From: Methanothermobacter thermautotrophicus str. Delta H
GTDB taxonomy: Archaea > Methanobacteriota > Methanobacteria > Methanobacteriales > Methanothermobacteraceae
Assembly (NCBI RefSeq): GCF_000008645.1
Contig: NC_000916.1
Span: 270,001 to 302,000, forward strand
Length of the DNA: 32,000 nt
Direction of reading: 5' to 3'
Shown here: piece after piece, positions 1 through 32,000 of the stretch
Layout: the number at the start of each line of letters is the position of its first letter
How positions within the stretch are numbered: position 1 is the stretch's first letter
The notes under the pieces: model-generated
What the model saw: only the letters and a program-made list of their open reading frames with translations
What the model was told of the DNA's origin: nothing
The model's database searches: none
Program-made: the position numbers and the translations under genes

Positions 1-1
1 A

Positions 2-856
2 ACCTTTGCAGCCACAGCAAATGCAGTCATATACTGTAATGCAAAACCTGTACTTGTAGATTCACATCCTGATTACTGGTGCATTGATCCATCAAGGATT
101 GAGGAAAAAATAAATAAGAACACACGTGCGATAATACCTGTCCATCTTTATGGTCATCCATGTGATATGGGCTGGATTGGGGATATTGCCGATGAACATG
201 GATTGATTATTATAGAGGATGCTGCGGAGGCCCACGGAGCAGAATACAGAGGGAAAAAGATCGGCACCTTCGGGGACGTGTCTTGTTTTTCATTTTATGG
301 TAACAAAATAATAACCACTGGTGAAGGTGGAATGTGTCTTACTAATGATGAGGAGCTTGCTGAGAGAATGGCAGTGTTAAGGGATCATGGTATGAGACCG
401 GAAAAGAGATACTGGCACGAGGAGGTTGGATTCAATTATAGGATGACTAATTTACAGGCTGCGGTGGGTGTTGCTCAATTAGAAAAAATTGATGGTTTTA
501 TTAATAGAAAACGGGAAATAGCTGAGATATACAATAGAGGTCTTGCTGAATTACATGAAAATGAAGAATTAATGTTGCACCCAGAGATGTTATGGGCCAG
601 ATCTGTATACTGGGTTTATTCGATTGTCCTTAAAAAAAGGAAGAACATGGATTTAATAAGGTACCTTAATTCTTGTGGGGTGGATACAAGACCATTTTTT
701 TATCCTCTTAATTTAATGCCTCCCTATAAAGATGATTCCAGCTATCCTGTGGCAGAAAACCTCTCTTATGGTGGTCTGAGTCTTCCATCAAGTGTTGAAA
801 TTGGAGATGAAGCCATAGAATACGTTGTTGATAGAGTAAGGGAGTTTTTTGAATGA
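2..856 (+). CDS. DegT/DnrJ/EryC1/StrS-family PLP-dependent sugar aminotransferase (5' end off-window)
   Basis: The frame is open from base 2 (TFAATANAVIYCNAKPVLVDSHPDYW...), upstream of the first Met at 167. SCFSFYGNKIITTGEGGM matches the family's PLP-lysine region. The stop TGA at 854-856 overlaps the next ATG (ATGA). Confidence 0.85.
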   Translation, partial: TFAATANAVIYCNAKPVLVDSHPDYWCIDPSRIEEKINKNTRAIIPVHLYGHPCDMGWIGDIADEHGLIIIEDAAEAHGAEYRGKKIGTFGDVSCFSFYGNKIITTGEGGMCLTNDEELAERMAVLRDHGMRPEKRYWHEEVGFNYRMTNLQAAVGVAQLEKIDGFINRKREIAEIYNRGLAELHENEELMLHPEMLWARSVYWVYSIVLKKRKNMDLIRYLNSCGVDTRPFFYPLNLMPPYKDDSSYPVAENLSYGGLSLPSSVEIGDEAIEYVVDRVREFFE

Positions 857-1974
857 AAATAGCGTTTTTTCATCATACCATGGTCAGAGGTAGTGGAATA
901 GATACTGTGATATGGGAACTTGCAAAAAGACTGAAAAAAGATCATGATGTGAGTATCTTCACATTTTTCAATGAATATGACAACCCCATTGTTAACACTA
1001 TCTCTATTCCATTCCATGAAAACCGTCTTGTTAATGCAGTTTTTGCACCAATCATACCTAGTTCTTATAGCTTCAGAAAAAAGGTTAAGGATTTTGATGT
1101 TGTAAACGTTCACCATTTCCCTGCCAACTTTTTTCCATTCTTTCCTACCAATATGGATACTCTCAATATCGTGACAGAATGGAGCGGTCCTCCTATGTGT
1201 TTACTTGAAAACATGAATTTCAATGAAAGATTATACATGAAATTAGCCCGCTTCATGAATAAATATGCTGCAAATCGTGCCGATGGGTTGTTAGCGCCAT
1301 GTAGTTTTGTTAAACAATGGATAATGGATAACTATGGTCTTAATTCCCATAAGATGTATCTGGATGGAATAAACTTTGATTATTTTGATTACAGAAATGA
1401 GTATAATAAACCTGATTTTGGAGGTCCTACCATACTTTACGTGGGGCGTATTGCACCAAACAAAAATATTGATCTTTTAATAGAATCCTTTGAAATCGTG
1501 AAAAAGGAATTTGATGATTCTAAACTTGTTATCGTGGGTCGCAAAACATTCCCTGCTTATTATCGGAAGCTTAAAAAAGTTATAAAAAACAAAAATCTCC
1601 AGGAGGATGTTATATTCACAGGAGAAGTTCCCTGGGGAGAATTACCAGATTATTATGCATCATGTGACGTTTATGCTACATGTTCATCGTGGGAGGGATT
1701 CCTCAGGGCCGAGGCTTTTGCAATGAAGAAACCCATGGTAGCATTTGATACGGGTGCAAATAGAGATACCATAAAGGACGGTATAAATGGATTTCTGGTT
1801 GAAAATGGAGATTATGTATCATTTGCAGAAGCTATAATAAAATTAATCGAGGATCCTACTTTAAATAAGCATATGGGTAATGAAGGATATAGATGGGCAC
1901 GTAAACATCTAGATTTTGATGTAATCTGCCAAAATTTCTCTAAATATCTTGAGGAGGAGATTTCTTGCAGATAA
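853..1974 (+). CDS. Glycosyltransferase family 4 (GT-B fold)
   Basis: 373 aa. The C-terminal donor-domain motif is EGFLRAEAFAMKKPMVAFDTGANRDTIKDGINGFLVE. An ATGA overlap couples it to the upstream gene. Confidence 0.85.
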   Translation: MKIAFFHHTMVRGSGIDTVIWELAKRLKKDHDVSIFTFFNEYDNPIVNTISIPFHENRLVNAVFAPIIPSSYSFRKKVKDFDVVNVHHFPANFFPFFPTNMDTLNIVTEWSGPPMCLLENMNFNERLYMKLARFMNKYAANRADGLLAPCSFVKQWIMDNYGLNSHKMYLDGINFDYFDYRNEYNKPDFGGPTILYVGRIAPNKNIDLLIESFEIVKKEFDDSKLVIVGRKTFPAYYRKLKKVIKNKNLQEDVIFTGEVPWGELPDYYASCDVYATCSSWEGFLRAEAFAMKKPMVAFDTGANRDTIKDGINGFLVENGDYVSFAEAIIKLIEDPTLNKHMGNEGYRWARKHLDFDVICQNFSKYLEEEISCR

Positions 1975-1976
1975 GG

Positions 1977-2486
1977 ATGGTTAAAATGTCTGATGTATGG
2001 TCTCTTACTAACTTTTACATGTCTCTAAAAGAAAACGAAAGAATCTTATTCCACCCATTCCCTTTTAGATACCCTCTAGTTTTTTTGATAATATTATACT
2101 TTGCTTTTTCAAATTTTTTGTATGAATACCTCGATTTAATAAATAATAAGCTTTCTGTAATATCATTGGTAGCGGAGCATGAGGGATCGATTCAGGGGTT
2201 TGTGTTTATATCAAATATTAAAGAACGGAAGGTTGCTAAAAATTTTGGTATAGTTGTGGGGAGACGTTGGCGAGGTCGGGGAATTGGAAGGAACCTTGCT
2301 GATGCTATGATTGATATCTGTAAAAAAGAAGGAATTAATGAGATACATTTAACTGTGATGGCCAAAAACAAATCTGCAATCTCATTATATAAAAAATTAG
2401 GATTTGAGGTTACCGAATATCATGAAAAAAGAGAAAGATGGGGAGGTAAATTCTATCCTGATTATAGTATGGTTTTCTGGGGCTGA
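1977..2486 (+). CDS. GNAT-family N-acetyltransferase
   Basis: The acetyl-CoA motif is VVGRRWRGRGIGRNLADAMI...SAISLYKKLGFE. I prefer ATG 1977 to the in-frame TTG 1965 used by the ORF track; the start is uncertain. Confidence 0.75.
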   Translation: MVKMSDVWSLTNFYMSLKENERILFHPFPFRYPLVFLIILYFAFSNFLYEYLDLINNKLSVISLVAEHEGSIQGFVFISNIKERKVAKNFGIVVGRRWRGRGIGRNLADAMIDICKKEGINEIHLTVMAKNKSAISLYKKLGFEVTEYHEKRERWGGKFYPDYSMVFWG

Positions 2487-2490
2487 TCCT

Positions 2491-3396
2491 ATGGTAAATT
2501 CCGATTTAGACATCTATGCTGATGAAGCGTTTTTTGATAAGAAATGGATTTATATAGGAGCCTTGTTTGTTCCTCTCCATAAAAAGGCAGAACTCTTAAA
2601 TGAACTTTTAAATTGCAGGTGTATAAAAAGAAATTCGTGGAATGAAAATTCGTGTTTAGATCCCTGTGGATTTCATGAAAAAAATAACACAGAAATACAT
2701 TATAAAGACGTGAGAGCTAACAACAAATTCACAATAGCTCAAAATTGGCTCAAATTTTTACTTGAAACCAATAATAAAAAGGATAGGGGTCTTGTGTATT
2801 TTAACATATTAGGATTGGATCTCTCTAAAATTGATTATAACTTATTTGATGCTAAAAACAGAAAGATGAGTATTTATAATAGATTTTTCAGGACAGTTTT
2901 GCTGGGGGGTATAAAATATTTTTTTGGAGAGGATACCGTCATAGATCATATTTTCCATGATAAGGGACAACAGCAGTATTACGACCTATTTTCATGGCAA
3001 CCCGCAGAAAGAATAACAAGGGAAAACAGGATAAGAATTAATAACAAAACAATAATTTTTATAGATTCAGATCATCGCAGGGAAAGCTCCTATAAGAAGG
3101 AGTCTCATTTCATCCAATTCTTAGATATTATCATGGGAAGTATATGCCGCTGTTTTCACCCACCCGAGAATAAAAATAAATTGCAACTTGGAGAAACCAT
3201 AAAGCCCCTACTTGAGAGGCTCACTGATAACCCAAAGAATAGGAATAGCAGTTATCACTATTACAGAAAACAACAGATTCAGTTTTTCCCAAAAAATAAG
3301 TTAAAGGATGAGGCAGTAGAAACAAGACTATTTAATGAAGCTCTGTTTCCTGAAAGGAGCAATAATTTTTATACTGAGAGAAGGATCATTATATAA
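2491..3396 (+). CDS. Hypothetical protein, DUF3800-like
   Basis: N-terminal LDIYADEAFFDKKWIYIGALFVP and C-terminal FIDSDHR...HFIQFLDIIMGSI resemble the DUF3800 signature (IYiDEsG ... DS...lQlaDl), recalled from memory. ATG 2491 lies 4 nt after the GNAT stop. The track start at 2404 would overlap GNAT by 83 nt. Confidence 0.5.
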   Translation: MVNSDLDIYADEAFFDKKWIYIGALFVPLHKKAELLNELLNCRCIKRNSWNENSCLDPCGFHEKNNTEIHYKDVRANNKFTIAQNWLKFLLETNNKKDRGLVYFNILGLDLSKIDYNLFDAKNRKMSIYNRFFRTVLLGGIKYFFGEDTVIDHIFHDKGQQQYYDLFSWQPAERITRENRIRINNKTIIFIDSDHRRESSYKKESHFIQFLDIIMGSICRCFHPPENKNKLQLGETIKPLLERLTDNPKNRNSSYHYYRKQQIQFFPKNKLKDEAVETRLFNEALFPERSNNFYTERRIII

Positions 3397-3433
3397 CTCT
3401 TGATCAATCAAAACTTGATTTCTGGGTGAATCC

Positions 3434-4639
3434 ATGAAAATATGTCTTTTTAGCAGTCTTTACCCCCCACTCGCATTTTGAGGGGCTACAGGAGTTGCTC
3501 AGATTGAGGCCGAGCACCTAGTAAAAAGAGGACATGAGGTTTTCGTAATAACTACAAGTCCAAATGAACACTATCGTGAGGAATATATGAATGGGGTTAA
3601 AATTTACAGATTACCTCCCAATAATTTATATGCCTTTTACGACAACTTCAAAAACCAGAATAATCATAAAATCCCTTCAAAAGTTATGTGGCACATCATA
3701 GACACATTCAATTTAAGATTAAAAAATAAAATTAGGACAATTCTCCTTGATGAAAAACCGGACTTAGTCCATGTTCATAACTTCGGAGGTCTCTCCACCC
3801 TCCTTTTTAATGAAATAAAGAATAATGGGTTGCCTGTCGTTTTCACAGCACATGATTACAGTGTTATATGTCCAAAGGCTAACTTGCTTCGATCTGATAA
3901 CAGCATATGTGAAGAAGGGTCATTAATATGTTTGGGTTACGCTAAAATTAAGAAATTCTTATTGGGTGGCGCTGTTGATGTCGTAATTTCACCTTCCCAG
4001 TTTTTAATCAACAAATTAAGAGAAAATAACATTTTCAATGAAACGGAGATGATTAAATTACCTAACCCGATAGAGTTAGGCGAAACATCACCCTCTTCTA
4101 AACCTTATCATAAGAAACTGATGCTTCTCTATGTGGGAGAATTGAGTAAACACAAAGGTCTTCATATTCTTATTGAAGCCCTTAAAAGGATTGATGATGA
4201 GAACATATGTGTGGATATATATGGAAGAGGGGTCCACGAGGATTACTTTAAAAGTATATCAAAGGATCTGAATGTTTTTTTTAGAGGATATGCAAACGGA
4301 TTTGAGGAATTGAAAAAGGCATATCAAAATGCCAATGTCACTGTGGTGCCTTCAATATGCTATGAGGTCTTTGGCATGATTATATTGGAAAGTTTCATGA
4401 ATTCAACGCCAGTAATTGCAAGCAGGATAGGTGGTATCCCTGAAGTTGTGAGGGACGGATATAACGGTTTCCTCTTTAAACCGGGAAGTGTTAATGGACT
4501 CAGGAGGATTCTTGAAAGAATTTCAGAGCACCCATCCATACTTAAAGAACTTGAAAGGAATGCATATAAATCTTCGCAGGGGTACAGCATCGAGGATCAC
4601 GTGAAGAAACTTGAGGAGATCTACAGGGGATTGTTATGA
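3434..4639 (+). pseudogene. Glycosyltransferase family 4 interrupted by an in-frame TGA at codon 16
   Basis: ATG 3434 gives MKICLFSSLYPPLAF, then TGA (3479-3481), then in the same frame GATGVAQIEAEHLVKRGHEVFVITT... running into the 3587..4639 ORF. The stop sits where GT4 proteins carry the first Gly of YPPxxGG (GGA to TGA). The C-terminal motif is EVFGMIILESFMNSTPVIASRIGGIPEVVRDGYNGFLF. Confidence 0.7.
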
Positions 4640-6720
4640 GAAAGGACATACTCTACATGCTACTTTTACTTTTGATCACGGACCTATCAATCATTGCAGA
4701 TATTCCTGTTTTAAGGCAGTCATTACCCTTCATATTCTTTACAATTATTCCAGGATATCTTCTGCTTGGTATTCTGAAGTTCAAGGTTGAACTGATCGAT
4801 GGCTCCGTTATTGCAGCAGCTCTCAGCATATTCCTCATGATGATGACTGGACTCATCATAAACAGTTTTTATCCTCTAATAATGAGGCCACTTTCACTCC
4901 TACCCATACTTTCAGCCATTAATCTGCTCATCATTGCATTGATGGTGATTTATCATTTGAGGGGTGAAGAACCGTTAAACCTTAAAGCTTCAGGTAACCT
5001 CTCCACGGCACTTTCATCCCTCCTTTTTCCTGTTTTAACGGTTATTGGATCATACCTTATGAATAAATACTCTGTTAACACAGTTCTATTACTTGTTTTG
5101 CTGTTTATACCAGTTTACATAATCCTTTTAGAAGTTTTCAAGAAAAAGATCGGACCAGCAACATATCCAGTAGCTATATTCAGCATCTCCCTATCCCTTC
5201 TTATCATGAATGGTCTGCCATCAAATTATCTCATTGGTAGGGACATACACTGGGAGTTCTATTTATTCAGAAAGGCTCTTATGGCTCATCACTGGGACAT
5301 GCACGTTGGATCCTATAATGCATACAATGCCTGTCTCTCTGTCACCGTTCTACCGGTAATCTACAAGGTGCTCCTTAACGTCCCAGAGGTTTACATCTTC
5401 AAGTTCTATTATGGATTTATAGGCGCCCTCATGCCACTCCCGGTTTACCTGATATCAGAGAGGATACTCAAAAGGAGTGATTATGGATTCTATGCCACTC
5501 TTCTTTTCATTTTCCAGTTCTCGTTCATTTACATACTTGGGTGGTGCAGACAGCTTGTAGCCCTCCTTTTCTTCGCTGCAGCCGTCATGGTCCTTACGGG
5601 GGATATGAGGCGATCCCATAAGAAACTCCTGTTCGTGGTTTTCATGGTGGGGACTGTTCTATCACACTACACGACGGCCTATGTCTTCTTTTTCCTCGTG
5701 GCACTCATACCCATCCTGGTCAGGGTCATGAAAAGACTTAAGGTCCCGGATGATTCCAGGGGCTTCTTCGCAGCATCCCTTGCAGTTCTGTTCTTTGTGG
5801 TTGTATTCGCATGGTATGCCCAGGCCACAGGAGCCCCATTTAAATCAGCAGTCTCATTCTTCACAAAGACCTTGAGGAGCATGTCTGAATTCTTCAGCGC
5901 TGATATGAGGAACAACTCTGAACTTGCGGTTGTGGGGATAGGCATCTCAAATTTCCCAAACCTTCTGAGCACCCTTGTCCATGATACAGTCTTTGCACTG
6001 ATCGGTGCCGGTGCGCTTGCAGTTATTTTTAAGGAGGAGTACCGTCAGGGGAGGGAATACCTTGCAGCTGTCATTCTCTGTATGGGAATTCTTGTAGCAT
6101 TCATTGCCCTTCCCTTTGTCTCAAAGGGTTATGGGGGGCCCCGGCTCTTCACACAGTTACTTGTGATACTGGCTCCCCTGTTTATTACTGGTATTGATGC
6201 GTTGACTGGTTTCATAGGAAGGGTGAGGTGGAGGATCCCATCAATCATTGTACTCCTTATCCTGCTCTTCTCATGCACAACCTATCTTAACTATCATTTC
6301 GCAGGGATACCCTACTCCTATGCCTATGATGATGGTGGTGAGAGACGCTATGAGACATTCATCTATGATAATGAAGTTACCGGTGCTCTATGGCTTAGCA
6401 ACCATTACAATGAAACTTCAGTGATACACGGCGACAAAATGATATACTCAAGGATAATATACGGTTTCAGTACTTATCCTAGGGTAGATAGGGAATTCTT
6501 CAATGGGACAGATACAGAAACTGGCGGTTACGTATATCTGACACACTTCAATTTATATCAACGTCTCGTATTTCTGGATTATCCCTTAGCACCTCCCCGC
6601 GTTGTTAATGGGGCTCTTAAGTTGGATAATGTTGAATCGATTAATAATTACAAGGATCTGATTGTTAATATGAGCACAATTTATGATAACGGAGGATCAA
6701 GGGTTTTAATAGTCGCATGA
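4636..6720 (+). CDS. Polytopic membrane protein with C-terminal soluble domain (GT-C-like/DUF2206-like; candidate glycan polymerase or membrane glycosyltransferase)
   Basis: 694 aa. Hydrophobic segments run through about aa 1-560, followed by a soluble tail of about 130 aa. An ATGA overlap links it to the upstream GT4. No WWDYG AglB motif is present. The family assignment is from memory of the architecture only. Confidence 0.45.
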   Translation: MRKDILYMLLLLLITDLSIIADIPVLRQSLPFIFFTIIPGYLLLGILKFKVELIDGSVIAAALSIFLMMMTGLIINSFYPLIMRPLSLLPILSAINLLIIALMVIYHLRGEEPLNLKASGNLSTALSSLLFPVLTVIGSYLMNKYSVNTVLLLVLLFIPVYIILLEVFKKKIGPATYPVAIFSISLSLLIMNGLPSNYLIGRDIHWEFYLFRKALMAHHWDMHVGSYNAYNACLSVTVLPVIYKVLLNVPEVYIFKFYYGFIGALMPLPVYLISERILKRSDYGFYATLLFIFQFSFIYILGWCRQLVALLFFAAAVMVLTGDMRRSHKKLLFVVFMVGTVLSHYTTAYVFFFLVALIPILVRVMKRLKVPDDSRGFFAASLAVLFFVVVFAWYAQATGAPFKSAVSFFTKTLRSMSEFFSADMRNNSELAVVGIGISNFPNLLSTLVHDTVFALIGAGALAVIFKEEYRQGREYLAAVILCMGILVAFIALPFVSKGYGGPRLFTQLLVILAPLFITGIDALTGFIGRVRWRIPSIIVLLILLFSCTTYLNYHFAGIPYSYAYDDGGERRYETFIYDNEVTGALWLSNHYNETSVIHGDKMIYSRIIYGFSTYPRVDREFFNGTDTETGGYVYLTHFNLYQRLVFLDYPLAPPRVVNGALKLDNVESINNYKDLIVNMSTIYDNGGSRVLIVA

Positions 6721-6956
6721 TTTTTTGTATCTGGTAAAATCGGGCTTTGTAAAAATATAAGTGATTTTCTTTTGTTTTATTTTTGGCTTGGCTAAGGTTA
6801 GGGAGCAGTAGAATTCTTTAGGAACAAATACTGAGGATTCCTCATGTGAACTTCCATTCTACATTTAGATTAGGATTCGAAAGGAGATTATATAAACTTC
6901 AAAAAGTAATGTATCGATGATACAATCGTTTATGGGATCTTAAGGAGGAGGCGAAT

Positions 6957-8159
6957 TTGGTGAAATTCTTGGTTTTGGGTGTCAATAAAGATAACAAAGG
7001 CAATGAAGCCCTTGTGAAGTCAACCGTTGCAACAATAAAGTCCTTGATTGAAAATTGCAATTTTGTGTTTGTGGGTGTTAGAAATGAAAAGATTAAAGTT
7101 GATAATTCCTATTATTCTGTTTTAGAAAACCCCACTTATGAAATGAGTTTAAAGAAACCTTTAATGGTTTTGGGATCATTATTCCTACTTCTAAAAATTT
7201 TTCTATTTAAAAGGTTAAAAATGGAGATGAAATTTGAAAATAATATTATTTTAAAAAATATTCAGGAAGCCGATGTTTTAATTAACACTGGCGGCGACCA
7301 TCTCTCGGGGGAATATGGAAGGTCGATTATAATAACACTTGTTAATCTTCTGTACGCCATTCTCTTAGATAAACCTGTTGTATTGTACTCTGAGAGTTTG
7401 GGCTATCCTAAAAATAGATGTCTTGGATTCCTGCTAAATTATGTTCTCGAAAGGTCTTCTTTAATATTAGTAAGAGAACCCAAATCCTATGAATATCTTC
7501 AGAATAGTTTAAAATCAAAAAATTATTACCTAACAGCCGATTCGGCATTTTTATTGAATCCTTCTTCAAGGAACCAAAAAAACGAAAATGATAACCATGT
7601 CATAGGTTTTAATGTGAGCCCCTTAATAACAAATTTTGCTAAATCTCTTGATATTCTTAAACTATCCATAGATACAATCGATTTCCTCCTTAAAAACAAG
7701 AATGTGAATGTTTTACTGGTTCCCCATGTATACGGTGAGGACTCTGACCTTAAGATCCTCTCTAAAATTTATGAACATTTTGATTCAGAGAGGCTTTTAC
7801 TTATAGATAAAGAATATGATGCCGAGGAACTTAAATCAATTATAGGTCAGTGTGATCTCTTCATAGGCGCCAGGATGCATGCAACCATTGCAGCAACCTC
7901 AATGTTCGTACCCACCGTTGGGATAGCATACAGCCACAAGATGCATGGTATCATAGGCGAGATGCTAGGCCTGGAAGATTATATTATAGATATCGAGGAT
8001 CTCAACTCTGAAATCTTAATAGAGAAGACATTAAAGGCATGGGAGAACCGGGAGGAAATACAGGACCACCTCAGAAAGGTCATCCCTGAGGTTAAAATGA
8101 AAGCATGGAAGAATGGAGAGCTTGTTAAGGAACTATGCGACTCACTTGGAATCTCCTAA
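6957..8159 (+). CDS. Polysaccharide pyruvyl transferase (CsaB/WcaK-like)
   Basis: 400 aa. The motif CDLFIGARMHATIAATSMFVPTVGIAYSHKMHGI is typical of the family. AGGAGGAG lies upstream of the TTG/GTG start at 6957/6960. Confidence 0.75.
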   Translation: MVKFLVLGVNKDNKGNEALVKSTVATIKSLIENCNFVFVGVRNEKIKVDNSYYSVLENPTYEMSLKKPLMVLGSLFLLLKIFLFKRLKMEMKFENNIILKNIQEADVLINTGGDHLSGEYGRSIIITLVNLLYAILLDKPVVLYSESLGYPKNRCLGFLLNYVLERSSLILVREPKSYEYLQNSLKSKNYYLTADSAFLLNPSSRNQKNENDNHVIGFNVSPLITNFAKSLDILKLSIDTIDFLLKNKNVNVLLVPHVYGEDSDLKILSKIYEHFDSERLLLIDKEYDAEELKSIIGQCDLFIGARMHATIAATSMFVPTVGIAYSHKMHGIIGEMLGLEDYIIDIEDLNSEILIEKTLKAWENREEIQDHLRKVIPEVKMKAWKNGELVKELCDSLGIS

Positions 8160-9362
8160 AAAATCCATTCTTGCCTTTAGAGCTACAATCATAGAATAGA
8201 AAAAGATATACCTCCTTTTAATGGTCCATGGGATCTTCAACCGTGATGGTTCAAATGATAGGATGATTCTGTCAATGAAATCTATCTCAGGAAAACTCCC
8301 ATTATACATGGACCTTCTGCACAACTTTTTCTTCATGTAAATATTATATATCTGTGAGAGGAGTGCCTTTTCAGGTTTAATCTTATCCATCTCACATATA
8401 CCACCTTTCAGGATTCCGGCGAACTTCTCAGGCCATTTTCTAATGATTACAAGTGTCCTCCCTTTCTTTTCGTCTTTGAGTTCCTTGAGCCAGGGATCTG
8501 CAAAGGAGATGTCTGAGAGTTCTGCCATATGATCAGCGCATAGCCTGCATCTCTCAGGCATGAATAACTGCCCGAACCCGGATCCCCAGTACTCAGGTAG
8601 TAGTAGTAGGTCACCTGATTCTGTTTCAACCCTCAGACTCCCGGGCCAGCCCTCACCACGGTACCTTATGGACTTAACGTCCCCTGGATCAACACCAAGC
8701 CTTTCAAGGAGAAACTCCGTCGCCCTGAAACTTGGTGCATGATTGCAGACAATCCCCAGATGATAAACTATCCTCTCCCTCAGTTTTCTGCTGATCACCT
8801 CAGCCTTCCGCACCCCATGGATGTGGCAGGGCAGACCCACAACAGCGTACCTCCCCGGCACCTCAAGTATTTCTTTGAGGGCAACGTTGGCGGGTACGGG
8901 ACAGTACTTGGATCCCCTGCTCTCGATGATCTCCGAAGGCGTCCTTGCAATGAAGGGTTCAGGTTCAAGGGGCCTCTCGGGATTCATACGGGTCACAAGG
9001 GCGCCATCGATGAGGCCCTCCTCCAGTAGATAAATCAGGATCTGGCTTATCATACCACCGGAGGACGCACCATACCTGAGTTCATCATCACGGCTGTGGG
9101 CAATGTAGCACTCCTCATAATTACCCATCAGCATATCATCAGGTTCCCTTCCAAAAACCCTCATGTTGAGGTCAGTGAAGTCAACCCCCACTCCGGGGCA
9201 GACCCTCAGGCAGACACCACATCCATCACACTCACCATCAACAAGGGGTTCATAGACACCCCTATCATGATCTATTCTCATCACAACACTCTCAAGGGGG
9301 CACATCGCCGCACAGGTTCCGCAGCCAGTGCAGAGGTCCCCAACGTCGCCGACATTCTTCAT
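8142..9362 (-). CDS. FrhB/FdhB-like (coenzyme F420 hydrogenase beta-subunit family) Fe-S flavoprotein
   Basis: There are two ferredoxin-type motifs, CTGCGTCAAMCP and CDGCGVCLRVCPG. They are followed by RYGASSGGMISQILIYLLEEGLIDGALV, typical of the FrhB N-domain. Its start overlaps the stop of the upstream flippase gene (9359..10792) by 4 bp (9359-9362). Confidence 0.75.
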   Translation of the reverse strand: MKNVGDVGDLCTGCGTCAAMCPLESVVMRIDHDRGVYEPLVDGECDGCGVCLRVCPGVGVDFTDLNMRVFGREPDDMLMGNYEECYIAHSRDDELRYGASSGGMISQILIYLLEEGLIDGALVTRMNPERPLEPEPFIARTPSEIIESRGSKYCPVPANVALKEILEVPGRYAVVGLPCHIHGVRKAEVISRKLRERIVYHLGIVCNHAPSFRATEFLLERLGVDPGDVKSIRYRGEGWPGSLRVETESGDLLLLPEYWGSGFGQLFMPERCRLCADHMAELSDISFADPWLKELKDEKKGRTLVIIRKWPEKFAGILKGGICEMDKIKPEKALLSQIYNIYMKKKLCRRSMYNGSFPEIDFIDRIILSFEPSRLKIPWTIKRRYIFFYSMIVALKARMDFLGDSK

Positions 9363-10792
9363 GTATTCCTCCCCAGAAGGTTCATTAAAAGGGCCCTGTC
9401 CTCCTCTCTGAACTCACGCAGAAGGATGAGGGATATGAGGTAGATTAAAGCTGCTGCGCCTATCACCAGCAGCAGGTTGATCTCCCTGAGGGGGTAGATC
9501 ATCAGGGCCATGAGGGCTGATGCTGCAGCAGGTTTGATGAACTCCCGGTTCAGCTTCACATCCCCATGGGCTTTACCTATATAGTAGAGGAAGAGGATGT
9601 AGAGGAGGAGCTCAGAAAGCACCGTTGCAGCAGCAGCGCCGATATAACTGTAGTATGGTATGAGTATCATATTAAGGACTATGTTGAAAGCTGCACTTAT
9701 ACCAACACTAAGCATCCGGTACCCTTGCCGGTCAATGGAACTCAGAAGGGTCCCTGTTATGGTACTCACAAGCCGTATCGGGATGAAGAGTGCGAGTATC
9801 TGGAATGCAGGCACCGCTCCAGAGTATCCGCCGGCATAGAAAAGGCCTATGAATCTATCTGCAAGGACTAGGCATCCTGCAGCAACAGGGAAACCGGCGA
9901 TTGCAAGGTACCTCGAGGATATCCTTGTGAAGCCACTCAGCGACCCGGCATCCTCCCGGAAGTACCTTGACATGACCGGGTAGACCGCTGCAGACACCAT
10001 ACCAGCCACGATCATGCTGAGGGCCAGAAGAGGGTTGTAGGCAGCATTGTAGATACCCACCGCAACGTCATCCCTGAGAAGGCCGAGAAGAACAGTGTCA
10101 ATCTTAAAAAAGAAGACTGCGAAGAGTGAATTGAGACCGAAGGGCAGACCCATCAGGAGTAGTTTCTTCTGGAGCCCAGTATCAATGGATCTGGAAGGTC
10201 TTATGAACCTTCTGAAGCTCAGGGATGCTGCAACAGCAATATCCAGTATCCCTGCAAATACATAGACCCAGGCAACGACCATCAAACCGTACCCCATGAT
10301 GAGCACACCCAGTCCCAGGGTTACTATGAACAGCCTCTCTATGATCTGGAAGAGTGCAACGTACTCCATCCTCTCCCAGGCCTGGAAGAGTGACAGGTAT
10401 GTGCCTGAAACCGTTAAAAGAATATTGTAGATTCCAAAGAGATACAGGAGGATCGATGCATCACTAGACAGGTTAAAGGTCCACGCCAGGACGGCGATGA
10501 GGACGAATGTGAGGATTGAGAGGGGTATCTTCAGGAACACGGCATTGTTAACATAGTATGATGAAAGATCCCTTTCACGTGCAATCTCCCTTACGAGGAG
10601 CTGGTTAACCCCGAGATCGGTGAAGGTTACAAGTAGTGTTGTGAGGGAGAATGCGAAATTATATTTACCGAAACCGGCCTCTCCCAGGAACCTTGCAAGG
10701 TATATCATGAATACAAATGACATTAGGGCTGTTAATATCTGGGCACTCCCGGTAACACCGATGTTCTTGACTATCCTCTGGACCTGGTTCAT
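9359..10792 (-). CDS. MOP-superfamily polysaccharide flippase (Wzx/RfbX-like)
   Basis: 477 aa and about 12-14 hydrophobic segments. The N-terminus KNIGVTGSAQILTALMSFVFMIYLARFLGEAGFGKYNFAFSL is typical of polysaccharide biosynthesis/export proteins. Confidence 0.8.
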   Translation of the reverse strand: MNQVQRIVKNIGVTGSAQILTALMSFVFMIYLARFLGEAGFGKYNFAFSLTTLLVTFTDLGVNQLLVREIARERDLSSYYVNNAVFLKIPLSILTFVLIAVLAWTFNLSSDASILLYLFGIYNILLTVSGTYLSLFQAWERMEYVALFQIIERLFIVTLGLGVLIMGYGLMVVAWVYVFAGILDIAVAASLSFRRFIRPSRSIDTGLQKKLLLMGLPFGLNSLFAVFFFKIDTVLLGLLRDDVAVGIYNAAYNPLLALSMIVAGMVSAAVYPVMSRYFREDAGSLSGFTRISSRYLAIAGFPVAAGCLVLADRFIGLFYAGGYSGAVPAFQILALFIPIRLVSTITGTLLSSIDRQGYRMLSVGISAAFNIVLNMILIPYYSYIGAAAATVLSELLLYILFLYYIGKAHGDVKLNREFIKPAAASALMALMIYPLREINLLLVIGAAALIYLISLILLREFREEDRALLMNLLGRNT

Positions 10793-11018
10793 ATTTTAGC
10801 ACCTGAAACATGATTAAAGCAGATACAGACTCTGGCTATCCTGAAGATAAACTGGGAACGGTGCGGATCACAGTCGCCATTCAGTATCTGAAGTATAAAA
10901 GCTGTCGCATCATATCTCTGGCTTTTCATTAATATAACTGTTCATGGCCTTTTGGGGATCCTTCATCCCTGGGCCTCAATGACCCTCTCAGCGGCAGACC
11001 CTAACCTCTAAGATTATA

Positions 11019-12005
11019 TCACCCATAGAGTATCCTGCGGGGTTTCTCATTATCAAATCTCCCCCTGAGGCCATCAGAATAAGCGCTCAATATAAATCTG
11101 ACCCTCCTGAAGGGTTTCTCACGGATACCTGTAATTATCTGAGCTGCGACCGATAGGAGGATTGCTCTGACCATGAAAATGAATAAACGTGCCCTGCCCA
11201 TTTCCTTCCTCCGGAGCCATATGGAATTTCTGACACCGTAATACCGGAGCCACAGTTTATCGTAGGGTACCACCGGGATCTCCCTGCCGAAAAGACCCTT
11301 CGTGAGGTTACCCCTCTCCGCGGCTTCCTTGTGCAGAATCAGACTCCCGGGTACCAGGATGATCTTACCGGTACTCCTCAACCTCAGACAGTACTCCACA
11401 TCATCGTAATGCAGGAAGAATTCCTTCCTTGGAAATCCTATCTCCCGGACCGAATCAGAGTTTATCAGGATCCCCACAAAGGATGCATGATCAATTTCAA
11501 GGGTCTCCTCCCTTAAATCATCCTCTGTCACAGGCCTCACAAAGGTTCCGAAGCTGTCGAAGTCAAAGAAGCCCCTGTGTATGTACTGGGGCCTGCCATC
11601 CGGGGAGACCTTGAGGTTGGCAAGGGCCGCAGTATCATCATCCGCATATCTGAGCAGGCCCTGAAGACTATCAGGGAGTGGTTCAGCATCATCATCCATG
11701 AGCCATATCCAGTCGTATCCATCATGGAAGGCTCTCTTCACGCCCTCATGGAATCCACCGGCCCCACCCGTGTTAACGGGCAGTCTGACATACCTGATAA
11801 CGATTTCACTCCCATCAAGGGGGTTCTCAATCACTGCACCGTCCCTGTAACCCCTGCTCCTGAGGAGTTCAGGTGTCCCATCTGTTGAGGCATTGTCTAT
11901 GATGTAAATTGCATCTAAGGGTCCTGTCTGCCTCCGCAGGGCTTCAAGACACTCCACGAGTAAATCCTTACGGTTGTATGTTACGACAACGGCACAGACC
12001 CTCAA
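11019..12005 (-). CDS. Glycosyltransferase family 2 (GT2-A; candidate galactofuranosyltransferase by context)
   Basis: VVVTYNRKDLLVECLEALRRQT...IIDNASTDGT plus the DxD-type WIWLMDDDAEP. It sits directly downstream of glf. The substrate is inferred from context only. Confidence 0.8.
   Translation of the reverse strand: MRVCAVVVTYNRKDLLVECLEALRRQTGPLDAIYIIDNASTDGTPELLRSRGYRDGAVIENPLDGSEIVIRYVRLPVNTGGAGGFHEGVKRAFHDGYDWIWLMDDDAEPLPDSLQGLLRYADDDTAALANLKVSPDGRPQYIHRGFFDFDSFGTFVRPVTEDDLREETLEIDHASFVGILINSDSVREIGFPRKEFFLHYDDVEYCLRLRSTGKIILVPGSLILHKEAAERGNLTKGLFGREIPVVPYDKLWLRYYGVRNSIWLRRKEMGRARLFIFMVRAILLSVAAQIITGIREKPFRRVRFILSAYSDGLRGRFDNEKPRRILYG
11871..12004. repeat. Copy 1 of a 134-bp near-identical segment shared by the two GT2 genes
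   Basis: Hand alignment to 18121-18254 at offset 6250 bp gives 11 mismatches in 134 positions. Both copies have the same orientation. Confidence 0.85.
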
Positions 12006-12053
12006 GGCATCATCTCCTCACGCTTAACTCCCTTGCATGTGAAGACAGACCAC

Positions 12054-13196
12054 TCAAAGTATCCTCTCCTCAAAGACCTGGAGGGCCCGCAGGACGATAT
12101 CATCCATGTCATAGTAGCGGTACTCTGCAAGCCTCCCGACCAGTATAAGGTCCTCAAATTCTCTGGCAAGTTCAAGGTATCTTTCATACTTCGCCCGGGT
12201 CTCATCTGTGAATACAGGGTAGCAGGCCTCATTCTCCCCGTCTATGTGTGTGCAGGGGTACTCCCTCAGCAGCGTCGTCCTCCTGGAATCTGTGGGGTGG
12301 AGGTGTTTGAACTCGGTGATCCTGGTGAAGTCATAGTCGTTTGGGTAGTTGACGGTGGCAACCTCCTGGAACCACTCCGTGTCAGCGGATTCGAACTGGA
12401 GGTCCAGGGACCTGTAGGGGAGCTCACCATACCTGTAGCCGAAGAGCTCATCGATCTTACCCGTGAATATGACCTTCCCCCTGAACTCGGAGCCCATGAA
12501 GTGGATCTGCCCATCCCTCAGCTCGAGGACCTCATGGTGGCTGGTGTTGAGCATAAGCTTGATGCAGGGGTGGTCCAGCATCCTCTCAACCATGGCTGTG
12601 TAGCCGTCCCGTGGCACGGCCTGGTACCTGTCAGTGAAGTAGCGGTCATCCCGTGAGAGGACCACTGGCACCCTCCCTGTGACCTCGGGGTCCATCTCCT
12701 CTGGTTTCAGGCCCCACTGCTTCCTGGTGTAGTTGAGGAAGACCTTCCTGTAGACGTAGTCTGCAAGGAACTCTATGTCAGGGTCCCCTGACTCCCTGAG
12801 TTCCAGTATGGGGACCCTGGCACCGAAGCCGTACCTCCCTACCAGTTTCTCCTCGAGCCTCTCAGCCAGTGACTGGGGGAGGAGCATCCTCAGCGAGTTG
12901 AGGTTGAATGGCAGGGGGACCTTTGCCCCGTCTATGAATCCCAGGACACGGTGCTGGTACTCCCTCCATTCGCTGAACCCTGAGAGGTAATGGAAGACCT
13001 CCTCACTGTCGGTGTGGAGGATGTGCGGTCCGTACCGGTGCACCAGTATCCCGTTATCGTCAACCTCATCGTAGCAGTTACCACCAACATGTCTTCTTCT
13101 CTCAACAACCAGCACCCTCTCTCCGAGCTGGCTGGCTATCCTCTCTGCCATGACGGAACCTGCAAGGCCGGCGCCGACAATGATGTACTTGAACAT
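12054..13196 (-). CDS. glf: UDP-galactopyranose mutase
   Basis: 380 aa. It has the FAD-binding N-terminus MFKYIIVGAGLAGSVMAERIA...VLVVERRRHVGGNCYD. Length and overall layout match Glf. Confidence 0.85.
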   Translation of the reverse strand: MFKYIIVGAGLAGSVMAERIASQLGERVLVVERRRHVGGNCYDEVDDNGILVHRYGPHILHTDSEEVFHYLSGFSEWREYQHRVLGFIDGAKVPLPFNLNSLRMLLPQSLAERLEEKLVGRYGFGARVPILELRESGDPDIEFLADYVYRKVFLNYTRKQWGLKPEEMDPEVTGRVPVVLSRDDRYFTDRYQAVPRDGYTAMVERMLDHPCIKLMLNTSHHEVLELRDGQIHFMGSEFRGKVIFTGKIDELFGYRYGELPYRSLDLQFESADTEWFQEVATVNYPNDYDFTRITEFKHLHPTDSRRTTLLREYPCTHIDGENEACYPVFTDETRAKYERYLELAREFEDLILVGRLAEYRYYDMDDIVLRALQVFEERIL

Positions 13197-13206
13197 GACA
13201 ATGCAC

Positions 13207-14100
13207 CTAAATTTTCAGGTAATTCATTCCTATTGATTCCTTCTCAAGTAGCCACTTCAATTTTTTTATCTCAGCATCATCGGGGGCTGAGAAATCAGGC
13301 ATCTGGAGGTTCAGACTCCGGTACTTCTCAAGTCCCAGCCTGTGTATCCCGAGGACCTCAATGTGATCCACCATGTTCTCCCTGAGGAATCTGATGAGGG
13401 CCCGTATGTTCTCCCTGTTGAATGTGTAGGGCTTCACCGCCGGGAACCTCACTGTGAAGCTGCCATCAGAGATCCTTTCAAAGTTCCTCCTGAAAACCTC
13501 AGGGTCGCCGCCGGTGACCTCCCGGCACCCTGCATCATCCAGTATCTTCACATCAACCAGGAAGAGGTCCACCTCACCCTTTAACTTCTCAACCGCTTCG
13601 CCTGGGGCGAAGAGTGATGTTTCAACTGCTGCGGGGACTTCACCTATCCTGCGGGTGACACTGAGTATGCCATCGGCCTGGAGGAGGGGCTCACCCCCCG
13701 AGAAGGTGACACCGCCACCGGTGGAGCTGTAGTAGTCAAGGTCCCTGAGGATGACCTCTGCAACGTCATCTGCTCCTGTGAACTCACCGTAGACACCCAT
13801 CGCAGCTGAGGGGCAGCTTCCGGCGCACTCATGGTGTTCAGGGAACCTGAATATGTCCCGGGGCTTATCAAGGAAGCTGCATCTCTTCACACATTCAAGG
13901 CAGCCGATGCATTTCTCCTCTTTGAAGTAGACCTCGGGTTCTCCCCTTATATTTTCGGGGTTGCAGCACCAGGGGCACCGGAGGGTGCAGCCCTTGAGGA
14001 AAACTGTGGTCCTTATACCCGGACCATCATGGACGCTGAACCTCTGGATGCCGGTTATCAGGAGTTCATCCACTGTAACCACCATGCTCTGAGTATTCAA
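13207..14100 (-). CDS. Glycyl-radical enzyme activating protein (radical SAM)
   Basis: GIQRFSVHDGPGIRTTVFLKGCTLRCPWCCNPE carries the CX3CX2C radical-SAM motif. It also has the auxiliary ferredoxin motif CIGCLECVKRC plus ECAGSCP, and GGVTFSGGEPLLQ. The start may be ATG 14085 instead of 14100. Either start overlaps the GRE 3' end. Confidence 0.85.
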   Translation of the reverse strand: MNTQSMVVTVDELLITGIQRFSVHDGPGIRTTVFLKGCTLRCPWCCNPENIRGEPEVYFKEEKCIGCLECVKRCSFLDKPRDIFRFPEHHECAGSCPSAAMGVYGEFTGADDVAEVILRDLDYYSSTGGGVTFSGGEPLLQADGILSVTRRIGEVPAAVETSLFAPGEAVEKLKGEVDLFLVDVKILDDAGCREVTGGDPEVFRRNFERISDGSFTVRFPAVKPYTFNRENIRALIRFLRENMVDHIEVLGIHRLGLEKYRSLNLQMPDFSAPDDAEIKKLKWLLEKESIGMNYLKI

Positions 14101-15994
14101 GGGCCCTCCTGACTATTAACTCCCTGTACTCCTCTGGAAGGTCCCTGAAGTAGGCGCTGAATCCCCAGACCCTCACTATGAGGTCAGGGTAGAGTTCAGG
14201 GTTGTCCCTTGCCCGCAGGAGTACTTCAGGGTCCAGGACATTGACCTGGAGCTGCATAACACCCCTACGGAGACCTGTCCTTATGAGTGCCATGAATTCA
14301 TTCCCTGCACGGTCAAGGAATGGCCTGTCGACCATTATATCAACAACACCCCCATTGAAGGCCTTCAGGTAGTCCAGGGCTGCTGCAAAGTTTAGGACCT
14401 CGGTGTAGGACATGCCGTCAGTGAATTTAAGGGGGGAGATGTGGACGCCGAGGGGTTCACCTGCGTGTCTCCCATCAAAGGATGCCCCGGTGGATTCCCC
14501 CAGTGTTATGTAGACCGGGGAACTTAAACCGAACTTGTATCTCCCCCCGAGTTTATCATGCAGCATCTGGATGATGGTGTTTGTCAGTTCCACCACCTCA
14601 TCCTCGTCCATACCATACCCGGGAGAAATCAACTCGAGGCCCACCCTGAGTGCCTCGGCGGACCTGAAATCATCCCTGAGCACATCTTCAACCTCGGCGA
14701 TGTTCATCGTCTTCTCATCATAGCAGAGCCTCCTGATGTTGAGGAGGGAGTTTATCAGGTTCCCCATCCCCACGGTCAGCACCCCGTTGATGGAGTAGCC
14801 TGCACCATCACAGATATCCCTGGAGTTCCTGATACAGTCAGGGAAGAGGAGTGAAAGGAGGGGTGATGGTTCATTCCTGACCGACTCCACATTCTCCATA
14901 ACATCATCGATGTACCTGTGCAGCTCCTGCCGGTACCTCTCAAGCAGTTCACTGAATTCACCCCTGAACCCGTGGAGGGCATCCTCCAGGGGCTCCAGGA
15001 GGTTCAGATTTGCCAGGTTGTTCTGGTCAGAGGACCTCCCAGGGATGAGTGGCTCCCAGCAGGCAGATGTCGCGTACTCCAGGGCGTCTGATCTGCTGTA
15101 GTACTGACTGAGGGCGTCCACGATGACATCGTCATTGGAGAAGAGGGGATAACCGAGGCCCTCCCTGAGGCACCGGTAGCTGAGCTCCCATACATCATCA
15201 GGTGTTCTGCTGTTAACCCTGAGCACAACCTTGGGGTCGGGTATTCTGAGTTCCAGCATGACCTCCAGGAATATCCGTGTGAGGTCGTTGTATTCCCCTC
15301 CGAGGACAATCACCTGTCCTGTGTCCCCGGGGAGGACGTTGCTCTTGAACTCATAGCAGGAGGAGACGCTCAGGATGAAGTCCCTTATGAGTTCACGGGA
15401 CTCCTCAGGGTCCTCATGGTACTCCTTAAGGATGCTGTCGAGCCTCCCAAGGCCGATGAGGGGGTGCCCGTACATCCAGATGAGGGAATTCATGAACAGT
15501 ATTGACTGCAGTGCCTCCCCCAGGGTTTCTGCCGGCTTCAGGGGCACCCTTCTGAGTTTATCTGCGATTTCAGGTGAGTGCTCAGCGCACCTCTCAAGGT
15601 AGAGCTTAACAGCCCCCAGGGCCCTTCTGAGGATATCCGGGTAACCCCCAGGCTCATCTTCTATCATCTCCTCAATACCCTCAAGGCCCCTCTCAACCAG
15701 GAGTCCGTAGTCAGGTGTGAGGTTTCCAAGGCGCCTGTAACCCTCTGTCTCCAGGACATGGATCCCGGTGTCTATACTGTAGAAGAACCTGTCACCGGGA
15801 TTGAAATGTATGCGGGAGTCCCTGCAGACCTTCTCAAGTTGATGGAGCCTTCTTTCAAGGATGTCCTTTTTGCTGGAGCTGATTATCCTCGTTTTAATGC
15901 AACCCAGGCCCTGCTTCCGGTATAAGGCATGATAGGCCCTTAAATAGGGGAAGAACGGTGTTCTCCTTGCGATCTTCAGCATGGTGTTCTTCAT
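14066..15994 (-). CDS. Compact glycyl-radical enzyme (PFL-superfamily; substrate unknown)
   Basis: The C-terminus LQVNVLDPEVLLRARDNPELYPDLIVRVWGFSAYF parallels the PflB glycyl-radical region (Gly611, codon 14162-14164). The Cys loop is TSACWEP (Cys312, codon 15059-15061). The conserved strand FDGRHAGEPLGVHISP is present. The protein is 642 aa. Confidence 0.8.
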   Translation of the reverse strand: MKNTMLKIARRTPFFPYLRAYHALYRKQGLGCIKTRIISSSKKDILERRLHQLEKVCRDSRIHFNPGDRFFYSIDTGIHVLETEGYRRLGNLTPDYGLLVERGLEGIEEMIEDEPGGYPDILRRALGAVKLYLERCAEHSPEIADKLRRVPLKPAETLGEALQSILFMNSLIWMYGHPLIGLGRLDSILKEYHEDPEESRELIRDFILSVSSCYEFKSNVLPGDTGQVIVLGGEYNDLTRIFLEVMLELRIPDPKVVLRVNSRTPDDVWELSYRCLREGLGYPLFSNDDVIVDALSQYYSRSDALEYATSACWEPLIPGRSSDQNNLANLNLLEPLEDALHGFRGEFSELLERYRQELHRYIDDVMENVESVRNEPSPLLSLLFPDCIRNSRDICDGAGYSINGVLTVGMGNLINSLLNIRRLCYDEKTMNIAEVEDVLRDDFRSAEALRVGLELISPGYGMDEDEVVELTNTIIQMLHDKLGGRYKFGLSSPVYITLGESTGASFDGRHAGEPLGVHISPLKFTDGMSYTEVLNFAAALDYLKAFNGGVVDIMVDRPFLDRAGNEFMALIRTGLRRGVMQLQVNVLDPEVLLRARDNPELYPDLIVRVWGFSAYFRDLPEEYRELIVRRALEYSEHGGYSG

Positions 15995-17253
15995 AGCACT
16001 CCCATCCTTCTGAGTATGATATACTCAATGATTCCGATAATGATTTCGGTGGTGACAACTGCAACCGCGGCACCCGCTGAGCCCAGGAGCATGACAAGTC
16101 CCAGGAGGAGACCGACATGAACCACACCTGCAAATATGACGATCCTCGTGAACTTCTCCTTGTAGCCGAAGGATACCAGCCCCTGGACACCCAGGATGTT
16201 GTTGGCACCGATTGCAAAGATTATGAAGACCAGTATCTGGAGGAGGGGGATGCTCTCATCATAGGATGGACCCGCAAGTATCCCCACGATGAGGGGTGCG
16301 AGGAAGACGAGGGCAACAGACAGCCCGAAGGTCAGGACCCCCATGAAGATCAGCATCTTCCTCAGCTCATACTTCGCCCTTTCACGGTCATCCTTCTGGA
16401 TCCTTGAGAAGTAAGGGTAGATGGCCTGACTTATGGGTGATACGATCCCCTGGAGGGCCCTGGTTATATCCTCTGCCACAGCATAGTATCCAAGGGTTGC
16501 GCTGCTCACAAGGAGTCCCAGTATGAAACGGTTGGATGTGGTGTAGAGGCTTATGGCCAGGGTTGAAATGAAGAGGTGCCACCCCTCAAGGAGCTGCTCC
16601 CTTATATCAGCAGGGGATGGAATCATGAATTTCACACCGAATTCCCTCATGACTATCCTCTGACTGTATAAACCAACGGCCATGAATCCCGCCGAGTTTA
16701 TGAGGGGCACGTAGAGGTAATCTCCGGGTCCCCGCACAGCAAGGAATATGAGTGCGGTGTAGATGAGGGAGCTCACTATCCTCAGGATGCTTATGTACCT
16801 CATCCTCTCAACTCCCTGGAAGAACCAGACCGGGAAGAGGAGGTTGCCCACAACGAGGCCGTAGGTGAAGATGTAGAGGAGGTAATCTGATCTGAACCTG
16901 TCGATCAGGAAGACCGTGACGAGCATGGCCATGAATGTCACTGCCAGGAGGATTGTCTTTGTTACCATAACCGAGCTGTAGATCAGGGACACCCTTTCAG
17001 TGTCATCACGGTGTATTGAGATCTCCCTGGTGGCTGAGAAGTTGAAGCCATAGTCTGTCAGTATCTGGAAGTAGGTTATGAAGGCAACAGCGAAGGCGAC
17101 CTTACCGAAGTTGGCAGGACCCAGGACCCTGGTGAGGTAGGGGAATGTGATGAGGGGGAGGAGGTACTGCACGAGCTGTATACCTGTGAGTGAGATTATG
17201 TTATCCAGGACACGTCGATGTTCGCTGTTTGATAATGGTGATGGTATCTTCAT
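15991..17253 (-). CDS. MOP-superfamily flippase (Wzx-like O-unit flippase)
   Basis: 420 aa and multi-TM. LVQYLLPLITFPYLTRVLGPANFGKVAFAVAFITYFQILTDYGFNFSATREIS is a typical Wzx N-terminus. AAGGATGAT lies upstream. The GRE start overlaps it by 4 bp. Confidence 0.8.
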   Translation of the reverse strand: MKIPSPLSNSEHRRVLDNIISLTGIQLVQYLLPLITFPYLTRVLGPANFGKVAFAVAFITYFQILTDYGFNFSATREISIHRDDTERVSLIYSSVMVTKTILLAVTFMAMLVTVFLIDRFRSDYLLYIFTYGLVVGNLLFPVWFFQGVERMRYISILRIVSSLIYTALIFLAVRGPGDYLYVPLINSAGFMAVGLYSQRIVMREFGVKFMIPSPADIREQLLEGWHLFISTLAISLYTTSNRFILGLLVSSATLGYYAVAEDITRALQGIVSPISQAIYPYFSRIQKDDRERAKYELRKMLIFMGVLTFGLSVALVFLAPLIVGILAGPSYDESIPLLQILVFIIFAIGANNILGVQGLVSFGYKEKFTRIVIFAGVVHVGLLLGLVMLLGSAGAAVAVVTTEIIIGIIEYIILRRMGVL

Positions 17254-17313
17254 TCAATCATCCTTTCTCTGATGAGTTAATCCCTATGAGGAATGCCGGG
17301 ACCTCCAGAAGTG

Positions 17314-18255
17314 TTAGAATTCTCCCGGCTTCACGGTTTTTCCCCTTTTGAGAGTATATCCCTCCCAAAAAGCCTTTAAGAGGTATTTGAAACCGGATGG
17401 TTTATATTTAAGGCATTGATAGGTGACGATAATGAGGGTCCGCAGGGGTCTTAAATACCTCACAAGGATGTTCTCTCCATACTTCCTATCCAGATAGATC
17501 ACATTCCTCAGATGATAGAACCCCTTCCAGTTGAAATCTGGCTCTGCAGCCACTTTTTTGATGAGCCTGGCCCCTGATACCATATAAATTGGCCCATAAT
17601 CCCGCAGCCTGATGGCGTAGTCTGTATCGTCTGCAATGATGAAGAGGCTTTTATCAGGGAATCCTATCCTTTCTATGGCTTCTCTCTTTATAAGGAGTCC
17701 CTCAAAGGATATGGCTGATATCTTAAAGTATTCCTCTTTAAGGTCATCATCAGTTATAAAATCGTATGTGAAGTGTTTGAGGGGATTTCTGAAGTTGAAA
17801 GTCTTTGTCTCACTAATGAAGAGCGAACCCTGGAAGAACCTCACAGGAGCAACTGCGGAAACATCTTCAGGAATTCTTTCAGAGGCTTTGAGAAGTTTTT
17901 CAAGGGTATATTCTTCTGGTTCAACGTCATCATCCATAAGCCATATCCAGTCGTATTCATCATGGAAGGCTCTTCTGACACCCTTATAGAATCCTCCGGC
18001 GCCTCCAGTATTTTCATTGAGCCGCACATAGACAATTTTCAGTGACCGCCCATGATGGTCCGGCAAGTTTTTCACGGACCCATCCGGGTCATCTATGTAG
18101 CCCCCCTCCATGAGTAGATGGGGTGTTCCATCTGTTGAGGCATTGTCTATGATGTAGATTGCATCTAATGGTCCTGTCTGCCTCCTCAGGGCTTCAAGGC
18201 ACTCCACGAGTAAATCCTTACGGTTGTATGTGACGACAACAGCACATATCTTCAT
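17314..18255 (-). CDS. Glycosyltransferase family 2 (GT2-B, paralog of 11019..12005)
   Basis: 43 of the first 45 aa are identical to GT2-A (MKICAVVVTYNRKDLLVECLEALRRQTGPLDAIYIIDNASTDGTP). It has WIWLMDDDVEP. GGAGAGATGA lies upstream of the ATG. The 3' two-thirds is visibly lower in GC than its neighbours. Confidence 0.8.
   Translation of the reverse strand: MKICAVVVTYNRKDLLVECLEALRRQTGPLDAIYIIDNASTDGTPHLLMEGGYIDDPDGSVKNLPDHHGRSLKIVYVRLNENTGGAGGFYKGVRRAFHDEYDWIWLMDDDVEPEEYTLEKLLKASERIPEDVSAVAPVRFFQGSLFISETKTFNFRNPLKHFTYDFITDDDLKEEYFKISAISFEGLLIKREAIERIGFPDKSLFIIADDTDYAIRLRDYGPIYMVSGARLIKKVAAEPDFNWKGFYHLRNVIYLDRKYGENILVRYLRPLRTLIIVTYQCLKYKPSGFKYLLKAFWEGYTLKRGKTVKPGEF
18121..18254. repeat. Copy 2 of the 134-bp near-identical segment shared by the two GT2 genes
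   Basis: See copy 1. A second short near-identical block aligns 17929-17973 with 11691-11735 (2 mismatches in 45) at offset 6238 bp. Confidence 0.85.
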
Positions 18256-18312
18256 TTTTCATCTCTCCATGTTCGAGGATCTGCATTCACTGTCTACTCC
18301 AGGATCTTTTAT

Positions 18313-18349
18313 CAGTCCAGTCCAGTCCAGTCCAGTCCAGTCCAGTCCA
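18313..18349. repeat. Pentanucleotide microsatellite (CAGTC)x7, followed by (CCTAT)x2
   Basis: There are seven perfect CAGTC units at 18313-18347, a degenerate eighth unit, then CCTATCCTAT at 18351-18360. It lies in the 194-bp divergent spacer between GT2-B (-) and 18450 (+). Confidence 0.95.
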
Positions 18350-18419
18350 TCCTATCCTATTCCTCCCTTAAACCTACAGCAGTAAAAATCTGTCGCACCC
18401 CACATCATCATACGAAAAG

Positions 18420-18428
18420 TTTAAATAA
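18420..18428 (+). promoter_or_regulatory. Candidate archaeal TATA box (TTTAAATAA) with a purine-rich BRE-like stretch upstream
   Basis: CGAAAAGTTTAAATAATATT ends about 22 nt before ATG 18450. This would give a leaderless or very short-leader transcript. Confidence 0.4.
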
Positions 18429-18449
18429 TATTACTTATTACTTTATTTC

Positions 18450-19040
18450 ATGGACTTAATAAAGATCGTGTCCTGCCTTGAGGAGGGCAACATCATCCAC
18501 TGCGGCGGGAACATCAGGGACACCTACCATGAACTCAGTGAAAGGGCAGAGGAACTCAACCTCCAAGCCGCCCTGGTCTACCTGGTATCACCCATGCCCC
18601 TCAAGGCAGGCCTCCTGGAGATAATGAGGGCCCATGACCCCGGTGCACAGGAGAAGCTTACCATCACAGAGATAATGACGGCCATAGCATCCCTCGAGAG
18701 GGAGACCTGGGTCTTCATGGACCACTTCGAGGACCTCACAGGGAAGGCGGCAGGCAAGTACCTCTGGCTACACACCCACGGGAGGGTGAAGTACATGGCC
18801 GGCCTCACCGGGACCTTCAGGGGTGAGGTCCAGTCCTTCTACTCAACCTTCAGGAAGCTCAACCCATCAAGGTGCCTGGATGGTGACTCAGTAGACGTTA
18901 CGGTCACGGTGATGGCCCTCATATCAGTCTTTGCCTCACTCTGCTACCTGAGGGCGGGTCTGGAGTACGGTATTCTTGTAACGAGCACGATCTGGTTTGC
19001 CCTCATAGTCTTCAGGACAATCAACTACATTGTAAGGTGA
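18450..19040 (+). CDS. Hypothetical protein with C-terminal transmembrane segments
   Basis: 196 aa. The N-terminal two-thirds is soluble. Two hydrophobic stretches follow (VTVTVMALISVFASLCYL, ILVTSTIWFALIVF). I recognise no family. Confidence 0.55.
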   Translation: MDLIKIVSCLEEGNIIHCGGNIRDTYHELSERAEELNLQAALVYLVSPMPLKAGLLEIMRAHDPGAQEKLTITEIMTAIASLERETWVFMDHFEDLTGKAAGKYLWLHTHGRVKYMAGLTGTFRGEVQSFYSTFRKLNPSRCLDGDSVDVTVTVMALISVFASLCYLRAGLEYGILVTSTIWFALIVFRTINYIVR

Positions 19041-19045
19041 AATAG

Positions 19046-19636
19046 GTGAAGTTAAGGACTCATGTAACAGCTGCAGTCGTTCTCTTCCTCCTGATCAACT
19101 TCCTGTACCCTGTAACGACAATCATCAAAGGGGCCCTCCTCGCCGGGGCTGCGGGTACAGTCCCTGACCTCCTGGATTACCTCACAGGGAGGCACAGGGG
19201 CATCGGACACACACTCCTAATTTTACCACCCCTTCTACTCTATTCACTGAAGAGTCCGGAGAACGGGGTCCCGCTCCTTGCTGGAATCACATCCCACATT
19301 CTCCTGGATCTCTTCACGGTCCATGGATGCCCCCTGCTCTACCCCCTCAAGGACACACCCTACCACTGCCTCCAGAGGAAGAAGAGGATAAAGACAGGGA
19401 CAGCCGGTGAGTGGGCCCTCCTATCATTCCTCATAGCCGTCACGGTGGTCACATCCCTGGTCTCGGCGGGCGCACCCGATGATGCACTCCACCCCCAGCT
19501 CAGCAACAGCAGCAGGGAGGGGCAGTGCAGGACCATGAGTGTGGACATCCAGGTTGATGCGGACAGGGACGTCAACGTGACCTCCTACCACACCAATGGC
19601 TCAGAGAGCATCTTCGTGGACTTCAAGGATGATTGA
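19046..19636 (+). CDS. Membrane-bound metal-dependent hydrolase, YdjM/DUF457-like
   Basis: GTG start. DLLDYLTGRHRGIGHTLL and ITSHILLDLFTVHGCPLLYPL match the DUF457 His/Asp motifs embedded in TM helices. Confidence 0.6.
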   Translation: MKLRTHVTAAVVLFLLINFLYPVTTIIKGALLAGAAGTVPDLLDYLTGRHRGIGHTLLILPPLLLYSLKSPENGVPLLAGITSHILLDLFTVHGCPLLYPLKDTPYHCLQRKKRIKTGTAGEWALLSFLIAVTVVTSLVSAGAPDDALHPQLSNSSREGQCRTMSVDIQVDADRDVNVTSYHTNGSESIFVDFKDD

Positions 19637-19729
19637 AAACTAACACTTTTTAATACATTTATTACTGGAGTAAATAATCAAAAACTTTTTATTATCAAAT
19701 AAGTAATACTATTTCTGCAATTTAATCAT

Positions 19730-19738
19730 GGAGGTGAT
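19730..19738 (+). promoter_or_regulatory. Shine-Dalgarno site GGAGGTGAT for the CobN-like gene
   Basis: It is a perfect complement to the canonical 16S 3' end (AUCACCUCC). The GGAGG core ends 7 nt before ATG 19742. Confidence 0.65.
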
Positions 19739-19741
19739 TGG

Positions 19742-22700
19742 ATGGAAGGCATCAGAGTAATACTTATGGCAGTGTTCCTGGTCTTTGTCCTGCCGGGAAC
19801 GGTGAGTGCAGAGAACACAGCAGACAACGGGACAGTGGATGTTCTTGTGATACACTCCATTGAGGGTACCAGGGTCGTGAATGATGCAGCCCACCGGGTC
19901 CTCGAGGAGTACCCTGACAGGAACATCACAGTGAGGGTCAGAAGCTCACCCCAGATAGTTAACTCCACACCGGAGGAGATAGAGGCCCTCCTCAACTCAT
20001 CCGACGTTATAATATGCAACTACCTGGGGACAGATGACTATACAAAGATACTGAGGGTCCTGACAGATAAACCAGAGATCCTGAATGGCAAATTTTTCGC
20101 ACTCTTTGACGGTGCAAGCGGAATCGAGCTTGTGAGGATGAGCAGGATAAATGATACGCAGGTTTTCAGTGGCGTCCCTGACACCGTGGTGACTGCGGTG
20201 AGCAGGGCCCTGAGGGTCCTCGAGCCACTCCCATTCCTCGAAGGCTACGTAAACCAGTACCCCCAGATAGCCATCTGGGCCCAGGGTGAAGGATACTACT
20301 GCTACAGGAACGTGGAGAGCTACAGGAACCAGATACTATGGGCTGCCGATACATGGGCACGTACAAGGAACATCACACTGAACGTGACCTATGGTCCTCC
20401 AAGGGCCGTTTCAAGGGAACTGCTCTACCGTGACGGAAAACTCTACGATAACCTCACTGATTACCTCAGGGACTACCCCATCGACCCATCAAGACCAACG
20501 GTCGGCCTGATAGAGGCAGAAAGTAACATGCTCGGAGGTGGCGCAGCGCACATAGACATGCTCATAGACAGACTGAAGGACACCCTCAACATAATCTCGG
20601 TGGTTGCAAGGTACGGTGATAACGCCTACTCTGCAATGGTGAGGTTCTTCACCACGGCACCGAATATTGCTGCATTCGAGGCAAACAGGACCCTCTACAC
20701 ATCACGTGTGGAGGCCATTGTATCATTCAGCACCTACCTCCTCGGGGGGACATCATCAGAGAAGGTTAACAGCCTCCTCAAGTTCATGAACGTCCCGGTA
20801 CTGAGGGGGGTCGTGGTGAACACAAGGACCGTTGATGACTGGCTCGTCTCCAGTGATGGTGTCACACCATGGAGCAGGGATGACATAATGGGACAGGCAG
20901 GCTTCCCGGAGACCCAGGGCCTCATAGAACCCATAATCATCGCTGCAGCAGAATTCCAGGCCGATAACATCACAGGGGCATACACATACTCCTACTCACC
21001 ATTACCTGACAGAATAGAGAAACTGGCGCAGAGACTCATAAACTGGGTCAACCTGAGAATAAAACCAGAATCAGAGAAGAAGATAGCCATAATCTACTAC
21101 AACTACCCCCCAGGAAAATCAGAGATCGGTGCAAGCTACCTCAACGTACCAGAGAGCATATATGAAATCCTTCTGAACCTCCGGGCCAGCGGCTACAGCG
21201 CAGGTAACATCTCAGGCGCAGCTGAACTCATAGGCCTCATGGTTGAGAGGGGGATAAACATTGCAAACTGGGCCCCCGGCGAACTCGAGAGACTGGCAGA
21301 TACCCCGGGTGTCGTACTGTGGGATGCAGAGGAATATCAGGCATGGTTCCAGACCCTCAACCCCATCGCAAGGAGATACGTCACAGAGGGCCCCACGGCA
21401 TACATTGAGGAGCTGGTGAAGCTGGCCCTCAGCAGAGGTACCAGCGCAGTCACACTGATGAAGACAGTGGACACATGGTACGCTGAGATGAAGGACAACA
21501 TAAAATCATCTGAGAAACAGGTGGAGGGACTTCAGCTCCTTGAGGTCATGTACACCGCACTCAGGGGAGTAATAAATGGCAACTCCAGCATGTGGACCAC
21601 ATTCAGGGCGGCCAGGGAGTCATTCATGTTACTTGCCATACCCGGACTCTGCGGGTGGGGTGAGGCCCCTGGCAACGTCATGACGGTTACAAGGAACGGC
21701 CGGAAGTACATCGTCATACCCGGATTCATCCTTGGAAACGTCTTCATAGGGCCCCAGCCCCAGCGTGGATGGGAGGCCGACCCTGAAATGCTGTACAGTG
21801 TTGGCATACTGCCTCCACACCACCAGTACCTCGCATACTATGCATGGATAAACAGGGTCTTCAATGCCAGTGCAATGATACACATGGGTACAATGGGAAG
21901 CTACGAGTGGCTGCCCGGGAAGGAGGTGATGCTATCAGAATATGACTTCCCGGACATTGTCGTCGATACAACACCATCCATATACATATACCGCGTTGAT
22001 AACGCCGCCGATGGACTTGCAGCAAAGAGGAGGGGCCTTGCAGTTATAATAGACCACCTGACACCTGCAATGAAATCAACGACCCTGTACGGCGAACTCC
22101 TCCAGCTCAAAAACCTCATAACAGGCTACAAGAATGCAGCGGATGATCCGCTCAGGAACCAGTACCTTGCAGAGATAAGAACAGCGGCACTCAAAGCAAA
22201 GCTCGGGGATGAACTGGGCCTCAACATTGAAAACACGACAGCCGATGCACTCATACCTGCAATATCATCATATCTCCTGAAGATTGAGGGCACCCTCATA
22301 CCCTACGGTTTACACACCTTTGGAAGGGAATGGAGCCATGAGGCCATTACCTACATGGTGGCCTCAATGATCTCAACCGGTGACACATCCATCTACCGCT
22401 TACTGGCAGCAGATTATGGATGGATCTACGAGGAAATCACAGTTGATCAGCGAATGATACTGGAGAACAGGACACTTGAAATGATCCAGGCCCTCTTAAA
22501 CGGCTCGAAACCAGAGAACATCACGTCCTCACCGGACATCATTGCAGTGCTCCGGAGCGCAGCAGAGTACATTGAACTCATCAGGAACAGCACCAGGATG
22601 GAGATGTCATCCCTCCTCAACGCACTCGCAGGGGGCTACGTGGAGCCGGGACTCGGTAAGGAGCCCCTGATGAACCCATCAGCACTGCCCACAGGGAGGA

Positions 22701-24427
22701 ACTTCTACACAATAGATCCAAGCATAGTGCCCACATCAGCGGCCTACAGTCTGGGAGCAGAGATAGTGAGGAAGGTCCTCGCCACCTACACCGAGCCTCC
22801 AGAGAAGCTTGCAGTGGTAATCTGGGGAGTGGACACAGCAAGGGACGACGGGGCCATGGTCGGATTCGTCCTGAACCTCCTCGGTGTGAAGCCGATATGG
22901 AGCAGCTCAGGACAGGTGACAGGCGTGACACTGATACCGCTGAGTGAACTCGGAAGACCAAGAATAGACGCCGTGGTCACAGTGAGCGGACTCTTCAGGG
23001 ACGTCTATGGACAGGCAGCCGTAACAATGGACAGGGCCTTCCGCCTGGCTCTTGCGGCATCCTACCGCACAGTACTCACAGAGCACCCCGAGGTTTCAGA
23101 GGCCCTTGAGGCAGCCGTCAAACCCCTCAGAGCTGTTAAACTCTTCCAGGAGGGAAATGACCCCATCCAGATGAACAGGGTGGCAGGGCACTGGCTTGAA
23201 CTTGTCCTCAAATACATGAACGCCGGTATGAATGCATCAACAGCAGGTAACCTTGCAATATACAGGATATTCGCTCCACCCATGGGATCATATGGTACAG
23301 GGGTCAAGGAGGCAGGTGAGATGTCCTGGACCTACAATAACACGGATGAACTCGCAGATCTTTTCATAAGCCGCATGGGCACATCATATTCCGAGACGGG
23401 ATGGGGTGTTAAGAACGTCGACCTCTTCGCGGACCTCCTGAAAGGTGTATCAGCGGTCTACCAGGGAAGAAGCACATACCTCGTTGGTGTGGCAGAGAAC
23501 GATGACATGGCAGACTACCTTGGAGGATTATCACTGGCCATAAAGAAACTCACAGGAACTGCGCCATCAGTCAACATCATAACAACAGCAGCAGGAAACC
23601 CCCAGTTAATGTCACTGCAGGAGGCACTGGCCCTTGATATGAGGTCAAGGTACCTTAACCCTGAATATGTGAGATCACTCATCTCTGAGGGCTATGCTGG
23701 TGCCAACAGATTATCAACCGCAGTGCGATCCATATGGTTATGGCAGACCACGGCACCCGGAAGTGTTCCCTCATGGACATGGGATGCGCTCGCCGACACA
23801 TACATAAGGGATGTTAATGGGCTGGGTGTCAGGGACTGGCTTTCAGGCAGGAACTCCTATGCACTGATAAGCATAACCGGTACAATGCTCACAGCTGCAT
23901 ATGAGGGCCACTGGAATCCTGATGAGGCCACCCTGCGACTGCTTGCATCAACATGGGCATCACTGACAGCCGAGAACGGTGTAGCCTGCTGTGACTGCAG
24001 CTGCGGTAACATAGCAATGATGCAGTGGACCATGCAGTACCTCAACCCGGATCTTCTCTCAAGGGTCAGGGAGAAACTCTACGCTGCCACCAGGAGCTCA
24101 GCATTCGCACCAGCCTCAGATGGAGGATCCACACCAGGAGTCCCATCAAATCCAGGAACAGTGACTCCAGGAACATCAGAGAACCATGATGGAGGATCAG
24201 CACACTCCACAGGATCCTCAAGGAGAGCCACAAGCCCCGAAACAGAAACAGAGTCGTCAGACACTTCTCCAGGTGAGACAGGTACCGGCAGCGCCTATGA
24301 GGTCACTGAGAAGGGAGGAACTGTGCAGGCGAAAACAGGTCTCCCGGTAGCAGCCATACTGGGTGTTGTTGTCCTCGTTGCCCTTGTGGGTGTTGGATAC
24401 TTCATTGGAGGGAAGGGGAGGATCTGA
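19742..24427 (+). CDS. CobN/Mg-chelatase-H-family protein with N-terminal signal peptide and C-terminal Ser/Thr/Pro/Gly-rich linker plus TM anchor
   Basis: 1561 aa. CobN-type motifs are ALAGGYVEPGLGKEPLMNPSALPTGRNFYTIDPSIVPT, GLHTFGREW and VIWGVDTARDDG. The signal-like N-terminus is MEGIRVILMAVFLVFVLPGTVSA/EN. The C-terminal anchor is GLPVAAILGVVVLVALVGVGYFIGGKGRI. Confidence 0.8.
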   Translation: MEGIRVILMAVFLVFVLPGTVSAENTADNGTVDVLVIHSIEGTRVVNDAAHRVLEEYPDRNITVRVRSSPQIVNSTPEEIEALLNSSDVIICNYLGTDDYTKILRVLTDKPEILNGKFFALFDGASGIELVRMSRINDTQVFSGVPDTVVTAVSRALRVLEPLPFLEGYVNQYPQIAIWAQGEGYYCYRNVESYRNQILWAADTWARTRNITLNVTYGPPRAVSRELLYRDGKLYDNLTDYLRDYPIDPSRPTVGLIEAESNMLGGGAAHIDMLIDRLKDTLNIISVVARYGDNAYSAMVRFFTTAPNIAAFEANRTLYTSRVEAIVSFSTYLLGGTSSEKVNSLLKFMNVPVLRGVVVNTRTVDDWLVSSDGVTPWSRDDIMGQAGFPETQGLIEPIIIAAAEFQADNITGAYTYSYSPLPDRIEKLAQRLINWVNLRIKPESEKKIAIIYYNYPPGKSEIGASYLNVPESIYEILLNLRASGYSAGNISGAAELIGLMVERGINIANWAPGELERLADTPGVVLWDAEEYQAWFQTLNPIARRYVTEGPTAYIEELVKLALSRGTSAVTLMKTVDTWYAEMKDNIKSSEKQVEGLQLLEVMYTALRGVINGNSSMWTTFRAARESFMLLAIPGLCGWGEAPGNVMTVTRNGRKYIVIPGFILGNVFIGPQPQRGWEADPEMLYSVGILPPHHQYLAYYAWINRVFNASAMIHMGTMGSYEWLPGKEVMLSEYDFPDIVVDTTPSIYIYRVDNAADGLAAKRRGLAVIIDHLTPAMKSTTLYGELLQLKNLITGYKNAADDPLRNQYLAEIRTAALKAKLGDELGLNIENTTADALIPAISSYLLKIEGTLIPYGLHTFGREWSHEAITYMVASMISTGDTSIYRLLAADYGWIYEEITVDQRMILENRTLEMIQALLNGSKPENITSSPDIIAVLRSAAEYIELIRNSTRMEMSSLLNALAGGYVEPGLGKEPLMNPSALPTGRNFYTIDPSIVPTSAAYSLGAEIVRKVLATYTEPPEKLAVVIWGVDTARDDGAMVGFVLNLLGVKPIWSSSGQVTGVTLIPLSELGRPRIDAVVTVSGLFRDVYGQAAVTMDRAFRLALAASYRTVLTEHPEVSEALEAAVKPLRAVKLFQEGNDPIQMNRVAGHWLELVLKYMNAGMNASTAGNLAIYRIFAPPMGSYGTGVKEAGEMSWTYNNTDELADLFISRMGTSYSETGWGVKNVDLFADLLKGVSAVYQGRSTYLVGVAENDDMADYLGGLSLAIKKLTGTAPSVNIITTAAGNPQLMSLQEALALDMRSRYLNPEYVRSLISEGYAGANRLSTAVRSIWLWQTTAPGSVPSWTWDALADTYIRDVNGLGVRDWLSGRNSYALISITGTMLTAAYEGHWNPDEATLRLLASTWASLTAENGVACCDCSCGNIAMMQWTMQYLNPDLLSRVREKLYAATRSSAFAPASDGGSTPGVPSNPGTVTPGTSENHDGGSAHSTGSSRRATSPETETESSDTSPGETGTGSAYEVTEKGGTVQAKTGLPVAAILGVVVLVALVGVGYFIGGKGRI

Positions 24428-24441
24428 ACTCCCCACCCACA

Positions 24442-24451
24442 TTTATTTTTT
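24442..24451 (+). terminator. Oligo-T archaeal terminator candidate after the CobN-like gene
   Basis: TTTATTTTTT begins 15 nt after the stop. A second T5 run lies at 24465-24469. Confidence 0.4.
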
Positions 24452-24583
24452 CTCTGATCGATTGTTTTTACCTGTATAAACCGGGACCAGGCCTCGTTTA
24501 TTCTGTGAGCTACAGAATGCAGTAAAAATAGTTTATTTGCTTGTATCTGCCCATGGTCTTGTCGGTACTCCATCGAGTGAAAA

Positions 24584-24979
24584 TCAGGGGTTTATTTGCT
24601 TCTTCACTGACAGGTCCTCTAGAACATCCTCATAGTCCCTCCGCCAGGGAGGGGAGACTATGCAAAGGAATGAGAGCTCCGACTTCCCGGTGTTCTCAAT
24701 GTACTGGACAGCACCGGAGGGTATATGGATGGCGTCACCCTCCTTCACTGTGAATGACTCATCATCGATGTGCATGGTGGCCTCACCCTCCATGATGTAG
24801 TAGACCTCCACTGATTCCCTCAGACGGTGGGGCTTCGAGGCCTCACCTCTCCTGAGGATGGCATGGGCCAGGCTGAAGCCCATATCCAGGCCCTCATTGT
24901 CCGGGTGCAGGAGCTCACAGAGGAGGGTCCCGTCAGCGGCCCTGAAATAATCGCACTCCCTGATATTCCTTATGTTCAT
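24584..24979 (-). CDS. Cupin-domain protein
   Basis: 131 aa. The cupin motifs are HRLRESVEVYYIMEGEATMHIDDESFTVKEGDAIHIPSGAVQYIENTG. GAGGT lies 7 nt upstream of the ATG. Confidence 0.75.
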   Translation of the reverse strand: MNIRNIRECDYFRAADGTLLCELLHPDNEGLDMGFSLAHAILRRGEASKPHRLRESVEVYYIMEGEATMHIDDESFTVKEGDAIHIPSGAVQYIENTGKSELSFLCIVSPPWRRDYEDVLEDLSVKKQINP

Positions 24980-25073
24980 TGCCGGTACCTCATAGAGTTC
25001 ACATGTAAAGGTCCTTTTTAAGCCGGGTCATTGCCGGTACCTCATAGAGTTCACATGTAAAAGTCCTTTTTAA
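24976..25073. repeat. Tandem duplication: two 46-bp copies, period 52 bp
   Basis: 24976-25021 and 25028-25073 differ at one position (25010 G versus 25062 A). Copy 1 holds the cupin start codon. Copy 2 holds the stop and last codons of 25051..25689. Confidence 0.9.
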
Positions 25074-25689
25074 CCCTCCGGGCCTCCCATGGCTTTCCCT
25101 GGGGGTGGTGGATGTAGTCTGCACTTAGAACTATACGACCATTCTCTGACCTCAGGGTGAAGTTCCCACCGAAGAACGTCTCAACCCCGTTTATCCTGAA
25201 GTCCCCCTTAAAGGTCCTGCCGTCGTTGCTGAAGTTCCCGCCACCGTCCCAGGCAGCGCAGGTCATCCTGTAGTGACCCCTCAGCGGTGTGCTGAACATT
25301 GCAGACTTCAGGTCACCCCTGAGGAGTAGGTAGATCGTGTTCCAGGTGACGTCGATGTGGTCTATGTGTCCGGTGCCGCTCAGACCGCTCTCATTGTAAC
25401 ATATGGGTGTACCGTTGACCTCATGGGTGTCGAAGTTCTCAGCCCCCGGGAGGACTATGCTGAAATTGAAGTCTCTCCCGGTACCGTTTATGGAGTAGTA
25501 TCCTCCAAGTGAAGCCTCCCCCGCCTTATTTGAGGGTATGGATGTGTAGGATGTGTAACTGTAGGGTATCTGTGAGAATATGGCCTCATCAAAGAACTCA
25601 ACTGCAAGTACAGGGGCCCCGACAGCCACCACAACTACGGCCATGATTATGAGCACTCTCCTGTCCATTAAATTCCTCCATTCTGTCAT
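25051..25689 (-). CDS. Exported or membrane-anchored hypothetical protein
   Basis: 212 aa. The N-terminal hydrophobic anchor is RRVLIIMAVVVVAVGAPVLAV. There are six N-x-S/T sequons. ATG 25668 is an alternative start, preceded by GGAGGA with a 5-nt spacer. Confidence 0.6.
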   Translation of the reverse strand: MTEWRNLMDRRVLIIMAVVVVAVGAPVLAVEFFDEAIFSQIPYSYTSYTSIPSNKAGEASLGGYYSINGTGRDFNFSIVLPGAENFDTHEVNGTPICYNESGLSGTGHIDHIDVTWNTIYLLLRGDLKSAMFSTPLRGHYRMTCAAWDGGGNFSNDGRTFKGDFRINGVETFFGGNFTLRSENGRIVLSADYIHHPQGKPWEARRVKKDFYM

Positions 25690-25736
25690 GATGTTAAGGG
25701 ATCCCCCTGAACACTATCAATTATCTGCCTTCAATG

Positions 25737-26630
25737 TTAAGTGATTATCCTCATCCTCTTCACCGGCCTCCCATCATCCCAGGTCCCCATCCCTGTGAGT
25801 TCATCCATATCTGCAGAGGTGAGGGTGTCATCCTCCAGGTTAATGAGGATGTCAAGGACCTTCCAGTAGCCACTGTAATCCAGGTTATCCACGAGTAAAC
25901 CGTATTCGTCTGAGACCGCAAATGGTGAGAGATGATCAGCCACCAGGGTCCTGTCTGACTGTACAAGGAGGAAGATCTTCCTGCCGGATGGTATCTGGGG
26001 GGTCATCCTCATTATACGGTGGGAGTCAGCGGTACCCGTGATGGTGTCCGCGTCACCGGCCATCACAACCAGGATGACGTCCCCTGGAATTTTTGAGAGG
26101 TTCTGGAGTTTCCTTCCACCCTCTGAGTCCCCTGGCTGGATTGAGAGCACCGCCACGGGTTTGGGGATGTCACCCCTCGCTGCGAGGTTGACCGCTATGA
26201 TCCCTCCTGCTGAGTGCCCTGCAATGTACAGTCTTCCATCGAATTCGCCGTCGAGGTCACCGAGGGATTTTCTGACAGCGTAGGCGGTGTTCTCTGTGAA
26301 GTTCTCTGAGCTGGTATCAAGGAGGTTCTGATAGCGGGGGTAGACCACGATTCTACCATCCCCTACAAGGTGCCTTATCCAGGCCATATAGAAGATGGGT
26401 TCAGTGGCTGCCCAGCCATGGATGAGGACCACCACGGGGTATCTTCCAGGTGCTGCAGGTCTGAATATCCAGTACCTCTGACTCCCCTCACCATGGACCT
26501 CGCTCACCATCCCCTCATAGGGCGACCCATCCATGTTCACCTGGGGAATGGCAACAGGTCCTGCATGGACCGGGACTGAACCGAGGATCAGGGTGATGAG
26601 AACCAGTCCCGCTTTAATAAAGGGTTCCAT
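25737..26630 (-). CDS. Secreted alpha/beta-fold hydrolase (esterase/lipase-like)
   Basis: 297 aa. The signal-like N-terminus is MEPFIKAGLVLITLILGSVPVHAG. It has VVVLIHGW and the nucleophile elbow GHSAGG. Confidence 0.7.
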   Translation of the reverse strand: MEPFIKAGLVLITLILGSVPVHAGPVAIPQVNMDGSPYEGMVSEVHGEGSQRYWIFRPAAPGRYPVVVLIHGWAATEPIFYMAWIRHLVGDGRIVVYPRYQNLLDTSSENFTENTAYAVRKSLGDLDGEFDGRLYIAGHSAGGIIAVNLAARGDIPKPVAVLSIQPGDSEGGRKLQNLSKIPGDVILVVMAGDADTITGTADSHRIMRMTPQIPSGRKIFLLVQSDRTLVADHLSPFAVSDEYGLLVDNLDYSGYWKVLDILINLEDDTLTSADMDELTGMGTWDDGRPVKRMRIIT

Positions 26631-26941
26631 ATGATAATTATTTACCGCTGGTTAATTAATCTTTCATCTTTTCATGTGAAAATTCAGATATCTGCTTAAT
26701 CACCAGGACGGCTCTCCTCAGCTCAACACTATCTGGAGGAGAATCCTCACACATGTTGATGACGGTATAGTGGGGCCGGGTGCAGGGTGGAGGGCGAAAA
26801 TGAGGTTAAGGGCGGAGCTCCTGGAAAACCATCCTCTGATCTGGAGACAAATCATGGAATAACCCGCTAACTCCCTTACAGGGGAGACCGTGGACTCTGC
26901 TGGGATGAGCCATAACGGAGGGGATATGACGTCAGGGCGTC

Positions 26942-27073
26942 TCAGCGCCCTCCTTCAAGGCATATACGGGCCCCGCATGATGGACATACAATGTAGTAGA
27001 AGTGCGCCCTCTGGCTGCCATAAACCTCGGCCACAACATTGGCCCTGCAAAGCGGGCAGAAAAGGCGTTTCAT
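26942..27073 (-). CDS. Small zinc-ribbon protein (43 aa), below the ORF-track length cut-off
   Basis: Hand translation gives MKRLFCPLCRANVVAEVYGSQRAHFYYIVCPSCGARICLEGGR. The two CxxC knuckles are 20 residues apart. G-rich GGTTGGGGGT and an AT-rich TTTATAAT element lie upstream on the minus strand. Confidence 0.45.
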   Translation of the reverse strand: MKRLFCPLCRANVVAEVYGSQRAHFYYIVCPSCGARICLEGGR

Positions 27074-27290
27074 GGTACCCCCAACCAGACACAATATTAT
27101 AAATTAATTAAAATTTTTATTAATATATACCTTTTTTGCTTATCTCATCTGCACATCACATTCATAATTTTCATTTCAGATGCACAGATGTTAAGAGCGT
27201 CCAGGTCCACCCTTTACTGAAGATCAGGGATCAGCTGTGCTGCAAGTATCCGAAAGATTTTATTAACATGATCCCACAGAAGTTCTATGG

Positions 27291-28994
27291 GTGCTAAACT
27301 TGGAACCTGATTCTGCAATCTTTGCAAGGAGACTCTCATTTTCATTTGCCCTTGCAGTTATAATCCTCTCGGCCCTCACAATCACGGGCCACCTTATGGG
27401 GATCCCCCAGCTAAGGGGAGAGATCATGGGATCACCACACACGCAGCCGATGACCGCCGCAGTGTTCCTGATGCTGGGGTCCGCCATAATTCTTCTCTCA
27501 AAGCAGATCAGAACCCCAGCGCTCTACATTGCAACCTTTCTACTTGTCTTCTACACCCTCACCGTCACCGGGTATCTTCAGACATCCATCACAGGGTACG
27601 GTTCAAACTCTCGCTTCATATCATCAATCCTCTTCATCATCTACGCCATCATACTGATCCTCTTTTCGTCCTCAAGGTACACGGCACCCCAGGTACTCGC
27701 CTTTTCAGCCGGGACAGTGGCCTACTGCGTGGCCACAGGATACCTTGGAGGTGTTGGAGTCTACGGCCAGTACTTCCAGATGGCATTCTACACCGCCATC
27801 CTCCACCTCCTCACATCCACATCATTCCTTAGCCTCTACCCTGAGGAGGGTATAGTTGCACCCATACACATGTCCTTCACCGGAGGGCATCTGGCCAGGC
27901 TGCTCATCCCCATCATGATAGCCAGCATAACCATCCTGGGCCTCTTCACCATGAAAATAAGTCAGAGGCTTTTCCCTGGATTCGGGGAGGTGTTCCTCAT
28001 GGGGATGACAGCCTCCCTCACCATAATAGTTGTTATCCTGGCATCGGATGAACTCAACAGGATAGATGAGAAGAGATCAGAATACCAGAGGGACCTCCTC
28101 GAGGCCCAGAAGTTCTTCAGGGATGTTGTTGAAAACCTTGCAGAGGCTGTGGCGGTCTTTGACAAGGAGGGGAGCATTATCTACAGGAACTCTGCCATGA
28201 AAAAACTGGGGATCATGGATCTTCCACGGCCATCATCCAGTGGCGAACCTGTCATGATTGAACAGATGAAGGTGGGTGATGGCCACTACACGGGATGGAT
28301 GGTTCCAAGGTTCTCTGACGGAAAATTCACAGGATACATCGTGTCACTCACAGATATCACGGACCTTATAGGGATACAGAGGTCCCTCGAGTCCACAGTG
28401 AGTGAGAGGGACGCTCTTCTTGCAGAGGTCCATCACAGGGTCAAGAATAACCTCCAGATAATCATGAGCCTCCTCAATATTCAGGCCATGAATGCCAGTG
28501 AAGAGGCGCGTGAGGTCCTGAGGGATGCCCAGAGCCGTGTGCGGGCAATGGCTATCCTCCATGAGACAATCTATGATAGCGGAAACTTCACTGGTGTTGA
28601 TATGGGGTCCTTCATAACAAGGCTCATTGAGAGACTTGTAAGCGCCTATGGGGTCTACGGTATCCACTTCAGGGTGGATGCAGACGTCCGGGTGAACCTT
28701 GAAACCGCAATACCCCTGGGGCTCCTCATAAATGAGGCGGTTACCAACTCAATCCGGCATGCCTTCCCCTCAGGGGAGGGCAGCATCACAGTGACGATGG
28801 AATCAGACGGGCTACTCTACCTGCGGGTTGAGGATGATGGTACCGGCATGGAGGGTATACCCGATGGTACCGTTGGTCTGTCGCTCATGAGGGCCCTTGC
28901 AGATCAGCTTGAGGGTGAACTTGAGATAGAATCAGATCAGGGTACTGTGGTGTCCCTAAGGTTCAGGGAACTCGAATACATGAAAAGAACCTAG
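27291..28994 (+). CDS. Membrane sensor histidine kinase (multi-TM sensor, PAS-like, HisKA_2, HATPase_c)
   Basis: H-box EVHHRVKNNLQIIMSLLNIQA, N-box LLINEAVTNSIRHAF and G-box VEDDGTGM are present. There are about 8 hydrophobic segments in the first 250 aa. The start is uncertain (GTG 27291 or TTG 27300). Confidence 0.8.
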   Translation: MLNLEPDSAIFARRLSFSFALAVIILSALTITGHLMGIPQLRGEIMGSPHTQPMTAAVFLMLGSAIILLSKQIRTPALYIATFLLVFYTLTVTGYLQTSITGYGSNSRFISSILFIIYAIILILFSSSRYTAPQVLAFSAGTVAYCVATGYLGGVGVYGQYFQMAFYTAILHLLTSTSFLSLYPEEGIVAPIHMSFTGGHLARLLIPIMIASITILGLFTMKISQRLFPGFGEVFLMGMTASLTIIVVILASDELNRIDEKRSEYQRDLLEAQKFFRDVVENLAEAVAVFDKEGSIIYRNSAMKKLGIMDLPRPSSSGEPVMIEQMKVGDGHYTGWMVPRFSDGKFTGYIVSLTDITDLIGIQRSLESTVSERDALLAEVHHRVKNNLQIIMSLLNIQAMNASEEAREVLRDAQSRVRAMAILHETIYDSGNFTGVDMGSFITRLIERLVSAYGVYGIHFRVDADVRVNLETAIPLGLLINEAVTNSIRHAFPSGEGSITVTMESDGLLYLRVEDDGTGMEGIPDGTVGLSLMRALADQLEGELEIESDQGTVVSLRFRELEYMKRT

Positions 28995-29037
28995 TGCGGG
29001 ACACGCTGTGCTGGTTTTCAATATCTGCAGTTATAGA

Positions 29038-29155
29038 GATCCGGTTTTTTGCGGATTTTAAGGGATCAGCTGTTGAATGGGATCTTCCCGGTTAAGGATC
29101 CAGTTTGTCGCAGTTTTTCAAAAGGATTGGCTGTTAAATGGACCTTCTATATCAA
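29038..29155. repeat. Degenerate tandem repeat: 2 copies, period about 59 bp, roughly three-quarters identical
   Basis: Hand alignment pairs GATCCGGTTTTTTGCGGATTTTAAGGGATCAGCTGTTGAATGGGATCTTC with GATCCAGTTTGTCGCAGTTTTTCAAAAGGATTGGCTGTTAAATGGACCTTC. Confidence 0.6.
29045..29050 (+). terminator. Oligo-T (T6) terminator candidate downstream of the kinase gene
   Basis: CCGGTTTTTTGCGG lies 51 nt after the stop codon. Confidence 0.3.
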
Positions 29156-29175
29156 AAAAATAAAAAATAAAAAAT
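29154..29175 (-). terminator. Oligo-T terminator (T6, T6 and T7 on the minus strand) immediately after the stop of 29176..31383
   Basis: The minus strand reads TAA-A-TTTTTT-A-TTTTTT-A-TTTTTTT directly after the stop codon. Confidence 0.55.
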
Positions 29176-31383
29176 TTAAAATGGCAGTTCCGCGTAGTAG
29201 CCCTTTATACTGGCGCTCTTCCAGTTCTTTATGACTCCAAGGGAGTTCATGTTGCTTGATGCGTCAGCGTTAACCCAGGAACCATTTATGTAGAGCTGTG
29301 CCCAGACATGGCCGTAGGTGTTCCCTGAGACGAATGTGCATGTGGCATGCACATACCTGGCTGCTATGCCTGAGGCCCTTGAAAGGGCAACCAGGAGGTG
29401 TGTTATGTCAACACAGTTTCCTGTCCTGTTTTTGAGTGTGCCCACTGCACCGTACCTGGTGTTGTAGTAGAAGCTGTAGTCTATGTTGTCACGCACCCAG
29501 TTGAATATCGCTGTCGCCCTGGCAGTAACTGAGGTCAGACCCCTGGTGATGCTTGCTGCAAGGGATCTTATCTCTGTACTTGTAACCTGGCAGTTCGCTG
29601 TTGAGGCCAGGTAGCTGCCTGAGAATATGGAACTGTCAACCGTGACATAGTTGGGGAGCCTTCCATTATCCTCCTGGAATGCCACAACCTTTGACAGGCT
29701 GTAGAGGAGGACGTTGAAGCTCAGGGGCCCTGCACTGGATGATATCTGTGACGGCGCAGTGCCTGTTGATGACATGTAGCTCAGGACCTGTGACGCGATC
29801 TGCAGGTACTCATCCTTCTGGATTGTCCCTGAAGCCTTAAGGGTTGTGGCTGATGGTTCACTGAAGGATCCAGGTACAGGATCCTTACCTGTGAGGAACT
29901 CTGCCAGCAGGTAGAGGAATCCGGCGGGTGTAACCTGACTCTCACCGAGGCTAACATAATTGGGGAGCCTGTAATTTGACTCAACGAATGCCTTAACCCT
30001 GCTGGCGGCATCCATGATCATCGATGCGGTGATTGAATTTTCAGCAGACGGCTTTGTTGTTGCGGATGGTATCCCACCCAGAAAGTCTTTATCGATCAAC
30101 CCGTACCTGAAGAGGGCGTATCCGTCGGCTCCTCCACGGAGGGCTGAATCTATATCTCCCCTGAGCTCATCTGCAGGTATGGGCGTCACATCACTGTCGG
30201 ATCTGTAGGTCTGAAGTCCGGTCCACACCTGTGCACCGGGGCTCCTGGCCTTGATGTAGGCAGTTACATTCTGTATCCATGAGGAATCCTCCCGGTAGTT
30301 ACCCTTGTAGACCATCGGCACAAGGACGTCCAGATACTCTGCAAGCTGGGTGTAGTTCTGGCCATAGTAGTAGGCATTTGATCCCTTCTCTGGCATCAGG
30401 GCAGCCGACAGTAGAAGCCCGGGGTTAACAGATTTAACGGCTTCACTGATCCTCCTGACTATCCCTGTTATGGTTGCTGTTGAGTTGGGCACCTGGTATG
30501 CGTTTCCAGGGTACCGGATATAGTCGAGGTGGATACCACCAACCCCTGGAATGCTGGTGTATGATAGCACCCTCCGGGTGAGGTTATCAATGAACTGCTC
30601 TGCATAGCTTGTGTTGTAGCCGTATCTTGTCTCTGTACTGGTAACCGTCTTTGTAACTGTCCTGTACTTTATGGTGTAACGTGTCTCCTTGACGTACCTG
30701 TAGGAGGTTTTCTTAACGTAGCGGTACTTCCAGGTGTATCTCCACTTACCCCTGTACTTGTACCATGACTTGTACCACTTCTTCACATAGGTTGTGTAGG
30801 CCTTCTTCACTGTTACAGTGTAATAGTACTTGTAGGGTTCCTTGACTGTGACCTTGCTGGTGGTTGTAACATTGTAGGCGTACCTGCCGGTTGGGTCAAC
30901 CCATTTGCCGTTAGCATCCTTGAGGCAGATGACCCAGGCACTCACCCTTATACCCTGGGCTGAAGTGTTACCGAGGAATGAGGTGAGGTTTGCTCTGAAG
31001 CGTTCATCATTGAAGGCCAGCTGCTCAAGGAAAACATCAGATATACCCTTACCTTTGAGTTCACTGAGGTTGACCTTTCCCATGTCATAGGCCTTGACCC
31101 AGATGGCGCCGTGTGCCTGTTCTGTTGTTGTGTTTTCCTGTGTTTGTGTTGTGTTCTGCTCTGCTGTTTCTGTTGTGTTTTCCGTTGTTGTGTTTGTGTT
31201 CTGGGCCTCCATATCCTCTGTGCTGCTGTCTGCCATTTCAACGGCAGACGCCACATTTGAGCCCATGAATGAAAGCACCAGAACAAGGGCTATTAGAATG
31301 TTCAGCTTTCTCGAAATTTTACCGCCTCCACTGGGGCTAAAAACCCCATGTAGACTCTTAAAAAGGCCTTTATATATAAACAT
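29176..31383 (-). CDS. Exported multidomain protein: Thr/Asn/Glu/Gln-rich linker, glycoside-hydrolase-like TIM-barrel region, two pseudomurein-binding-repeat-like segments, C-terminal transglutaminase-like cysteine peptidase core
   Basis: Signal-like KLNILIALVLVLSFMGSNVASA. GGIHLDYIRYPG is a GHL-type TIM-barrel motif. The repeat-like segments are ASRVKAFVESNYRLPNYVSLGESQVTPAGFLYLL and LSKVVAFQEDNGRLPNYVTV. The peptidase core is GNCVDITHLLVALSRASGIAARYV...GHVWAQLYINGSWVNADAS (Cys657/His692/Asp706). The start is uncertain, because TTTATATATAAAGG (a TATA-box consensus) directly follows ATG 31383 and a GGAGG lies further downstream. Confidence 0.7.
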   Translation of the reverse strand: MFIYKGLFKSLHGVFSPSGGGKISRKLNILIALVLVLSFMGSNVASAVEMADSSTEDMEAQNTNTTTENTTETAEQNTTQTQENTTTEQAHGAIWVKAYDMGKVNLSELKGKGISDVFLEQLAFNDERFRANLTSFLGNTSAQGIRVSAWVICLKDANGKWVDPTGRYAYNVTTTSKVTVKEPYKYYYTVTVKKAYTTYVKKWYKSWYKYRGKWRYTWKYRYVKKTSYRYVKETRYTIKYRTVTKTVTSTETRYGYNTSYAEQFIDNLTRRVLSYTSIPGVGGIHLDYIRYPGNAYQVPNSTATITGIVRRISEAVKSVNPGLLLSAALMPEKGSNAYYYGQNYTQLAEYLDVLVPMVYKGNYREDSSWIQNVTAYIKARSPGAQVWTGLQTYRSDSDVTPIPADELRGDIDSALRGGADGYALFRYGLIDKDFLGGIPSATTKPSAENSITASMIMDAASRVKAFVESNYRLPNYVSLGESQVTPAGFLYLLAEFLTGKDPVPGSFSEPSATTLKASGTIQKDEYLQIASQVLSYMSSTGTAPSQISSSAGPLSFNVLLYSLSKVVAFQEDNGRLPNYVTVDSSIFSGSYLASTANCQVTSTEIRSLAASITRGLTSVTARATAIFNWVRDNIDYSFYYNTRYGAVGTLKNRTGNCVDITHLLVALSRASGIAARYVHATCTFVSGNTYGHVWAQLYINGSWVNADASSNMNSLGVIKNWKSASIKGYYAELPF

Positions 31384-31627
31384 TGTGGTTTAAAAATTGA
31401 AAAAAGACATTATTAGAACTTTTTAAATCAAATAAGACAATATTAGAGTCTTTCACGGTTTTCATTATGCTCCGTGAGTCTGGATAACAGCTCCTAAAAA
31501 GATAAGAGCATTCGCGCTCCGGATCTAATTTCGGAGCCACCATATAACCGCTGTTCAGAGGAGGAGGTCTGCGCATGTCAGATTAAGGGGGTAATACAAT
31601 GTTTGATCAACTCTCCACATAAACCCC

Positions 31628-32000
31628 TCACTCCTCAAGCTCACAGACCCCACTGTAACAGCTGAATATCTCATCTGAGATCCTCCTGGTAGCCTCACGC
31701 TTCTCTGAAACCACCACATCGGCCCCTGCCGTGTAGAGCATCTCAGTATTCTCAAATCCCCTTATCCTCGCTATTATCTTCATACCCTCATTCAGCGCCC
31801 TGGCTTCATGGATGGCATGGACCGTGGACCGGTAGTCTGCAATGGCAATCACCATCACCGCAGCCTCCGGGACATTGAAATGCCTCAGCACGGCCAGGTG
31901 CGTCCCATCCCCATAGTAGACATTGAGACCCTCATCGCGGGCCCTTCTCACGGCTTCAGGGTTGACATCCAGGCCTATGTAGGGTATACCATGGTCCTCA
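31628..32000 (-). CDS. TrkA-N/RCK NAD-binding domain protein, C-terminal part (K+ transport or CPA2 antiporter regulatory domain); 5' end off-window
   Basis: The frame is open to the window edge: ...EDHGIPYIGLDVNPEAVRRARDEGLNVYYGDGTHLAVLRHFNVPEAAVMVIAIAD. This is the typical TrkA-N pattern (lD.d...v......G..v.yGD). Confidence 0.65.
   Translation of the reverse strand, partial: EDHGIPYIGLDVNPEAVRRARDEGLNVYYGDGTHLAVLRHFNVPEAAVMVIAIADYRSTVHAIHEARALNEGMKIIARIRGFENTEMLYTAGADVVVSEKREATRRISDEIFSCYSGVCELEE

Follow-up and report, generated by a model that had tools for sequence, protein, structure and literature searches.

The compact glycyl radical enzyme (GRE) and activase encoded in a glycan operon of Methanothermobacter thermautotrophicus str. 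Delta H point to a radical reaction, sensitive to oxygen, in glycan biosynthesis, with galactofuranose (Galf) as the most likely substrate. The window, the 32,000-nucleotide stretch analysed here, carries the pair as part of a surface-polymer operon. The same arrangement recurs in gut anaerobes, and a glycan-biosynthetic radical step is therefore proposed. On a modest balance of the evidence the two proteins serve surface-glycan biosynthesis rather than fermentation and carry out a thiyl-radical, Glu-assisted step on a Galf unit, for which the best reading of the reaction type is a C–O elimination or an isomerisation. The chances are about even that the compact family defined by the CWE and RVWG motifs is a new class of glycan-tailoring GREs, sited at the membrane and making a deoxy-keto or rearranged furanose from lipid-linked or UDP-activated Galf.

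Profile matches and a predicted structure confirm the 642-residue ORF as a GRE with an eliminase-type C-x-E loop. The ORF scores 189 bits against the Pfam PFL-like model (cut-off 24.3) and 48.7 bits against Gly_radical (cut-off 22.2; residues 518–616). The GRE hallmarks that an earlier note had read from the letters of the window are present where it placed them: the segment LQVNVLDPEVLLRARDNPELYPDLIVRVWGFSAYF with the Gly611 codon at 14162–14164, TSACWEP with the Cys312 codon at 15059–15061, and FDGRHAGEPLGVHISP at residues 506–521. In phmmer pairwise and profile alignments ACWEP falls on GCVEP (Cys433/Glu435) and VRVWGF on VRVAGY (Gly763) of glycerol dehydratase (GDH, 1r8w). ACWEP also aligns to GCVET of PflD, where Cys312 corresponds to Cys431. 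Cys312 and Gly611 thus map to the thiyl and radical positions as proposed, and the loop is of the Cys-x-Glu type and not the Cys-Cys type of pyruvate formate-lyase (PFL). The AF2 model (pLDDT 92.1, pTM 0.91), in which helices 2–10 and 15–34 have a lower pLDDT of 71–78, matches 1r8w, 5i2g, 8yjo and 8id0 in Foldseek with a TMq of 0.84–0.85. The superposition that had been suggested demonstrates, at the level of a model, the GRE fold, in which the Cys loop occupies the centre of a 10-stranded beta/alpha barrel, and the alignments demonstrate the predicted catalytic residues. The protein is 134–208 aa shorter than its solved full-length relatives (776–850 aa), in line with the short length noted earlier, and the whole family is similarly compact.

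The GRE passes none of the curated NCBIfam equivalog cut-offs. TIGR01774 (PFL2-3) gives 214.5 bits (cut-off 678.2), the PflD-type model NF007437 164.9 bits against 1109, the PFL model TIGR01255 37.7 bits against 994, and TIGR04040 (YjjI) 27.4 bits against 498. PF11230 (DUF3029) matches residues 152–366 at 25.8 bits, covering about 200 of its 485 positions. Membership of the YjjI/DUF3029 family, which through E. coli YjjI–YjjW resembles the compact GRE in being shorter than canonical GREs and in having no settled function, was rejected on this marginal and partial match. PFL was rejected on the C-W-E loop, which offers no Cys-Cys pair, and on the low TIGR01255 score.

The glycerol and propanediol dehydratases (1R8W/1R9D, 5I2A/5I2G, 9RCO) share the CXE motif and provide both the best profile match (5.2e-96) and the best fold matches to the model (TMq 0.83–0.84). 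Their vicinal-diol substrate is a plausible analogy to the C5–C6 diol of Galf. However, the compact GRE is about 145 aa shorter than GDH, has Trp both between its Cys and Glu and ahead of the radical Gly, and has no aldehyde-processing or microcompartment genes at its loci. Profile-to-PDB alignment places LGNLTPDY of the compact family on GVGHVSVDY of GDH, GVGHVTVQY of propanediol dehydratase and GQGHIIMDF/GQGHIIIDY of PflD. In the profile alignment Ser282 and Asp447 of GDH are replaced by Leu179 and Asn326, and Tyr339 and Tyr640 fall in deleted segments; we take these four to be the substrate-binding residues of GDH in 1R9D. As Asn stands in place of the general-acid His and the binding residues are replaced or absent, diol-dehydratase chemistry is not simply transferable. 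A strict glycerol/propanediol dehydratase was rejected on the invariant Asn91 in place of His164, the loss of the binding residues and the TIGR01774 score. The earlier assignment to a dehydratase or eliminase type therefore holds for the CXE motif and fails for a strict diol dehydratase.

PflD and YbiW (8ID0, 8YJO, 8ID7) resemble the compact GRE in both loops, with CXE at the Cys and RVxG at the Gly, and belong to its closest solved relatives. PflD (8id0) is the top pairwise match (2.3e-47) and the second in the profile search (2.6e-95), with a TMq of 0.85. Both enzymes act on a sugar via a thiyl and Glu-assisted ketyl mechanism, opening the ring C–O bond of an anhydro-hexitol-6-phosphate in catabolism. 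They differ in their length (776–826 aa), their catabolic role, the retained His of GQGHII and a PTS or aldolase gene context, as opposed to the glycan context found here. A PflD/YbiW equivalog was rejected on the NF007437 score, the replacement of the GQGH His by Asn and the missing catabolic partners. Archaeoglobus fulgidus PFL2 (2F3O), the one structurally characterised archaeal PFL-like GRE, is likewise an archaeal PFL2-type protein whose loop is of the CXE type and whose function is unsettled, both a dehydratase and an alkylsuccinate synthase having been argued for; it differs in its full length of 776 aa (pairwise 1.8e-42) and has no glycan context. The CXE motif is kept in all GRE 1,2-eliminases and isomerases, where the Glu hydrogen bonds to or deprotonates a substrate hydroxyl (2026 GRE review).

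The compact family comprises otherwise uncharacterised proteins of 640–720 aa. Species-representative genomes carry about 250 of its loci, and it spans from the methanogen to hundreds of gut anaerobes. The family is recognised by the motifs ACWEP and RVWGF, by a cationic N-terminus and by an Asn that without exception replaces the general-acid His of the dehydratases and PflD. Across 100 homologues the ACWEP loop (Cys312, Glu314) and R608, W610, G611 and F612 do not vary, and V609 is conserved to 90% or more. Besides Gly611, Cys312 and Glu314, about 40 positions are invariant despite an overall identity of 35–45%. The N-terminal net charge has a family median of +12 and is at least +8 in 81% of members, compared with 0.4% of control 65-mers; no transmembrane helix was found in this segment. 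Homologues are labelled by NCBI/JGI as ‘pyruvate formate lyase family protein’ or ‘formate C-acetyltransferase’, and some by NCBI as ‘DUF3029 family protein’. A sister compact subfamily with the motifs ACWEF and RVWGW is found at catabolic-looking loci with Fe-ADH, NagA and NagB.

The genes of the operon are listed in Table 1. The flippase stop and the GRE start share ATGA at the nucleotide level, a 4-bp overlap. How far the GRE stop reaches into the activase gene depends on the start codon of the latter: 35 bp for TTG 14100, upstream of which AGGAGG stands at a spacing of 4 nt, and 20 bp for ATG 14085, which would give a protein of 292 aa. Glf starts 10 nt past the activase stop, so that the tight gene coupling seen in the earlier reading is borne out. 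The GT2 encoded first in the module has galactofuranosyltransferase GlfT1 as its best NCBIfam match (91.6 bits, below the 330 cut-off). The second GT2 also matches this model best, at 79.3 bits and likewise below 330, and its top PDB match is the galactofuranosyltransferase 9dtp (E 2.5e-6). Both proteins thus clearly resemble the family, at scores short of the curated threshold.

Table 1. Features of the GRE operon, numbered from the first position of the window
Feature	Coordinates	Strand	Evidence or remark
GT2 glycosyltransferase, GlfT1-like, first gene of module	17314..18255	-	Pfam Glycos_transf_2 99 bits
Wzx-type (MOP) flippase	15991..17253	-	Pfam Polysacc_synt 293.6 bits
Compact GRE, 642 aa	14066..15994	-	Pfam PFL-like and Gly_radical, AlphaFold model, Foldseek
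Cationic N-terminal segment, residues 1–69, net charge +12	15788..15994	-	Replaces longer N-terminal helical region of canonical GREs
Asn91, at position of GDH general-acid His164	15722..15724	-	Invariant (n=100), profile-to-PDB alignment
Cys loop A311-C312-W313-E314-P315, predicted thiyl Cys and catalytic-base Glu	15050..15064	-	Alignment, n=100 members
Glycyl-radical loop R608-V-W-G611-F612	14159..14173	-	Family alignment (n=100), alignment to RVAGY of GDH/PflD
GRE-activating radical-SAM enzyme, 297 aa from TTG 14100	13207..14100	-	TIGR02494
Radical-SAM cluster motif C38-x3-C42-x2-C45 (CTLRCPWC)	13966..13989	-	77/77 family activases
Ferredoxin-like insert C64-x2-C67-x2-C70-x3-C74 (CIGCLECVKRC), then C92-x3-C96	13813..13911	-	Weak Pfam Fer4 matches
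UDP-galactopyranose mutase (Glf)	12054..13196	-	TIGR00031 627.7 bits (cut-off 303.75)
Second GlfT1-like GT2	11019..12005	-	Pfam GT2 94 bits
Second Wzx-type flippase	9359..10792	-	Pfam Polysacc_synt 242.5 bits
FrhB/FdhB-like Fe-S flavoprotein, last gene on strand	8142..9362	-	Pfam FrhB_FdhB_N and _C, 4Fe-4S dicluster
Polysaccharide pyruvyl transferase, convergent with FrhB-like gene	6957..8159	+	Pfam PS_pyruv_trans 150.5 bits

The activase scores 317.5 bits against TIGR02494 (cut-off 174) and 76.9 bits against the YjjW model (cut-off 250). Its insert contains one complete ferredoxin-type motif only, followed by a CX3C pair. Such an insert is found in about 12 of 77 family activases, those of the window's clade, and is wholly absent in the other 65. 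The description ‘typical non-PFL activase’ is consequently apt for this clade and does not extend to the family at large.

Gene neighbourhoods were counted at 83 loci overall and at 44 loci with long flanks, for which Glf was scored within 8 kb. The activase is encoded at 81/83 loci, always on the strand of the GRE and directly downstream of it in 62, and at all 44 long-flank loci; a cognate activase is thereby demonstrated on gene content. A glycosyltransferase or Wzx is present at 81/83 loci, and the homologues do therefore co-occur with glycan genes in other genomes, as the earlier note had required. The Wzx flippase itself is found at 61/83 loci and lies immediately upstream of the GRE in 36 of the 83, and Glf is on the strand of the GRE at 45/83. 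Within the long-flank set Glf is present at 29 loci, on the same strand every time and mostly 2–3 genes downstream, and is absent within 8 kb at the remaining 15. Several Glf-less loci carry GT111 Galf-transferases, and DUF4422 has the GT111 UDP-Galf transferase fold (PMC12269835). Glf or GT111 (DUF4422) is found at 34/44 long-flank loci, and a Galf marker of some kind at 41/44 if GlfT1-like GT2 proteins are counted.

Methanothermobacter CaT2, the spirochaete Breznakiella and an archaeal relative at 45% identity all show exactly the order Wzx-GRE-activase-Glf, and GRE, activase and Glf are contiguous at every locus of the window's clade with adequate flanks. One whole GRE subclade has a small ORF (c11) or IspD/LicD genes as its partners instead, and IspD-type cytidylyltransferases, LicD and an SDR accompany one GRE subclade. 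The glf/GT2/flippase setting described for the window is hence conserved from Methanothermobacter to spirochaetes and Clostridia, with the qualification that Glf is not universal. The clustered neighbour families include no conserved reductase or aminotransferase by which a carbonyl product could be processed, and no aldehyde dehydrogenase, microcompartment protein or transporter.

The GRE is also naturally fused to its neighbours. GT2-GRE fusions occur in P0136, P0137 and P0162; the cluster of P0137 numbers 146, and 988-aa forms lie on dozens of contigs. Wzx-GRE fusions (P0183, P0200) turn up repeatedly, each on independent contigs. The GT2 domain of P0137 is 32% identical to the first GT2 of the window and 38% to the second. 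A GT2-GRE fusion locus also encodes an activase and Glf, and at L086 an FrhB-like protein fused to a pyruvyl transferase stands beside a GT2-GRE fusion. The association of the GRE with glycan genes is not accidental, the synteny being conserved, and the recurrent GT2-GRE and Wzx-GRE fusions reinforce the link.

The operon resembles described Galf assembly systems (Mycobacterium GlfT1/2, Klebsiella WbbM/WbbO and Kingella PamABC) in combining a UDP-Galp mutase with glycosyltransferases of the GT2/GT111 Galf-transferase type and export. Those systems contain no radical enzyme, whereas here a GRE-activase pair lies between flippase and Glf and is sometimes fused to a GT2. No precedent tying a GRE to galactofuranose, Glf or polysaccharide synthesis was found in the literature searched, in keeping with the earlier note; GREs that act on sugars do exist (PflD, YbiW), and these are catabolic. 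Polysaccharide, glycan and UDP are nowhere mentioned in a review of the superfamily (June 2026 GRE superfamily review). The characterised PFL-like GREs are all catabolic and all bacterial, and the archaeal ones, which have no assigned function, are singled out as a gap (2026 GRE review).

If the proposal is correct, the enzyme would bring GREs into glycan biosynthesis for the first time and give a first function to an archaeal PFL-like GRE, and radical C–H activation would join the known sugar-tailoring chemistry. Methanogens and many Firmicutes of the gut and rumen would then be expected to carry a new and strictly anaerobic modification of their surface sugars, which would bear on recognition by phages, the immune system and lectins. 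The furanose product would be one so far unrecognised in the surface polysaccharides of methanogens and gut/rumen anaerobes. The small size of the GRE and an activase mostly free of auxiliary clusters should make in vitro work easier, and the existing UDP-Galf, Glf and GlfT assays make the Galf hypothesis directly testable.

The following scheme is our inference as to what the substrate is, whether it is used as a lipid-linked or as a nucleotide sugar, at which position it reacts and what is formed. Glf would produce UDP-galactofuranose and a GlfT-like GT2 would add Galf to a lipid-linked repeat unit. The GRE would next modify the furanose unit at the cytoplasmic face of the membrane, tethered by its cationic N-terminus, and the Wzx flippase would finally export the modified unit. 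Proximity to the membrane is suggested by the cationic N-terminus and the Wzx fusions, and the evidence favouring a lipid-linked over a nucleotide sugar comprises the fusions and the N-terminal charge. A less likely variant has UDP-Galf itself as the substrate. The activase would create the Gly611 radical, which would be relayed to Cys312. The Cys312 thiyl would take a carbinol hydrogen while Glu314 deprotonates the neighbouring hydroxyl, and the ketyl radical would then eject the beta C–O substituent. The likeliest position is the exocyclic C5–C6 vicinal diol, which is present in the furanose form only, and the reaction would leave a furanose residue in deoxy-keto (or deoxy-aldehydo) form.

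It is possible, if rather doubtful, that the enzyme works in the same glycan setting as a redox-neutral isomerase or epimerase, converting for example Galf at C5 to L-altrofuranose, or as a PflD-like catalyst of C–O ring rearrangement, without net elimination. The ranking of PflD, a sugar-ring isomerase, in both searches would agree with this, as would the His to Asn replacement, which fits a reaction with no leaving hydroxyl to be protonated, and the lack of a conserved downstream reductase for a carbonyl product among the clustered neighbour families. L-Altrose, the C5 epimer of D-galactose, has been reported from Butyrivibrio EPS, and to our knowledge its biosynthesis is unexplained. However, with a single catalytic Cys the hydrogen would go back on the face that it came from, which speaks against epimerisation; the invariant Glu314 favours eliminase-like ketyl-radical formation and beta-scission, and PflD and YbiW retain the His that the compact family has lost.

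A substrate other than Galf is unlikely. It could be another glycan block with a terminal vicinal diol or phosphodiester (a glycerol- or ribitol-phosphate substituent), or a non-sugar decoration precursor, Glf being just a frequent neighbour. The Glf-less third of the long-flank loci, the subclade with IspD-type cytidylyltransferases, LicD and SDR, and the pyruvyl-transferase and FrhB-like genes in both the window and the fusion locus would be consistent with this. Against it stand the contiguity of GRE, activase and Glf throughout the window's clade, the GT111 Galf-transferases at several Glf-less loci and the GlfT-like nature of the fused GT2. The putative pocket residues, too, do not vary between clades, which speaks for a single substrate moiety shared by all.

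It is very improbable that the protein is an ordinary catabolic GRE (a glycerol/propanediol dehydratase, PFL or PflD-like enzyme) that neighbours glycan genes by chance. The database labels of homologues, the fold matches to diol dehydratases and the loci of the sister subfamily would fit such a role. They are opposed by equivalog scores far below cut-off (TIGR01774, NF007437, TIGR01255), by the loss of the PFL Cys-Cys pair and of the dehydratase His, Ser, Tyr and Asp, by glycan synteny and fusions across two domains of life, and by the absence of catabolic partner families among the clustered neighbours. That the protein is dead or purely structural, as its shortened form and reduced canonical dimer-interface region might suggest, is scarcely credible given the invariance of Gly611, Cys312, Glu314 and the further positions at such low identity, and an always co-encoded, dedicated activase with an intact CX3CX2C motif.

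The product of the operon's PFL-like gene is a genuine glycyl radical enzyme (GRE): its catalytic Gly, Cys and Glu are all intact, and it has a dedicated activase (AE). The Pfam PFL-like (189 bits) and Gly_radical (48.7 bits) models both match. By phmmer, and with a 100-sequence profile searched against PDB sequences, the motif A-C312-W-E314-P aligns with the Cys loop G-C-V-E-P of glycerol dehydratase (GDH, pdb 1r8w; Cys433/Glu435) and with the PflD loop, and V-R-V-W-G611-F aligns with the R-V-A-G-Y glycyl loop; the mapping of the active site is thus alignment-derived. An AlphaFold2 model built from 100 homologues (pLDDT 92.1, pTM 0.91) superimposes on GDH, propanediol dehydratase, PflD, CutC and HypD with query-normalised TM-scores of 0.80–0.85. 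The adjacent radical-SAM protein scores 317.5 bits against TIGR02494 (GRE-activating protein; cut-off 174). Domains, catalytic residues and fold therefore agree with the assignments of enzyme, Cys and glycyl loops and activase made in the earlier note, whose peptide motifs and codon coordinates were all correct.

Tight minus-strand gene series (8142–18255), its repeats and two plus-strand genes beside it
Feature	Position	Strand
Pyruvyl transferase	6957–8159	+
FrhB/FdhB-like Fe-S flavoprotein	8142–9362	-
Second Wzx-type flippase	9359–10792	-
Second GT2	11019–12005	-
Glf (UDP-galactopyranose mutase)	12054–13196	-
Activase, radical-SAM, 297 aa	13207–14100	-
GRE, PFL-like, 642 aa	14066–15994	-
Wzx-type flippase	15991–17253	-
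GT2	17314–18255	-
CobN/Mg-chelatase-like protein, 1561 aa	19742–24427	+
GT2 5'-end direct repeat (87% nt identity)	11846–12004 and 18096–18254	
Second GT2 repeat stretch (84% nt identity)	11679–11774 and 17917–18012	

The operon junctions also proved to be as claimed. An ATGA overlap joins the flippase and GRE genes, and 10 nt separate the activase stop from the Glf start. The activase gene overlaps the end of the GRE gene by 35 bp if its translation begins at TTG 14100, which has AGGAGG 4 nt upstream, or by 20 bp from the alternative ATG 14085. Direct repeats 6.25 kb apart form the 5' ends of the two GT2 genes, so that the N-terminal ~47 residues of the two proteins are near-identical. The repeats and the two Wzx genes suggest that a GT2-Wzx module was duplicated or recombined, with the GRE-AE-Glf block in one copy only.

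All NCBIfam equivalog and subfamily matches of the GRE fall far under their cut-offs: TIGR01774 (PFL2-3) 214 bits against 678, PflD-type NF007437 165 against 1109, HypD 162 against 1100, CutC 142 against 1050, PFL TIGR01255 38 against 994 and YjjI TIGR04040 27 against 498. These curated scores rule out the PFL, YjjI/DUF3029, CutC, HypD, HpsG/HpfG and decarboxylase equivalogs; of the models named for checking in the earlier note, the general GRE domains were matched but YjjI/DUF3029 membership failed.

The profile alignment points to a changed substrate pocket. GDH Ser282 is replaced by Leu179 and Asp447 by Asn326, and the segments carrying Tyr339 and Tyr640 are absent from the compact family to which the GRE belongs; we take these four to be substrate-binding residues of GDH. 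The position of GDH His164 (G-V-G-H-V-S-V-D-Y), also His in propanediol dehydratase and both PflD structures, is occupied by an invariant Asn91 (L-G-N-L-T-P-D-Y); in GDH this His protonates the leaving hydroxyl (PMC13450708). An invariant Trp separates Cys from Glu, where Val is found elsewhere, and another precedes the radical Gly, where Ala or Ser is found elsewhere. As Gly, Cys and Glu are retained and the GDH-type residues replaced, the radical relay and catalytic base are kept but the pocket appears to be rebuilt. The predicted pocket is rich in carboxamide, hydroxyl and acid groups (N91, D224, Q227, N325, N326, S491). Closest among known enzymes are the B12-independent diol dehydratases and PflD/YbiW, which are GRE isomerases that open sugar rings. 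Although the GRE differs from both in the His, the binding residues, the curated scores and the genomic context, its radical chemistry is probably like theirs.

The compact family is extensive. A word-indexed search (E ≤ 1e-20) returned 771 clusters, the top matches all being 640–720 residues long. These belong to Methanothermobacter (CaT2, K4), Methanobacterium, Breznakiella and Lachnospiraceae, and their only names are 'pyruvate formate lyase family' or 'DUF3029 family'. A full HMM search covered 1.84 billion representatives. Of the full-length proteins inspected among the first ~140 of 150 listed matches, nearly all carry the same Cys- and glycyl-loop signature (CWE/RVWG), and canonical ~800-residue GREs (GCVE, RVSGY, GH..DY) enter only after these. 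Scanning one genome per species gave 254 loci with a compact GRE, in Methanobacteriales, many gut and rumen Clostridia and Bacilli, Selenomonas, Synergistaceae, Aeromonadales, Erysipelotrichaceae and one spirochaete. Among genomes, a Methanothermobacter MAG comes nearest, at 96% identity, and exact look-up in public assemblies found no identical copy of the protein.

Compared with canonical GREs, the compact ones lack ~70 residues at the N-terminus and several internal segments. Since the canonical dimer interface is formed by the helices preceding the barrel (PMC13450708), this interface is probably reduced in the compact enzymes. The N-terminus instead carries a poorly conserved, strongly cationic segment of ~70 residues (median net charge +12; at least +8 in 81% of members against 0.4% of control segments). 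A transmembrane anchor is ruled out by its low hydropathy, above 1.6 in only 2 of 99 members, and its amphipathic moment does not differ from that of controls, so only the charge signal was used. The activases of the family are themselves unusual for GREs of the CXE (eliminase/isomerase) type, as the ferredoxin-like auxiliary-cluster insert is wholly absent in 65 of 77 (loci L001–L085); one complete CX2CX2CX3C motif plus a CX3C is kept only in the window's clade. PFL-AE likewise has no such insert.

The GRE is an obligate part of glycan-assembly loci and is strongly associated with markers of galactofuranose (Galf). The order Wzx-GRE-AE-Glf-GT2 is shared by Methanothermobacter CaT2 and an archaeal metagenome relative of 45% identity; Breznakiella has the order Wzx-GRE-AE-Glf, but a different transferase after Glf. 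For the neighbourhood survey proposed in the earlier note, ORFs of 85 loci (83 non-redundant) were clustered and combined with tblastn, 44 loci having at least 6 kb on both sides. The activase is present at 81 of the 83 loci (the other two are truncated contigs) and at all 44 well-flanked ones, always on the same strand and directly downstream in 62. Some glycosyltransferase or Wzx also occurs at 81/83, and Wzx itself at 61, directly upstream of the GRE in 36. Glf, always on the same strand and mostly two to three genes downstream, is found at 45/83 loci (29/44 well-flanked), a count that becomes 53 (34/44) with the GT111 (DUF4422) Galf-transferase and 68 (41/44) with GlfT1-like GT2s as well. 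The DUF4422 fold is that of the GT111 UDP-Galf transferases Klebsiella WbbM and Kingella PamA (PMC12269835).

In a neighbour-joining tree Glf linkage tracks GRE phylogeny, being found in the window's clade and in a large Clostridia/Bacilli/Methanobrevibacter clade. One subclade instead has IspD, LicD and SDR genes, or a small unannotated ORF (c11, ~135 residues) that replaces Wzx/Glf as the immediate neighbour (L034, L037, L054, L066, L067, L071, L072, L075, L077–L079). In most of these loci the GRE follows it directly, and in L077 it lies two genes upstream; it has no Pfam match and only a faint resemblance (24 bits) to a NeuD-type Rossmann N-terminal domain. The Methanobrevibacter GREs (L043, L062, L083) nest within the Clostridia/Bacilli clade, suggesting that in gut habitats the module passed between the domains of life. 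Two Wzx-GRE-AE(-Glf) loci occur per genome in Breznakiella homolactica (CP067089.2, ~2.88 and 2.91 Mb; L005 and L042) and in one MAG (L036 and L039), so that one organism employs the module in more than one polysaccharide cluster. An 8-kb contig binned as Bipolaricaulota (L007), with GRE, AE, Glf and Wzx 56–77% identical to the Methanothermobacter genes, is either mis-binned or the result of transfer.

Natural fusions join the GRE to its neighbours. The HMM search recovered GT2-GRE proteins of about 990 residues (P0136, P0137, P0162) and Wzx-GRE proteins (P0183, 1125 residues; P0200, 1053 residues), and in P0145 (815 residues) a c11-related domain forms residues 1–150, N-terminal to the GRE. 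Gene-calling or frameshift artefacts are ruled out, as the same full-length forms lie on many independent contigs and one fusion locus proved intact when read. The 90% cluster of P0137 comprises 146 members, with 988-residue forms on dozens of independent contigs, and each Wzx-GRE form turns up again in independent assemblies. The fused GT2 is 32–38% identical to the two window GT2s, and all have the galactofuranosyltransferase GlfT1 as best match, under threshold; the best solved relative of the window GT2 is the galactofuranosyltransferase 9dtp (E 2.5e-6). The GT2-GRE fusion locus, L086, is an ABC-transporter-type cell-wall polymer cluster that also holds an activase and Glf. Directly after its activase, pyruvyl transferase and FrhB-like domains form one 870-residue protein (13809–16421); in the window the corresponding genes converge with an 18 bp overlap. 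The recurrent pair may possibly provide enolpyruvyl transfer plus reduction.

We infer that the GRE acts in the cytoplasm, after glycosyl transfer and before flipping, the sole position that fits both kinds of fusion, the gene order and the cationic N-terminus. Its substrate would be the Galf unit. Galactose in the furanose form, not the pyranose, exposes an exocyclic C5–C6 vicinal diol, like a 1-O-substituted glycerol, which would explain the dependence on Glf. In the CXE class the thiyl abstracts hydrogen from the carbinol carbon, the hydroxyl then loses its proton to Glu, and beta-scission of the ketyl radical breaks a C-O, C-N or C-S bond (PMC13450708). The product, at a best guess, would be a deoxy-keto or deoxy-aldehydo furanose. 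The Asn in place of His, and the fact that no downstream reductase is conserved at GRE loci, leave room for a redox-neutral isomerisation, and the Glf-less subclade does so for polyol-phosphate substrates.

In the literature searched, no GRE was found tied to Galf, Glf or polysaccharide biosynthesis beyond incidental co-mentions. A June 2026 GRE review has no such class and nowhere mentions polysaccharide, glycan or UDP, and it gives every PFL-like GRE of characterised function as bacterial (PMC13450708). The GRE-activase pair combines a reduced architecture and a rebuilt pocket with a putative anabolic glycan role; the family is widespread and the glycan hypothesis directly testable.

A sister compact subfamily (P0224, L088 1447–3513; P0239, L089 242–2263) has ACWEF[IV]/RVWGWS loops, 650–700 residues and Asn at the His164 position too. 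Its loci look catabolic (Fe-ADH, activase, NagB, NagA, SASA esterase, GDSL esterase, AraC), and the subfamily may represent an uncharacterised GRE related to amino sugars or sialic acid. Within the window, GC content is 0.32–0.45 over 1–8000, which holds a DegT aminotransferase fragment, GT4, GNAT, GT4, DUF2206 and the pyruvyl transferase, against about 0.5–0.56 over 8001–32000, suggesting that horizontal transfer brought in part of the glycan cluster. The CobN/Mg-chelatase-like protein encoded beside the cluster has a signal-like segment at the N-terminus, a stretch rich in Ser, Thr and Gly, and a hydrophobic anchor at the C-terminus, and its gene is conserved in the corresponding position of Methanothermobacter CaT2 (L001; Pfam CobN-Mg_chel).

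Follow-up and report, generated by a model that had tools for sequence, protein, structure and literature searches.

What does a homologue of the cytoplasmic cobaltochelatase subunit do when its gene appears to direct it out of the cell? We asked this of a 1561-aa open reading frame with an ATG start (19742-24427, + strand) in a 32,000-nt stretch of the Methanothermobacter thermautotrophicus chromosome, the whole of which we call the window. A preliminary description had read the product as an exported, tethered CobN homologue that is not an ATP- and AAA+-dependent cytoplasmic chelatase and probably captures tetrapyrroles or metals, and conservation across its clade, together with the precedent of HmuS/BtuS, supports this core reading at the level of sequence comparison. 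The annotation 'cobaltochelatase CobN' is misleading.

Gene start and leader

19742..24427, + strand: coding sequence of the predicted exported CobN-superfamily protein (1561 aa; precursor 170.6 kDa, pI ~5.0)
19637..19741, + strand: AT-rich intergenic region with TATA-like stretches and the Shine-Dalgarno sequence GGAGGTGAT (sequence reading)

The gene probably has its own promoter and leader in the intergenic region; scans of it for sigma-70 promoters and terminators gave no signal above chance, and it contains no Rfam element. A perfect Shine-Dalgarno sequence (19730-19738) ends 3 nt short of the ATG, and no in-frame start lies upstream, because the ORF listing opens at the first start codon past a stop. 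A mis-called start, the concern raised in the preliminary description, is therefore unlikely.

Signal peptide, tether and membrane anchor

19742..19810, + strand: Sec-type signal peptide, residues 1-23 (hydropathy; predicted cleavage VSA/EN)
24092..24340, + strand: Ser/Thr/Pro/Gly/Glu-rich tether, residues 1451-1533 (mostly predicted disordered; fast-evolving)
24341..24412, + strand: single C-terminal TM helix, ~residues 1534-1557 (hydropathy, alignment, AlphaFold2)
24413..24427, + strand: short basic cytoplasmic tail KGRI, residues 1558-1561, and stop codon

By hydropathy, the only hydrophobic segments of the entire protein are residues 1-25 and 1527-1559. The N-terminus (MEGIRVILMAVFLVFVLPGTVSA/EN) combines a 12-residue hydrophobic core, a helix-breaking Pro-Gly and V-S-A at -3 to -1, and orthologues and paralogues carry an equivalent hydrophobic N-terminus that ends in small residues, often with N-x-T directly after it; the classical signal peptide proposed earlier is borne out by the sequence. 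Residues 1-23 could instead form an uncleaved N-terminal anchor, as proposed for HmuS.

At the C-terminus, Ser, Thr, Pro, Gly and Glu account for 58 % of residues 1426-1526 vs. 34 % of the whole protein, and AlphaFold2 predicts disorder over residues ~1459-1535 (pLDDT ~25) and, beyond them, one helix at 1536-1555. The linker rich in these residues is thus present as first described, but its disordered part in the model is ~80 aa long rather than ~100. A membrane-proximal YEV motif (residues 1519-1521) is conserved within the tether, with Glu-1520 invariant, and the clade alignment shows conservation of G1541, L1548, G1550, G1552 and Y1553 in the TM helix; hydropathy and sequence also agree with the single helix and basic KGRI tail reported before. 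Together, these predicted features indicate that the protein is probably secreted and membrane-tethered.

A CobN/ChlH fold in the extracytoplasmic branch

19811..21661, + strand: head, neck and first part of body, residues 24-640 (AlphaFold2 pLDDT 86)
21662..23977, + strand: chelatase body, domains III-VI, residues 641-1412, with central tetrapyrrole cleft (Pfam/NCBIfam and PDB sequence matches)
22307..22324, + strand: GLHTFG motif, residues 856-861 (conserved columns)
22685..22720, + strand: LPTGRNFYTIDP motif, residues 982-993, on the conserved domain-V face of the cleft
23498..23506, + strand: N-D-D, residues 1253-1255, within the VAENDDMADYLGG motif (alignment)
23978..24091, + strand: C-terminal extension specific to the exported clade, residues 1413-1450 (Cys-rich motif, then ordered helices)

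The protein has the six-domain CobN/ChlH fold and matches Pfam CobN-Mg_chel (E = 1.6e-263), the Pfam domain beginning at ~residue 185. In the AlphaFold2 model, the significant PDB fold matches of residues 24-640 are confined to the N-terminal parts of ChlH, CobN and HmuS, and Foldseek pairs the body best with HmuS (9d26, TM 0.72), followed by CobN (0.69) and ChlH (0.67). Both CobN/ChlH motifs picked out in the preliminary description, GLHTFG and LPTGRNFYTIDP, fall in conserved columns, and P983, T984, G985, N987, F988 and Y989 of the latter are invariant in the clade. Asp-1255 aligns with ChlH H1174 and HmuS His-1209 and so shows the CobN-type state, not that of HmuS or ChlH. The extension opens with a Cys-rich motif, GVACCDCSCGN (residues 1413-1423), in which C1416 and C1421 are invariant and occur in HmuS too.

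Of the 215 nearest relatives, 116 combine a signal peptide with a TM helix, and these two features co-occur with the Cys motif in one large clade that spans archaea and bacteria, lies apart from the cytoplasmic CobNs and includes members fused to surface domains (CARDB, Big_1/2, PQQ propeller, CarboxypepD_reg). In contrast, canonical cytoplasmic CobNs (~1250 aa) have neither a signal peptide nor a C-terminal TM anchor. In a phylogeny against cytoplasmic CobN paralogues, a comparison suggested at the outset, our protein grouped with the exported clade; tree, motifs and fold show it to be a member of the CobN superfamily's extracytoplasmic branch. Within this branch only HmuS/BtuS, ATP-independent haem de-chelatases, have been characterised; in Bacteroidota these are periplasm-facing, membrane-anchored CobN homologues that work without ATP (PMC12583661, PMC6460266, PMC13227078). 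Since such proteins have been on record from Bacteroidota from 2018 onwards and a structure followed in 2025, an exported CobN is not conceptually new and is a less novel idea than first supposed. Nor is the protein HmuS proper, since it lacks four features that define HmuS.

The catalytic dyad is replaced while purifying selection persists

21881..21898, + strand: degenerate catalytic motif HMGTMG, residues 714-719 (alignments to HmuS and ChlH)
22010..22012, + strand: Asp-757 (GAT) in place of the catalytic Glu (ChlH E660, HmuS Glu-577)

Met-718 (ATG, 21893-21895) stands where HmuS has its catalytic His-538 and ChlH has H621. HmuS His-538 is essential (H538A is inactive), and in ChlH the literature counts both H621 and E660 as essential. 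The position of Met-718 is His in 168 of 175 relatives with a locatable motif, position 757 is Glu in 65/65 other homologues, and the His/Glu dyad is complete in all 143 relatives outside the orthogroup that have the catalytic-position His and a locatable Glu position; among the 175, the Met/Asp pair is confined to this Methanothermobacter orthogroup. Six of 80 highly conserved sites deviate, including H718M, E757D and H686, the last a third conserved His that is S/N/N/T across four orthologues and varies as freely as expected once catalysis is lost. The check on CobN substrate- and metal-binding residues gave a divided result, with 74/80 sites and the domain-V cleft retained but the His-Glu dyad lost. 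As two key catalytic residues are gone, binding of metal-tetrapyrroles is likelier than their processing.

The orthogroup is restricted to Methanothermobacter. Its dN/dS is 0.12-0.16 across head, neck and body (0.12-0.13 in body domains III-VI) and 0.42-0.43 in the tether; by this sequence measure the gene is shown to be under strong purifying selection and still functional. Such selection would suit an enzyme and a binding protein equally. In two strains, KEPCO-1 and THM-2, the gene is fragmented, so certain lineages may be losing it or able to do without it. Proteomes of M. marburgensis under Ni limitation include CobN1-3 (143, 164 and 146 kDa) but no protein of ~170 kDa that would point to expression. 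The replacement of the dyad by Met-718/Asp-757 with purifying selection retained is a new point.

Sequons and genomic neighbourhood

18450..19636, + strand: two upstream same-strand genes, 196 aa each (synteny in 3/3 orthologue loci)

The earlier count of N-x-S/T sequons held up: there are exactly 20 (x not P), ~3.4 sd above and about twofold over the expectation from composition-preserving shuffles (10.5 ± 2.8). The window's two other predicted secreted proteins have a similar ~2-fold excess (15 vs. 7.5; 6 vs. 1.7), whereas its cytoplasmic proteins do not exceed the expected count, and among the homologues sequon density is high only in archaeal exported members, being low in bacterial exported and in cytoplasmic ones. 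Sequon Asn lie in predicted coil more often than other Asn do (16/20 vs. 28/54), and 12/20 sequons fall in residues 24-640. A 79 %-identical orthologue retains 15/20, six of them with an altered middle residue or an S/T swap. No oligosaccharyltransferase is encoded in the window. These patterns suggest that the protein is probably N-glycosylated at many of the 20 surface-loop sequons.

The adjoining genes are, as previously described, glycan-biosynthesis and cell-envelope genes, with pseudomurein-binding surface-protein genes also among them; as suggested at the outset, the glycan genes might supply the sugars of this protein. The upstream pair encodes a membrane protein without a family match and a YdjM-family membrane protein; judged from synteny, a functional link to the CobN-like gene is possible. 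The window's genes also bear out the absence of an AAA+/vWA partner (ChlI/ChlD, CobS/CobT). A DUF2162-ExbB-DUF2149 (HmuTUV-like) triad is absent from all three orthologue loci (the window, L001 and L003), and none of them has transporter genes near the CobN-like gene. The triad does adjoin paralogues P0009, P0008, P0006, P0005 and P0007 and the bacterial P0023, and paralogues neighbour a nicotianamine synthase gene or, at one locus, CbiMNQO-type Co/Ni importer genes. The missing triad, unlike the situation of the paralogues, is a second new point. Orthogroup member WBF08442.1 and paralogue P0009 (CP064337.1) appear to come from the same genome.

Alternative explanations

The most serious competitor, which we regard as unlikely overall, is an active extracytoplasmic (de)chelatase in which Met-718/Asp-757 is a functional dyad variant, e.g. 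tuned to a softer metal (Ni, Co) or a different tetrapyrrole, and the triad beside the paralogue supplies energy in trans. Met and Asp remain potential metal ligands or acid/base groups, and Glu to Asp is conservative; with Glu-722 (ChlH E625) and the domain-V cleft intact, modified (de)chelatase chemistry is possible. The selected body, a YEV and TM G/L/G/Y pattern that could dock a membrane partner, and a triad-linked paralogue apparently in the same genome fit this explanation too. However, it must accommodate the inactivity of HmuS H538A, the described need for ChlH H621 and E660, the unbroken His/Glu dyad of the 143 relatives, the drift at position 686 and three orthologue loci with neither transporter nor triad nearby.

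We consider it improbable that the protein is a structural or scaffold envelope glycoprotein that retains the chelatase fold but handles neither tetrapyrroles nor metals, having been co-opted into an island of wall and glycan genes. Its surroundings, the lost dyad, the long tether, the many sequons and the disruption in two strains would all suit such a part, but a mere scaffold would not need the conserved buried cleft residues, Cys motif and domain-V motifs, at a dN/dS of ~0.13.

That the C-terminus is a sorting signal, cleaved by an archaeosortase-like enzyme to leave a lipid- or wall-linked protein, seems very improbable. The likeness to sorting or anchor signals noted in the preliminary description survives as far as the anchor: low-complexity linker, TM helix and basic tail are laid out as in PGF-CTERM-type signals, but no NCBIfam sorting-signal model matched even at E <= 10, the tail matching only that of one NCBIfam CobN subfamily model. 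PGF, PEF and VPXXXP motifs are absent, bacterial homologues share the layout, and the TM residues are conserved like those of a functional helix.

Least credible is the database label, a cytoplasmic CobN of an ATP-dependent cobaltochelatase or an Mg/Ni chelatase H subunit in cofactor biosynthesis, which has high-scoring Pfam and NCBIfam CobN matches and database names behind it but is strongly disfavoured by scores below every NCBIfam equivalog cut-off (761 vs. 1619, 481 vs. 822, 609 vs. 829), the signal peptide, anchor and exported-clade grouping, the replaced His and Glu and the lack of a nearby AAA+/vWA partner, and which would not serve B12 synthesis because Methanothermobacter takes the anaerobic, early-insertion CbiX route (PMC3087415).

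A proposed tethered surface binder of metal-tetrapyrroles

Our preferred reading, held with moderate confidence, is that of an exported, tethered and probably glycosylated CobN-like surface protein that acts as a non-catalytic or altered tetrapyrrole/metal binder; a non-catalytic or chemically altered binding glycoprotein is the most likely identity on present sequence comparisons. The Sec pathway would export it by means of the N-terminal signal peptide and place a ~165 kDa ectodomain, with a complete class-I (CobN/ChlH/HmuS) head/neck/body fold, on the outer side of the membrane, beneath the pseudomurein wall or inside it. There it would be held by the ~80-residue disordered Ser/Thr/Pro-rich tether, one TM helix and the short basic cytoplasmic tail. 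We infer that this orphan paralogue, specific to Methanothermobacter, has given up the standard insertion or removal of metal and more likely binds metal-tetrapyrroles or their metals outside the cell, serves as their receptor or hands them over. Organism physiology and the contexts of the paralogues make Ni or Co compounds, e.g. of F430 type or corrinoids, the most plausible ligands; the gene's own envelope and glycan neighbourhood contributes nothing to this choice. The protein may cooperate with the catalytic ExbB-linked paralogue that its genome encodes at another locus.

A predicted signal peptide and membrane tether

The open reading frame at 19742..24427 (+), whose CobN-like product is 1561 aa long, lies in the window among the following features:

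1-8000: region of 32-45% GC (vs. ~52% over the rest of the window) with genes for a DegT aminotransferase, GT4 glycosyltransferases, a GNAT protein, a DUF2206 membrane protein and a pyruvyl transferase
6957-9362: polysaccharide pyruvyl transferase, tail-to-tail with an FrhB/FdhB-like F420-binding iron-sulfur protein
13207-15994 (-): glycyl-radical enzyme (PFL-like plus Gly_radical, 642 aa) with a radical-SAM activase
19742-24427 (+): CobN-like protein
24584-24979 (-): small cupin
25051-25689 (-): sequon-rich secreted 212-aa protein of no known family
25737-26630 (-): alpha/beta hydrolase, probably exported
29176-31383 (-): 735-aa surface protein with three pseudomurein-binding repeats and a transglutaminase-like core

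The CobN-like gene follows an AT-rich spacer of 105 bp, and because a perfect Shine-Dalgarno sequence (GGAGGTGAT, 19730-19738) stands 3 nt ahead of the ATG and no in-frame start exists upstream of this ATG at 19742, its start is well supported and a mis-called start was rejected. Promoter and terminator scans remained at chance level, and the window contained no Rfam-type riboswitch or other RNA element. The protein has two hydrophobic segments only (residues 1-25 and 1527-1559). The first is built like a Sec signal peptide (residues 1-23: short n-region, 12-residue core, Pro-Gly, V-S-A, then Glu-24). Towards the other end, a region that is 58% S/T/P/G/E, modelled by AlphaFold2 as disordered (residues ~1459-1535, pLDDT ~25), leads into a single helix (modelled at 1536-1555), the predicted TM helix of residues ~1534-1557, and then the tail KGRI. 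The signal peptide, STP-rich linker, single TM helix and KGRI tail listed in the preliminary description are present in the sequence; of the two kinds of signal to which it likened the C-terminus, anchor and sorting, the second fails, as no NCBIfam/TIGRFAM sorting-signal model of archaeosortase type (PGF-CTERM, PEF-CTERM, VPXXXP-CTERM and the like) matched the last 51 or 110 residues at E <= 10 and the residues ahead of the helix (...TGLP...) hold no signature motif. A weak Pfam Podoplanin match (18 bits vs. a cut-off of 30) mirrors only the mucin-like linker plus TM helix and was rejected, and a PDB search with a short C-terminal fragment returned nothing useful.

Family, fold and relatives

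Pfam PF02514 (CobN/Mg-chelatase) matched the protein with 877.7 bits against a cut-off of 24.5 (E = 1.6e-263), and the scores stayed below the cut-offs of all nine NCBIfam models (761.6 vs. 1619 for NF004645; 480.8 vs. 822 for TIGR02257; 608.7 vs. 829 for TIGR02025, the ChlH/BchH equivalog). AlphaFold2 models (residues 24-640, pLDDT 86; residues 600-1561, pLDDT 76, high over 780-1450) display the six-domain head/neck/body fold expected of the family. With these models Foldseek returned only HmuS, ChlH and CobN at E <= 1e-10, the predicted body fold matching HmuS best (TM 0.72), then CobN (0.69) and ChlH (0.67). A profile of the exported Methanobacteriales-type clade, searched against the PDB, likewise placed HmuS first (5e-202), with an alignment that reaches into the C-terminal extension.

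We compared 69 word-indexed homologues and found two groups. Canonical CobNs (~1250 aa) carry neither a signal peptide nor a TM helix and end in ...LEIEGxxE. The second group is one large archaeal and bacterial clade with a signal peptide and a GV.CC[DH][CH][ST]CGN C-terminal extension, beyond which follow a low-complexity linker, a YE[VM] motif, a TM helix and a basic tail; surface domains (CARDB, Big_1/2, PQQ propellers, CarboxypepD_reg) are often fused to its members. The CobN-like protein has the signal peptide, the GV.CC..(S/T)C extension and the TM anchor, and groups with this clade apart from the cytoplasmic CobNs, a placement that, together with its predicted topology, supports the export and tethering proposed earlier. 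Its Cys/His-rich motif, GVACCDCSCGN (23978-24010, residues 1413-1423), stands directly beyond the end point of cytoplasmic CobNs, the pattern being confined to exported-clade CobNs; two of its Cys, an invariant C-x4-C pair, recur in the C-terminal extension of HmuS, where the structural paper does not discuss them (PMC12583661). It may serve metal hand-over or form a disulfide.

The 90% cluster of the protein has members from M. thermautotrophicus, relatives of 76-83% identity come from M. marburgensis and from strains K4, KEPCO, CaT2 and THM-2, and this orthogroup forms a single cluster among 1.84 billion cluster representatives, the next relative being just 48% identical. In two strains a pair of ORFs whose ends are frameshifted stands in place of the intact orthologue (P0230/P0233 in KEPCO-1 and P0241/P0003 in THM-2), either by sequencing artefact or by pseudogenisation; in the latter case the gene would be dispensable in culture. 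Nickel limitation raises a CobN1 of M. marburgensis (D9PVN3, 143 kDa) ~300-fold, along with NikR1 and transporters (PMC12350162); this 143-kDa protein is a paralogue and is not to be equated with the protein studied here. The same nickel-limitation proteomes contain CobN2 and CobN3 of 164 and 146 kDa, and no protein of ~170 kDa (PMC12350162).

The catalytic dyad is replaced in a single orthogroup

Alignments to HmuS and ChlH, read with the residue definitions of the literature, place substitutions at the catalytic His and Glu; the numbering used is borne out by the PDB entries titled as ChlH variants E660D, E660W and E625K.

Table. Residue correspondences of HmuS, ChlH and the CobN-like protein.
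HmuS; ChlH; CobN-like protein
His-538; H621; Met-718 (HFGTHG becomes HMGTMG)
Glu-577; E660; Asp-757
His-1209; H1174; Asp-1255 (the DxDD state of CobN type)
His-254 (haem ligand); not mapped; Thr

Across 65 other homologues, 80 sites are at least 90% conserved, and the orthogroup deviates at six of them (N193S, H686, H718M, E757D, W1198Y and W1309Y), with S/N/N/T at position 686 in the four orthologues. Position 757 is Glu in all 65 of the other homologues. The catalytic position is His in 168/175 relatives with a locatable motif; Met occurs there solely in this orthogroup, and the other variants (two Tyr, one Arg) all belong to proteins with at least one export feature. Loss of the dyad is thus specific to the orthogroup. 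The gene nevertheless remains under constraint: dN/dS is 0.12-0.14 over head, neck and body and 0.42-0.43 in the linker, and the clade alignment is invariant at the domain-V cleft motifs, Glu-722 (ChlH E625), C1416/C1421, Glu-1520 and several residues of the TM helix. Such a pattern is in keeping with a paralogue that has retained its ligand cleft and membrane-proximal elements while giving up, or changing, the standard chemistry.

Sequon excess and predicted glycosylation

The protein contains exactly 20 N-x-S/T sequons, the number first counted, which is ~2-fold above the 10.5 ± 2.8 of shuffled sequences. Two other predicted secreted proteins of the window share the excess (15 vs. 7.5 and 6 vs. 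1.7), the former being the 735-aa surface protein, used as an internal control for the enrichment among secreted proteins; the window's cytoplasmic proteins show none. Sequon Asn fall in predicted coil in 16/20 cases (28/54 for the remaining Asn), and 15/20 sequons are kept in the 79%-identical orthologue, six of these with a changed middle residue or an S/T swap. In the homologue set, archaeal exported members carry 0.8-2.7 sequons per 100 aa, compared with 0-0.3 for bacterial exported and 0-0.5 for cytoplasmic homologues; this archaeal-only density serves as an internal control and fits archaeal N-glycosylation of an exposed protein. The CobN-like protein is probably an N-glycoprotein. In the literature searched we found no prior description of the topology or glycosylation of an exported archaeal CobN; the CobN listed in the Haloferax glycoproteome is the cytosolic one only.

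Gene neighbourhoods of the orthogroup and its paralogues

The CobN-like gene is surrounded by genes for glycosyltransferases, flippases, a UDP-galactopyranose mutase, an F420-type FrhB protein and a pseudomurein-binding-repeat protein. No AAA+/vWA partner (CobS/CobT or ChlI/ChlD) is encoded among the 23 ORFs of the window, as the preliminary description had stated, or in L001, an orthologue locus. An upstream block (a 196-aa membrane protein, a YdjM-family protein, then the CobN-like gene) recurs in two other Methanothermobacter species, and the downstream cupin, ~210-aa secreted protein and alpha/beta hydrolase recur in the same two, the synteny of these three genes beside the CobN-like gene being kept in three species. 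Neither the upstream 196-aa protein nor the downstream 212-aa secreted protein matched a family even at E <= 1. The hydrolase has a partial Pfam Chlorophyllase match (2.5e-9) and weak BchO-like matches, which makes a tetrapyrrole-esterase link to the CobN-like gene tempting, if conjectural.

Other features concern the glycan genes themselves. The glycyl-radical pair lies inside a polysaccharide-biosynthesis cluster, between the UDP-galactopyranose mutase and a Wzx-type flippase, which is an unusual place for a methanogen glycyl-radical enzyme. The pairing of pyruvyl transferase and F420-binding protein is also found in L001, and the composition and gene content of window 1-8000 suggest a horizontally acquired glycan-gene island.

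Paralogues with an intact dyad have other neighbours. P0009, a homologue in M. thermautotrophicus that is 42% identical and retains the dyad, follows a nicotianamine synthase gene and a gene for a 970-aa FmdE-domain protein, and is itself followed by DUF2162, MotA/ExbB and DUF2149 genes (hereafter the triad); the orthogroup and this triad-linked paralogue are taken to coexist in one genome. The same triad lies beside the homologue P0008 and flanks P0005, P0007 and the bacterial P0023, with a second, shorter exported CobN in tandem at both P0005 and P0007. Directly behind the triad at P0006 come genes for CbiM, a PDGLE-domain protein, CbiQ and an ABC ATPase, which we take to be an ECF-type Co/Ni importer (CbiMNQO/NikMNQO). 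P0011 has CbiM and an FmdE-domain protein nearby without the triad, and the loci of P0013, P0024 and P0042 have no triad, CbiM or FmdE-domain neighbours. Triad-flanked, dyad-intact exported CobNs lie in loci of relatives at L002:5807-16890, L008:309-7337, L009:7001-16471, L012:485-12060, L011:528-11725 and L007:5382-10993; such loci occur in archaea and bacteria, some named as Firmicutes, and many include a tandem shorter exported CobN. L009 runs on into CbiM-PDGLE-CbiQ-ABC, and in L002 genes for nicotianamine synthase and an FmdE-domain protein lie upstream.

In the hmu operon, HmuU is a MotA/ExbB protein, HmuV a DUF2149 protein and HmuT a hypothetical membrane protein (PMC13227078), so that the triad looks like an equivalent of HmuTUV. 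The role currently drawn for HmuUV is to power an outer-membrane receptor. Firmicutes and archaea have no outer membrane, and the triad there therefore cannot energise a TonB-dependent receptor. We infer for the sister clade an arrangement comparable to HmuS with FeoB, but handling Ni or Co, in which a proton-channel module takes the place of the AAA+ motor. The gene contexts suggest that triad-linked loci encode a PMF-coupled extracytoplasmic Ni/Co salvage system, no description of which was found in the literature searched.

Comparison with known chelatases

The CobN homologue HmuS of Bacteroides thetaiotaomicron (cryo-EM, PDB 9d26) is membrane-bound, possesses N- and C-terminal helices and takes iron out of haem without ATP (PMC12583661). 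P. gingivalis HmuS, expressed in E. coli, resides in the inner membrane with periplasmic exposure (PMC13227078), and for BtuS1 and BtuS2 of Bacteroides fragilis a prediction of 2018 gave export and anchoring at the periplasmic face (PMC6460266). Because HmuS and BtuS have been described, an extracytoplasmic, ATP-independent CobN fold is already a known kind; the interpretation of the CobN-like protein as such a protein is supported, and the concept itself is not new.

With HmuS, its best PDB match by both clade profile and fold, the protein shares the six-domain class-I chelatase fold, an N-terminal export or anchor segment, a C-terminal TM helix, a body outside the cytoplasm (predicted here; facing the periplasm in HmuS) and no need of ATP or an AAA+ partner. 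It cannot be filed as HmuS proper, because four defining features fail. The motif HFG(T/A)HG with the essential His-538 reads HMGTMG; LSLDHxxEFMGG (His-1209, Glu-1212) reads VAENDDMADYLGG, with Asp-1255 for His and Asp for Glu; the site-1 haem ligand His-254 (HGR) aligns to Thr in ...VSFSTYLLGG..., while the region of the other ligand, Met-79, gave no alignment; and the ~120-residue Met-rich insertion of domain IV is missing, HmuS 710-911 corresponding to ~40 residues that are not Met-rich. An hmuYRSTUV-type operon (HmuT, MotA/ExbB HmuU, DUF2149 HmuV) is absent from the window and from the orthologue loci L001 and L003, but present beside paralogues. Unlike HmuS hosts, moreover, the organism is archaeal and lacks both an outer membrane and haem metabolism, and unlike HmuS the protein bears many N-glycosylation sequons and a long STP-rich tether. 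BtuS1 and BtuS2, likewise predicted to be exported and membrane-attached, and implicated in extracytoplasmic metal-tetrapyrrole salvage, are linked to Fe and haem in hmu-type operons, whereas the CobN-like gene lacks that context and the dyad; the SEED name 'CobN-like chelatase BtuS for metalloporphyrine salvage' is borne by the Methanosarcina homologue P0042.

A further comparison is with the exported paralogues of Methanobacteriales and Firmicutes (P0005-P0015, 39-47% identical), which have the same signal peptide, Cys motif, STP-rich tether, YEV motif, conserved TM residues and CobN-type DNDD motif, and whose archaeal members are sequon-dense. In contrast to the CobN-like protein, they keep the catalytic His and Glu (HxGRHAT ... 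EG). Their usual neighbours are DUF2162-MotA/ExbB-DUF2149, frequently along with a tandem second exported CobN; nicotianamine synthase, FmdE-domain or CbiM(N)QO importer genes lie beside some of them, and none of these neighbours accompanies the CobN-like gene. Canonical CobN (PDB 7c6o, 9uk9) and ChlH/BchH (PDB 4zhj) share its fold and Pfam family; Asp at the third catalytic position is common to CobN and our protein, in which the Glu equivalent to ChlH E625 is also kept. These canonical subunits are soluble, cytoplasmic, ~1250-1350 aa long, driven by ATP and AAA+/vWA partners, intact at His/Glu, and devoid of the signal peptide, Cys-rich extension, tether and TM helix found here. TonB, which transduces energy in Gram-negative bacteria, offers an analogy only: it too combines a single TM helix with an extended, Pro-rich spacer and a globular domain outside the cytoplasm, and exported-CobN family members are encoded beside an ExbB-type proton channel, to which coupling would be hypothetical; there is no sequence or fold relationship, and the polarity is inverted, our protein being anchored at its C-terminus.

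Discussion

From the fold, clade membership, residue substitutions, selection pattern, sequon statistics and gene contexts observed, we infer that the protein is, somewhat more probably than otherwise, an exported, tethered, probably N-glycosylated binder or receptor of metal-tetrapyrrole or metal, non-catalytic or chemically altered, and possibly serving an active paralogue. An active variant enzyme, energised in trans, is unlikely in our judgement. A purely structural envelope protein appears improbable. We give very little credence to an archaeosortase-type substrate, since no sorting-signal model matches, and less still to a cytoplasmic cobaltochelatase as annotated, against which stand scores below all NCBIfam cut-offs, the organism's use of the CbiX route (PMC3087415), the signal peptide, TM helix and exported-clade grouping (vs. 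a soluble cytoplasmic CobN), and Met-718 and Asp-757 at the ChlH H621/E660 equivalents.

The receptor or binder reading can be extended into a scheme that we regard as a long shot, in which the exported archaeal and monoderm CobN clade would be the extracytoplasmic half of an unrecognised metal-mining machine. In it, a DUF2162-ExbB-DUF2149 PMF motor would substitute for the AAA+ ATPase through a TonB-like tether and the conserved TM helix, and would drive removal of Ni/Co from environmental tetrapyrroles (F430 or corrinoid debris), the freed metal being taken up by CbiMNQO-type importers. The CobN-like protein would be its glycosylated, catalytically silenced receptor and, as a haemophore-like protein of archaea, would bind ligand at the wall and pass it on to the active paralogue.

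None of the papers we found describes a dyad silenced under purifying selection, or membership of a clade in which the other proteins are linked to ExbB-type and Co/Ni-uptake genes. The database names of the orthogroup are "cobaltochelatase subunit CobN", "magnesium chelatase subunit" or hypothetical; the first is very likely wrong and unfit for B12-pathway reconstructions. The authors of the HmuS structure called it unclear what use Archaea make of their many HmuS/CobN/ChlH homologues (PMC12583661). Our predictions place archaeal members of the exported branch at the cell surface, tethered and probably glycosylated, and most adjoin an ExbB-type proton-channel module, with a Co/Ni ECF importer in at least one locus, which suggests PMF-coupled extracellular salvage. 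The dyad-replaced paralogue of Methanothermobacter is a natural "dead-site" variant, directly comparable with a sibling that looks active, in a model methanogen amenable to genetics. Methanogenesis is limited by how much nickel and cobalt is available, and an extracellular scavenging system for these metals would therefore matter for methanogen physiology and for biogas practice.

Follow-up and report, generated by a model that had tools for sequence, protein, structure and literature searches.

Does the open reading frame (ORF) described here encode an enzyme with which a methanogen opens its own wall, and could that enzyme cut the sugar chains of the wall as well as its peptides? To our knowledge, pseudomurein is the sole peptidoglycan-like wall in archaea, and of the enzymes that break it we know only three, the viral peptidases PeiW, PeiP, and PeiR; we know of no housekeeping autolysin of pseudomurein cells. 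PeiW and PeiP are pseudomurein endoisopeptidases (MEROPS family C71) of the Methanothermobacter viruses psiM100 and psiM2; the activity that marks this family is hydrolysis of the epsilon-Ala-Lys isopeptide bond, for which substrates have been described (Schofield et al., PMC4592898). An earlier note on this locus stated that no enzyme cleaving the pseudomurein glycan had been established, and we found none in the literature searched; a review calls archaeal wall hydrolases "still very mysterious" (PMC10791045), and a 2026 paper on a C39-like "glycosidase" does not address pseudomurein. The same note proposed the ORF as a candidate dual-activity enzyme. Here, the window means the whole stretch of 32,000 nucleotides of the Methanothermobacter thermautotrophicus Delta H genome that was analysed (positions 270,001 to 302,000 of NC_000916.1).

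Table 1. Features of the ORF, with positions counted from the first nucleotide of the window
Feature	Residues	Positions	Strand	Evidence
Whole ORF, 735 aa + TAA stop (29176-29178)		29176..31383	-	existence confirmed
Signal peptide or membrane-anchor segment (LNILIALVLVLSFMGSNVASA, then VE)	27-47	31243..31305	-	hydrophobicity
Acidic Asn/Thr/Glu/Gln-rich linker, pI 4.1, four N-T-T sequons	48-90	31114..31242	-	composition
Barrel, N-terminal part (beta1-beta3)	91-166	30886..31113	-	conservation, AlphaFold model
Lys/Tyr/Thr/Trp-rich two-stranded beta-hairpin in the beta3-alpha3 loop	167-256	30616..30885	-	AlphaFold pLDDT 91-95
Barrel, C-terminal part (alpha3-beta8)	257-432	30088..30615	-	Pfam DUF4015, AlphaFold, Foldseek, profile against PDB
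Pseudomurein-binding repeat (PMBR) 1	449-478	29950..30039	-	PF09373 E=2.6e-11
PMBR 2, degenerate, absent from the earlier note	517-548	29740..29835	-	PF09373 E=8.8e-10
PMBR 3	551-582	29638..29733	-	PF09373 E=3.4e-10
Transglutaminase-fold cysteine enzyme domain	596-735	29179..29598	-	PF01841, triad, PeiP/3isr/PeiW matches

All of the motifs quoted earlier for the ORF, including GIHLDYIRYPG, GNCVD (with C657), GHVWAQ (with H692), NAD (with D707), and both PMBR strings, are found in it. The domain search that had been recommended as a check bears out the general outline, because Pfam supports the PMBR, transglutaminase, and glycoside hydrolase (GH)-like modules beyond chance; an NCBIfam search of the protein returned noise only. 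Translation may in fact begin closer to residues 23-27, because a GGAGG motif is located at 31325-31329, within the annotated N-terminus of the 735-aa ORF, and several homologues begin immediately ahead of the hydrophobic segment. In this segment, the Kyte-Doolittle mean over 19 residues reaches 2.14, and a hydrophobic N-terminus is also present in the family consensus. Together with its ending (VASA, followed by VE), the segment fits the export that had been supposed. The acidic linker behind it is probably a glycosylated stalk.

The earlier reading that pseudomurein-binding repeats precede the C-terminal domain is correct in kind; their number, given there as two, is three, each significant alone (43.5, 38.6, and 39.9 bits). 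For the whole protein, PF09373 scores 108.7 bits against a gathering score of 24.9 (E=5.8e-32). Experiments with MTH719 have shown that at least three motifs are required for good pseudomurein binding (PMC3124540); the ORF has three and is predicted to bind the wall. The C-terminal Cys/His/Asp transglutaminase core is also upheld: Transglut_core (PF01841) matches residues 606-708 with 85.9 bits against 23 (E=2.8e-24), and C657 (codon 29413-29415), H692 (29308-29310), and D707 (29263-29265) are invariant in 73 homologues.

This order of modules, PMBRs and then a transglutaminase fold, is that of the Pei enzymes, as had been claimed. Among PDB structures, full-length PeiP (8z4f) resembles residues 436-735 most closely (E=1.5e-11, 316 columns), and PeiW (8jx4) gives a TM score (target) of 0.60-0.62 against the C-terminal half. 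The family profile matches PeiW at E=2.1e-7 and PeiP at E=4.5e-6; the Cys of NCxD and the His of YGH are aligned, as is the YxFYYN motif. It should be mentioned that, when the full-length sequence is searched against the PDB, 3isr alone is convincing and PeiW is insignificant (E=0.27) until the family profile is used, and that, by this profile, the transglutaminase domain is nearer to the generic bacterial transglutaminase-like 3isr than to PeiW. The Pfam model of the Pei family, PF12386 (PMC10318531), has no match on the ORF at E<=1 in the Pfam scan. Among the homologues, only some carry precomputed PF12386 matches. The identity to PeiW and PeiP is only about 18%, and the catalytic domain of the ORF belongs to PF01841, not PF12386. 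Whereas PeiW and PeiP are viral and cytoplasmic, with a viral or proviral origin and no signal peptide, the ORF is cellular and predicted to be exported, with a chromosomal context and a hydrophobic N-terminal segment. Its three repeats lie in the middle of the protein, and it has an extra N-terminal barrel and hairpin.

The AlphaFold model of the N-terminal barrel (pLDDT 94) shows eight beta-alpha units, in agreement with the TIM-barrel-like region described earlier. Its assignment, given at that time as GHL10/DUF187, must be revised: PF02638 has no match at E<=1 on either the whole protein or the hairpin-less barrel, and the barrel belongs instead to DUF4015 (PF13200, "putative glycosyl hydrolase"; E=1.9e-6, 27.7 bits against a gathering score of 27.0). 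The intact protein barely passes this cutoff, as the barrel is interrupted by an insert of 90 aa; deletion of this hairpin raises the match, which covers profile positions 59-240 of 313, to 37.3 bits (E=2.2e-9). Precomputed PF02638 matches occur on some homologues. In the literature on DUF4015, we found no enzymatic data for any member. The first part of the barrel has W95, D116, W150, C153, and W161 as invariant residues, and the second contains GIHLDYIRYPG (283-293), MPE, PMVY359, Y393, D396, D410, and FRY425-427. In the model, the invariant carboxylates lie at strand ends, D287 (codon 30523-30525) after beta4 and E332 (30388-30390) after beta5. A barrel lacking plausible catalytic carboxylates would have spoken against a hydrolase; since the model places two invariant ones there, this objection does not arise. 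Both the C-terminal triad and the barrel carboxylates are invariant across the 73 homologues, whose alignment columns average 48% identity; among 55 distant bacterial relatives, only 20 have Glu at the position of E332.

Foldseek finds 231 matches to the barrel in the PDB at E<=1e-3, of which the closest are PgaB-C (top), Clostridioides difficile Cwp19, and GH18 enzymes. PgaB-C is a glycoside hydrolase that cleaves the exopolysaccharide PNAG. A profile of the barrel searched against the PDB finds the GH18 structure 4wiw (6.7e-10), the spore-cortex enzyme YaaH (9.6e-5), and Cwp19 (9.5e-5). Structural matches in BFVD are generic GH barrels. The DGLDLDW-EYPG segment of acidic mammalian chitinase (GH18) aligns onto dGIHLDYvRYPG of the barrel, its oxazolinium-stabilising Asp aligns with D287, and the MxY on beta6 is also kept; however, Arg or Ile (R290/I289) occupies the positions matching the acid Glu of DxxDxDxE, and the GH18 gathering score (PF00704) is not reached in Pfam (26.0 against 29.6 bits). 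Without the usual GH18 acid, the barrel would have to rely for catalysis on D287 and E332, both invariant; in other words, the catalytic centre is, judged from the sequence, a non-canonical one. The putative substrate would be beta-1,3-linked, whereas those of GH18, PgaB, and YaaH are beta-1,4- or beta-1,6-linked.

Cwp19 is a peptidoglycan lytic transglycosylase in which a GHL10 TIM barrel is combined with CWB2 repeats (PMC6016235, PMC5765458). Like the ORF product, it is an exported TIM barrel with wall-binding repeats (Foldseek E=9e-9), and both barrels have G-[IV]-H-x-D...YPG after beta4, a Tyr ending beta6, and a long beta3-alpha3 loop. In contrast, Cwp19 belongs to the separate Pfam family DUF187, its wall polymer is murein rather than pseudomurein, and it has neither a peptidase domain nor the giant hairpin. 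The ungapped profile alignment sets Cwp19 D195-D196-Y197 over D287-Y288-I289 of the barrel: the key Asp196, the counterpart of Asp466 in PgaB, is paired with Tyr288, which is invariant, and the buried Asp195 with D287. An equivalence of D287 with Asp196 was considered and is not borne out by this alignment.

The fusion of these modules, which had been thought unusual, is widespread in the Methanobacteriales as judged by homology searches: there are 388 homologues, and the same three Pfam domains are present in most of the best 120 of the 388. The family is universal and multi-copy in this order, and automatic annotation already labels its members "pseudomurein-binding repeat-containing protein" or "transglutaminase domain-containing protein". 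Close relatives are restricted to pseudomurein-containing Methanobacteriales, and distant ones (23-30% identity) are widespread in bacteria without pseudomurein. The barrel is joined to PMBRs, on either side, in 64 of 143 representative clusters. In Methanothermobacter sp. CaT2, a paralogue with PMBRs and a transglutaminase domain, without the barrel, adjoins the gene. The neighbours of the ORF are CobN, a hydrolase, a sensor kinase, and a TrkA-type gene, a chromosomal context on which a prophage origin was rejected. Synteny is conserved only within Methanothermobacter, and the neighbouring sensor kinase is therefore no functional clue.

Relatives of the barrel are also encoded on ten IMG/VR contigs (26-47% identity), although such contigs may contain host flanks; the barrel was not found in the deposited methanogen virus genomes. 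Nine of the ten viral barrels (37-47% identity) keep D116, D287, E332, D352, D396, and D410; within these nine, L082 differs by Asn at the position of D116. Genome and viral loci alike were retrieved with a GIHLDYxRY-type pattern, so the invariance of this motif among them is partly circular, and the evidence is limited to residues outside the two search patterns. The virus contigs encode barrel+PMBR proteins that lack both the hairpin and a signal peptide, which supports a lytic role. On contig L083, the gene lies between a portal and a head protease gene, and the protein carries PMBRs resembling those of PeiW (39-48% identity to PeiW/PeiP repeats), behind which the barrel takes the place of the C71 peptidase. 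On L084, a barrel+PMBR gene lies between a tail-like gene and an integrase. On L088 and L090, the barrel is joined to Ig-like domains, like tail-fibre or tail-spike depolymerases, and a non-pseudomurein surface glycan is therefore possible for some viral barrels.

Our leading, though tentative, reading is that the ORF encodes a housekeeping protein of a Methanothermobacter species, secreted and bound to the wall, that acts as a "double-headed" pseudomurein autolysin. Of the earlier proposal, the domains, their Pei-like order, and the barrel carboxylates are upheld, and the GHL10 assignment and the rarity of the fusion are not; its dual activity is a putative one. According to this reading, the N-terminal signal or anchor would export the protein, the linker would space it from the membrane, and the three PMBRs would dock it on the sacculus, a role borrowed from the experiments on MTH719 and PeiW. 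C657, H692, and D707 would form a thioester with a (iso)peptide bond of the stem peptide and hydrolyse it as in PeiW and PeiP; the triad and the fold relationship are observed, whereas the choice of bond and hydrolysis as the result are presumed by analogy. The barrel, whose fold, residue positions, and conservation are established, would bind the HexNAc-containing beta-1,3 glycan strand in a groove lined with aromatic residues on its catalytic face, where D287 and E332, at the ends of beta4 and beta5, would cleave it; the barrel+PMBR fusions of methanogen viruses support this presumed activity and substrate. Similar architectures with two catalytic heads and repeat-based wall binding are known in Staphylococcus aureus Atl (amidase and glucosaminidase; PMC7679415) and in phage lysins combining CHAP and glycosidase domains, although their binding modules have no sequence relationship to those of the ORF and the wall chemistry differs. 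A broader proposal, which we regard as possible but doubtful, is that the DUF4015-type barrel is the founding pseudomurein glycan-strand cleaver (a "pseudomuramidase", or an analogue of lytic transglycosylases), with a centre of D287 and E332 unlike that of GH18, that host autolysins share it with an unrecognised class of methanogen-virus lysins where it stands in for the Pei peptidase, and that the hairpin of the cellular enzymes is a ruler or tether adapted in length to the thickness of the sacculus.

The same domains could also serve wall synthesis. Thioester enzymes of the transglutaminase fold can carry out hydrolysis or transfer, and a biosynthetic "cut-and-stitch" or cross-linking enzyme is thus conceivable, in which the transglutaminase domain would form Glu-Lys cross-links as the missing transpeptidase and the barrel would hold, trim, or open the glycan at the insertion site, with a bifunctional penicillin-binding protein as the functional analogue. 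The match to the general PF01841 model rather than the lytic C71 model is consistent with this, as are the universal, multi-copy distribution and the barrel-less paralogue in CaT2. An exported transglutaminase orthogroup, OG0000044, has been proposed as the best candidate for pseudomurein cross-linking (PMC11915815), and the ORF very likely belongs in or next to it. Like the ORF product, the members of OG0000044 combine export with a Transglut_core domain and are peculiar to archaea with pseudomurein (PMC11915815; Leahy et al. 2010); the authors of PMC11915815 envisage cross-link formation and make no mention of a fused barrel or hairpin. We regard a cross-linking role as a serious rival, though a rather unlikely one: the nearest characterised pseudomurein-acting relatives, PeiW and PeiP, are hydrolases and, with the repeats counted in, are also the closest in structure, and the ORF has no link to pseudomurein biosynthesis gene clusters (PMC11915815; window context). 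Moreover, viruses use the barrel without any transglutaminase domain, which indicates lysis, not synthesis, for the barrel.

It is rather improbable that the barrel acts on another polysaccharide, for instance a polymer like PNAG or chitin or a heteropolysaccharide that is secreted or attached to the wall, with the PMBRs merely tethering the enzyme. The exopolysaccharide substrate of its top structural neighbour PgaB-C, its distant relatives in pseudomurein-free bacteria, and the Ig-like domains in L088 and L090 point in that direction, and a large surface-polysaccharide biosynthesis cluster is situated 11 kb off within the window; however, this cluster does not adjoin the ORF, and their synteny breaks down beyond the genus. 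The frequent fusion of barrel and PMBRs on either side, the restriction of the close clade to pseudomurein-containing archaea, and the viral barrel behind PeiW-type repeats, at the usual place of a pseudomurein peptidase, all argue for pseudomurein. A non-catalytic, adhesin-like surface protein, whose barrel would have lost hydrolysis and would bind glycans like a lectin for wall attachment or cell-cell contact, seems very improbable to us. The GH18 acid is indeed absent, PgaB-C was a binding domain in its first description (PMC5765458), and related PMBR+transglutaminase proteins of gut methanogens have been catalogued as adhesin-like proteins (PMC11532034). On the contrary, the triad and six barrel carboxylates are invariant across sequences just 40-50% identical, and the viral use without signal peptides, in lysis-type gene positions, argues for catalysis.

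The family is thus a concrete, expressible candidate for two gaps at once, a cleaver of the glycan strand and a housekeeping autolysin. The occurrence of barrel relatives in methanogen viruses makes the protein a candidate cutter of the sugar chain that can be put to the test, and the viral barrel+PMBR proteins are an independent and simpler test object. If the proposal is true, it would help in understanding the growth and division of pseudomurein cells, and a glycan-cleaving lysin could complement the Pei enzymes in the lysis of methanogens for DNA and protein extraction and might find use in rumen methane mitigation (cf. PMC6189367).

The hairpin insert was overlooked in the earlier note. 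In the AlphaFold model, its strands run over residues 167-210 and 213-256 around a turn at R211-G212, and its 90 residues, with a net charge of about +21, reach a predicted length of ~145 Å. Hairpins were counted by insert length, because a purpose-built hairpin HMM rarely scored, probably owing to compositional bias. A repeat search found no tandem repeats in the underlying DNA. Projecting from the catalytic face, the basic Lys/Tyr/Trp hairpin might extend along the anionic wall or be threaded into it and, more speculatively, position or restrain the cell's own enzyme; because viral and many cellular versions have no hairpin, it may be dispensable for catalysis. Across 73 homologues, the two arms covary in length (r=0.999) in steps of four residues per arm, and a self-standing beta-ribbon of this size is an unusual structural element in itself.

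Sequence profiles and structure models suggest that the protein encoded by the 735-codon ORF at 29176..31383 (minus strand) may be a modular two-headed cell-wall hydrolase that is adapted to pseudomurein and carries an unusual ribbon insert. Pfam supports each of the three modules proposed in the earlier note, namely pseudomurein-binding repeats (PMBRs; E=5.8e-32 over the whole protein), a Transglut_core domain (E=2.8e-24, residues 606-708) and a glycosidase-like barrel, here DUF4015 “putative glycosyl hydrolase domain” (E=1.9e-6); the quoted motifs are all present in the translation, and an NCBIfam scan gave no further information. The repeats had been counted as two, but a sub-segment Pfam scan finds three that are each significant alone (residues 449-478, 517-548, and 551-582). 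GHL10/DUF187, named earlier as the barrel family, is not supported, as PF02638 does not match the protein. The DUF4015 score is marginal for the intact protein (27.7 bits; cutoff 27.0) and rises to 37.3 bits (E=2.2e-9) after deletion of a 90-residue insert. The protein is probably exported, and N-x-S/T sequons number 15 over its entire length. Because a GGAGG motif lies within the annotated N-terminus (31325-31329, minus strand; residues about 18-20) and homologues have shorter N-termini that start just ahead of the hydrophobic segment, translation may in fact start further downstream than the ATG at 31383, nearer to this segment.

An AlphaFold2 model of the barrel, built with 79 family sequences, has eight beta-alpha units and a mean pLDDT of 94. 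Its top PDB match in Foldseek (E=7.6e-9) is to a PNAG hydrolase, namely the C-terminal domain of Escherichia coli PgaB, with Clostridioides difficile Cwp19 (E=9e-9) and GH18 chitinases also among the top-ranked. Cwp19, an exported TIM barrel with cell-wall-binding repeats that cleaves peptidoglycan glycan strands (PMC5765458, PMC6016235), is a useful analogue. Against PDB sequences, the family profile without the insert matches the GH18 protein 4wiw (6.7e-10), the uncharacterised protein 4s1a (3e-5), in which FDYIRFP and ILE correspond to LDYIRYP and MPE here, and the spore-cortex enzyme YaaH (9.6e-5), as well as mammalian chitinases and Cwp19. Plausible catalytic carboxylates, whose absence would have spoken against the earlier proposal, are present: D116, D287, E332, D352, D396, D410, and many aromatics are invariant in 73 homologues (mean column identity 48%), and since D287 ends beta4 and E332 ends beta5 in the model, both are predicted to be on the catalytic face. 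In the profile alignment with a mammalian chitinase, dGIHLDYvRYPG pairs with DGLDLDW-EYPG, so that D287 corresponds to the oxazolinium-stabilising Asp, whereas R290/I289 stand where the general-acid Glu would be. With Cwp19, GIHLDYIRYPG pairs gap-free with GVHFDDYFYPG; D287 corresponds to the buried Asp195, and the position of the key Asp196 is occupied by the invariant Tyr288. Judging from these alignments, the match to known catalytic residues appears non-canonical, and the activity of the barrel cannot be deduced from homology.

In the transglutaminase-fold domain, Cys657, His692, and Asp707 are invariant in the family. The model of residues 436-735 (pLDDT 88.7) has as its best PDB match full-length PeiP (8z4f, E=1.5e-11), spanning repeats and catalytic domain, followed by 3isr, a transglutaminase-like putative protease with 26% identity; the PeiW catalytic domain gives a TM of 0.60-0.62. 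The domain profile matches 3isr (8.5e-14), PeiW (2.1e-7), and PeiP (4.5e-6), with the NCxD, YGH, and YxFYYN motifs aligned. In fold and arrangement, these structural and profile matches bear out the description “Pei-like”, but it does not extend to the C71 family as defined for such peptidases (PMC10318531), because the domain is of the PF01841 type and has no match to PF12386.

The insert, which the earlier note did not mention, is rich in Tyr/Lys/Thr/Trp (21% Tyr, 21% Lys, 13% Thr, and 9% Trp across the family), with a net charge of about +21 and a pI of 10.1. AlphaFold predicts a single two-stranded antiparallel hairpin (strands 167-210 and 213-256, turn R211-G212; pLDDT 91-95), for which a rise of about 3.3 Å per residue would give a length of roughly 145 Å. 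Among the 73 homologues, insert lengths cluster at intervals of about 8 residues (47, 55, 63, 71, 78-79, 86, 94), and the two arms, measured separately, covary in length (r=0.999) with a constant difference of 6-7 residues, the right arm having 19, 23, 27, 31, 35, 39, or 43 residues, i.e., steps of 4 per arm. These lengths provide independent sequence support for the predicted hairpin; a search for DNA tandem repeats behind it found none. The hairpin is inserted into the beta3-alpha3 loop, on the catalytic face of the barrel; PgaB and Cwp19 have a long loop here too, which takes part in substrate binding (PMC5765458). The hairpin is accessory, since it is missing from 123 of the 137 representative clusters in which both halves of the barrel are present (the other 14 have inserts of 55-112 residues), from 64 of the barrel-transglutaminase fusions among 257 fetched barrel proteins (88 have it), from a Methanothermobacter wolfeii relative with 80% identity, and from all ten viral versions.

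The domain combination, considered unusual in the earlier note, is by itself no discovery: it is widespread and annotated, and homologues already carry machine-given names. A full-length search gave 388 homologues; most of the 120 matches listed have all three domains and come from Methanothermobacter, Methanobacterium, and relatives, with identities of 83% in strain CaT2 and 94% in a metagenome protein. An exhaustive barrel-only search, clustered at 50% identity, gave 690 clusters, of which 217 had E<=1e-30, with proteins of 244-1616 aa. PMBRs occur in 64 of 143 representative clusters, on either side of the barrel, and transglutaminase domains in 36. The reference-genome relatives at 34-57% identity belong almost exclusively to Methanobacteriales, and those at 23-30% are spread over many bacterial phyla. 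Three contigs in bins labelled Bacillota, Paludibacter, and Bacteroidales carry relatives at 34-43% identity, to be explained either by mis-binning of methanogen DNA or by horizontal transfer.

Barrel relatives also occur in ten IMG/VR contigs, where host flanks are possible; identity is 26% for L091 and 37-47% for the other nine. The nine keep D116, E332, D352, D396, D410, and the aromatic set, all outside the patterns used to find them, the sole exception being an Asn at D116 in L082. In L083, the order is terminase large subunit, portal, PMBR-barrel protein, head-maturation protease, and virion structural protein. The PMBR-barrel protein has two PMBRs, 39-48% identical to repeats of PeiW, PeiP, and PhiF1 Pei, and a DUF4015 domain (37.9 bits, Pfam) without a match in deposited phages; a Pei-type targeting module here carries the barrel instead of the C71 peptidase. 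In L084, the gene for a 589-aa barrel-PMBR protein has a tail-like gene on one side and an integrase gene on the other, and L085, L087, and L089 resemble L084; 2.7 kb separate the barrel gene of L082 from terminase and portal; L088 and L090 join the barrel to Ig-like domains (Pfam). The viral proteins begin right at the barrel or repeats without a hydrophobic N-terminus, as expected for endolysins, whereas the cellular ones have signal peptides. The hairpin-less barrel-PMBR proteins of L082-L090 may represent a type of pseudomurein lysin that has so far gone unrecognised. The barrel was not found in deposited methanogen virus genomes, and a BFVD structure search gave generic barrel matches only. 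In the proviral contigs L084 and L089, tandem small paralogous ORFs (~140-165 aa; pattern ...VKDKNNL..WS.GD...Y[IV]DD in L084) lie just upstream of tail-like genes, with a possible role as diversified cassettes for binding receptors or carbohydrates.

We tentatively favour, at somewhat under even odds, a wall-docked double-headed pseudomurein autolysin. The PMBRs would dock the protein on pseudomurein, the Cys-His-Asp domain would cut stem-peptide (iso)peptide bonds, the thioester reaction presumably running towards cleavage, the barrel would cut the glycan strand via D287 and E332, and the basic ribbon might position or restrain the enzyme in the anionic wall. What the analysis shows directly is which domains are present, how they fold, how conserved they are, their taxonomic restriction, and the recruitment of the barrel by viruses. 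A biosynthetic cross-linker, as proposed for exported transglutaminases (PMC11915815), is the next candidate and rather unlikely; action of the barrel on another surface polysaccharide is still less probable. A surface-polysaccharide cluster does lie 11 kb from the gene, and the two are not obviously linked. We give very little credence to a non-catalytic, adhesin-like protein.

Our literature search found nothing linking DUF4015 to pseudomurein, no GH-type methanogen-virus lysin and, in agreement with the earlier note, no pseudomurein glycan-cleaving enzyme; the methanogen-virus lysins described are PeiW-like and PeiR-like only (PMC11375127, PMC12596118). The protein makes the open question of pseudomurein glycan cleavage directly testable, but all of the evidence is computational and the catalytic centre is atypical.

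Features of the protein, its surroundings, and related loci (L081, Methanothermobacter sp. CaT2; L083, L084, and L089, viral contigs)
Feature	Location	Strand	Remarks
Sec-type hydrophobic segment	residues 27-47		ends VASA/VE
Acidic Asn/Thr/Glu/Gln linker	residues 48-90		pI 4.1; four N-T-T sequons
Barrel	residues 91-432		split by insert
Hairpin insert	30616-30885 (residues 167-256)	-	
Transglutaminase-fold domain	residues 596-735		C-terminal to the three PMBRs
HisKA_2/HWE-type membrane sensor kinase	27291-28994	+	convergent with the 735-aa gene
Surface-polysaccharide biosynthesis cluster	1-18255		large
Glycyl-radical enzyme (PFL-like plus Gly_radical, 642 aa) and radical-SAM activase	13207-15994	-	
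PMBR-Transglut_core paralogue, 534 aa	L081:4231-5835		no barrel; beyond the equivalent of position 32000
PMBR-barrel gene	L083:~3700-4709		IMGVR_UViG_3300009503_000263
Small-ORF array	L084:2-3498	+	eight ORFs
Small-ORF array	L089:2-3082	-	seven ORFs

The gene is flanked by the sensor kinase on one side and a TrkA-type gene on the other, an order kept in strain CaT2 and not outside the genus; the kinase has matches at only four related loci (Methanobacteriales L003, L006, and L016; bacterial L077), and no response regulator was seen near it. Nothing in the gene context indicates a prophage origin. In CaT2, the paralogue lies two genes from the orthologue, with a Na/H-exchanger-TrkA_N gene before it and, after it, genes for another sensor kinase, for a glycerophosphotransferase, and for a GT4; the group could form a local cell-envelope neighbourhood. 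The polysaccharide cluster contains two GT4, two GT2, two Wzx-type flippases, a pyruvyl transferase, a DUF2206 membrane protein, and UDP-galactopyranose mutase; because the first 8 kb have a lower G+C (32-44% vs about 50% elsewhere in the window), a horizontally acquired glycan island is suggested. The glycyl-radical enzyme and its activase lie inside this cluster, adjoining the mutase gene, which is unusual for a glycan biosynthesis locus.
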